DNA of 58,407 nucleotides, filler included, from Catajapyx aquilonaris (Eukaryota): assembly GCA_000934665.2 (NCBI GenBank). It is 3 parts of 3 records of this genome, joined end to end, with 100 filler letters (N's around TTAATTAATTAA, not from the genome) between each part and the next. Parts side by side here need not be neighbours in the genome. Positions count along the whole stretch, not along the records: positions 19,370 to 38,954 come from KZ539548.1; 2 more parts are not named here. One strand, written 5' to 3'. Shown in pieces: positions 1-58,407 of the stretch. The notes below the pieces were generated by a model, which saw only the letters and a program-made list of their open reading frames with translations, was not told the DNA's origin and did no database searches. Position numbers and translations under genes: made by a program. Numbering within the stretch: position 1 is the stretch's first letter; every line of letters begins with the position of its first letter.

Positions 1-360
1 TGTGTGTGTGTGTGTGTCGTTTCTGTTTTTTTCCCCACCCCGTCTGTAATTTTGGTCCATCTCTATACCACACAAAGTGACATCGATAGAGCTTAAAAAC
101 CCAATGAAGTTCATATCTGTAACTGTTTTCGTTTTCAAATGAAAAGGGTGAGACACTTTGGTCAAAAATGGTGCCTGGGGGGTATCGTTCATTCACATGA
201 ATATGGAAGGAGATTTTATATTTGTCGTTTGTTACAACCAGTCAGTGTTATTACTAAATGTTCAATTTCAATTGATTAGCCTATTAATTTTTGGTTAATG
301 TCGAGATTAGTTCACTGAAAAACACTGAGCATGTAAGAAATTGCATTAATATTTTTCCAG

Positions 361-608
361 GTGTCCCCAGTACGGCTCTCAACATGCAACCTCCATGGAC
401 AGCACACCCAGACTGGCATAACCCTTCTTATCCCCTGCATGAATGTGCGACAGTATATCATATCTGGGACTACCATTGTCAGCAAAGTGGATGGGAGTGC
501 AGGTGATCTGTGGCTTGAAGTGGCTGCCATTCTCCTTGGGCCTGTCTGCATTGAGGTTGCACTGGCCAATGGGACTCTCAGGCCTGACTTACAAATGCTC
601 CAACACGA
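361..608 (+). CDS. tweek: tweek/BLTP1 exon (VSPVRLSTCNLHG...QMLQHE)
   Basis: ttccag acceptor, gtgagt donor, phase 2 matches next exon. Confidence 0.85.
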
Positions 609-1741
609 GTGAGTGGGCATTTTGGTGTCATGTTATAGGGGGGCATGGGGGTGTCATAGTTTAGACCACATCCATCCCACCTCTGATATTTCATACCCTG
701 ATGTGGCAGAGGATACATTCACATGTGTTCAAGTAGGTTTACTTGGCATCATTACATTTCCTACCACTCTCATAAATTAATAGTTACTGTGGTATCATGA
801 TGTAAGTCATGAATTTAAAGAGGGTCCCACTACGATGCTTACGACAACCTTTCCAGTTATTACAGTTCTATGAATTAAAGTACAATTAAATCCTAGCTAC
901 ATCAGTACTCAACTTGTGATCTCAATATTACCCTAACCAATATATTACATCAATTACAGTCATTAAATTGGGTTCCGCTTTCTAATTAAGGGCATGAAAT
1001 TGTCATTTACCATGCTTGAATTTATTTAAAATTATTTCAGGTTTATAAAGAAGCATGACACCAAGACAAAGCGCCTATGGTTCCTGTGGCCTAAAGAAGT
1101 GACCAAAGTGTCAGACAAGGTGCATGGAAAGTGTGGATGTGCTGGAGGATGCACCTTCTTTGGGTCCAATCGCAATGGATTTTTCTTCTTTAGGCCTAGC
1201 AGACAGGATTGGACTGAAGGAGTCAATGTTGCATGCTTCAGGTAAGCTGTACAGTTTATTGCTTAGCATTAAAGCCCCATTTACATGTGAGCAATTTGAC
1301 AAGCGAAGAGGAGCGAAGTCATCGGCGAGTGACGTAACCAGTATTGTTTGAGTTGAAAGTAACAATCAATTTTTGCCTCAAACAATACTGGTTACTCGGG
1401 GGGGGAGACTGAGTGGCGCCGCGGTAACGTGCGCGCCCACGGATGTTAAGGTCCCGGGTTCGATCCCAGCCCGGGGACACCCCCTTCATCTCGTGCAGAG
1501 TTTAGGGCCATCTCTGACTTCGTCTCGGGTGGTATTTCCTATAGACTAAACCACCCAGGGGAGCTCACAAAATGACCACATATGTCATTGCACTGCACTT
1601 GCACATCCCCTCCTGTCATCCTCCCTATCGCTCGCGGTACCCGGGCGTTACGGCAAAAGGACCAACTGTATCAAGCTTGTACAAATTTAAGCATAAATAA
1701 AGGTACTGTGCCGATGCCCTAGGGCGGTGCACTAAACCCCA

Positions 1742-1792
<51 letters not shown>

Positions 1793-4700
1793 CTGGTTAC
1801 TCGGGTTACTCAGTGTTGTTATCGCCGGCAATGACATTGCGCTATCAAATCGCTCACATGTAAACGCACCTTAAGGCCTATTCACACTGATGCTGCTCTT
1901 GTCGTACCTGTTGAATTTGCCATGCCAAGGACCTGTCACACAGACATTGGCTGCATTCCATGAGGAGGGGAGGAGGGAGAATATAAGAAAAGAACAAGTT
2001 AGGATGTGAAGGAAAGTGCATCTTATTTTCTGACTCAAGAAAAGCAGGGAGGGATAAACCACCAGACAGGAGGAATACGGACCCAGCTTTTATAGCAATT
2101 GGAACTAATTCAATTTAAAATATTCCTATCATGTTCTAATTATTACAAGCTGTGGCATCCAATCATGGCAAGGCCCAAGACTTTTGCACTTGGAATAAAG
2201 AACATGAGCATATGTAAGACCGTGTAAGACTGTGTGAACAGATCAGCTTGAATAGAAGCATACTTTTTGCCAGTGCCATGTCACTGAATAAGGTCTTGTG
2301 CTTCTGTTTGAAGCCAGGAAGAAAATAGTGGCAACACTGTTATGTAAACCATTAATGACTTCCTGTATGCCTGTCAAATAGATAACTGGAGAATGGTCTT
2401 AGTAATGAGTCTATCCATGACAGACGGGTGGGAAGGATATATGGGACTGGGTTGTGGTGTGGACGGGGAATAGCAGAAGGTTACCCCAACATTTCTGCAT
2501 GTGACTTCAACATTGAAAAGACTTAGAGCACTTTTAGAGAGGAGGTGTAAATGGGGTCCTAGCCTTGGTCTGGGATTTCGGAAATACATACACAAATTAC
2601 TCAACCATACATGTAAACACGCATTCCACCACATTTCAGCACCAAACTGTCATTCCTCGATAAATTATCACGGGTTCAAAAATCACTCTCAAATTGGAGG
2701 GAAAAAAGGGAGCGTGGTCTATAAGGCTCATTCGGACTCCTGCCATCTCCTTCTTGGGGCCATAAGCGAGGAGCCCTGGGGCGACCCGTATCAGGCAGGC
2801 AGGCACCTGTGCTGAGTCCCAAGAAGGAACGAAGCAGCTCGGATGACAGGTGGAGAGCCAGGAAGTGTCCCTGCCTCATTTAATATCTCTGTCACAGCTG
2901 ATGTCACCCGCATCAACAATGGGCAACAAGGGATAATAAAACCAATTATATCTCAAAAACTAATATGCATTTCTTCAAACAAAAAACGCCAAAATTCATT
3001 TTAAAATACTTACGATTTTTTACTTGGGTTTTCAAAATGTAGGCCAGGGCCCCTTTGTTTTCCAGTGTGAAGAATAATGTACACATGGGTGCTGGGGACT
3101 TATGATTGAAAATTTATCACAGTTCAGGGACAGAATAAATGCTTAGACTATTCAGCAGAAGTTAGTTATTTATATCCCTAAAAGTAACTGCTCAGTATTG
3201 AGCAACTTATAGTGACAAATAATTTCTAACCACCAGGGACATTTCAATTTATACAGGGTGTCCCTAAATGATTGTCAACATTTGAAAGTGGTTTAATTTT
3301 TATTAGTTGCGGTGTGCAATGACGAGACAGACATAGAATGAAAGACCACATTTGGGAGTTTTTATTGCACACACTAGAAGTGCTCAATATGAGCACCTTT
3401 CGTCACACGACATGATAGTCCAATTCTCTACACAGGCCAGCATGTCTGGTGTGATTGATTCCACAGCAGCAACAATCCTGCGTTTCAACTCTCACAGGCT
3501 GGTAGGTAGCCGTGGTATGAAGACCTGGTCCTTTACATATACCCCCAGAGGAAAAAGTCACATGGGGTGATGTCGGGAGACCTTGGCGGCCACTGGAGAA
3601 AAACCTGATCTTGCTGACCGGCATGTCCGATCCGCCGATCCTTGCCCTTGCAAAGGCATTCCGTCGTCTGAAACTTGTGGAACCACCGTTGAATTATTGT
3701 AGGGAGGGGCATAATGTCGTCCGTACTGTTGCCGGAAGGACTGCTGAACAGTAACTACCGAACCAAGCTTTGCAAACTGCAGGACACTGAACGTTTTCTG
3801 TTCGAGAGACACCATTTTGTGGAGTGGCCCTGTGTGCCTCGTGGCAAAGTGCGGAACCAACTTTTCTGTGTGCAATAAAAACTCCCAAATGTGGTCTTTC
3901 GTTCTATGTATGTCTTGTCATTGCACACCGCATCTAATAGAAATTAAACCACTTTCGAATGTTGACAATCATTTAGGGACACCCTGTACATACTGTACAG
4001 TGCCCTGCATTAATGGATATGCACAGACATTGCCACCTGTCCAAGAACGATCGGAATTAGGCGTCGGTGGGCTGCGTCCAAAATACTTGGACAGCTCAAG
4101 ATATCGCGGTGGATACAAACGCTTGCTACAAAGATGGATCACAGCGGATTACAGATATATCTGTGGGATAAATTATAAGGCCATTGCGATTCCTATCAAT
4201 GTATTGAGGTTGTGAACCAGTTATTACACGAACCACGCGAATGGCTGTTAATCCACTGCGATATCTTGAGCTGTCTAGAGCTGTCTTGTGAGCTGTCTTG
4301 ACATTGAAGTATTTTGGACACAGCTCGCTGAGGCCTAGTTCCGCTCATTCCCGCCAGGTGGTGATATCTGTGCATAGCCATTAATGCAGGGTACTGTATT
4401 AATCTGATAAAAGAAAGTTGTCACTTTTTTCCAGCTCTCATCCTTGTAAAAATGACCTTTGTTGTCTTTCCTTTGTCCTTAAGCATTTGGATTATTTCTA
4501 CATTTTATATTTGCAAACCCTTTATGTAATTAATATTTTATAGGATTTTTGAACCTGGCAAAGATCCTGGTTTTGGTCAGAGCATCTTGCGTGAGGGCCA
4601 GTTGGTCTTCTACACTCCTCCATACAACTCAGATGGCACATCATTACTGGATGTTCCATCTGACTGGGAGAGAACAAATCAGCGTAGTCGCACATCTTTC

Positions 4701-7700
4701 ATGGGGAAAGGCTTTCCAAGCAGTGGAGTCAGCGATTCTGGATCCAGTTCATGCATTGGAGAAGCTGTCCAAGTACAAGCAATTACAGATGAGAAGAAGG
4801 AATCACATAGAGCATCTCCAGCCAGTGGGAGTCCTGGAATGGCTCATGCTGCTGCTAGGGTTGGGCGACGCTTCTCATACACGCCTGCACATGTGAGACA
4901 GTCAAAGGAGGTTGGATACACGCGACTGTTGGACAGTCCTAGCTCACTCTGGAAACTAGATAGCGACTCAAGACTGAATGCAGAGCGAGGGAAGGACATA
5001 CTGAGGCCTCCTGATTCAGAGGCACCAAAGAGCAGTAGTTCTGACTCGAAACTTTCTGTGGATTATTTCTCAGCTGCAGTGCAGGTTTGGATTAAATTTG
5101 TTATGTCAGATGGTTGTGATTACACAGGCCAACAAGTTTTATGTTGCATTGATGCCAGCACTTGTTCTTGGCTAATTCAAGTGTGCTGAATCCAAATCTG
5201 ATAGTTTTTCTCTGTAAGCTATAGATTTTCTACAATTTAAAATTTTAGTTTTCACAACATTTTGGCGCCTGTCGCATGATAACATGATCTCTCTGAGGAA
5301 TTTGTGGTCTTACAGTCTTAGAATTAGGCTTAAACAACCATCTTGGTAAAGATATATTCATTTTTTATTCACAAAAAGTCGTAGGTGCATAACAATATGC
5401 ATTAAAGTTTGAAAAAAGTCAAAAAATATCGAAAAAGAATGTCCCAATTTTAAAATCCTATAATAACTCAAAAACTTGTAGACAATCTTTTCCCATAGGT
5501 GATGGATATACCTGATCTTTTCACCATACATGTATCTCCACAAAAATGTCCATCGGGGTAAGATCTGGGCTTCTGGGGGGGCTAGGCACTGGGAAAATTC
5601 TCTAACGACTTCGCACACTGGGAGGCTGAACAAGTGAAACTTTCCTGCGGCAGGATTGTTTGTATGAGGCTACTTTTCATGTGCATCATCAAGAACAATG
5701 TTTGTGGTGTAAAGGCCAGTCATCTTCCAGCACCTACGGGTTAGAATCACAGCAGTATCTCCAGATATGATTGAGCGGGTTTGGCTCGAGACCGGGTCCG
5801 GTCTTTTTAATTTCTCAAGTGACAAATGAAGCTCATATCGAAACAAACTAATGTGAAACTGGGGAGGTGTGGTGGCCGAGATATGGTAACGTCTCGGCTT
5901 GCTGAGTGAAAGGCCCCAGGTTTGATCCCCGCCTGGGGAACTTCCTTTCACCTGCGTCGGAAGGGTCTCTGACCTGCACCTTGGAGGTGTCTGGCAACCT
6001 AACCTCCTGGGGGACTGCACATGGCCCAAAGGTTTCATGACATTGCACCTGCACAAGTATCCCCTCCCCAACAATCCCTATCCTTTCCCAATGTCCCTGT
6101 TTCCCTGCACCGGAGAATGAAGAAAAAATTGTAAAAACACTAGAAAACTGATGGTGGTCTGCCACCCCCCTAAAATAGCTTACGGCTGTATCACGGGGTA
6201 AAAAATAAAAACAATAAAAACTGTGAGACCAAAACTTTTAACATTTCTAAACATTTCAAAACTTAAATCATTTAGATATGTCTGCAAGTTTTCGACTTAT
6301 AGGGTTTTAAAATTGGGACATTATTTTTCAATATTTTTTTACTTTTTTCAAACTGTAATGCATGTTGTGATGCTTGAAAACATTTACCATCAGTACTTAA
6401 TGCCTTCACAAACTGATTCATCATCCCGAGCTTGATACGGTAGCTCCAAGCCTAATTCTAAAGCTATCCCCAGTGTCAACAGCAATGGGTGCCCTTTTTT
6501 CCCTGAACATCACAAGTTTCAAATTGCATGAAAACTAGAGCATGTAGAGGAAAAACGATTTCAGAATTGAAATCAGCGTTGAAAAATACTTAGAATCAGT
6601 TGAAAAATCTCGTGCAACAGAAAGATTTTTTTTTTGTTGGCCAGTGTTATCAGAGAATGCACCTGAGTTATGCATGTGTGACATGGACATGGGAATATGA
6701 CTTTGTATTTTTTGTAATACTTAATAGGAAAGATCACATGTTAGCAATTTTAGCTGTCGATATTTATCTGGGGAGGTTAATGTGATTTTATGATGCTCAT
6801 GCATTAGCTTCTTGATATGTATTTCAAATGATGAATTACTTACTCTCCTTTATACAGACCACACAAGCAGTGATTCCACCTGAGAGATCATCCATATCTT
6901 CTGATGTTCCACCCCGCATTCCACCTCCAAGTTCTGGGGCTAGCAGTGTAAAACGTCTCTCTGTTACCCTTGACTTGACCTCTGAGCAGAAACATCATCG
7001 GTTGGTCACTCGGACCACATCCATCGGAAGTGAAAACCAGTCAGAAGCCTTCCTGTCTGCAGAAGAAGACACCAGTTCTCTCAAGCAGGAGGTGAAAGAA
7101 ACAGAGGGTGAGGAGGAGCTTGCTTTGGGGAGGGATGATGCCAAGAGATTTGTGAGTGAGACTAGTATACCCTGTGGTACCGAGTCACCTGCGGGCAGAA
7201 AAGGATTGCCTAGCCACAGGAGTGATCATGAGATTCACACACCTGAACACAGAGGAGGAGGTGAGGTGTTGGGACTGGAACGGAAAGCAGAGAGTCTCAG
7301 TGCATCTGTGCAGAAAAGTGGTGTGGATGGAGAATTCCCACTTCATCGTGTCAAAGAGAAGGTATGCTTCTCTAAATAATTCATTCCCCAGTTCCCATTT
7401 TCTCCCTATCGTCTGCTACAAGTTATCCAATATTTCTTGCCTACACAAAGTCAGTTAAATAATCAGGATTTCTCTAAGATGTGTTCTCTTTTCCTTGAAC
7501 CACCCAGTGGTATGCCTACCTGAGAAAAAATTAGTAATAAACCTACTTATAAGGTGAAATATGCATTGTGATTGATACTGCAGTTGTGAAAAGAAGGTCC
7601 TGCCATGATCAACTGGAGTAATTACATCTAAGATATGTGGCCTGCATATCTGCAAGGCTGATATGCTAGAAATCAGTGACATATATGCCAATAAAATCTT

Positions 7701-10700
7701 TGGGACACCTCATTGCAAGAGAATGCATGTCAAGGTAAAATTTCTAATAAAAATGATTGCAAGTAAAATTTACTATGGCCACCGCACGACCCCCCGGAAA
7801 AGGCTTTGTGATCCACTGCTCTAACTCATTCTTGTTTATTTGCAGGAAGATTCCCCGGAGGATTCTGAGTCCAACTCTTTATCGAGTGTGGCCTCATATT
7901 TGACAGCCATGTCGTCTCAAGAGGATCTTACTCTTGTTAATCTGCACATGCAAGTTAACAAACCCATTACGGAGTCTCCCTTACTGATGTCTGGCTATAC
8001 CAATCACATGACCCAGATACTTTGTCACAACTGGGAGGTGACTCCTCCAGTATTGGCTTACGATGCTATAGGACTTGCCCCTTTTGTGCGTCATAAAAGT
8101 GGGAAATTACTCTATGCTGGGTCCAAGTATGTCCCATCTTTTGAGCCCATACTGGAGGGTTTCACAAACCTGATGATGATTGAGAGGCCTGGGGAAGGTA
8201 GCACAAGGACACCATTGGCAGGCACAACACAGACTCCATCACATCCATATTTTTGGGATTCTCCTATCATCAACAGCAGTGACATGAAACCCAAGGATGA
8301 ACAAAGTGGGGAGGAGATGGTGACTTTGCTTGGGGATCAGAATGCTGATTGCATTACCATCATGGTGCGCTCTAAGGGAGATGTTAATATTATGGTGTCA
8401 CCACTTATGCTTGAGTCTCTTCAAAGGTGAGAATCCTTTGGTGATTCAGTTGTATATATATATTACGACCTCTGTTCTTCAGAAACTCATTTTATAGTCA
8501 CATTTGCATTGTTTCTCAATTCATTATGTTGAGGTAATTATGGCCAATCTCCAAGTTTTGTTTTCCGTAGAAAAAGTCATCATATCTGTTTCATATAGAT
8601 TTTCTACAGTATGTTGACACTTTCTAGAGATATTTTACAAAAACAGGGTGTCATGGTGAGCAGATCACTCTGGATTAACCTGTGGTGTGCTCTATCACAA
8701 TAGTGATGTGATGGTAAATATAGGGTCATCGAAAAAGAATTCTCTGATTTTAAAACCCTATAACGTGAAAACTTGTCGACATATCTTAATGATTTAAGTT
8801 TTGAAATGATAAGAAATGTCTGAAGTTTTGGTCTCACCTTCGTTTGTTTCGATAAGAGCTTTATTTGTCACTAGGTAGATAAAAAAGATGGCATTCCATC
8901 TCATGCCACACCCACTCAATCATATCTGGAGTCATGCAGTCATATCCTGTAGGTGCACATAAAAAGTTGCCTCATCCATGAAACAAACCTGCTGTAGGAA
9001 AGTTTCATTTGTTCAGCATCCCAGTGTGCGAAGTCTTGAATGAGAAGTTTCCCCATATCTAGCCCCTCCAGAAGCCCAGATCTTACCCCGATGAACTTTT
9101 TTGTGGAGATACATGTACGGTGAAAAGATCTGGTATCACCAGCACCTATGGGATAGGATCACAATGGTGACTCCAGACATGTCTGACCGGGTTAGGCAGG
9201 ACACCTATTACTGTATTTACATTTTCCAAGCGACAAATGGAGCTTATATCGAAACAACTATGGTAAGACCAAAACTTAAGACACTTCTTAGAATTTTAAA
9301 ACTTAAATCATTAAGTTATTTCTTCAAGTTTTCGAGTTATAGGGTTTTAAAAGCCGAGCATTCTTTTTCGATGACTCTGTACAGTATGAGGAACCTTATG
9401 ATGAGTGATGCAGTAGCTGGGATTATGTTATATATGACTATTCTTTTGTTCCAGGTTTGTGGAAGCTATAACCCCAACCCTTGCCACCCTTCATCCTCTG
9501 ACTGTTGTGAACCATCTCCATGCGTCATGCATTGCCCATGTGGAGGCAAACAATGTCCTAAAGAAGGAAAAGTCCTTGCACCTTACCCAACTGCAGGCAA
9601 GCAAACGTAACACTGCCTCAAAGGACAACAATGGCCCCGACTCTTTACAGTCCAACATCCATGAAGAATGTGTCCTGTCACGAGTGGAGGGTGGTATTTC
9701 TATTCCCAAAATCAATGTGACATTGCTACAAGCATCAGTTGTTGAAGAAATAATATCATTTTCTGCACTCGACAATGTCAGAGACTTGACATGTGTGTCA
9801 TTGCTAGCTGTCAGCCTAGACACAGTGTCCTTCAACTTCTGTTCAGGCCAGCAGGTGAAGAGGTCATTACAGACCATTCACAGACCAGCTGCCCTTCCCA
9901 AGCAGCAGAAGAAGACAAAGAAGAGCATGCAAGCAGAGGTGTTGCTAGGTGAAGTTGTGCTGATTGAGAGTGTAGAGCCATTGCATGAGGAAATGATTGT
10001 TTCGGCCAATGTTGGACGCATACACACGCAACTGCGAAGGCTCAAGAATGACAGCTCTATACTTAAGGATGCATACATAACAGCCATACCACATCATTCA
10101 TCCAAGGTGAGCTTTCACCTTAAAGTTATGAGCTGTAAATTAGATCCTTATTTTTTCTTGGTTTCAAGGTGCTGTTCAAACTGGCCAAGGTCCCGAGTGG
10201 TGTGAGTGTTGGAGAAAAGAAAGAGGAGCGCAAAGATTCATATGGCAGGGAACCAAACTTGCAACAGTTCTTCCAGGAATGCAAAGAGGGAAAACTGGGA
10301 TTTATTATGTTTGAGTGTGGTCTGGAAGGTGCTGTGTTGAAGGCTGTGAAACGTGTTGGAGGTGATGGAGAAAAAGAGGAAACTGACACGAACATTGCAA
10401 AAGACGAAGAGGCACCAATTGGTAACCATGTGGATGACCAGAAATCAGAGAAGCAGTCAACAGAGAGTGCAAAGGACCTGGCAAGTGAACTGGCAAAGGA
10501 GTTCAAAGGGGGGATGTCATCCTGTGCTATAGAACTGGCAACAGTGTGGTTCAACTTTGCTGCCCCACCACAAACCCCCATCACCAGAAAGATTGACTTT
10601 ACTAGGTTGGATTGGAACCTGCTAAGCACAGCATCCACTGCTTTTAATGCCTGGATGAATCCAAGCCACAGGGTCACAATGAAGACTATTGATATGCTAA

Positions 10701-13700
10701 GGTGCATGGTCAGAAGGTCCACTGGGATAATGGCATCCTTGATGGCAGAGGCATTGGAGGTACCTCGCATTCACCTGCCCATAAAGGTATTGGCATTTCA
10801 CTGTTACTCATATTTTCTGGGAACCAGGTAACTGGTTCATATCAAATAATATTTTAAGGGCTGGCTTGAACTAATTTAATGGTGCACTATTTACAGGTGT
10901 TTGAATCCGATTGCATTAAAGTCAATTATACAATTCCACAGTGTTACATCGAAATCCAGTTATCAGTTACGTTGTTTCAACACAGGCCTGGCTGAAAACC
11001 AGCCTTATGGGTCTTAATTTAGCTGCTACATTGTGCCAATTGTGAGTCACCTAGCCCGCACCCAGGGACTGATTAATGTGTCTGTTCGAGATGCTCTGCT
11101 TTTATACTGGACTGTGCCTGACAATATGAGGAAATCCTCGTATTGCACAAGCAAATTCAGCTTGTTGTGCCTAATGTGGCAATACAAATACGCATTTGAC
11201 TTTTGAAGATAGGGGTTTGCCAAATCCACATATAACATCACATTATTTCCTGCAGGGTGTGTTTGTGTGTATATAAAATCATTGCATAGGATGGGTAGTT
11301 GTTCACTTGAATTTAGATTGAGTTTCATGTGAAATGTAAGCAAATTCCCTCTACCACCAATTTCAATTCAACAGAGCAAATACGGTCGTCTTACGCCACT
11401 TGCCAAGACACTTCAAGAGGAGCCTAGCTGCCAACTATGCACTGTCCTCCAGCGTTTTGTATCAGAGACAGATATGGCCACCATAGAGGCCTACCTGGTG
11501 GAAGTAGAGCTTCCACAGATCTCAACCCTGAGGCAGGGAGTGATTGTGCTGAGCAGGCAGTGGAAGAATGTCCTATACACTCCTTTACTGCTTGAGCACA
11601 ACTTCCGGATCAGGAAGTCCAAACCACCAGTTAATGTCACCTTCACCATTCCACAGAGTGATGAGGTTAGTTGTGCAACTGTCTGTTGTTACTGCATAAT
11701 GATTGTGTACTGTTAGGGCCATTTAGTAGTGAGTTATGACTATAGTTTGACTACCAGATAGGGATGGTGTCACATTACCCTGAATATAAATAATTTTTAA
11801 AATGTAATTAAGTTTGACTGTAAGTAAATTGAAATAATTTCTTAATCACTTTTGTGTCGAGCGATTAAGGGTAGTAAAATTAGTGCATCCTGCAAAGTTG
11901 CAGACACAAATCTCATGCAAGAGATCATTAAAATGTAAATCACTGTAGCCCACAAGTCACCCCTTTGTGGGAGTACCTGCAGCCAGGTTGAGGGGGTGAT
12001 TGGCCCTGTTGTCGACACAATCTACATGAAGTAATTAATGTCAATTTTATGTAGATTCTGTTGACTGTGACAACAGGGCCAGTCCGGTTGGGACTTATCA
12101 CAATTCCAGTGTTATATTCCAGTCAGATTCTCGCAATTTATGCAAGCCTCAACTTGTGCAAGAAGTTTTAGAGAGAAGTTTTATCATTTTTTCTCCACCA
12201 AATGTTCTATTGTTGCTGGTGACAACTTTGACAATACCACCCCATAATAGGGTTACAATGAAGTGGCAATTTAAGGAATTCATCCAAATGATGTGTTGCC
12301 ACGAGGTAAAATATACATAATAAAACTCGATGCATTTTAGGAGGGTGGTGAGAATCAGATGGACTGGGAAGGTTCAGCAGAGGAATGCGAAACCACTGAT
12401 GAAAAGACCATGTTGCTTGATGCTGAAGGAGGTTCTATTCAGACAGGACGTGGGAAAGGTATGTTGAATATGATTTCTTAAAATTAACTTGCACACAGTT
12501 CAGTTGTAGGGGTGGTAATAATAATAATACTCTACAGGTATGAAATCTGACAGCAGCTCAGGACATGTGAGTGAAGATGAAGTGACCGAGTTTTTTCTTG
12601 GCTCGGAATCAACCAGCCAGGCTCAGAAGCAAAGAAAACGCCTTCCCTCTCATCCTCCTTGCTCCTCCAGAGCCAGTGTAGTCTTCCCAATAGCCAGCAA
12701 CTCATTTAGCTCTGCTCGCCGTATGGATTGCCAGCCCACCGCAGCAACTGCCCACCAATTCAGTGACCAGAGCCTCAACCTGATCCATCCACAGTTTCGG
12801 CATTATGAATCTAACCTCAGCCTTGCATCAGGTATGGCAACTCACTCCGCATCGAGCGTGGATCACAACGTTCCCACTTCGGCATCTGGCACCCCTAGAA
12901 GATGGCAGTTCTCTGAAGCCCCGGATGGGGAGGATCTTTATAACTGGATGGCTCGACAGCAGGATTTTATGAGAAGGAGAGCCTCTTATAAGAAGACTAT
13001 CAGTGACCATGTGGTAAGCATCACAGTAACTGCTTGAAATTCTCTACACTGGCATGCATTTTGATCTTATGTGAAATTTCTAGAATGCAGTAATATACAT
13101 ATTTTAAATGTTATTATGGGGTGTCTTAGCGGCGTATAGTTTATGCTTCTACCTTCCACCTCTGAGGTCATGAGTTCCATTATTGAATCAGATAGTGGAT
13201 TTCACATGTGAAAGGTTCTTGCCAACACGCTTCAATTGCCTTACATTGTTTTTGCTAGCTGAACTCTGTTTTTTGGCATGGTCAGCACTTCAGTTCAAAA
13301 TGACCCAGTAGGAGAGATGATAATAGATTAGGGAAAATTAAAGGCCCTCTATGGGGCCACAGGCCTAGCAAAGGGTATCTTATTAATATCTGATTAATGA
13401 AGGGTTGCTACATTTATCTGATGCGGGTTCTTTTCATTTACTTTTCAGGAATCTAAAATCAATACTCTTACAACAGAGCAGAGTCAGGAAGAGAGTTGGC
13501 TCCATGGAACACACTCCTACTTTCTACTCAGTTCCTCACTGCAAGTCCTAGATGCACATGTCATATTTAAGCCTTTGCTGACCAGCCTGGGACTCATGCC
13601 ACACCAGATCAAGGGCTCCTCCTTTGAGAACTGGAGCTCAAACATGTCAATTACATCAAGTGTGGACATCATGCGTATTGATATTGTGGAGAGTGAGGCG

Positions 13701-16700
13701 AAGGTTGGGAGGCGAAAGAGCAAAGGGACTGTTCGGACAGGACCTTCCACTGCAGGTTAGGATTTATATTTGTGTTTTACTTAATCTTTACACTTGTGAA
13801 ATTTTAAAAATTCTTCAATTAATTCAGGACTATATTTAGGTTTAAAAATAATTGTGCATTGTCATATTAATTATACAGATAGGGAGAAAGTTCCTTGGAA
13901 AAACTGACTGCCTGCTCTTGGATGGGAATTTCAGGCAGGCCATGCATGCATTGTTGATAGGGTGAGTCTTGGAAAAGACTGTCAGTAGGATACCTTGTTA
14001 GCCTCTGTCAGGGCCATAGGAGTTTTGCAAACATACACGAGGGCCTTTCAATAAAGAATGAGAGTTATTTTTTAAACAAGAAAGAATAGAAAATACTATC
14101 ATGATGGTGATATATTTATGTACGTCTGTCGAAGATGGATGTGCATGCTTATGCGCAGAAGTCTACTGCCCACCATATGGGTGTAGTGGCAGCACAAACA
14201 CCACCACCCTTGATGTCGCCTCCCAAGTCATGGCATCGACATGTGTGGAGCAGTATGCCATGCTGAAATTCTGCTTTTGCCTCAAGAAGACAGCCAGTGA
14301 GTCGTACTCCACTTTGACATAGACATATGGAGAAAATATGTTCAAGGGTCCCGAATCCACCTGCAAACAGGGCTCTCTGGGAGCTCCTGCCAGAGCTGTG
14401 ACGAAGGTGGCCATCAACATGGCCTCAGTCATCATGCACGTAACGCTGACTATCATATCTGATTTGTTACAAGTATCTGTGGGTGGTGTGCACACAATTA
14501 TTCATAACCACCTGCACATGAGGCGTGTATCGAATCTGGCAGGAACTCCCAAAGAGCCTGGTTGCAGGCGGTTGGAGGTGGATTCAGGTGGATTCAAAAG
14601 CAAGATTTCAGCACAGTGTAGCATACTGCTCTTCACATGTAAACACCGTGACTCAGGAGGCGATTTCAGGGGGGTAGGCGATTGTGCTGCCACCACACCC
14701 CCATGGTGCACAGTAGACTTCTGCACATAAGCATGCACATCCATCTTTGATAAACGTACTTAAATATATCACCGTCATGATAGTACTTCCTTACTTTCTC
14801 ATTTTAAAAATCACTCTCATTCTTTATTGAAAGGCCCTCGTACATAGTAGGTCACAGGCTAACAGGGCACTACCAGGCACTTCAGTTGATGTGGGTCACA
14901 TCTACAAATGTTTGTGTAGAGAAAAGATTATAAAAATGTGGAAGGCAATATTATTCCTCATTGGTATATGTTGACTCTCCAACTTGTAGTGTATCCTTTA
15001 GCAGTTGCAATGCAAACTGCCATAGCCTCGTAGATCAACTGGGGACACACACACACACACACACATTTTTTAAATTTTTTTTGTTACCCCGTGATAGGGC
15101 TTGAGGCCCTCTTAGGGGTGAAGGGGAAGTTTCCAAGGGAGGGCGCCATGCGACAGCCATTTCTGACATTCTTTAACACCAGGCCTTTTCTCCTGGCCCC
15201 GAGCAGAGAAGGGAGGGCAATTCTTCTCCGGCATGTCGGGTGAAAAGCGGAAAAAGATCCGGCCAAGCAGAGGTGACCGGGACGGGATTTGAACCCCGGC
15301 CTCCCGCTTGGCTGGCCAGTGGCGTAACCACTAGACCACCATGCCGCCCTAGGGGACACACACTTTGAACTCAATTTTGTACCTTAGTTGCCAACAGTTT
15401 TTTTTTTTTTTTTTTACCTCCCCTCAAATTTGCACATAATTCAAATTGACACTCATCAAATGAGTGTTGCAAGGATGTTTTCGTGTACCCTCTGACAGTG
15501 CAGGAGCACCTTAGGGCAACACTTTACTTTAAGTTTCAGACCTTAGAAATGGTTGAGGACCACTTCCTTTTCCAATATTCTTATATTGAGCACTTTTAGA
15601 CATTGGCAGCAGCCATTTTCCAGTGAGTGTTTTTTTTCAGGTGCCAAGTTTTTTCTGGAGATCCCAAGTGAGTCTCCTGCTTTCTCATGTGAGAAGATTG
15701 GTGTGGAAGTAGACCTGAAGAAAGTAGCTGACCTGACTGTGGGTGACATGATCCAGAGCCGGAACATAATCTACATCTCACGAAATCAGCTCCGGAAGCA
15801 TACAAGCTCTGTGCTGAACTTCAGTGTGAATGTGCACTACATTTCTCAGCAGGTGAATATGCCCCTTCTTCGGCTGCTGCACCAGATTGGTACTATGTAT
15901 CAAAATGTGAAGGACATTAAGATGGATCTGAGGCAGGAAAAAGCAGCTACCAAAATGGAGCCCACATGTTTGGATCCAAAGGACGTCAAGAATGACTCTT
16001 CTTCATGTGAGTGTACGAAATGAAACTTTTGATCAGGGTGAGGTGAAATAATTGAATGGTTCAGGAGGAATTCTCTCCTTTATATGGGAAGGTAAAGCCA
16101 GGCAAAATCATAGTGCGCATCTTGGAGAAGGCTGTCAGCTTCAATGTTACTTTCGGTGTCAGGCACTAATTATGCTTCTGTAGTTTTCATTCAAGATTGC
16201 ATAGCCATACAGATGAATGAAATGAATGAAAAGCATGAGAAATGCATTTATTTAAGAGTTTATAATAAGTAGTAACTACTGGATACTGCAGATATATCCT
16301 CCTGAGACCTGAGAGATATTTCATGATAAACCGACTGATATGTGTGGTTTTCCTGGTTATTCTGGAGCTAAGGAGAAGGGGACAAAAATCTGCTATAAAA
16401 CTGACCATAGGAACAGGTGTAGGGCATGTCGACATATGTCAACAACAGGACTTAAAGCAGTATTTACTTATTTATTGAGAATGGAATTTGACAAAACACT
16501 CTTTTTCCCATTTAAGCACTGTACTTATACTACTTACTTTTACAAATACTTACATAAGTATACTGCAAAATGTGTAACGTAAGAGTCAAATATTACTTTC
16601 ACAACAGACATCATGATGGTGAGCGAAACAAAGTTTCACATCTCATGTTCACTGGTCTTCAGCAAAAGACAGAAAAGACCCCTATGCTCAAAGTACGACC

Positions 16701-17390
16701 GCTCACTTGCATCAGCAAGCAAAGTGAAGGCCCCTTCTGGAATGTACTTCGTGAAGTACTCAAACGGTTCGTAAAGGTGTGCACCAAGTTGTCACAGACA
16801 CACATCTCTTTGTATTTCCTAATGCACAGTTCTTGGTAACCACAGGCTGTACACTACATTGTCAAAATTCGCACTATAAACATGAATAAAAAATTAAACT
16901 TACGAGACGAGTGCCTACCTCCAGCCGCGGCCTCTGCCATCTTGATTCACGTTTTAATTTTCGCGGCCAAAGTCAGCTATTCGACACGAAGGTGGCAGCA
17001 CCTATTGAGGCCAGAGTGTATTCATGGGATACCAACATATTGCAGGCCTGTTGGTATCACTAGATGGCGCAAATTTTTTTTTTGCTGATGTCGACATATG
17101 TCGACACCAGGTCTCAGGAGGATATGCTTGGCATTAATAATAGGGCCTTGCTAATTAGTACCATACTCATTAGTAGCTTAGTTATTGCCATGCATGAAAA
17201 ATTGCAGGTTCTGACATACAGGAGACTCCCAGAGCATCTGATTCTCATTCGATCACTGAGCAACAGAGTAAAGGCTCAGTGGAAATCCAGACTTCAACTA
17301 GTCAAAGCAAGTCTCTTTTCCCATCACCATCTTTCAAGTCAAATCATTCCTCACGTCCGCAAAGTTTTGCCCAACGCCTGAGGACCAGCA
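361..17390 (+). CDS. tweek: Bridge-like lipid transfer protein 1 (tweek/KIAA1109) ortholog, internal part only: join(361..608,1041..1241,4544..5084,6858..7361,7846..8426,9455..10106,10169..10786,11375..11665,12341..12458,12538..13013,13449..13755,15641..16006,17208..17390), 5086 nt; 5' and 3' ends not in window
   Basis: All 13 exons have AG/GT boundaries with matching phases and give one open frame. Recognisable KIAA1109/Tweek motifs: FIKKHDTKTKRLWFLWP, GKCGCAGGCTFFG, LHMQVNKPITESPLL, IPKINVTLLQASVVEEIISFSALDN, GFIMFECGLEG, VWFNFAAPP..RLDWNLLSTAS, ISQQVNMPLLRLLHQI, RPQSFAQRLR. Confidence 0.93.
1041..1241 (+). CDS. tweek: tweek/BLTP1 exon (FIKKHDTKTKRLWFLWP...GCAGGCTFFG)
   Basis: tttcag acceptor, gtaagc donor; this frame is not in the ORF track. 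Confidence 0.9.
1273..1871. mobile_element. PIF/Harbinger-like MITE carrying a SINE insertion
   Basis: Imperfect TIRs AGCCCCATTTACATGTGAGCAATTTG / CAAATCGCTCACATGTAAACGCACCT, flanked by TAA on both sides. Confidence 0.65.
1401..1789 (+). mobile_element. tRNA-derived SINE, family A
   Basis: A box and GGTTCGATCCC B box, (ATT)n tail 1742-1789, 16-bp TSD ATACTGGTTACTCGGG at 1385-1400 and 1790-1805. Confidence 0.85.
3254..3986 (-). mobile_element. Internally deleted Tc1/mariner-superfamily element
   Basis: About 120-bp TIRs starting CAGGGTGTCCCTAAATG, TA flanks. Minus-strand remnants of the N-terminal HTH (EQKTFSVLQFAK..SVVTVQ) and C-terminal WPPRSPDITPCDFFLWG. Confidence 0.88.
3998..4396. mobile_element. 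Tc1/pogo-type MITE
   Basis: TIR CAGTGCCCTGCATTAATGG / CCATTAATGCAGGGTACTG with TA flanks. Confidence 0.8.
4544..5084 (+). CDS. tweek: tweek/BLTP1 exon (IFEPGKDPGFGQSIL...DYFSAAVQ)
   Basis: tttatag acceptor, gtttgg donor, in frame with ORF 4587..5189. Confidence 0.85.
5387..6373. mobile_element. Tc1/mariner-derived non-autonomous element, related to 8721-9379, interrupted by a SINE
   Basis: Inverted arms at about 5387-5480 and 6280-6373; PPRSPDLTP-like remnant at about 5520-5585 (minus). Confidence 0.65.
5861..6220 (+). mobile_element. tRNA-derived SINE, family B
   Basis: TGGCCGAGATATGG A box, GGTTTGATCCCC B box, 3' CCCC..CACGGGGTA stem-loop and A-rich tail. Confidence 0.75.
6858..7361 (+). 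CDS. tweek: tweek/BLTP1 exon (Ser-rich region)
   Basis: atacag acceptor, gtatgc donor, phase 0/0. Confidence 0.85.
7846..8426 (+). CDS. tweek: tweek/BLTP1 exon (EDSPEDS...VSPLMLESLQR)
   Basis: ttgcag acceptor, gtgaga donor. Confidence 0.9.
8721..9379 (+). mobile_element. Tc1/mariner-derived MITE with long inverted arms
   Basis: TAGGGTCATCGAAAAAGAAT / ATTCTTTTTCGATGACTCTG with TA flanks; degenerate (W)PPRSPDLTP.FF remnant near 9060-9115. Confidence 0.8.
9455..10106 (+). CDS. tweek: tweek/BLTP1 exon (FVEAITPTL...AIPHHSSK)
   Basis: ttccag acceptor, gtgagc donor. Confidence 0.9.
10169..10786 (+). CDS. tweek: tweek/BLTP1 exon (VLFKLAK...RIHLPIK)
   Basis: follows a 62-nt intron; gtattg donor. 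Confidence 0.9.
11375..11665 (+). CDS. tweek: tweek/BLTP1 exon (SKYGRLTPLAKTLQEEPSCQLC...)
   Basis: caacag acceptor, gttagt donor. Confidence 0.9.
12341..12458 (+). CDS. tweek: tweek/BLTP1 short exon (EGGENQMDW...)
   Basis: ttttag acceptor, gtatgt donor, phase 0/1. Confidence 0.75.
12538..13013 (+). CDS. tweek: tweek/BLTP1 exon (...EDLYNWMARQQ...)
   Basis: ctacag acceptor, gtaagc donor. Confidence 0.85.
13449..13755 (+). CDS. tweek: tweek/BLTP1 exon (...LDAHVIFKPLL...MRIDIVESE...)
   Basis: tttcag acceptor, gttagg donor. Confidence 0.87.
14038..14840 (+). mobile_element. Deleted mariner element
   Basis: TIR CGAGGGCCTTTCAATAAAGAATGAG, arms over 100 bp; transposase remnants EQYAMLKFCFCLKKTASE and LQVSVGGVHTIIHNHLHMRRVS. 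Confidence 0.88.
15066..15349 (-). mobile_element. tRNA-derived SINE
   Basis: TGGTCTAGTGG A box and GGTTCAAATCC B box on minus, A-rich tail, TSD GGGGACACACAC (15041 and 15352). Confidence 0.8.
15641..16006 (+). CDS. tweek: tweek/BLTP1 exon (...PAFSCE...QQVNMPLLRLLHQI...)
   Basis: tttcag acceptor, gtgagt donor. Confidence 0.9.
16298..17121. mobile_element. piggyBac-like non-autonomous element with ATAT target duplication
   Basis: Perfect TIR CCTCCTGAGACCTG / CAGGTCTCAGGAGG flanked by ATAT on both sides; subterminal GTCGACATATGTC(G/A)AC palindromes. Confidence 0.7.
17208..17390 (+). CDS. tweek: tweek/BLTP1 exon (SDIQETP...RPQSFAQRLRTS)
   Basis: ttgcag acceptor, gtaagt donor, phase 1 matches the previous exon; frame differs from ORF 17064..17381. 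Confidence 0.8.
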
Positions 17391-18207
17391 GTAAGTAACA
17401 ATTCTGTAGGAACATGAAACACTGATAACATGGAACACTGATAACATGGAAATGCCATTCTCAGTTATGACAGTGTTTAATTTGTGACCGAATGCTTATG
17501 TCATGCATAAGGGACTTAGATATACTGTACCAGTACTACTTCACTTGCCTGGGTACAGAATCTAGTAGTTCAGATTTCATATTAGATATCTGCATCCTAA
17601 TTCAGCACTTTGGCCATTTCTAGTGTGTGAAGGACTGAAGCATTCAGTGTAGAGCTGTACCATATTTGGGGGGAAAATTGCAGGCTTTTTAAGAATAATA
17701 TGTATATGAATGGCAACAGTAGTACTTATGTAAAAAGTAGCAGAGGCTTAAGGTTAATGTCAAATATGCATACTACCCATCATCTGATCTGGCTATGACT
17801 TTTGGGCCTTCCCTAGCTCCTATAAGCAACTGCACTAGAAAGCACCTTATTGACAACCTCCACTTCCTTCATCCTAGCCACAGGACCAAACCAAACAAAA
17901 CATATTCCTCAGTAATACTTGCATGACCAGTGAAAGTTCAGGAATGTCTGGTCAATGTCCCCAATATGCAGCTGCAGTGTTCAAGGCAAATGTTCAGTCA
18001 ACATCAAGTGAATCGTGAACATTCAGCACTGAAATTTTTTGTTCACTGGCCCATGTTCTTTAAACACTGGGTAACAAGGTACATTCAGTAAATTATAATC
18101 AGAATATGAATATGTATTAAAATTTAGCAACAAAGTACAGAAATGACCTTCACTGGACTTTCACTGGTTATTTGTGTGTTACTTGGGTACCTATTTGTAT
18201 CTATTAA

Positions 18208-18491
18208 CCCTTAACTAGTGACCTGGAAAATCCTAACACTCATGGTGACCTGGGGTGTTTAAAGACCCCAGGGGATTTTTTAAATATAAATTGCATTTAA
18301 TGATAAATATTTACTTTTTAATTTTTTTACACAACACCTGCAACTGTTTTTTACAATTTGGTTTAATTTTCAACTCTCTAGTTGCCGTAGAACGGAATTT
18401 AAAAAATCATATACCTAACTACAATTAAACATTTTATAACAAAAAAAATTGCACCTGGGGTGTTGAAAGACCCCAGGTCACCAGTTAAGAG
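18208..18491. mobile_element. piggyBac-like MITE
   Basis: TTAA|CCCTTAACTAGTGACCTGG ... CCAGGTCACCAGTTAAGAG|TTAA. Confidence 0.75.
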
Positions 18492-19269
18492 TTAAGTACA
18501 TGGAATTTATTTGCCTTTTTGCTAGTGACAGTTGAACTAGGTAATGAAATATATTTGAGAGCCAGTGTTACTATTACTAGGTTCCAACCGGTTCCAACTG
18601 CATAAAGGTTCTAAAGACTGTATGGAAGCATTAATACACTGTGCCTTATGGCTGCAAAGAAAGACTAACAATTGATACAGGAATTTATGAGGTTCAATTT
18701 CCAACTATCTGTGAGTGAAAAGTTTTACTTGAGATGTCTCTATTGACTTACAAGTTCAGTGAATATACAGAAATGTTCAGTCACTATCATGTACACCTAG
18801 TGTTTGATGTTAATGTTCAGTGATTGTTTGGCCAATGAGTACAGTCTGTAAATATGTAACTGTTACATTACATTAGATGACCAGTTATATTCAGTAACTG
18901 CTAATTAATTCATGAATATTTATTGATATTTCAAGGTAAATTTCAGCTACGAAACACATGGCTGTTCAATAATACTCACAAGGGAACGGTCAGGGTCGAC
19001 CACCTCCGATTTGGTTGAAACTGGCTTGAGGGGTCATTCATGTGCGATAGACACAGTGGTGAAAGTGTTAGCTCGCACTATCCAGTCGTTTCCAAGATAT
19101 GAGCGACAGTAACATCCGAATTTTGGCCACGCGCATTTGCCGGGAGCCGCTCTGCCAGCTCCAAATCCCTAGTACCTTGATTCCCCCCACTTTTTTCGAT
19201 CCCACACCACCATCCCCCACTCCCCCACCAACATTTTCGTTTTCCATAGTTTCTTTGCTCCGGTATTTA

Positions 19270-19369
19270 NNNNNNNNNNNNNNNNNNNNNNNNNNNNNNN
19301 NNNNNNNNNNNNNTTAATTAATTAANNNNNNNNNNNNNNNNNNNNNNNNNNNNNNNNNNNNNNNNNNNN
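19270..19369. other. Artificial sequence joint (44 N + TTAATTAATTAA + 44 N)
   Basis: Exactly 100 bp; the core gives stops in all six frames; identical to 38955-39054. Confidence 0.95.
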
Positions 19370-20062
19370 AGCACAAGGTAAGTTGGCCTTCAAAGGCAAA
19401 ACTATGGCCTTGATTGCAACACTCTTGGGGCCAGGAAGAAAAAGCGGTTCGAGAAACCCGGTGTGTGTCGGTTGTCCACTCACAGTCAGCAAAAGGGAGG
19501 GGTGTGTTTCCTCTCGTTTTTTAAAATATATATACATATATACTTTTACTGATCGTTGTTACACCAATAGGTGGGCTTGTTCATGGGGGCAAAGAAAGGG
19601 TTAAATTGCACTTGTTTGCGATTTTTTGGGCGTTGAAAATCGCATGGTTGGCGAGGCACATCACGATGTGGCTTGAATAAATGTTTTTTTGGGTTATGCA
19701 AGTATGTGACATTGTTGGCGAATAAATGCTATCAAAGTAGTTCACAGTTCAAGAAAAAAATGTTAAAAAAATATTACAGATAATTTAATTATTTTAATTA
19801 ATTAATTATTATTGTTGAAAATTCAAAATGAGTCAGAAAAATATTGCTCTTGCATGTCACGTGAAATGAACAAGTTACGCAACGAATATAACAAAAGGTG
19901 TGTTCAAGGCAGAGACCTTACCACAGTTTTTAAAAGGTCACTTTTTGTCCCTTTCTTATATGAATTATGATGTGGGCAATTGATATTATTTAGGAACCAC
20001 GACCGCATAACTCAACACGCATGGATGATATTGTGTTGTATTATGTGCCTGGCACTACCACT

Positions 20063-20144
20063 TGACCTGCGTTAGTGTTTACCATGCGACCTTCCTGCTG
20101 ACCAGTATAAATTGGACCTCACAATACCCAACCAAGGCATTCAG
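20063..20144 (+). promoter_or_regulatory. Core promoter of GY gene 1 (TGACCT half-sites, TATAAA 20106, CATTCAG Inr-like)
   Basis: CAGTATAAATT(G/A)GAC is shared with paralogues 2 and 3; Inr-like motif about 32 nt downstream of TATA. Confidence 0.75.
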
Positions 20145-20202
20145 ACCAAAACAGTCGATATCTGACCAATTCTCGCTGTCTCGCAAGAGTATTTTATTCG
20201 AA

Positions 20203-21165
20203 ATGGCTTTCAAGCACCTGGTGAGTACAGCTTTAAATGTGTTTAAATTTGGCTTGAAAATTGGACTTCGACACAGCAGATTATGCGTGCTATAATTTTG
20301 TAAGGATCGGCGGAGTTTGGCATGAGTATTGTTGTCTAATTTCAGTTCATCCTGGTGGCCCTGTGCCTTGCCTTTGTTGCTGCAGCCAAGGAGCAGAAGG
20401 AGGAGAAGCTGGATACTGCTTCCGGAATCGGCCTAGGTTATTACGGCGGATACGGATACGGTCTTGGCGGATACGGATTGGGCTACGGGCTGGGATACGG
20501 CCTGGGATACGGCGCATTCGGTCAGACCATACTGATAGTTACAAAATAACATTAGAAATCGGCTAATGTGATTATTTAAACTTGATACAGTTCGTAATGT
20601 CCTATATTAGTATTTTAGTAGTTTAGTTCATTTACTTTCTTTCCTTCCGTTAATGTTCTTATAGGTTAAAGTTAATATACTCAGATCATTAAGGTGAATC
20701 ACGTAATATTTGTAGTAACTAGTTCATTCAAATCTTACTTTTAATTAAATCGGTCAACTTTAATATGACAATTGCTTAGAGTAAAACCTCGATTCATCGT
20801 TTTTGTCGGGAAGCAAAACGATGGATTCGGGAAAACGATACATACGGGAACGATATATTGAGGTTTACTAGTTAATAAATTCAAATATTAGGTAATTATT
20901 TAATATGACTTTTATATGACAATTGCTTTAACTGTTAGAGTAAAACCTCGACATTTGTTTTTATCATGAAACAAAAGGATAGATGCGGGAACAATAAATC
21001 GAGGTTTCACTGTTCTTAGTAAATTCAAATGTTAGGTGATTATTTAAGCACATTCGTTTCCTTTTTCACTGCTTATTACTCCATTAATCAGCTATAATAA
21101 ATTATTTTAACAATCTATTTTCAGGCTACCCCTACTACGGCGGATACGGGTTCTACGGCCGCTAA
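20203..21165 (+). CDS. Secreted Gly/Tyr-rich protein 1 (cuticular protein-like), 77 aa: join(20203..20220,20346..20520,21125..21165)
   Basis: MAFKHL|FILVALCLAFVAAA signal peptide, KEQKEEKLDTAS, GYG repeats, ends GYPYYGGYGFYGR*. GT-AG introns; AATAAA at 21210. Confidence 0.88.
20763..21047. repeat. Tandem duplication of about 150 bp containing a tiny TIR element (AGTAAAACCTCG...GAGGTTT) in GY gene 1 intron 2
   Basis: Two diverged copies, about 20763-20903 and 20915-21047. Confidence 0.55.
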
Positions 21166-22612
21166 ATTCACCGACGTCATGACGGTCCTGTAGATCATCA
21201 TTTTTCCTGAATAAATTATGGCATGACATCAACAGCCTTTAACTTTCATCCCTTAATTACCAATATTGTGGACAAGGGGGGTTATTGTTGAGAGGAAGAA
21301 GTTAGCTGGAGGCAAATTTAATGGGCACGGCCAGTTGCAGGTGCGCGACCCTGATCGCATTGTAAACACCGGCTACCTACACTTACGGAACCTCTTCGGT
21401 TAATTATTCACTCAAGGGCAGAGTTCGAGATCGCATCGGATCGCGTGAATGGACCAAAAGTGGCGGTCATTAAGGCTCCTTTCATGCGCCCCGGATAGTA
21501 CAGCACGAGGCGATTAATCAGGAAATCCGCACTGATTAATCGTCACGAACCTTTTAAGACCGGATGTGCGCCCATAAAATACGACATTAATCTCTCAGTG
21601 TTCGCGGGGGGTTTCTCAGGAATTCTTCCGCAACAGAAAATGGAGACGATTGTCATAATTGCTGTCAATGGACGCGAACATAATGGCTCAATTACCTAAG
21701 AATCTGACCGATATCATGTCAGGAAAGCACGTTATTCATTGCCCGCCCTTGAGTCGATAAGTAATGTAGGGCTGCGAAATAGTAGTGTTGTATATCATGT
21801 CACTGCCTCAAGTCCTTTCGCCCCCAAATATGACCTCCTATGAGTATTAATTTCAAGTACAGACAACCCAAAAAACTATTGAAACACACTGTATTTTTCT
21901 TGAATATCAATAAATATTCATGTGCTCTTGATAGCATATTTATCATTCGACAGCCATTATTATTTTGACTTCCTCGATGCCAATCATTTGTTTGTCCTTT
22001 CCTTATTTGGTGCCCAGAATAACAATTCATGTTTTTACTACAAGAAACAGTCACTTGGGCGACACTTCATAAAGAAATTAATCCTGTTCCAACTGACAAG
22101 CCCACATATTTCATATCTGCCATTTAAAGTATGGAATGTTTCAGAACAATGCCAATAATTGCAAAATTCCTGATTCGATAAATTACCATAATAATTGACC
22201 ATATCCGTGCTCTTAATATTCCTCCCAGCAATCATCGAACTTGCCCAATTTCAGCACAAAAAAAATAGTTCAATGCCAAACCTGAAGCCAGGTGTCGATA
22301 CTATTTTCTTTTGTTCCGAAAAATCTTCCACATCCTGGTTCGGAAGCTACAAGAAAAAAAAGTCTTCCTCCACGCAGGTTTGGCCCTTGAAAAGATCTAG
22401 AGAGCCTTAAGGGGGGTGTGGAAGTAACAAAAAGGGCGGCAACTTTATTCCAATCAGAGGTCAAACTTGTTTCTTTCTTTTTTTTCCCTTGCTTCATTTT
22501 TCGCCTCTCGTGTACCTACGCATTATGACGTCAACATGAAATTTCAGCCAAGACACCTATCTCAACATGCATTGGCTGGTTCCCCGCCAGGTCTGTGCCA
22601 GTCACCACTTCT

Positions 22613-22690
22613 TGACCTTCGCTAAGGTCCACCCTGTGACCTTACTGACCAGTATAAATTGGACTACTCCTGTCCAAGAAGGCATTCCAC
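22613..22690 (+). promoter_or_regulatory. Core promoter of GY gene 2 (TGACCTT x2, TATAAA 22653)
   Basis: CTGACCAGTATAAATTGGAC identical to the gene 1 promoter. Confidence 0.75.
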
Positions 22691-22745
22691 TACCGAAGCT
22701 CAATATCTGCCAATTGTGTCCCAACACTAAAACAACCCAACCAAA

Positions 22746-23284
22746 ATGTTCAAGTATCTGGTAAGTCCATATTTTAAACCCCCTGAATTATGCGAAACCC
22801 TGTGAATAACGGAATTCGGTTTCTTCTGCAGCACTAACAATCCATTGTTAGTTCAGTACGATTTTTTTCATGTCAATTACTCAGTACTGAACATTTGTCG
22901 TTATAACAATTTAACTGCAACTTAACCATTGTTTCAGATTCTGCTGGCTCTGGCCGTGGTCGTCCTGGCCGTTGAGAAGGAAGAGAAGCTGGAGACCGCC
23001 TCCGGTGTTGCCCTCGGATACGCTGGTCTGGGCTACGGTTATGCTGGACATGGTCTTGGCTATGCTGGCTACGGACATGGCTATGGACTCGGCTACGGCT
23101 ATGGCGGACACGGCTACGGATACGGCGGACACGGCTATGCTGGCCACGGCTACGGCTATGCTGGTCATGGTCTGGGCTACGGCTATGCTGGTAAGAAACA
23201 TATTTCATATGACATACCCTGAGTGTACCTAACCCACTTTTGTCTATTACAGGCTACCCCTATGCTGGTGCCTACTACGGTTAA
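22746..23284 (+). CDS. Secreted Gly/Tyr/His-rich protein 2, 99 aa: join(22746..22760,22938..23190,23253..23284)
   Basis: MFKYL|ILLALAVVVLA signal, VEKEEKLETAS, GYAGHG repeats, ends GYPYAGAYYG*; AATAAA at 23344. Confidence 0.9.
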
Positions 23285-24174
23285 ACAACAAGAGTTCAAA
23301 AGACCAGCGGCCATCAACTGGTCGTGTACCATCGTTTTTCTGGAATAAATTATCCATGACACCCCATACCATTACTTGTTTTTTGAACCTTCAAAATTAT
23401 GCCCGGACGTTATCTCTATTATACAGGGGTTGCACCTGCACTTTTGCTTGAACCACTTCCGTTAATTGCTCTCACAAGGTTGGAATTTGATTAGTGTCGT
23501 GATCGGATCGAATCGCGTGAATGGACTTCTGGTTACTTAGAGAGAAAAAACTGGTCCTGTCTTTTGCATGCTGATTAGGTCAGTAGTTGCTGAGTTTTAA
23601 TGTTCACATAGTTCAAGGAAATTCCTTTGCTCCAAGCAGTGTGTGAGAGTACATTAGCTTCTGGACATTTAATGGGAAGTTTTGTAATCAGCGTGACTGT
23701 CCTATTAAGATAGCTAATAAAATAATGAACTTGTCAATTTACACATTGCTGATTATTATTTAAACCCGTAACATTGTGAAGTTCTAGCCACATTGTAGGT
23801 CTGAAATATGCAAATATTATCGCCGAAGAGCTATAAATTTAATTTAAGTGTACTATACAAATAAATCAGTTTTTTAGTGCACAATGTAGCCAAAATATTA
23901 AATATAATTGACAATAATTTGGTGTACTGTACCATAGTCATATGGTGCACTTTTATCAATTTTGAGGAATCGAGAGTTAAGCAACAACCACCCAAAAAGA
24001 TTCTAAAATGAACAAGTAATTTTAAAAGACAAAAAAGTAGCTTTCTCCTTTTTGAGTTGCCACATAATTTCATACATTATCGAAAGTGAAATTTTTGGGA
24101 ACCACAACACTATCAATATGACTCTGAAAGTACGTGTCAATGCGATCATCCGTTACTGGTCACTTCCTACTGGA

Positions 24175-24217
24175 CAGTATAAATTAGACTGGTACATAAG
24201 TGGTTTCCGTCATTCAG
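24175..24217 (+). promoter_or_regulatory. Core promoter of GY gene 3 (TATAAA 24178, CATTCAG 24211)
   Basis: CAGTATAAATTAGAC matches the paralogues. Confidence 0.7.
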
Positions 24218-24232
24218 CCGCTAGTTTCCAAT

Positions 24233-24673
24233 ATGTTCAACTGCCTGGTAAGTACTCAATTGTTGTACTATGCCGTACGTAGCTATAGTAGCCTTAAATT
24301 GAAAGAAAATTTAAAATTATTTTTGCTTCGTTTAAAACTGATGGAGCCTAGGACAAAAAAAACTAATATTATTTTTGAACCTAATCATCATTGTTAATTA
24401 TCTTCAGATCCTTCTGTTGGTGTGTGTGGCCGTGATTGTTGCGAAGGAAACAAATGAGAAGTATCAAACCTCGGCTCAAATAGGACTTGGGTACGGATTA
24501 TATCCTTATTATGATGGCCTGTACGACGACTATTTATTTGGATATGGCTACGGTCCGGGCTTCGGTTACGGAGATTTTGGTAAGAACTATAATTAGCAAA
24601 ATTAAACTTAAAAGTAAGCACTCATTTTGACCAAACCGGATTATTCCTTCCAGGCTATCCTTTCTACGGTTGA
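24233..24673 (+). CDS. Secreted Gly/Tyr/Asp-rich protein 3, 68 aa: join(24233..24247,24408..24579,24654..24673)
   Basis: MFNCL|ILLLVCVAVIVA signal, KETNEKYQTSA, ends GYPFYG*; same exon phases as the paralogues. Confidence 0.85.
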
Positions 24674-25747
24674 CCACCTCGTGGCCTTCAGAGGCCAATG
24701 TCCAGCGCAATTTTCAAGAAAGAGATGGCCCGCAGCACTTGACCGGCCATAAACTTATCCGCATATTTTTTTAAACGTTCACTCCGCAACAAAGATCAAT
24801 CGCGTGATGTCCGGGTGCGCATATTAATTAGCTCTCATGTCAATTAACAGCCAATTCCTGGATCTAATGTGTGCGATACGTCCTTTTCCTCATCTCTCAC
24901 CAGTGTGTTTCAATTTTTCATGTACTGTACTTCCTACATTGTTGTAAATTCGACAATTTCAGAAAATTGCTCATTTTTAGTACACAAAAGGGGTGTACTA
25001 TCACTGCAATTAATCTGGGTATTGAAGTGGGGGTTTAAATAAATTTATCCCAGACTGTTGTTTTTATGTACTGTACAAAAGTGATTTGTTCCATAATAAA
25101 TCATTGACATCATGGTGTTTCCAAACATTGTTTTTTCTTGCACAAAATTTTGCAATAACGTGCGTCATTTCCCAAAGCATATACGCCCATCCGCACACTT
25201 TCCAAAAAAAATGTATAAAATTTCATGCCAAATGGCAGGAGCCTTAATGTTCATTGCGCATATTTTCACAATGATAATTCCCCTCCTTAGCAAACTACCC
25301 TGTAATTGTCAAAATGTTCTCATCCCATCCATCAGTGCGAGTGATGCTCGCAATATCCTGCGTCCTGAGGGCGTGCATCTTAATAATTTTCTCCGCTAAA
25401 AAAAATTCGCAACATTACGCAATCCGCTCACAAAAAAAATGGCAACAAACTCTGGGGGCACAATTCGTTCCACATCCTTCGATATAAGAAAACAAGCTCT
25501 GAATAATGAAGTCATATTTGAAAGGTGGAAAAAAAATATCTGATTGTGCAATTCTAGTAATTGAATCAATCGGTGACTCTTTTTTTTGGTTCGCCTTAGG
25601 TCACAGGTCACCAATTGCAGAACCATATCTGAGGGCCAATCATAAACCGTGTCCTTTTATCTTTCCAAGAGTGGACAAAGATTCAAAAGTGGGCGCCTGT
25701 CACTGCCATTCAGCCTTCGAGAAGAAAGCAACCCCCCCCCCCTCCCC

Positions 25748-25897
25748 NNNNNNNNNNNNNNNNNNNNNNNNNNNNNNNNNNNNNNNNNNNNNNNNNNNNN
25801 NNNNNNNNNNNNNNNNNNNNNNNNNNNNNNNNNNNNNNNNNNNNNNNNNNNNNNNNNNNNNNNNNNNNNNNNNNNNNNNNNNNNNNNNNNNNNNNNN
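25748..25897. other. Assembly gap (150 N) flanked by poly-C and poly-G
   Basis: N run without the linker core. Confidence 0.95.
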
Positions 25898-26321
25898 GGG
25901 GGGGGGGGGGTGAGATTTATTTAAAATTATTGTGCATTTAGGCCATCTGATATTGACTAAATATAATGCTAAATAATTTTGCATCCACTGATTTAAAAAA
26001 ATAGTGTATATGAACATGATATCAACAATGGGAATGCTGAAGTGATGATAATATTTTCATTTTAAATGTACACAATGTCAATTTTTTCAAACACTTACAC
26101 CGTCAGAGTGTGCTAATTATTTATTAAATAATTTTGGGACACTACGATTTTTCATTTTAATTGCTGTTTAGTTTACTATTTAAGTCGTGAAAATATGCGA
26201 ACATTTCCACTCTTCTAGCAATATTTTGGGCAAATTATTTTACCAAATTGTGCATAACTGTCCTCTGCTCGTTTTGATTGTGAGAAGTGACCTGAGTGAC
26301 CCACCCTCCAAATTGTTGCAG

Positions 26322-26707
26322 ATTGTTGCAGCACTCCTTTGCGTGGCATTGGTATTGGCCAAGGAAAAGAAGGATGAGAAGCTGGACACTGCTGCTGGAG
26401 GATACCTTGGTTACGGGCTGGGTCTCGGGTATGGAGGATACGGAGGTTACGGTGGATACGGTGGGTATGGAGGTGGCCTCGGATACGGCGGGTACGGTGG
26501 ATACGGCGGATATGGTGGCGGATACGGAGGTTATGGCGGATACGGAGGATATGGCGGATACGGAGGATATGGCGGATATGGTAAAATATTTGGCTACATC
26601 TTTTTTTTTTGAAAAGTTTCGTTTACAATATTGTTCTTTCTCTTTTAGGTTATCCTGGACTTTATGGCGGATATGGCAAGGGATATGGCGGTGGATTCTA
26701 TGGCTAA
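26322..26707 (+). CDS. Secreted (GGY)n-rich protein 4, 5' partial: join(<26322..26580,26649..26707)
   Basis: IVAALLCVALVLA signal part, KEKKDEKLDTAA, GGY repeats, ends GYPGLYGGYGKGYGGGFYG*; first exon not visible; AATAAA at 26756. Confidence 0.87.
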
Positions 26708-27528
26708 ATTCATGTTGAGATCATGCAATCATGTTGATTGTGTTAATACTTGAATAATAAATTATGCGTGACACCACAGTTTATGTGTTTGGTCATTCTG
26801 AGTGTCTTCAGAGAACGTACCTGAGTTATCTGTCTTGAAAACCTACCGTCTGGGAAAGAAACAGCGTAAAATTAAATAGTAAAGTAAGAGTACAAGTAGA
26901 ATAAATTCAACAAAAAGGGCAGCTCGTAATAAAATATTTGAGCCTGAGCACTAGTTCATGGATATTTTCCTAGGAATTTATTACTGTTCTTTTCGGCGAT
27001 TTGCCAGCAAGTTGTAATGCTGATTGAAAACTGGATATGAAGCTGTCCATAATAATTTTTAAATGTTCCGAATGATTATATTCTCTATATAGGTTTACAA
27101 GTCACTATAGATTTATGCCACATCTGCCAAAATGCACTATAACTTCTATAAGAATTTTGTGGCTCTGTGCGTGAAACTAATATGTCCCATCCAGGTTAAA
27201 CTGAGAAAATAATTTGCTTAATTCATTTCCCATCTTAAACAGATGGTGTAATGATAAGTTACAATAGCGCAAGCCTAAATTGATTTCAACTTATCAGGTG
27301 GCATTCTCATCAAATATTCATAACATAGCTCAGGATCTGAAGTTTAAAAAAAAACTGTCGTTAGTTTCCTGCACAGATCTACTACATTATTAGTATGCAA
27401 TACTTCTAAGCAATTCGGTGTGATTTGAAATTCGAATTTTAAAGCCAAAAAGTGGATGAGTGAATCAAGTGCGTCGGTGTCACTAAATATAACGCGGATG
27501 CTTAAAATTATAATAATTGTAATATATA

Positions 27529-28722
27529 CCGTCAAGCGGGGTTACTTAGGCCGGGCGGGTAACTTAAGCCATTTTGCTGCGTAAATTTCGGACACTGATT
27601 TTGGCAACACTGTTTTGAGTTGAAATGTTATTTTTTATGACACAAGTTCCGTATTTAAGTGCAGTTTTGGACTGCATATTTGAATATTGTGTTTGTGTCA
27701 TAGGTAACTTTGTAAAATCTTAATTATGTTTAGGATAATTGCATCATAAATTTATACCCTGCGTAACTTTCATCGCCAACATCATCTGTTTGAATTTAAT
27801 TCGTTATAAAGATGATGAAACATAACCTGCAACAGTCCTTTTAAGGTAGTTATACTGCATAGCTTTTCCATTTTGGTGTCAATATATACTTAAAAATTAA
27901 TTGTTGCGTCATGTAGGGGGTAACATAGGCCACCTGGCCACGTAGGTCCAAGCCTGGCAGGAAGTGGGGGGATTAGCTTCTGGGGGTCAGGAGTAGGGCT
28001 GTGCGATATTTCGATACATCGACTGTCGATACGATATTTTCCTAATATCGAAGTTGCGATATCCGACGCTTGGCATGTGCGATGTATCGAATATCGCGAT
28101 GTCGGTTTTCTATATTTTTCGATGTCGGTTCGATGTCGATTTGCGATATTTTTCGATGTCGGTTCGATGTCGGTTTGCGATATTTTGCGATGTCGGTTTT
28201 CGATGTCGGTTTTTCGATTTTCGATATATCGACTTCGATTCGATATTTTTTCGGATATCGCACAGCCCTAGTAGTTGCCTAGTTGGGAGCATTGTTGATG
28301 ATGAAATGTATGTTCACATATCAGAAATATTGTTTGTTCTGTACAGCCGGTGAGCATAAAGAGAGGCCGCCATACTTTCCCTTATATTGAACTGAAATTT
28401 TGAACAATAAATTTCTGGAGCAATATGCAAATGTTTATTTTCGCCCTGTGAACGGACTTTGTTACCGTGTCATCGTCTAACATAAGCGAAACACTGAATT
28501 CTTCCTGCTGGCTTAAGTTACCCCACATCGGGGGGTAACTTAAGCCACCCCTTCTTTTTTTTGTTTTTATCATACATGTTGTAGGAAACGTTCATCCATG
28601 TATACGTCGACCGTAACTGTAGACCCATGTTTTACAACAATTAGTTAATCTCTAAAGTCAATGCTTCTTGAATTGGCAGATGTCTGAAATTGAAAAGTGG
28701 CTTAAGTAACCCCGCTTGACGG
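27529..28722. mobile_element. pogo/Tc1-type non-autonomous element
   Basis: TA|CCGTCAAGCGGGGTTACTTA ... TAAGTAACCCCGCTTGACGG|TA. Confidence 0.8.
27994..28270. mobile_element. hAT-like MITE with TCGAT/ATCGA subterminal repeats, nested in 27529-28722
   Basis: Perfect TIR TAGGGCTGTGCGATAT / ATATCGCACAGCCCTA; no 8-bp TSD recognisable. Confidence 0.7.
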
Positions 28723-31164
28723 TACTCATTATACGAGTATATATACAAGATATTTCGTTATGAAGTTCTTCATCAACTAATAGAAAAGAATGGATTCGAG
28801 CAAACTGGCTACATAATACTTTGTCAATGACATCTCATCAGAAACAGCTGTTACTATGTCTGGAAGATTGATCACAATTGTATGTTCAAATTATTAAAAA
28901 TTAAAACCTGCTAATGGCTCATTACAGGACATTTTAAATAAAACATTTTCAGTTTGGCTGATACATTAAATCCCAATTTAATAGAGCTATTTACAGTATA
29001 AATGGCAGTTAAAGGAGTGGTTTTGTAGCTACAATATTGTGCTCAAAATTTTGGTTGTTTGCATCTACCTGAAGTCCATTTCAAGTTGCCATAATTACAA
29101 TATTTCACTAAAATGCTGGCAGACCACTGTCTTGCAATGTTCATCCTGGAGTCACGCAACCCACACGACTTTCCTCTCAAGGTTAACACAAGAAAAAACT
29201 ACCATTCAACACTCAGCACCCTATTCACTATGGGGTAGCTCAGTTGCTCAAGAGATGTCGTCGCTCGTTGAGCTGCTACCATGCAAGTTCACCATCGGAC
29301 AAGAGATGGAGGACCAGGGTGAGAAATATGCACAATAAAATGGTCCACTTTTCACGCATTGTCGACCAGGTTAGTGTTACTTTATACACGCCCCCTGAAT
29401 AAAGCCTCTTTTGCACCAGGAAAGTGACGCAAGACTATTAGTAGGTTGATGATTATGCCGGATAAGATACATTCATTGATAAATGTAAACTATGTTGCAA
29501 TTACCAATGAACATAGTTGATTGCAATTGCACAAAGAGAAACTTTACGAAGAAATTAGATTTTACGGAGATCGATTTTTAAAAATATATTTGCACAGTGG
29601 TTACTTTCATATAATTACCAGTTAGCAAGTTCGAAATCACTAGTTGTAATTTAACTGTAGTATAACTCTACAGGCGTAAGTTACATTATATCTGAATTTA
29701 AATTTTTCTCTTAAGAATTGCTTTTGCAGGATCGTTATTTTTCTACTTACATATTCTGCCTAGTATCAAAACCTGGTAAAAAGTTAATCGGTTTTACTAG
29801 AAATATGGCAATGCAGTAGCCATATTTTCAAATAAACTGTGTCATATTGTTCCTATGTGCAGCGCATAGCAATTGTAAATCACATCTGCTATTTCAAGCA
29901 ATAAAAAAGTTGCTCAATATCAGCCTCTTTTCCTTCAGGTTCAAATTCTCTCTAAAGTTGGATCGTTTACTATAACAAAAGGCTATGAATTCATGTAATT
30001 TGAACACTATACTTGTACGTGTAGTGTAATAATAATAACTGAGCTATCATATTACTTTGAAAATATTGGGTTACCTGTACCAACTACTTCTCTATTTGGG
30101 TTAAGTGGCATATTTTATATCTCCATAACTTAGCACCATAACCATTACTAACCTCATAATGAACGCTCCATTTAAAAATTCAAGCGATATCACATTCTCA
30201 TGTGAAACGTTAGTCAATATTTATCGGTCCATAAAGCGTATCAATAGGAGACACTCTGAGCTTTATTTGACACTGATTTATTCGTCTATTTTCAAAACTG
30301 CACAATATTATGAAGCGTTTACTTTTTGTTAGTTTATTCAAATTATTAACTTTTACAGTGTGATTTTTAATGAATATTAAAATAATTAAACAAGATAGCC
30401 ATTTACGTATCTATAAGGTCAGGTAATATGAAAGTAAATAAATTGCGGTTTAATAAGCGATTTAATTATGAGTAATGAGCATTTTAAATATCTTGTTCCA
30501 ACAATATGTTGCATCCAATCCGATTATTGATAATTGTGTTGACTCCAATGATTAGTTTCCCACACTAATTCCTCTCCTGTTTTCAGAAATCCGAACTAAT
30601 TATACACCAGAAAAGCTTGGCTATAAAACAACTTTCTCTATTACACATTGCAACTATTTTTTTTTAACTCGCATGAGAATCACTTCGCGGATGGATAGCG
30701 CAACAAAACTGCACGTCATGAAAAATCCTTATCTCACTTTATATTACCTTCCTGATTCCCCCCTCCCACAAATAATTTCCCATTCTCATGACATAACTCC
30801 GGGGCCCCCGTGATTTAATGACACGTTCCAGTGCGACCCAATCCAATCAATCATGTGACCCAGAGCCTCACGTGTTGCCAAAACTGCCGCGTGATTTGCC
30901 AATTTTGCCCTCCAACAATACCACGGGCCATATCCCAATCGGAAACGCCAAATTAGTTTGCAAGGATTTAGCAACAGCTTGGTTTGAGAAAATATCAGAT
31001 TTGTGTCGTGAGAAGTTTGAAAAATTTGACGTGAAAAAAAAATTTGGCGTAGGAATATTTCAGCAAGTTGCTCTCACTACTTGTGGGCATAATAATTGCT
31101 TTATAAATACTGGAGTAAGTGGTTTGTAACAGACAGTGTGGATTCAGGTGCGACAAGTGTCAAT

Positions 31165-32375
31165 ATGGCTCGAAAACTGGTAAGACATCATTAGTTTTTA
31201 CGTCCTATCTCTAGTAGTGTTTGCACACTATTGTATCTAAAAATCGCTGCAGTGACAATGTAGTATGCATGCTTTTGGCACATTGTTGGCATGTAACCCG
31301 TTCAAGCAAATCATGTCAACAGGTGACATGCTGACCCCAACAGATGCTTGTAACCACATGTGCCAATCTTCAATTTAGTACGGCCATTGCTCAGTTATTG
31401 ACTATCCTTGCACCAACAATGCAGTCTTTAAAACAATGAAAGCAAATTTTAAAATCATGTAGGCGACAGTGTCTGTCCACGGTGACTCATCACCAACGTG
31501 CATGTTTTCCGCCTGAGAGCGGCAGTAGTGTGCAGAGGGGCGCCACCTGCTTGTGGAATATTGTACTACGTCCAAGGGCCGGGCCGGGCAGTGTTGCCAA
31601 GTTTTTTAAAAAAATAATGACATCAAACGATTTCAGTTATCCGAATGAATTTTAAAATATATAAATTTAATTTAAATCCTTGACAATTTCACACATTTTA
31701 TCCTTCAGATTTGTGCATACCTGGCCGTTTTTCTGGCCGTGGCCTCGAGTGAAGCCCCAAAAGGCGACAGCAAGGATGAAACTCTAGAGACCTCCGAAAC
31801 AGGTAAGACACCTGCATAATTACATTCACGTCACAGCAGTGTCAACCTGAGCAAATCCCATCTCATGAATAATAATTTTGTACACTATAACATACTACTA
31901 CCTTTTGTCCACAGGGTTCCTTGGATATCCTCTGGGTCTTGGGTACAATGGAGGCGGTCTTGGGTACAATGGAGGTGGTCTTGGGTACAATGGAGGCGGA
32001 TTCGGTTACGACAAGTTGGCCTACCCTGCTGCTCCAGTGTACAGCAAAATAGCATATCCGGCCCCGATTTACAGCAAATTGGCCTACCCTGCACCAATCT
32101 ACACCGGGAAGGTCGCCTACCCTGGACCCATTTTTGGAGGAAAATTGGGCTACCCAGGAGCACCCATCTACAATGGCAAACTTGGCTTCCCTGCACCTAT
32201 TCTTGGTGGCTACCCAGCACCGTACCCTAAGTTTGGTCTAGGACACGGTCTCGGGTACAGTGGAGTCAGCTACTCTGTATCCAATTTGGGGTATTCCACC
32301 CCATTTGTTGGGCATTACTCGGGGTACAACCCAGGGTTGGGTTTTGGCTCTGGTTTCGGCTACGGCCACTACTAG
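31165..32375 (+). CDS. Secreted Gly/Tyr/Pro-rich cuticular protein 5, 189 aa: join(31165..31179,31709..31802,31915..32375)
   Basis: TATAAA at 31102; MARKL|ICAYLAVFLAVASS signal; KDETLETSET; GLGYNGG repeats; KLAYPAAPVY/KIAYPAPIY repeats typical of insect cuticle proteins; AATAAA at 32383. Confidence 0.88.
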
Positions 32376-32617
32376 ATGCACAAATAAAGAGTTCCTGACC
32401 TTTACCTTTGAGTATTTCTGATTGTCCTTACAGTATGTGTCCTATCTATAATTGACTTTTCGTCTGATGCTTGTCCGAGCTGGTAGTACCTCTACCCCTC
32501 GCACGACCAGGAGTGGCAGGAACGTGCAGAGGGAGGATGCGCCATCTATGAGAAAAAGGAGGTAAGCTGCGACAAAGGGAGACTCGCTCTTTCTACCTCC
32601 AGCACAGAATGATGGTT

Positions 32618-32629
32618 AATAAATTTATT
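32618..32629. terminator. Palindromic AATAAATTTATT: poly(A) hexamer on both strands between convergent genes
   Basis: TTTATT 32624-32629 lies about 75 nt after the stop of the minus-strand gene. Confidence 0.55.
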
Positions 32630-32703
32630 GTACAATTTTTTTTTTTCGTGACATACACACTGTTATAACAGCGAAACCGGTTAGGTAACAGCAAACAACA
32701 TGG

Positions 32704-35700
32704 CTAAGCCGTTACAAGCGATTTTCGAGTCCTGGGAGACATCCTTCTGGATTCGAAGTGATGGAAAGGCGATGAGTACTGTCTCTCCAGATGCTCATGT
32801 AAGTCTGAGTTATCGTCTCTGATGTCCTCTTTGTCACCTCTGGAATATGTAAAGTTACTAAACTCGTCTGACGCCTCTTTACCCTTCGCACTGTCCCGTC
32901 CTTTCCGGACACCGTCGTCTTTACACAGAAAACCATGGAATGAATCTTGGCACTGCACCACTTTCTCTGTCACTGCTGGAAACACAGCGTCTCGTCGTCT
33001 GCCTGTTGACGGCGGTATCAGTCCGGCGTTGAAGTTGCCACTTCCACTTCTGGGGTTAATACCACTGCCAGGAAGAAGTGGAGGGAGGTAAGGTGGTGGG
33101 GTTCTAGGTGGAGGCGTCGGTGGCGACGGTGGTCTGGGACAGTCTGGCCTGTAGTTTGGCGTTCCAGGGACGTAACTGCAGGGACCTGGAGTTGGCCTTC
33201 TTGTCGTTGTTGTTACTGGTCTTCTGGTTGTTGTAGTTGCAGGTGTTGGTGGCCTAGGACAATCCGGACTGTAGTTCGGCGTTCCTGGGACATAGCTGCA
33301 GGGACCTGGCGGTGGTCGTCTGGTGGTCGTCGTTGTCGGTGGCGATGGCGGCCTGGGACAGTCTGGCCTATAGTTTGGCGTCCCTGGGACATAACTGCAG
33401 GGACCTGGAGTTGGCCTTCTCGTCGTTGTCGTTATCGGCCTTCTTGTTGTTGTCGTTATCGGCCTTCTGGTTGTTGTAGTTGCAGGTGTGGGTGGCCTAG
33501 GACAATCCGGACTGTAGTTCGGCGTCCCTGGGACATAACTGCAGGGACCTGGAGAGGGCCTTCTTGTCGTTGTCGTTACCGGCCTTCTGGTTGTTGTAGT
33601 TGCAGGTGTCGGTGGTCTAGGACAATCCGGCCTGTAGTTTGGTGTCCCTGGTACATAACTGCATGGACCTGGAGTTGGCCTTCTTGTCGTTGTAGTTACA
33701 GGCCTTCTGGTTGTTGTAGTTGCAGGTGTCGGTGGCCTAGGACAGTCTGGCCTATAGTTCGGTGTCCCTGGGATATAACTGCAGGGACCTGGAGTTGGCC
33801 TTCTTGTCGTTGTAGTTACAGGCCTTCTGGTTGTTGTAGTTGCAGGTGTGGGTGGCCTAGGACAATCCGGACTGTAGTTCGGCGTCCCTGGGACATAACT
33901 GCAGGGACCTGGAGAGGGCCTTCTTGTCGTTGTCGTTACCGGCCTTCTGGTTGTTGTAGTTGCAGGTGTCGGTGGTCTAGGACAATCCGGCCTGTAGTTT
34001 GGTGTCCCTGGTACATAACTGCATGGACCTGGAGTTGGCCTTCTGGTCGTTGTTGTTACTGGTCGTCTGGTCGTTGTAGGTGGAACCGGGGGTCTGGGAC
34101 AGAAAGGATCGTAGTTAGGATCTCCAGGCCTGTAACTGCAGGGTGGTGGAGACGGTGTTGGTGGACCTGGACAGAAAGGATCGTAGTTGGGATCTCTAGG
34201 ATTGTAACTGCATGGACCAGGCGATGGGAAAGGAGGAATGTACGTCGGAGGTGGGGACTTCGTCGTCTTCGGCCTCTTGGTGATTCCTTGTGAGTCAATG
34301 TCCTCGTCAGTCTCCTTATTAAACGGATCCTTGGTAGTCACAGGTCTACGAGTGGTGGTAGTCACTGTGATAGGCCTACGAGTGGTGGTAGTTATGACCG
34401 GCCTACGAGTGGTCGTAGTAGTTATGATCGGTCTACGAGTGGTAGTAGTTATGACTGGTCTGCGAGTCGTCGTAGTCGTAGGTCTCGTAGCAGGTGACGG
34501 ACAGTTAGGATCGAAGTTAGGTGTCCCTGGAACATAACTGCAAGGTGTTGGACGTCTTGTGGTTGTTGTAATAGGTCTACGAGTGGTCGTAGTTGTAGTT
34601 CTCGTGGCTGGAGATGGACAGCTTGGATCGTAGTTAGGCGTCCCTGGAACATAACTGCATGGTCCACGAGTAGTAGGTCTGGTTATAACTTGTGAATCGG
34701 TCTGGGCATCAGTGATAGGTCGTGGCCTCGAAGTTCCGGTCGTAAATGGTCTTCTTCCGTTACCAGGCTTGCACAAGAAGCTGTGGAAAGCGTGTTGACA
34801 CTTGTCGTATCCTTCGGTGCCGTAACCAGACGGTGTTGAAGTAGTTCTCTTCGGTGTTAGTGAATCAGCATCGATGATCTCATCAGTTTCGTGACACTCT
34901 GGATCTCTAGGGTTAAAGTACGGGCTGTCGGGATCTTTGCTGCACTTTGGTGATCTCGTGCTGGTTGGATAAGTGAACGTGACTCTTGGTGTCGTGTACG
35001 TGTAACCACTTGTTGTAGGACGTGTAGTAGGACGTGGTGTAGGACGTGTAGTGGGACGTGGCGTAGTGGGCCTAGGACATGCTGGATCGTAATTAGGATC
35101 TTGTGGATTAAAACTGCAAGGGCAATTAGGATCATAATTCGGATGTCGAGGATTAGGACTGCAGCGACATGATGGATCGTAGTTGGGATCACGTGGATTA
35201 ATACTGCATGGACAGCTAGGGTCATAATTGGGATCACGAGGATTTGGACTACACCTTGGAGGTTGTGTCGGACGTGTTGTCGGACGTGTCGTTGGACGTG
35301 GGGTTGGACGTGTGGTCGGTGGGTATGTGAATGTGACTCTTGGTGTAGTGTATGTGTATCCGGTTGTTCTGCTCGGTGTCGGTGTTGGTCGTGTTGTTGG
35401 ACGTGTTGTTGGACGTGTTGTTGGCCTCGTCGTTGGAGCTGGGGTAGGGCATAAAGGATCATAGTTGGGATCACGAGGGTTGTAACTACACGGACAGTTG
35501 GGATCATAGTTCGGATCACGGGGATTAAGACTGCATCTGCAAACCGGATCATAATTAGGATCACGTGGATTAGTGCTGCATGGACAGTTCGGATCATAGT
35601 TGGGATCACGTGGGTTTGGACTGCATCTTGGTGGCTGAGTCGGACGTGTTGTCGGACGTGTTGTTGGACGTGTGGTGGGGCGTGTTGTTGGCCTCGTCGT

Positions 35701-38700
35701 GGGCCTCGTTGTTGGCCTAGGTGTTTGTCTTGTAGTTGGAGCTGGCGTGGGGCACAAAGGATCATAGTTGGGATCACGAGGGTTGTAACTGCAGGGACAA
35801 TTGGGATCATAGTTCGGGTCACGAGGATTAAGACTGCATCGACAATCCGGAGAATAATTAGGATCACGTGGATTAGTGCTGCATGGACAGTTCGGATCAT
35901 AATTTGGATCACGAGGATTTGGACTGCATCTTGGCGGCTGAGTCGGACGTGTTGTTGGTCGTGTTGTTGGTCGTGTTGTTGGTCGCGGTGTTGGACGTGT
36001 TGTGGGTCGAAGGGTACTTGGTGGGTATGTAAATGGAATGCTTGGTGTAGTGTATATGTATCCAGTGGTCCTGCTTGGGGTGGGTGTTGGTCGCGTTGTT
36101 GGTCTAGTCGTTGGGCGCGTCGTTGGACGCGTCGTTGGCCTCGTCGTTGGCCTGGTTGTTGGCCTGGTTGTTGGAGCTGGTGTAGGGCATAATGGATCGT
36201 AGTTTGGATCACGTGGGTTGTAACTGCAGGGACAATTGGGATTATAATTTGGATCACGTGGATTAAGACTGCATCGACAATCTGGAGAGTAATTAGGATC
36301 ACGAGGGTTGACACTGCATGGACAGTTCGGATCATAATTGGGATCACGAGGGTTTGGACTGCATCTAGGAGGCTGAGTAGGACGTGTTGTGGGACGTGTT
36401 GTGGGACGTGTTGTGGGACGTGTTGTTGGTCGTGTTGTGGGCCTAGTAGTAGGACGGGTAGTGGGCCTGGGTGTTGGAGTAGTTGGTCTAGGACATGACG
36501 GATCGTAATTGGGATCACGTGGGTTGAAACTACAGGGACAATTTGGATCATAATTGGGATCACGCGGATTTGGACTGCACCTTGGCCGTGTAGAACTTGG
36601 TGGGTATGTGAATGTAGTTCTTGGTGTTGTGTACGTGTATCCCGTTGTCCTTCCTGGCGTTGTTGGTCTTGTGGTCGGTCGTGTTGTTGGCCTTGTGGTG
36701 GGCCTGGGAGTAGTGGGTCGTGGACATGACGGATCATAGTTGGGATCACGAGGGTTGAAACTACAAGGGCACAGTGGGTCATAGTTCGGATCTCTAGGAT
36801 TAGGACTACATCGACATGACGGATGATAATTAGGGTCACTTGGATTTGTGCTGCAAGGACAGTTAGGATCGTAATTTGGATCCTGTGGGTTTGGACTGCA
36901 TCTAGGCGGTTGAGTCGGACGTGTCGTCGGTCGTGTGGTTGGACGTGTGGTTGGACGGGTGGTTGGACGGGTGGTTGGACGGGTGGTTGGACGGGTGGTT
37001 GGCCGTGTTGTTGGCCTCGTCGTTGGCCTGGTCGTTGCTGGTGTAGGGCATAAAGGATCATAGTTGGGGTCACGTGGATTGTAACTGCATGGACAATTTC
37101 GGTCGTAATTAGGGTCACGTGGATTTAGACTGCATCGACAATCCGGAGAATAATTAGGATCACGTGGGTTCACACTGCACGGACAGTTCGGATCATAATT
37201 GGGATCACGAGGGTTTGGGCTGCATCTAGGTGGCTGAGTCGGACGTGTTGTTGGATATGTAAATGGTGTACGTGGAGTAGTGTAAGTGTATCCTGTAGTT
37301 CTGAATGGTGTAGTGGGACGTGTCGTTACACGTGTTGTTGGTCGCGTTGTTGGACGTGTTGTGGGGCGAGTTGTAGGCCTCGTTGTTGGCCTTGGAGTTG
37401 TTGCAGGTGTAGGACACGATGGATCATAGTTGGGATCACGTGGATTGTAACTGCATGGACAGTTGGGGTCATAATTAGGATCTCTGGGATTTCTGCTGCA
37501 CTTGCAATCCGGAGAATAATTAGGATCACGTGGGTTCACACTGCAAGGACAATTGGGATCATAGTTGGGATCACGTGGGTTAGGGCTGCATCTAGGCGGT
37601 TGTGTCGGACGTGTTGTTGGATATGTAAATGTTGTACGTGGTGTAGTGTATGTATATCCGGTTGTCCTGGGTGTCGTTGGACGTGTCGTTGGTCTAGTTG
37701 TTGGTCTAGTTGTAGGCCTTGTAGTGGGCCTGGGAGTAGTGGTACTAGGACGTGGACAGGAAGGATCATAGTTAGGATCACGAGGGTTGAAACTGCAGGG
37801 GCACAGTGGGTCGTAGTTCGGATCTCTAGGATTAGGACTGCATCTGCATGAAGGATAATAGTTTGGATCACGTGGATTAGTGCTGCAAGGACAGTTTGGA
37901 TCATAATTTGGATCCTGTGGATTTGGACTGCATCTTGGCGGTTGAGTCGGACGTGTGGTTGGACGTGTGGTTGGACGTGTTGTCGGACGTGTGGTTGGCC
38001 TCGTTGTTGGTCTGCGTGTGGTAGTAGAAGGACCAGGACAAGATGGATCGTAGTGGGGATCACGAGGGTTAAAACTGCAGGGACAATTGGGATCATAATT
38101 AGGATCTCTTGGGTTTGGACTACATTTAGGACGACGTGTTGTACTAGGTGGGTATGTGAATGTTGTACGTGGTGTGGTGTAAGTGTATCCTGTTGTCCTA
38201 GGGGTTGTGGGCCTTGTTGTTGGCCTAGTGGTTGGTCTAGTCGTAGGCCTTGTAGTCGGCCTGGGTGTTGTGGTACTAGGACGTGGACAAGAAGGATCAT
38301 AGTTGGGATCACGAGGGTTGAAACTACAAGGGCACAGAGGGTCATAGTTCGAATCTCTAGGATTAGGACTACATCGACATGACGGATGATAATTAGGGTC
38401 ACGTGGATTTGTGCTGCACGGACAGTTCGGATCGTAATTGGGATCACGGGGATCCGGACTGCATCTGGGAGGTTGAGTCGGACGTGTTGTTGGCCGTGTA
38501 GTTGGTCGCGTTGTTGGGCGTGTTGTCGGTCGTGTTGTTGGCCTCGTTGTTGGCCTTGGAGTTGTTGCTGGCGTTGGACATAATGGATCATAGTTGGGAT
38601 CACGACGGTTGTAACTGCAGGGACAATTGGGATCATAATTAGGGTCACGAGGATTCAGACTGCATCTGCAATCAGGAGAATAATTTGGATCACGGGGGTT

Positions 38701-38952
38701 GACACTACAAGGACAGTTTGGATCGTAGTTGGGATCACGTGGGTTTGGACTGCATCTTGGTGGCTGAGTAGGACGTGTTGTTGGATATGTAAATGTTGTA
38801 CGTGGTGTAGTGTAAGTGTATCCTGTGGTTCTGAATGGTGTAGTAGGACGTGTCGTTACACGCGTTGTTGGTCGCGTTGTTGGACGTGTTGTTGGACGTG
38901 TAGTCGGTCGTGTTGTCGGCCTCGTCGTCGGCCTTGGAGTTGTTGCTGGTGT
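32704..38952 (-). CDS. Giant mucin-like extracellular protein with Cys-loop and (TTRP)n repeats, 5' partial, at least 2082 aa in one exon
   Basis: The frame of ORF 32704..37539 reads on without a stop to the linker in all stretches translated by hand; the GTG at 37539 is an internal Val. Repeats: [27 protein letters not shown](R/S)PDC. Confidence 0.9.
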
Positions 38953-38954
38953 AG

Positions 38955-39054
38955 NNNNNNNNNNNNNNNNNNNNNNNNNNNNNNNNNNNNNNNNNNNNTT
39001 AATTAATTAANNNNNNNNNNNNNNNNNNNNNNNNNNNNNNNNNNNNNNNNNNNN
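38955..39054. other. Artificial sequence joint (44 N + TTAATTAATTAA + 44 N)
   Basis: Identical to 19270-19369. Confidence 0.95.
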
Positions 39055-39233
39055 CGTTTCCGGACACGGTTTCCTATGTCAAAAATACTTGTCTTTGTCC
39101 CCTCTATTACCCCTGCAAGTCTTTGCAGAGTTACAATAGACACCCTGTATAATAGCAGAACTCTTTGGTAAAAACACGCCTGTTACCTGGCAACTAAGTA
39201 AACACTTGGGACTGCTAATAATAATAATAATAA

Positions 39234-39261
39234 CTAGCAGGTTACCCGGCGTTGCCCGGGT
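39234..39261 (-). mobile_element. Helitron-like 3' terminus
   Basis: Minus strand reads GC hairpin ACCCGGGCAACGCCGGGT, a short spacer, then CTAG|T. Confidence 0.5.
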
Positions 39262-39750
39262 ATGTTGGGGTGCTGGTCAAGATAGGGGTACATATCTGTG
39301 ATAGGCTACCTGCTTGTCTTATAGCGTACAGTCGACACGGATATTCTGATTGGATGTGTAAAAGGAGGAATGCGGATGGAGTTGGCCCAGGAAAACACTG
39401 CACAGCCATGTGCTTTTCCCCCTGCATTTTTGACCCCTTGACCCCCCCCCCCCCAACCCCACTTCACACCCCCACCTTGTTCCATATGTTTGCTCTGAAG
39501 AACTTCAGAAATGTACATACAGATGTATGATGGGAAATTTTGTTTTCAACATGGAGTAATATTTTGCAAATACTGTATTATTTAATTGTATTTACTTTGT
39601 CTGGAAGTCTACTTTCAAATCCCACAAAATCCCGGAATTACCATAAGATACGAAGTCACGTGAGGTGGCCAATTAGCGTATTTGGTGGATGCGCTGAATT
39701 TACGGAGATGGTTTAATTTGCTAGGTATTGTGGCATAAGGGCATTTCCTA

Positions 39751-40050
39751 GGGGAGACAAAGTGGCGCTGCGGAAACGTCGGGTTCGATCCCAGCCCGGG
39801 GTTCCCTCCTTCATCCCGTGCAGAGTTGGGTCGTCTCTGGCTTCGTTTCGGGTGGAATCTCCTCAGACTAATCCACCCGGGGGAGTTCACAAAATATACC
39901 GTTTGAGAATTGCACTTGCACCTTGCACATCCCCTCCCAGTCAGCCTGCCCTTGGGCCCGGGCGCTACGTCAAAAAGGTTCCATCAAGACGAAATAAAGG
40001 TTCCCTCACTGCGGTACGATGCAGGGAGGTAAATAGCTAAAAAAAAGAGA
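39751..40050 (+). mobile_element. tRNA-derived SINE, family A (internal deletion in head)
   Basis: Head and core match 1401-1610; TSD GGCATTTCC at 39740 and 40051. Confidence 0.8.
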
Positions 40051-40267
40051 GGCATTTCCATGGGAATGCAAATTTATTTATTGTTATTGATGTAAGCTAA
40101 TTGTTGAGGCAGGAATATGCGTGTTGTGGAAGTTATGTACATTTTCGGAAGCTGAAACATGCGGCATTAGATTCCTTGGAAAAAGTAACCCCCTATATTT
40201 AAGGCGGTGTAAAGGCCTTCCCCTGGATTTCTATAAGGGACAAACATCCAAACTCACAAACTCACAA

Positions 40268-40404
40268 TTGTCAGAACCGCATATTCTGACCAGGTTCAAT
40301 TGCGACAATTAGGGTAATACCGCCTACAGCATAATGTTGTCAGTATCGCATATTCTGGCCGGGTTTAATTGCGACAATTGGGTAATGCCTCCTACAGCAT
40401 AATG
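40268..40404. repeat. Tandem duplication of about 69 bp
   Basis: TTGTCAG..CGCATATTCTG..CAATT..CCTACAGCATAATG occurs twice. Confidence 0.75.
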
Positions 40405-41537
40405 TGGATAGTTTTTTTTATTGTGACTCAAATCAGAAAGTTAGGCGCCGTACAGGCGGCTTTCGAGCTCCGTAGGCGACGTACAGGCGGATGTGGTCCA
40501 ACCGAAGTTCTCAGTGAGTGTTAGTCGCTAGGCATTCTGGGTCATGTGAGTGTCTTGACCAATCAGGGACAATTTTTGAAGTCGGCGGTTCACAAGGGGA
40601 ATCGAGTTTGCTGGTTGGTGTAAATTGAGGTAATTTTGTTGGACCAATAGGGTGCTGTAATTCAAATTTGGGAACCAATCATCGGTCCTTAGGGTGAGAG
40701 TGCATGAAAAAGTTAGGCTCGCTACAACAGCGGCAAAAATCAGGAGGAAGGAAAGAGAGGGGGAGAGGCTCGGCCCTCGGGGCAGATAGTCAGAGACCAT
40801 AGTGCGAGACGGTTGAGGTAGCCGGTCGTTCCCATTTAGGCGGCGACCACGCCATTTTTAGGGATGTAAATTAGGTCTCGGGGTTGAGTTGTTGTTGGGA
40901 TGGCACCCAGGTAGTGGAGTTTTCGAGTAGGGCTATGGGAGAGCGAATGGGTGCGGGGTTTGCTGGGATGTTAGGCGGGGTAGTGGTGTTGTGGCCATGA
41001 TGGAGAGGAGACAGGATTAGTTGGGCTTGGGAGGTAAATTTTGAGAGGGGCCAGATTTTTGGGTGAAGCAGGAAATTCAAAAGGGGGTGTGCCGAAGTGG
41101 CAATAGTTAGGCTGCGATGCTGATCCAGTCAGCTAATTATACCCATTTGTAAAAACTCCTCCCAAAATTAGTTGTTTTTGCATCAAGCCCCAACAATCCA
41201 AGATGGTTGTCCGCATCACAAGACGGCTGGCCGCAACACAAGACGGCGTCCCAAGGATGGAAGAAGAGGGGGGGTGAGAGCGTAAGAGTGTAACGAAGAA
41301 TAACCACACCTGTTTGATCATTTTGTTTGTAATTTAATTTTTTTGGAATAATAATTTGGTTCTAACTAAATCTGTCTCGACTACCTCTTTCCAACCCTGC
41401 TCACTTCACCTCACTTTGGGGGACACGCCCCTTCGAATTGTCTCCTCAATTCGGAGGCCTCCACACAATCAAGCTTCCTTATTTATAGATATAAAGATAT
41501 TATTATTATTATTATTAATAATAATAATAATAATAAT

Positions 41538-41945
41538 GTTTTATTTACCGCACCTGTGGCCTAGGCCATATGGGCGGGTGGTTCGCACGGAACATCTAAT
41601 ATTGAATATCACAAAAAACGACCTTGGTTGTCTGTGGTTTTCCAAGGTCACCCCAGGAAAAAAATTCCGGGATCGTACCGTAAAATAGGCCACAGCCGCT
41701 TCCTTCCTTTCCCTGTCCTGGAGGAGGTGCGGGTCAGTGGGGAGTTTCTGACTCACATCTAGGGAGTCATCTTGGCGAACAGGCCCCCTGAGGGACTGCA
41801 CACGATCCCCAACTTGATGACATTGCATATGCACCAGTGTCCCCCCCCTCCTATCCCTACTCTGTCCCTGCACATAGTGGTATTCCACTCCCCTAAGAGA
41901 GCCCATGGCTCTAGCACGGGGTATATCTTAAAAATAAAAATAAAA
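41538..41945 (+). mobile_element. Composite SINE remnant (family C core + family B body + shared 3' stem-loop), abutting an inverted SINE tail and (TAT)n(AAT)n
   Basis: GGCCACAGCCGCTTCCTTCC core as in 52415-52710; GGGACTGCAC..ATGACATTGCA as in 5861-6220; CACGGGGTA plus A-rich tail. Confidence 0.65.
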
Positions 41946-41974
41946 CGAGCTTATTACAAATCTCACAAAAAAAT

Positions 41975-43089
41975 CTATGCACCTGATACAGTACATATGC
42001 TGGGATATCTTTGAAAATTGAGAACATTTGGTACATATTTTTCCAGATCAATTCTCTGTGTATTAAAAAAAGGGCAGGCATACATTACGTGGAAGAGATC
42101 AAAGTCTTGCAATGTGTTACATAAAGTACTACATATATTCTGAGGTGCAAAATCAAACCTGTAGATATTAACCCAAATTGACTGAGTGTTATTTCTTAGG
42201 TTTGCCAAAAATTTGGTAATTTTTACCGGGAGATTATAATTAAAATAAATTTCTCTTACATAACTCAAATCCTTAATCGCTGAGTAATTTGCATATCTTT
42301 TAGATGTCATGAGCCATGAGAAAACAGGATGTGGCGTAACTGCAGCTATTCGTAGTCTCACTATTATTTTGTCACCTTAATAAAGTTGATCATAATCTTA
42401 AGTATATTTATGATCATTGGCCTTCTACCCGTTTCTAACCGGAGGAAATAACCCGCTGTACTCATTGGTAAGTTCAAGAATTTCTTTAAAAACCGCACCT
42501 GTACCTTCTCCTGCTCTGCTTAGCTCAGCTCAGTGCCCATACATTCGCATTATATAACGCGGCCGGGGCCACCTGAGCATCGAACAGTTTGCAACGCAGT
42601 GGAAAGGCTCCGATTTTTGTACTTCATTAACGTTACCCAAATAGCGTTCATCATTGTTATATCTTAGGAACAAAAATAGTTGGCAGTCTTTTTGTTCCTA
42701 GTATTACTATAGAGGGGGACACCCAGGTATTTATAGTTGTCTGTTATTTGCATCGTGTCTTCCTTCCACCTAAAACTAATTTGGTTCTACTGTTTTATGC
42801 TTTAAGGAAATTCAATATCTTTGTTTTATCCAAATTAATTTTCAAGTACAGTAGTTATTTCCAAGTATTCTGCAAGCAAGTTAATTTGCTTTTGTAAGTA
42901 TAGAGGATTATCAGCCATAATTACGAGATCGTCCGCATATCCCAAGAAATGCATATCTTCGGTATTCGAGAATAAATTGACCCCTGGAATTTTAGAATCC
43001 AGGAAAGTCTGCCTTAGACCTGCAGTAAACAAATTAAACAAGGTCGGGCTTAAGCTTTCCCCATGGGACTGGTAATATGTCCACTCCAC
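41975..43089 (-). mobile_element. Decayed non-LTR retrotransposon (LINE) ORF2 fragments
   Basis: RT motifs GESLSPTLFNLF and LGYADDLVIMA (42835-43089); C-terminal CSTLC..HVMYAC zinc-knuckle-like segment (41975-42361). Confidence 0.8.
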
Positions 43090-43637
43090 GGCCAGTCGTG
43101 CCCAGCACTGTACAATGAATTATTTTACGACCATACCAGGCGCGTTCTGTAACATCATTCTTGCCTTCATTCCACTTTGTGTGACGTCAACATTGCGCTA
43201 GGACGAAGTGATGTCACCATGTCCTAACTAAAAAATGCTAATAGCTTCGGAACTGAAACTGATTTCTTAAAACGGAATGCACCCAAAAAATCCAAAAAAT
43301 ATGGGCGAATTTATGATCTAGTTTCCAAAATGAAGGCTAGGACTTCATTGCAAGGACTTTATGTCCATACTTGTCTAATACAACCTTGTTCCACCCTAGC
43401 AGTAAGGTTTAATTTGTATTAATAAGTATAAATTCACATTATTTTATACTTTCATTTCTAACTTGTGAGTTGTTTTGCTCCTTCACATAAGGCAGTATTA
43501 TAGACATTTAATGACAGTCACTATTTAAAAATCTAATAATTTTCAAGGGAAGAAAATAATTACTAAACTTGCCCCACTTTATACCTCTGACCAGCTGCCC
43601 CCAGGCACACCAGCCTCCTGGTCCACCCCGTGTAGTA

Positions 43638-44166
43638 CAGTTGACTCCAGATATAAGACTTCCGCGAAAAAAAGTACGACAATACCAAGGTCTGTTATAG
43701 CCAAATTGCCACTTTTGCAACAAATACGCAAACTTTTTTGCTTCCCATATGCTTCTAATGTCCACTACTGCATACATTAATAAAACTATCCACAAAAAAT
43801 ACAAAATTAGCTCACCGTAAATTACACACAACCAAAAAAAAAGTAATTTTCTTCTACCATCCAGTTGTTGGTAGATATACCAGAAAAAGTATGATTTTGA
43901 GTAGCTTAGGTCAGTGACAGATGCGAAAATCCCCCATGCTGCAGTATTGTATGCCTTTCTGCACATGGGAAAGGAAGTTGAATAATAAAAAACAGCCTAT
44001 TTTCCCACCGAGGGGCAAAAACATGGCCTGTTATAGCCAAGGTGAGGTGAAAATGAGTTTGTTATATCAGGAATAAAAATTCACAGGGCCTTATGGAAGT
44101 ATGCTGTGACTGTCTATTATACCGAAAGTCTGTTATAGCCAAGGCCGTTATATCCGGAGTCAACTC
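43638..44166. mobile_element. Tigger/pogo-like MITE
   Basis: TA|CAGTTGACTCCAGATATAA ... TTATATCCGGAGTCAACTC|TA; internal GTTATAGCCAA repeats. Confidence 0.7.
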
Positions 44167-44201
44167 TAACATAAAATTTAATAACATGACAAGCATCTTA
44201 C

Positions 44202-47200
44202 CATGGCATCATGATTGGAATGTCTGTTTAACTTATGCTCTTCTAATTCTTGTTTGGTGACAAAGGCAGCATCACATTTCTTGCACAAGAGCAGCGCATC
44301 TAGCAAAACATAAGGAAGCAATTTTTCCTGCAAAAAACAAAGAAGAACATTCATAACATACCAAGTCATAAACCAAGATCTAACTAGCAATGATCATTTC
44401 ACAAATGAGTTCATGCGGACACACTATCACCCACCTTGACTCTTCCTAAAGGCTTCATGGAGTTTACAGCCACATCACTTTGCTCCTCCACAATGTTATC
44501 TCCACCATTTGACTTGTCTTCTCCACTTTTTGTCGCATGCTGAAATTAAACAGAGTAAGACAGATAAGTACAATTTAAGATCATACTCTACTGATCAAGT
44601 ACAATTTGCAGGCAGGCGTCATTAACCCTGCGACTGTGACGTTCTAAATGTTCGCCCTCCGGTGACTATTTTTGCGAACAAGTCACATTTTTTGTTATAA
44701 CATGGGAAATATAGCACATTTGGGCTTCACCTTTGAGAAAGTCTTGGGTTGATTCCTTCTGCGATAAATGCCATTTAGTTCGCATATTTTCAGCAAGTAG
44801 AAAGATCAGGGGAAAAAAATTAATTGTGCACCGATGCATAGTTGGGGACAAAATGTCCCCGCGTTCGAGAGCCCTCATACAGATCAAGTCAAGGAGTTAT
44901 TTCACTGTTTGTCAATTTTATTCATGGGAGGGTTTGCTTCATTTTAGAATATCTGTTCATGAATGAACGTGTTTGAGACACCAACAATCCGCATGGGTCA
45001 TGGACTTCGCATAACATGGCGGCCACTTCCAGCACTTGCTGTAATCTGTGTAGTCATTTGCTCAACATCGTTCGCGGTACATATCATGAAATTTTTGTCC
45101 ATAGGTTTCCGAAATATAACACAATTTTAGGGTTCGGCTCTATAAGAATCACCATGTACTTTCCATGTAGGTTAATGATGCTGGTGGACCAAAACTAGTA
45201 TTTATGGGCGAGAAAGTTTGCTGAGCACCCACTATCCTCCAATTCTTGCCAAACCTCTCCGCCTGTCATCTTCTGACTGAATCAGTCCCCCTCCTTTTGT
45301 AACCCCTCAGCAGCACCTCTACAGGCTGGCATGCTTGCCAATTTGGGGGGGGGGGAAAGAAGAGATAAATGGCATTTAGACATGGTGTTAATTTTTTTTT
45401 CAGCAGAGGGTGGGGGGGTGGGACTTTCTATAGCTACTTCCACACACCTTTCCTTCCAGGTCCTGAAATGAACTGTCCATCTTGGCACTACTGGACACCT
45501 CCATGATTTCCACAGTAGGAGGTTGTGGCTCAACCTCTGCTTTGATGGGGACAGTAAGAATAAAACTGGACTCCTCCTCTGCCATGCTCTTCGCACTTGC
45601 AATAGCCTCCTCCACGATATTGAAGTCCCCCAAGCATTCTGGTGTCTCTTCTTTTATCTTGAGTAACCATGTCTCCTCAGTTGTAATCATATCATCATCC
45701 TCTTCTTCCCATTCCTTCTTTATGAAAGGCAGGGGCATGGTGTCAGCTGGACCTGTAAATTTATCACGAAATATGGTTATATATTTTCAAGGTGACACCC
45801 CATGTGTATGCTGAGTTGTGATCCAACATTTTATAACATTTTAAAAGCTGATGTTCATTAAAACACCCAATTAATATGACTGAAATGGGTGTGGTCCATC
45901 TGCTGAACCTTCAGCCTCTGACATGCAGATAGTTTGTCCTCAAATTTATTTTTACTTTTCTTTCACATCTTCAAGCGATATTTAGTATTTTGCAAGATGG
46001 TACAATGGCAAAATAAGTACAGATAATGTATTTGACAAATAAAGTGGATTTAATTGACTCACTGTACCTTTCTCCACCGAAATGTGCCCAACCTGCACAA
46101 CACAACAAACTCATCACTCCCAGCCACCTTGCCCCCTCAAGCCGCTTTCAATCAGTTGTACATTGTACTCCCCCCTACTGGCACTTCCTTCTGGAATAAG
46201 TGCACTTCACTTTTTTCACCGAATACCCTTGGCACCCAATCAGTTACATGTAGAGCATATTCTCCCTACTACCCCACAACGTCATTAGACTCATTACCAG
46301 AGCCGTAAATTAGCAGTTAACATATCCTGGCTTCGTCAACTGACCTGTCCATGGTTAAGCCCAACTCCAAACTGTCTAATGGCTAGCTCACATATAGGCC
46401 GGTTAAATAGAAAATGCTAACCAGATGAAACCTGCATTCCAAAAGTAATTGCCACCCTGCATTCTGGAGGGGATTAGCTTGCTTGATCCATGTGACTCAT
46501 GAACATGTGCATTGTTCAAATCTCAAGATAACTACGGTTGTACCGGTGTGTTAGTTACGGTTGTACTCAAGATAACTGACAAAGGTGTAATTTTGCAGGA
46601 TAGCGAATTGAAGTTTGCATTTTCTTAAATCATAGGGAATGCTGGTTTTGATCTAGTCAGTGTGGCCATCTCGTGCATGATATGTGAACTTGGAGTATAC
46701 TAAACCGTTTGTAACGTCTTATACATAGTTGCTAGGTGTTTAGGTCAAAAATGACAAAAATGTCAGTTATCATTTTTTTACATCACACCCCTCATTTGAA
46801 ACCAAGTAATGGAAATCGGTGGGCACGAAACATGTGCATAGCAATTGGTTGGGGGAAGGGACCCTTTTTGGCTCTTTCTTACCCTGGTTTCAGGCACACC
46901 CTTGCATAGACTTTCAAAACAATGCATAGGGCGTGGGTGTGGTTTACTGCACGTCTATTGACCAATTCAGTCAACCTGTGCGCAGTACAACCATCCACAC
47001 CCGTAAAGGTGGAAAACGCGTGCAATTGGTGTGTGTGTGTGTGACAGAGACGGCATGCGTCTAATAACCTGGTAACAAGTCATAGCGATAAGTTAGTAGT
47101 GTCGTACGAGACAAAACGCGACAAAACCCTGTATTTTCCATCCGTATGAAGTCTCAACCTCGGCCTCCTGGCATCTCGAGCCTACCTTCAAGGCACAAGG

Positions 47201-47262
47201 TCCTAATACAACAAAGGTCAGAAATACCAAACTTCCTCACCTTCGTCCATCTCGTGTTCCAT
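44202..47262 (-). CDS. C2H2 zinc-finger protein, partial: complement(join(44202..44327,44435..44539,45448..45752,47241..47262 putative first exon)); downstream exons not found
   Basis: Phase-consistent GT-AG exons read MEHEMDE-GPADTMPLPFIKKE..KIKEE.. / HATKSGEDK.. / EKLLP..CKKCDAAFVTKQELEEHKLNRH (C2H2 finger). Confidence 0.7.
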
Positions 47263-47856
47263 CTCGACCACCCGGCTTGCCGGCCCAGCTCGGCCAGCTG
47301 TCTCCTGTCTGTGGTCCACTGGTCTGTTCCACAAAGCAGACAAAGCCAAGGCCAAGCGTCCTCTCCCTCTCCCCCCACTTTCTCTCCTCCCTCTGACACT
47401 CTCGCTCCCCAGGCGGTACAAATCAACGGTACAAATACATATATAAATGTAATGTATATAACAAATATAAAAATAAAATAAGTAACACAAAAAATAAAAA
47501 TAATTAAAAATTTGCAAGTCCTGCCTTCTCATCGCTTCACTGGGAGTGTTTGTACATCATCATTGGTTGCTGACAGGGTTGCTTTGTTGTGTTGCCAGCC
47601 GCGCCGCCTCTCGGAGGACGAGGACAAGGAGGGCCCTGTGGTGTGAGAGGTGGCGCGAAGAGGTCGGGTCTCGGGTGTCGTACTGTCGTTTTGGGGTGTC
47701 TGGTGTCAGCATGGCGCGGCTGGCTTCACGGACGCACCGGAGCAGCTGGCTGGTGCCTAGTGGCAGGAGTGCGAGTGGATGGAAAGAAGCCTCACCACCC
47801 GGAATGGCTCGTGAGAACCACTGTCTTCCAGGGAATCCCAATGCTTGGGCGAGAAG

Positions 47857-48288
47857 TATTGGTCCCCAACCTTTTTATCGCCCCGGACCGGTCAACGTTT
47901 GATAATTTTACCACGGCCCGCTGAGGGGGGGGGGGGGGGGTTAGATTGTTTTGATTTAATAATTCTCATTTTATTGTACTTAAACATGGCTTCAAAATAA
48001 AATATAGTTACACCAAAAAATGAATATAAAGTGATTGAACATGTCACCTCACTTGAACGCAAAATCAATGAGAACCCTGAGCTTGTTTCTTTGCAACGAG
48101 ACGGTTCCATCTAGGGGTATAGCGTTGGAAATACCCTGCCAAGGCCAGAAATACCGTACCACGGCCCCAGATCAGACGATATATCGATAAATGTAGAAAA
48201 AAAAATGAAATGGAAATAATTGGGCGGCCCGGTACCATTTGATCCACGGACCGGTACCGGTCCGCGGCCCGGGGGTTGGGGACCACTG
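47857..48288. mobile_element. hAT (Charlie-like) MITE
   Basis: TIR TGGTCCCCAACC / GGTTGGGGACCACTG; GGACCGGT subterminal motifs. Confidence 0.65.
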
Positions 48289-49454
48289 TTATACAGTACG
48301 GCACTTATTTCTCTCTGTGTGGCTCTCCCACAGTTTACCATCTTTTCCAGACCCCAGGCGGACCCAAAAAGTTGGCACGAGGAGACCTCTCAAATGGTGG
48401 AGTGTTGACCCAGGAAAAGTGCCGAAGGAAAATCTCATTCTGCTTGGAGGAGGACCATATGTCAAGCCCACGCATTGGGACAAGCCCTACAAGGACCACA
48501 ACAGGGTCAGGACTTGACCGGACCTCCTTTGAGTCTAGGTCGGCCAGGCAGTGAGAATGACTGGTGATGGTGAGTATTCAGCCTTGTTCTCAGGAATGCA
48601 TTTTCTGCGCAGGGGTTACATCTTGCATGGGATTTTCTCTTTGCTCTGGCAAGGTCAATTCATTCTGACGTGGGTGAAAAAAAAGAAGAAATTGCAGAAA
48701 ATCCAGGACTTTTGAGACATTTGAACCTGTTCATGGGCTTGCCTCTTCTCCAAAATTGCAGTTTGGTTCTTGCCAATAGAATGAACTAACTTAATGCAAA
48801 GGGTTGTGTCAGATAGGCACCCTGGTGGTGATCAAACATCTGTGGTTAAAGGTGGGACTGCATGAATAACCAGTCTCACTCATATTTGCTGTCCAATAGA
48901 AGAATCTGCAGCATTGAATCCTCTCAACCAATCTAAATTTTTGGCAGGCATCCATATTATCACCATATCACCAGGCATAGGATTTTTTTTTCACCCCTTC
49001 CCTTCCCCCATGGGCCTGCCTCCATCTCGTGCCCTTTGTAACTTGTTCATGTGTAGAGCAAGCTGCATTTTTTGTCTGCAAGTTTGTGAAGAGAGGAAAA
49101 AGGGGAAACATGGTTATGAAAACAACCTTGTAGATCTTATTCCCTGTGGCCCGGTTTAGTCTCAGTTGCTTTTGCACCATTAATATGCAATCAATCTTAG
49201 GCCTCATTGTGTGAATACAAATTAGGAATATAGCTGATTATGCAAAGGTATTCACAATACACAATTTGAGATAGTGGGAAATTTTCCCTCATTTGCTGCG
49301 ATACAACCTAATCCTGAGCTGAAAAAGGCTGATGCTCTCAGACAACCTGACTCAGGACAATGTGATGATAATCCAACATAAACAGACATTTCCTCCTTAA
49401 TTTTAGTTGATTCAACTGTAGTATATTGAACTATGCATAATATTTATATCTTCA

Positions 49455-49836
49455 CATGGTGTTTTGTACTAGTAGATCAACCCAAAGTCAGTGTATTCCT
49501 TGGCCCAAAACAAGTTTAAAATGTAGGGGGGAGAAATGCGGAGGGACCAATCAGTAACAAGGTAGACGACAAGAAACATTGGGAATTATTGCCTAGGTAG
49601 CAGGATATGAGCATTGATATTTAATGACTTCTGTGAAAGAGGTGACCTTGCAAATACCAACATTCACAATATATTATCACGCTCATATCCTGCTGCTTAG
49701 GCAACCACTGGCCAATGTTGCTGGTCATCAACCTTGTTACAGGTTGGTTTCTTGACATTTCTCCCCCCTACATTTTCAACTTGTTTTGGGCCAAGGAATA
49801 TGCTGACTTCAGGTTGACCTAGTAAGAAACACCCTG
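49455..49836. mobile_element. Palindromic Tc1-type MITE, same terminal family as 50967-55419
   Basis: Arms TATTCCTTGGCCCAAAACAAGT..ATGTAGGGGGGAGAAATG and their reverse complement; ends ACCCTG. Confidence 0.8.
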
Positions 49837-51501
49837 CATATCTAAATTGTGTATTTGATACTGCATCTAATTAGCATACACAGTAGCAGAAGGACGACTA
49901 CACTAATTTTTTGTTACTGGTACCAGTAATTTAGCAACTCTACCCAGCACTTTTATTAATTTTGAAAACATTAGGTTTCATGATAAGCCTCTTCAGAGAG
50001 CCTTTTTAAAGGATGTATTCCAATATTTAATTTGCAGTGGCTCACAATAATTTTTATTGGAAGTTGTATTAATCTTAGAGAGATGCCAAAGTGAAACTCG
50101 GTTTGTAATTATGTGTTCTTAATTGACCTGGGGTGAAAAGTTGAGAATTTGAAATTTTTTTCATATTTCAAATTCTACAGAAGGTGCCAGGAACATGCCA
50201 GAATTTTCATGTTCATTTTAATGACAATAATAAATGATAGGAGGTTTTTTGATTTGCACATTGATCACAGTATGGTTTAATAAAGTCAGTCATATTCTTA
50301 AATGTCACAACACCTTAAACAGGGTAATACACCATGGAATCATTGAATGCATTGCACCATGTTCTATGGTGCAGATACAGCCCAGGGCCCTTTTATTGCC
50401 TGACACATAAGGTCGTTTGTCCAGTTCAAATTTCAATTAAAAGTGCAAGGCTGCAAGAAGGGTTCAAGCATACCTACCAGGATATGTCATACGTTGGGTT
50501 TGGATTTTATTATCTGTGTAACGAGGTTTCTCAGACAATTTGATACCACTACACCTCTGATTGCCAGCAAGATCGGAGACTATCGAACTATTGAGCAAAA
50601 CGAAGGGCTGAAGAAGTTTCCCTTGATCTTTTGTAATGTTTAGGGGGGTTCCCCTCTCAGAGCAAGTTGAATATGAGATTGGTCACACACAGATGAACTT
50701 GCATATTCTCACGGGCCTGTAGGACTCGACTCGCACATTTTTCACCATAACATTGTGTTTAGTCAAGAGTGGTTTAGTACAGTACCATATGCATTCCAAA
50801 AGATTTGACAAGGATCAACATTATGGAAATCTACCTTGGTTATTGCGGCATGCTGGCCACCCCTGGGTTAAACCGGCATGCTGGTCGACCTCATTTTATA
50901 CTGGCATGCCGCTTTAAGTGAGGTAATACAGTACTTATAAACTGATTATCGCTTTTTCATGTAATACAGGGTGCTTCTTACTAGAGTGGCCTGTGGTAGT
51001 CAGTGCATTCCTTGACCTAAAACAAGTCAAAAATGTAGGGAGGAGAAATGTCAAGAGACCAACTGTTGACAACTTAGACGACGATGGAGATATGCGTTCT
51101 CCTGAGACAAGCATGTCCACCCACCCAGCATATTTCCTGTGGGGAAGGCAGCAAGCAGCTGTACTCCCTTATTTACAGTGGCTAAGGGCCAGTTTCACCA
51201 AGCCCGGTATTGATAAAATAGTCAGGGCCCTAAGCGTCTTAACCTTGCATTTTGTGATAAGAAGGTGCCACTGGGCACATATGTTCCCTAGGCCTATAGG
51301 AGCAATTCCAGAGTTGCAGGCAACTGATCGGCCCCTTGGGTCACGAGTTATGCGGTGTTGCCAACATGGCCGGGGATGACCTGAGCGGTTTTAACATTGC
51401 ATTTTGGGATAAGAAGGTACCGCTTGGCACATATGTTCCTTAGGTCTGTAGGAGTCGTTTGAGAGATGGCGGCACTTGATCGGCTCCTTAGGTCAGATGT
51501 T

Positions 51502-51839
51502 TTTTTTTTTTTTTTTTTTTCTTTACCCCGTTGGGAGTTGATTTCCATTAGGGGGGTGGAATTACCACCATTTGGGTGGAACTGGTGTACTGTGTGATAG
51601 TACTTAGTGTGTTCCAAGGGTAGGTAGGAGGGGATGTGCAAAGTGCGTGTGCACAGACGTTGTATTTGCCGTTTTGTGAACTCCCCCGGGTGGCTTATGT
51701 GCAAGGATCGCCACCCGAAACGAAGCCAGAGACGGTCTCACTCTGCACGAAAGAAGGTGGGACCCCGGGTGGGGATTGAACCCGGGACCTTAACTTCCGT
51801 GGGCGCACGCGTTACCACGGCGCCACTCCGTCTCCCCAT
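51502..51839 (-). mobile_element. tRNA-derived SINE, family A
   Basis: Head GGGGAGACGGAGTGGCGCCG on minus, poly-A tail, TSD CTTAGGTCAGATGTT (51487, 51840). Confidence 0.85.
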
Positions 51840-52414
51840 CTTAGGTCAGATGTTATGCGGTGTTGCCAACCTGGTCCTGGACCTAAGTGTTTTGAACCAT
51901 TTTTAACTTTGCATTTTGGGATTTTGGCAAGCATGTTCCCCAGGCCTAGAGGATCCATTTGAGAGTTGGCGGCACCTGATCGGACCCTTAGGTCACGAGT
52001 TATGCGGTTATTCTTAGGTCCCTGACCAGGTTGGCAACACCGCATAACTCCTCACCGATCACGTGCCGCCATCTCTCAAATGGATCCTATAGACCTAGGG
52101 AACATGTCTGCCAAGTGGCACCTTCTTATCACAACGTGCCGAGTTAAAACGCTTAGTTCCCTCATCAGGTTGGCAACACCGCATAACTCGTGACCTAAGG
52201 GGCCGATCAGTTGCCTGCAACTCTGAAATTGCTCCCATAGGCCTAAGGAACATTTGTACCAAGTGGCACCTTCTTATCCCAAAATGCAAAGTTAAAAATT
52301 GTTCAAAACGCTTAGGTCCAGGACCAGGTTGGCAGCACCGCATAACTCCTGACCTAAGGAGCCGATCAAGTGCCGCCATCTCTCAAACGACTCCTACAGA
52401 CCTAGGGAACATAT

Positions 52415-52710
52415 AATAATTTGTACCCCGTGCTAGAGCCATGGGCTCTCTTAGGGGGGTGGGATACCACCATATTTTTTTTTGTCTGGAACTCTTACTT
52501 TCGTTTTTACTTCTCTTATATGGGGACGGGATAGGGACGGAAGGAAGCGGCTGTGGCCTATAATTACGGACACGACCCCGGAATTTTCCTGGTGAGACCA
52601 TGGGAAACCACAGAAAACCACGGTCAGGGTCGGCGGCCACCGGGATTCGAACCCAGGACCTCCCGATTAGCAGTCGGATACCAAATCCCCTCCGCTACCA
52701 CTGCTTCGGT
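52415..52710 (-). mobile_element. tRNA-derived SINE, family C
   Basis: GGTTCGAATCCC B box, GGTTTTCTGTGGTTTCCC..GGCCACAGCCGCTTCCTTCC core, TSD CCTAGGGAACATAT (52401, 52711). Confidence 0.85.
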
Positions 52711-53250
52711 CCTAGGGAACATATGTGCCAAGCGGTACCTTCTTATCCAAAAATGCAACGTTAAAACCGCTCAGGTCATCCCCGGCCATGTTGGCAACAC
52801 CACATAACTCGTGACCTAAGGGGCCGATCAGTTGCCTGTAACTCTGGAATTGCTCCTATAGTCCTAAGGAACATATGTGCCAATTGACACCTTATCACAA
52901 AGTGCAAGGTTAGGCCTGATTTTTGCGCTTAGGGCCCGGACTAAAACCCAGGTTCTTTTGGAAAATCCCTGCAAATAGAATATGGATTTTCCGAAAAAAC
53001 CGGGCTTGGTGAAACCGCCCTAAGTGTCAAGATGTAATCCCAATATTGATGGCTGGAAAAAGGAGGCGGCCTTTCCAGATCCCGCTAGTTACCCTACACA
53101 GATTGAAACAAATGCATATCTGGGCAAACTACACGGAAGACGGGGTATTGCAGTACGGTGAAAGCCGAATTAGCACGAAGTTCCAGGTGTATGTCAGCAT
53201 ACTCTGTATTTGTGAATGCCGTCTGTTGCCTCTTGCTCCCTCCTGACATA

Positions 53251-54246
53251 TATGGGTTGTTTAATAAATCATTGTGCGAATTTTTTTATTCAAAAACCTT
53301 AACACATACAGATATGACCTTGGCTGAGTTTTGAAGCTCTGGCGATTGCAATTGAGGTATTGATAGGAAAAACAACAGATGTCCAAATATTTTACAAGAC
53401 GAATCGTGTGTCAGAGCCCGAGATTATCGGGCGCAGCCTGTGTCATTTTTCCAAGTAATATTTTTAAAATATTCCAAGTGTCATAAAGAAGTCACTGTAA
53501 CCCTTGAAAACCTAGTAATAAAATCCAACAAGGAGTGTTTTTGTTTTTCTCAAAATCATGATTTTGTAATATTTGTTGTTTTTCCTATCAACGCCTCAAT
53601 TTGATCGGGCATACAGATGTCGCCCATATCGCGAAGGAGGCAGGGAAACAAAATGGGATTATGACACTCCCCCCCCCCCACCCCCCACCGCACCCCCCAC
53701 CGCACCATCGCCCTGAGACGGCTCCAGCCTGACGCGCTTGGAGCTGTAGGATGCTGCATGCGGGACACTCAGAGATGGACAACACTGGAGCTTGCTTTCG
53801 AGTGTGGGACAAGTCTGAGAACTATGGCCAGAGCTATGTATCATCCATATCCACAATCTGTTTTAAAAAAATACATTGCCCTCAATGCGATCAAGTTCCA
53901 AGCGAGGGCAAAATGGTGGCACTGTTGCACCTCAAAGAGATGGTGAGGAACTATTGAGGATGCCAACTTTCTCTTTCAGTGTCCTAAGCATAATGCTGTG
54001 ACTTGTCCCGCATGCAGCGTCCAACAGCTCCAAGCGCGTCAGGCTGGAGCCGTCTTAGGGCGATGGTGTGGTGCGAGGGTCACGATCCCCTTTTGTTTGC
54101 CTGCCTCCTTGCAATATGGGCGACATCTATCTGCCAGATCAAATTGTAATCGTGGGAGCTTCAAAACTCTGCAAAGTTAATCTCTGTATGTGTTACCATT
54201 TTTGAATTTTAAAAAATACGCACAATGACTTATGAAACAACCCACG
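53251..54246. mobile_element. Tc1/mariner-type non-autonomous element
   Basis: TGGGTTGTTT..TCATTGTGCG / CGCACAATGA..AAACAACCCA with TA flanks; a related end starts near 58290. Confidence 0.7.
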
Positions 54247-54534
54247 TATTTTGTATTGTGTGGGCAGATGCCCATTATTATTGTCACTAGTAGTCAAATG
54301 TCATGCTTGTAACCCACACCCTCGCGGTAAGGCTGTATCCACCACATGCTTTACATGACATAGCCTGCACCATTTAAGTACAGGTATGAACCATCACTGT
54401 TCTGAGTGCAGCACGGGGCTAATACATCATTAGCATAAAATTACTCGAAGTGGAATGGGGTCTTATTTTCAACAGATTACTACGTCTCGCTCTCTGCCCA
54501 GAAATCTTCACCATAGTATTAGTTATACACTGTA

Positions 54535-54921
54535 CAGTCCAGCTCATAAAGAATGGTACAACTCTATGGACGACGTGTTTATTCTGATTATCCAGCATTA
54601 TTCCCAACCTGATTTCGTCGCGACACTATGGACAACTTGTCCTAGATCTCTGGCAACCCATATGACCCCCTCCTGACTTTTTCCGAAATTTTTTATTACC
54701 AAAATGTTCAACCTGGTACAATTCTTACATAGATTTGAGATGAATTTGCCCCCTTAAATTTTCTTACTTCGCCTTGTTTTTTTCTTCTCTTTTTTTCTTG
54801 ATTTTAATAACCTTTTCCCAGCCTTCCTCATGACCCCTAAAAACATGCTGGTGACCCAGGGGTTGGGAACAGAATAAACATGTTGTCCATAGAGTCGTAC
54901 CATTCTTTATGAGCGGTACTG
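54535..54921. mobile_element. Tc1-type MITE
   Basis: TA|CAGT..GCTCATAAAGAATGGTAC ... GTACCATTCTTTATGAGC..ACTG|TA. Confidence 0.8.
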
Positions 54922-55501
54922 TACATTGCAATCACTTGTTAGTGACAACAATGTCAAAGTAGGCTATCTCGCCATTGCCGGGATATTTTGAGCACTTGCC
55001 CTGTCAATTCTTTTCCCCATTGGTCTGGAGGTAATAAACAATCAAACTAATTCAGCTTTCAATAAACTTCAATACCCTGTTTTCAATTTAGTTTGCCCAG
55101 ACATTTATTCATTTCAGTCTGCACAGGATGAACTAACAGGAACTGGCAAGGTCATTTCTTTTCCCAGCCATCAATATCAGGATCACATCCTGACATTTAG
55201 ACAACCCCTGTACGTAAGGGGGTATAGCAGTTTGCCGCCTTTCCCACAGAAAAGCTGTTGGGCAGGTGGACGTGTTTGTTTTAGGGGCACGTAAATATCC
55301 ATTGTCGTCTACATCGTCAACTGTTGCTCCCTCAATATTTGTCCCCCTTACATTTTCGACTTATTTTGGGTCAAGGAATATGCTGACTGCTGATTGACCT
55401 ACTAGTAAGAAACATCCTGTACAGTAGCTGCTGTTTTCGACAATACCTGGGATATTGGCCACCTAGATTGGGGTGGAAAAAGTTACACAAAAATTATTAA
55501 T

Positions 55502-57321
55502 GGGTCATTCCACGTCAGTTCGTCACGATATTAGCCCTTGGTATCTCGAATTTCGTTCAGACTTTTTTAAATGGAAGTACTCCACCCCAAACAAGTGTGG
55601 CCCAGGCCATTCATCCGAAAAAAAATTAACAACGGAACTACGGGCGACTAAAGATTATCGATTTTATCGTTTTTGGCGCTGTGCCGTATCCGAAAAGTGA
55701 CGATATCTCCCTTAATATCGATCGTAGAGAGATGTACATATAGGGACTTGTATTAACTGGAGATGTGCACGGAATAGACGTAGGCCACCAAATATAATTT
55801 TATGTAATATCTTTAATATTTTACGTTAAATTTTAAACTTTAAATTTACTTTTCCAAAAAGAGTATTTTTATTTATTTTTACTTTTTTCCCTTACATAAA
55901 TCTATAGTCCTTTGTGTTAATAATAATAATAATAATAATTTGATACCCCATTATCAGCCTACCGGGCTTTTCTAGGGGGGGATTTCTCCCAATTTTTTGT
56001 CTGGAATTCTTCCATTTTTACTATTTTTCTCGTCATCGGAATGAAGCAGGGAAAGGGAAGGAAGGAAGTGGCTGTGGCCTATATTACGGTAACGACCCCG
56101 GAATTATCCTGCAAGGACCATGGGAAACCACAGAAAACCATGGTCAGGGTCGCCGGCCTCCGGGATTCGAACCCAGGACCTCCCGATTAGCAGTCGGACA
56201 CCCTATCAACTCCACCACTACTGCTTCGGTTCCTTTGTGTTAATTATCCCGTTAAAATGTCGATGGGCAATTCATAATTGTTCGAGATAAAAATTATCGA
56301 AATTGATGATACACCGCTCATGCATATCTCGCTAGTGTCTTGAACGAACGTTCCTTGGGTATTTGTTGGCCCAGTAAACAGGATTAACTAATGATGTAAG
56401 TCTGGCGACTAATTTTCTTATTACAAATTCTGAACCAATGAATACCTTAGCCATTCAATAATTTTCCAATGATTTTGTCAAATATTATAATTACCATTCA
56501 GTATAGTAGTAATCATAATAATTGACAAAATCATTGGAAAATTATTGAATGACTAAAGTATTAATTGGTTCAGAATTTGTAATGTTTAAAGAAAATTAGT
56601 CACCAGACTTACATCATTTTGTCAATTATTATGATTACTTAATTGATGACTTAATGATAATCATAACATTGACAAAATCATTGGAAAATTATTGAATGGC
56701 TAAAGTATTAATTGGTTCAGAATTTGTAATGTTTAAAGAAAATTAGTCACGAGACTTACATCATGAGTTAAGCCTGTTTACTGGGCCAAAAAAAACCAAT
56801 GAATGTTCGTTCAAGACACTAGCGAGATATGCATGAGCGGTGTATCATCAATTTCGATAATTTTTTATCTCGAACAATTATGAATTGCCCATCGACATTT
56901 TAACGGGATAATTAACACAAAGGACTATAGATTTATGTAAGGGAAAAAATAAATAAAAGCACTCTTTTTGGAAAAGTAAATTTAAAGTTTAAAATTTAAC
57001 GTAAAATATTAAAGATATTACATAAAATTATATTTGGTGGCCTACGTCTATTCCGTGCACATCTCCAATTAATACAAGTCCCTATGTACATCTCTCTACG
57101 ATCGATATTAAGGGAGATATCGTCACTTTTCGGATACTGCACAGCGCCAAAAACGATAAAATCGATAATCTTTAGTCGCCCGTAGTTCCGTTGTTAAATT
57201 TTTTTCGGATGAATGGCCTGGGCCACACTTGTTTGGGGTGGAGTACTTCCATTTAAAAAAGTCTGAACGAAATTCGAGATACCAAGGGCTAATATCGTGA
57301 CGAACTGACGTGGAATGACCC
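55502..57321. mobile_element. 1.8-kb near-perfect palindromic (foldback) element
   Basis: GGGTCATTCCACGTCAGTTCG ... CGAACTGACGTGGAATGACCC; mirrored ORFs 55473..55700(+) and 57123..57365(-). Confidence 0.85.
55922..56230 (-). mobile_element. tRNA-derived SINE, family C, in the left arm of the foldback
   Basis: TSD TCCTTTGTGTTAAT (55908, 56231), (TTA)n tail; the right arm shows the empty site. Confidence 0.88.
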
Positions 57322-57377
57322 AAATATGGGTGAAATTTGTGATAACTAAAACAACCTAAATACACAATGAATACCTT

Positions 57378-58007
57378 ATTACCTCTCGTAAAGCGGCATG
57401 CTGGTGTAGTCCAGGTCGACCAGTTTTTAGAAAGTCACAATCGGGTGGCTATACCATCATGCTGGTATAGGGCAAGGTATGCCGGTATAAGGCGAGGTTT
57501 TCACATAAGTTACATTATTCTTTCCGAACTTGACATTTGCCTGAAAATTGAAATTCACATAAAGCTATTGAAAAGGCACATTTTCCGAATAGGTTACCTG
57601 TTCCATATATTGTTTTCAATTGCAGTGTCTGGCAATAACGAGAGGGAAATCACTCTGTGCTTTACTGTACGACGGACCTACCCCGGACCTACCTTGGACC
57701 TCTGTCGAGGTGTACGAAGGACCTACCAAGTGATTTCCCCCTTGGGCAATAATCTCTATTTAAACAATATGTTGGAGCAGTGGGTTCCCCTGTCATAGCA
57801 GGCTGACGATGGGATTGGTCACACACTCTACCTTTTTATATGCACTGTGCAACAGAACTTGCATATTCTCACAGCCTGTACACTCACCCATTTTCATTGG
57901 AATGTTATTTTAGTATGGTACCGGAAGCATTCCAAAAAATTTGGCAAGGATAAAAATTACGGAAATCTACCTCGGCAGTTGCGGCATGCCGCTTTATGAG
58001 AGGTAAT
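57378..58007. mobile_element. TIR element of unclear superfamily; related partial copy at about 50680-50930
   Basis: ATTACCTCTCGTAAAGCGGCATGC / GCATGCCGCTTTATGAGAGGTAAT. Confidence 0.6.
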
Positions 58008-58407
58008 CTAGTACATGCTTCTAAAGATATGAGTTTATTCAAGATGTTTTTATTCAAGTTCCTGTCATTATTTATTGGTGGCAGCATCATTGTGTGTGTT
58101 AATGGGAGGGAAGAGGGGAGACTGAGAAAAGCAATGTCTTAAAGCAAATTTGATCCTCATTTAACCCTGTACTGCACACATTTAGGATTGTGGGAAGAAA
58201 AAAATTCTAACGCCTTTTTCTCATCATATGCGACGTAAGGATGGCTTTTATTATGTTTTGGTCATCTCTGACCCAATGACTTTGAAGTTACACCGGGTGA
58301 GTCAAAAATAATGGCGAGTATTTTTTTATTCAAAAATGGTAACACATACAGAGATGACCTTTGCTAAGTTTTGAAGGTCCGGTGATTACAATTTCATCTG
58401 ATAAATA

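Follow-up and report, generated by a model that had tools for sequence, protein, structure and literature searches.

The window, by which we mean the whole 58,407-nucleotide stretch of Catajapyx aquilonaris DNA that was analyzed, holds a minus-strand reading frame that stays open over 2082 codons, from 38952 to a TAG stop at 32704-32706, with 24-165 stops in each of the other five frames. The original prediction ended the coding range at 34900, which proved too short: the frame runs 2.2 kb past this limit (~730 further codons), through a region that holds type-B loops, two A-like loops and two His motifs. Its estimate that the ORF track was short by about 470 codons was right, the first in-frame GTG being codon 472 (37539); the sole in-frame ATG lies near the frame end (32742). 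The features assigned to the frame and its surroundings are these:

32704..38952, minus strand: 3' portion of a single giant coding exon (2082 codons and the TAG), its 5' end cut by the contig end
35077..38754, minus strand: type-A array, 44 loops C-S-x-N-P-R-D-P-N-Y-x-P-x-C in 12 cassettes
34966..38823, minus strand: GY[TI]YTTP-x2-FTYP spacer motif, 8 copies by motif count
34894..34944, minus strand: degenerate 17-residue loop closing the type-A array, from the frame reading
34744..34800, minus strand: Cys-bracketed His motif (10 residues, C-x8-C; His part 34771-34800) with K-P-G-x-G-R-R-P-F
33139..34659, minus strand: type-B region, 10 single type-B and 2 single A-like loops with TTTTRRP rods
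34285-34299, minus strand: IDSQG, inside the type-B region
34231-34245, minus strand: TYIPP, inside the type-B region
32704..33099, minus strand: C-terminal tail, non-repetitive and hydrophilic, without a transmembrane stretch
33079-33093, minus strand: PYLPP, C-terminal tail
32989-33003, minus strand: basic GRRRD, C-terminal tail
32923-32952, minus strand: degenerate His loop (10 residues), C-terminal tail
32845-32856, minus strand: one N-glycosylation sequon, C-terminal tail
32624..32629, minus strand: AATAAA, candidate polyadenylation signal ~75 nt after the stop
20203..32376, plus strand: five small secreted Gly/Tyr-rich cuticle-like genes, on the strand opposite to the loop gene

The type-A loops are C-x12-C units of 14 residues, repeated with a period of 15 and joined by C-P-C or C-[RK]-C. 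About a dozen CxC-joined cassettes, mostly of four loops, had been predicted, and we counted 12, ten with four loops and two with two. The exact loop pattern given earlier fits 32 of the 44 loops, the remaining 12 deviating at one position each, and the fixed slot order (P, then V/T/I, then mostly L/P, then Y/F) was confirmed in the ten four-loop cassettes: P in 10/10 at slot 1; T5 V4 I1 at slot 2; L5 P4 R1 at slot 3; and Y6 F4 at slot 4. The cassettes are separated by 35-86 residues of the predicted (TTRP)n rods, and the optional GYTYTTP..FTYP motif occurs eight times. Type-B loops take the form C-S-Y-[VI]-P-G-T-P-N-[YF]-x-P-x-C. Spacers contain 27-30% Ser/Thr and 27-28% Pro. The description of the protein as cationic holds for the window protein as a whole (R+K 289, D+E 135) and for its basic spacers and rods (+8 to +15 per spacer), but not for the loops, which are acidic, with a mean charge of -0.93 each.

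Synonymous codon differences among the copies had been taken as a sign of selection at the protein level, and the counts bear this out: every DNA copy of the 44 type-A loops is distinct, yet together they encode 24 peptides. Over all pairs of type-A loops pS is 0.81, pN 0.12 and pN/pS 0.15, with pN/pS of 0.05-0.18 within slots and 0.13 for type-B loops; with non-independent pairs and a pS close to saturation these are rough figures, but their direction is clear. This supports the conclusion that the loop array is protein-coding and under purifying selection. Third-position identity (0.62 within a slot, 0.53 between slots) is what cassette duplication would give. We therefore reject a "position code" acting as a mechanism in its own right; copying of entire cassettes best accounts for the fixed loop order. 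Given the lower pN within slots (0.03-0.12), there may in addition be slot-specific constraint on the loops.

At its 5' end the frame is interrupted by the assembly. The run of N at 38955-39054 is a contig join, where C4020 ends (38954) and C4021 starts (39055), so that window DNA past this point need not be the upstream region of the gene. The interval 39055-48000, a separate contig that starts with a dispersed repeat, was dropped as a location for the N-terminus. A genome search with one cassette matched two contigs, C4020 and C3171 (2 of the 12 candidates scored), the second of which provides a further feature:

G000:C3171:2-3289, minus strand: probable 5' part of the gene, 1096 codons, 37 loops in 10 groups

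This second array, which includes two six-loop cassettes and a His hexamer (C3171:3023-3052), also ends at a contig end. There is no overlap between the two halves, whose longest exact match is 86 nt; by similarity, cassettes of one contig group among those of the other (W37590 is closest to C724, 94%), and the halves are complementary in orientation and end positions. The simplest reading of these sequences is that a single gene, at least 3,178 codons long, is split over C3171 and C4020, with an unassembled gap between them.

On C3171 the frame opens behind a canonical acceptor, ttttccag, at 3289, followed by ILHFSILIFLC, the most hydrophobic stretch in either half, and then by an S-x-G cleavage-like site. 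T occupies 10/17 second codon positions in this stretch, which fits the coding h-region of a signal peptide; being pyrimidine-rich, it could also be in part an intron polypyrimidine tract, a point that counts against the explanation preferred below. The five Gly/Tyr neighbors share a design in which a phase-0 acceptor is followed by an h-region, with a first exon of 5-6 codons located in three of them. By this pattern the loop gene would comprise a tiny first exon, a phase-0 intron and one giant exon whose start encodes a signal peptide's hydrophobic core; a scan for the first exon gave 20 candidates, none of them decisive. The 5' region on C3171 is covered by DNA contigs of the same sample, an observation that has no bearing on expression. 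At the other end of the gene, no GT[AG]AG donor was found in the last 520 nt scanned, and the window ORF has no transmembrane stretch (maximum 19-residue hydropathy 0.26). Two hydrophobic frames lie 6-8 kb downstream of the stop and are unlike the tail of the Zye-type proteins described below. The signal-like h-region and the lack of a transmembrane stretch support the earlier picture of a matrix protein, as a secreted one rich in Pro and Thr.

Structural models are consistent with separately folding loops. AlphaFold2 gave the type-A cassette a pLDDT of 79 and a pTM of 0.49 from a shallow alignment of 15 paralogous copies, and a two-loop type-B unit a pLDDT of 63 (71-75 for the loops) and a pTM of 0.23 from a shallow alignment of 8 paralogous copies. 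Structure prediction had been proposed as a check, and in these models the loops behave as separate beads. Bridge residues were placed at loop positions 2 and 10 in 4/4 type-A and 2/2 type-B loops, in a readout that names neither bridge partners nor disulfides. From this we infer that each loop has an internal bridge and a bond between C1 and C14. The isolated type-B loops, in which neither cysteine has another partner nearby, support such a bond.

Pfam returned no family, R&R and CBM14 included, for four pieces of the window and two of C3171, in keeping with the earlier remark that the loop was not recognized as a named domain. Word-index homolog searches with the type-A repeats and with residues 1320-1500 gave nothing. 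A phmmer search over 1.84 billion representatives gave 8 hits that were low-complexity or bacterial and none of them Zye-type, the best (E 2.8e-24) being a repeat protein of Neolewinella lacunae, P0001. This shares the word D-P-N-Y-D-P-x-C, repeated 12 times, but is bacterial and has repeats of ~130 residues with C-x-x-C after the word and no opening Cys, and we read the resemblance as convergence. Two ESM Atlas searches reached 0.76-0.77 at best, below the lead threshold, with mucin-like viral G proteins and an unnamed cluster. The type-A model, a weak fold-search query of ~70 residues without regular secondary structure, gave 0 matches in Foldseek and VIA-align; a sequence search of the PDB also gave 0, and the exact type-A pattern occurred 0 times in metagenome contigs. 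An arthropod relative was found by none of the Pfam, word-index, phmmer, ESM Atlas or PDB searches. Nematode epicuticlins, in the parts of the source that describe them, share just generic Tyr motifs with the loop protein (PMC9612446).

A relationship to Zye emerged by another route. The lead was a CYPGSxDPRC repeat, which we take to be present in that protein. Few arthropod ZP proteins have received less study than Zye; in the literature searched, its repeats are described in PMC13267644 and the protein otherwise receives mostly passing mentions. The passages of that paper that deal with caddisfly Zye (XP_077294013.1) give it a signal peptide, a ZP domain, cassettes of CYxxxxDP(R/S)C loops, Pro/Thr spacers and 9-13 higher-order repeats in ~3,000 residues (PMC13267644). 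Excerpts on Drosophila Zye have it marking the apical extracellular space at the site of cuticle assembly (PMC10857433) and tabulate it among membrane-matrix genes involved in trichome formation (PMC9331688). A further excerpt reports the ZP-N of Drosophila Zye as being without a tyrosine typical of polymerizing ZP proteins (PMC7665627), which fits a role independent of ZP polymerization. Measured against this description, the loop protein resembles caddisfly Zye in its length of ~3,000 residues, its signal-like start, its Cys-loop cassettes ending in D-P-x-C, its P/T spacers and its higher-order repeats, but its loops have 14 residues and are joined by CxC, where those of Zye have 10 residues and 9-residue linkers. 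Moreover, caddisfly Zye, known here by its description, has a ZP domain, whereas none was found for the loop protein.

For a broader comparison, a scan of metagenome contigs for the Zye loop returned 56 rows at 51 loci, in animal DNA, with ZP exons at 9/51 and a His motif in the loop-bearing frame at 11/51, many of the 51 loci being near-copies of one gene. One locus, used as a query, led to six longer proteins with a ZP domain and loops (P0010-P0015), of which three are named by their sources, one from a mayfly and two from amphipods. We call these proteins and loci Zye-type from their architecture, the sources not using that name and the named Zye being compared by description. When loop-bearing proteins were scanned, Pfam matched no family to the Zye-type loop itself. 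The repeat exon of Zye-type loci comes after a phase-0 intron and opens with the final ZP cysteines (I/L-C-x-x-x-C); ZP exons are 2-6 kb from it in L040 and L066, and in L035, L042, L055 and L072 it is followed by a TM exon. Zye-type loops also occur without a ZP domain, in L063 with CBM_14 (PF01607), in L065 with R&R Chitin_bind_4 (PF00379) and in L081 as a signal peptide plus loops. In L047 there are C-x10-C loops in a fixed order, and other Zye-type proteins show ordered loop pairs, so that neither lengthening nor ordering of loops is without precedent.

Several short motifs link the loop protein to this set. A His hexamer, H[AP]FH[SAML][FWY], follows the repeats in 5/6 of the P proteins with ZP and loops and in L048, and in 0/9 of the non-Zye proteins P0001-P0009, the pattern having been defined here from those five of six proteins after both sides had been viewed, and not taken from the literature. 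The window and C3171 ORFs carry one such hexamer each, with ~2e-6 expected from composition; one chance hexamer turned up in 166,333 residues of six-frame translation, in a frame that does not code. Its context is similar too (KPG-x-G-R-R-P-F in the window, KPGGSRRKPF in L048 and GPGHKRPF in P0010), and the window motif matched L048 with a pairwise E of 1e-5. With a small HMM of the His region, the window motif reached E 0.95, level with a non-coding frame, and a loose DNA pattern for the motif was too unspecific to inform, matching at 1,864 places. Other shared elements are the GYxY..TP..FT spacer, found in the amphipod ZP-loop protein P0011 (1/13 Zye-type sequences examined), which also has RPTT runs; YLPP-type motifs, in 8/13 Zye-type sequences and twice in the loop protein; and the flanks P-P-R-C..C-P-R-P, which recur in both. 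The likeness also extends to the loops themselves, in that a type-A loop minus four residues gives C-x-x-N-P-x-[DN]-x-x-C, a minority form seen in 17/529 distinct Zye-type loops. Against interior shuffles, a profile of Zye loops placed 4/31 distinct loops at p<0.05 (range 0.02-0.25), and by itself loop similarity is statistically weak evidence of kinship with Zye. The suggested kinship rests instead on the co-occurrence of several short motifs within the same architecture, Pro/Thr-spaced loop cassettes in higher-order repeats being present in the loop protein as in Zye. On this comparison, the "new mini-module" of the original prediction is probably not new, and the type-A loop would be a form of the caddisfly Zye C-x8-C loop lengthened by four residues.

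In other respects the loop protein departs from the Zye-type proteins. All loops (56 in the window and 37 on C3171) are C-x12-C and none is the canonical C-x8-C CYxxxxDP(R/S)C, nor were canonical Zye loops found in the genome. No ZP exon was detected in the window or in the 22 kb upstream on C3171, where the best E was 0.29, with a profile that scored the genome's own ZP exons down to 1e-66. Genome-wide ZP searches, which score best candidates only, matched neither C3171 nor C4020 in this fragmented assembly (20,583 contigs). In a tree, seven of the genome's own ZP domains, comprising the closest hits and two outgroups and leaving aside more distant own loci, fell outside 12 Zye-type ZPs with weak support (71/87), and no Zye-like ZP domain was found in the assembly. 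The ZP-and-loop proteins (P0010-P0015, L048, L085 and L049) share with the loop protein the His hexamer (5/6 P proteins and L048), YLPP and minority N-P-x-D-P loops, but unlike it they have a ZP domain and a basic cleavage site, most with a C-terminal TM; in the loop protein GRRRD is present without the combination of basic cleavage site, hydrophobic patch and TM tail. Furthermore, the His motif of Zye-type proteins is neither bracketed by two cysteines nor found also before the repeats, as it is in the loop protein. L063, L065 and L081 resemble the loop protein in using loops without ZP in a secreted cuticular context, but they are short, with few loops, of 10 residues, and two carry chitin-binding domains; no His motif was found in the stretches of these three that were examined.

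Taken together, we favor a reading, to which we give a probability of roughly 0.55, in which the loop protein is a secreted, soluble offshoot of Zye without a ZP domain, serving as a glycosylated spacer of the cuticle or apical matrix. In mucin-type domains, rods of Ser, Thr and Pro are O-glycosylated and extended. In our model, a protein of more than 3,180 residues would have descended from the repeat exon of Zye-type proteins, the ZP domain and membrane anchor having been lost or never present. Each C-x12-C unit would fold alone, its Asn/Asp-Pro turns making up a small bead closed by a disulfide. The Thr/Pro rods would be O-glycosylated and extended, and the chain would form a long spacer in which acidic beads alternate with basic rods. 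Anchoring in the matrix could then occur via the three His motifs, Tyr motifs and possibly disulfide exchange, and not via ZP polymerization. The sequence, the selection on it, the shared motifs and the lack of a TM stretch and of a nearby ZP exon are observed, and expression, glycosylation, disulfide pairing, tissue and partners are as we infer them. A natural version without ZP domain or anchor, with ~90 near-identical beads under purifying selection, would separate the role of the repeat region from that of the ZP domain, and the His motif appears to be an undescribed conserved element common to mayfly and crustacean proteins. A self-folding 14-residue disulfide bead and blocks of acidic bead and basic rod would also be easy to produce as peptides.

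A bolder reading, which we consider less likely than not, is that zye itself was rebuilt in this lineage, with the ZP domain and anchor lost, an extra Asx-Pro turn gained, loops fused into CxC chains and the His motif tripled and closed into a disulfide ring. If so, the repeat region and His motif, rather than ZP polymerization, would have a role in their own right, such as cross-linking, through metal or quinones, of a charge-patterned matrix or adhesive to the neighboring Gly/Tyr proteins.

It is rather unlikely, but worth weighing, that the loop protein arose independently, as a lineage-specific gland, glue, silk, egg-coat or gut mucin assembled from generic cuticular motifs. The occurrence of Zye-type loops in proteins with CBM14 (L063), R&R (L065) or a signal peptide plus loops (L081) indicates that the module travels, the D-P-N-Y-D-P-x-C of Neolewinella P0001 that such words arise convergently, and the loop-level statistics are weak. 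Such an origin would nevertheless have to accommodate the co-occurrence of four separate motifs, a His motif whose KPG..RR.PF context is confined to Zye-type proteins among those examined, and a genome in which no other zye candidate was found.

That this is an ordinary zye ortholog, with ZP exons more than 22 kb upstream or unassembled and a hydrophobic start that is in truth a polypyrimidine tract, we regard as unlikely, and the gene would then be merely a divergent ortholog. Exons could be missed in an assembly of 20,583 contigs by genome searches that score best candidates only, the repeat exon of Zye-type loci likewise begins after a phase-0 intron, and an alternative AG lies ~40 nt further in. 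However, the C3171 exon start lacks the last ZP cysteines (I/L-C-x-x-x-C), ZP exons sit 2-6 kb from the repeat exon in L040 and L066, there is no TM or acceptor-tail exon of the Zye-type kind, and the codon-position bias fits a coding h-region. An assembly artifact, two paralogs or an untranscribed relic would suit an array broken by a contig end into halves without overlap, but is very improbable given 3,178 codons without a stop, a pN/pS of 0.13-0.15, 44/44 loops distinct in DNA, a loop query that matched just two contigs (2 of the 12 candidates scored), and cassettes that intermix across contigs complementary in orientation and end positions.

The secreted Zye offshoot that we prefer may also partner with the products of the five Gly/Tyr genes, as their adjacency suggests. 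The starts or second exons of these genes lie at 20203, 22746, ~24340-24420, 26322 and 31165, and the last of them ends 330 bp from the stop of the loop gene.

The C-x8-C loop of Zye-type proteins, which we so call from their architecture of ZP domain and loop, is also present without ZP in CBM14, R&R and poly-proline proteins (metagenome loci L063, L065/L080, L081 and L074), and scans of loop-bearing proteins returned no Pfam match for it. The loop looks like a mobile mini-module of the cuticle. Zye-type proteins carry a conserved H-[AP]-F-H-S motif immediately ahead of their basic cleavage site (ZP-loop proteins P0010-P0015 and loci L035, L042, L048 and L077). The motif spans mayfly to amphipods, is split by an intron at an identical place in several loci, and has no published description that our literature searches could find. 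Two of these proteins look like gene-model fusions: P0010 joins a dynein model to a ZP-loop protein, and P0011 carries two tandem ZP-repeat-His modules with a frame-shifted middle.

Among the ZP genes of the Catajapyx assembly, five on contigs G000:C617, C1241, C1853 and C3137 (two sharing one contig) look dusky/miniature-like, and within the stretches read none of the five contained loop repeats. Within the window, the following features accompany the giant loop gene:

4530-17400, plus strand: large conserved gene (exons), lying on the contig before that of the loop gene
19270-19369 and 38955-39054: N44-TTAATTAATTAA-N44 joins separating distinct contigs
20203-32376, plus strand: five Gly/Tyr-rich genes for small secreted proteins, sharing a motif and mini first exons
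39160-40000: dispersed repeat, dozens of genomic copies, 85-97% identical
41978-43020, minus strand: decayed reverse-transcriptase-like fragment, judged by eye
44200-45790, minus strand: small exons encoding an acidic protein that has a single C2H2-like finger, by visual inspection

Because the joins link separate contigs, features flanking them are not necessarily neighbours. The large conserved gene appears to resemble the KIAA1109/tweek (bridge-like lipid transfer) family, and the dispersed repeat has at least 53 matches in the genome, counted from the best 40 of 5,645 candidates. All five Gly/Tyr-rich genes share a K/T-[LY]-[DEQ]-T-[AS] motif C-terminal of the signal peptide, the last also carrying repeats of AYPAPIY type.

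A repeat protein of the bacterium Neolewinella lacunae (P0001/P0009) contains D-P-N-Y-D-P-x-C-x-x-C in every ~130-residue unit. Convergence is the probable reason why it shares this Asx-Pro turn word with the giant loop protein.
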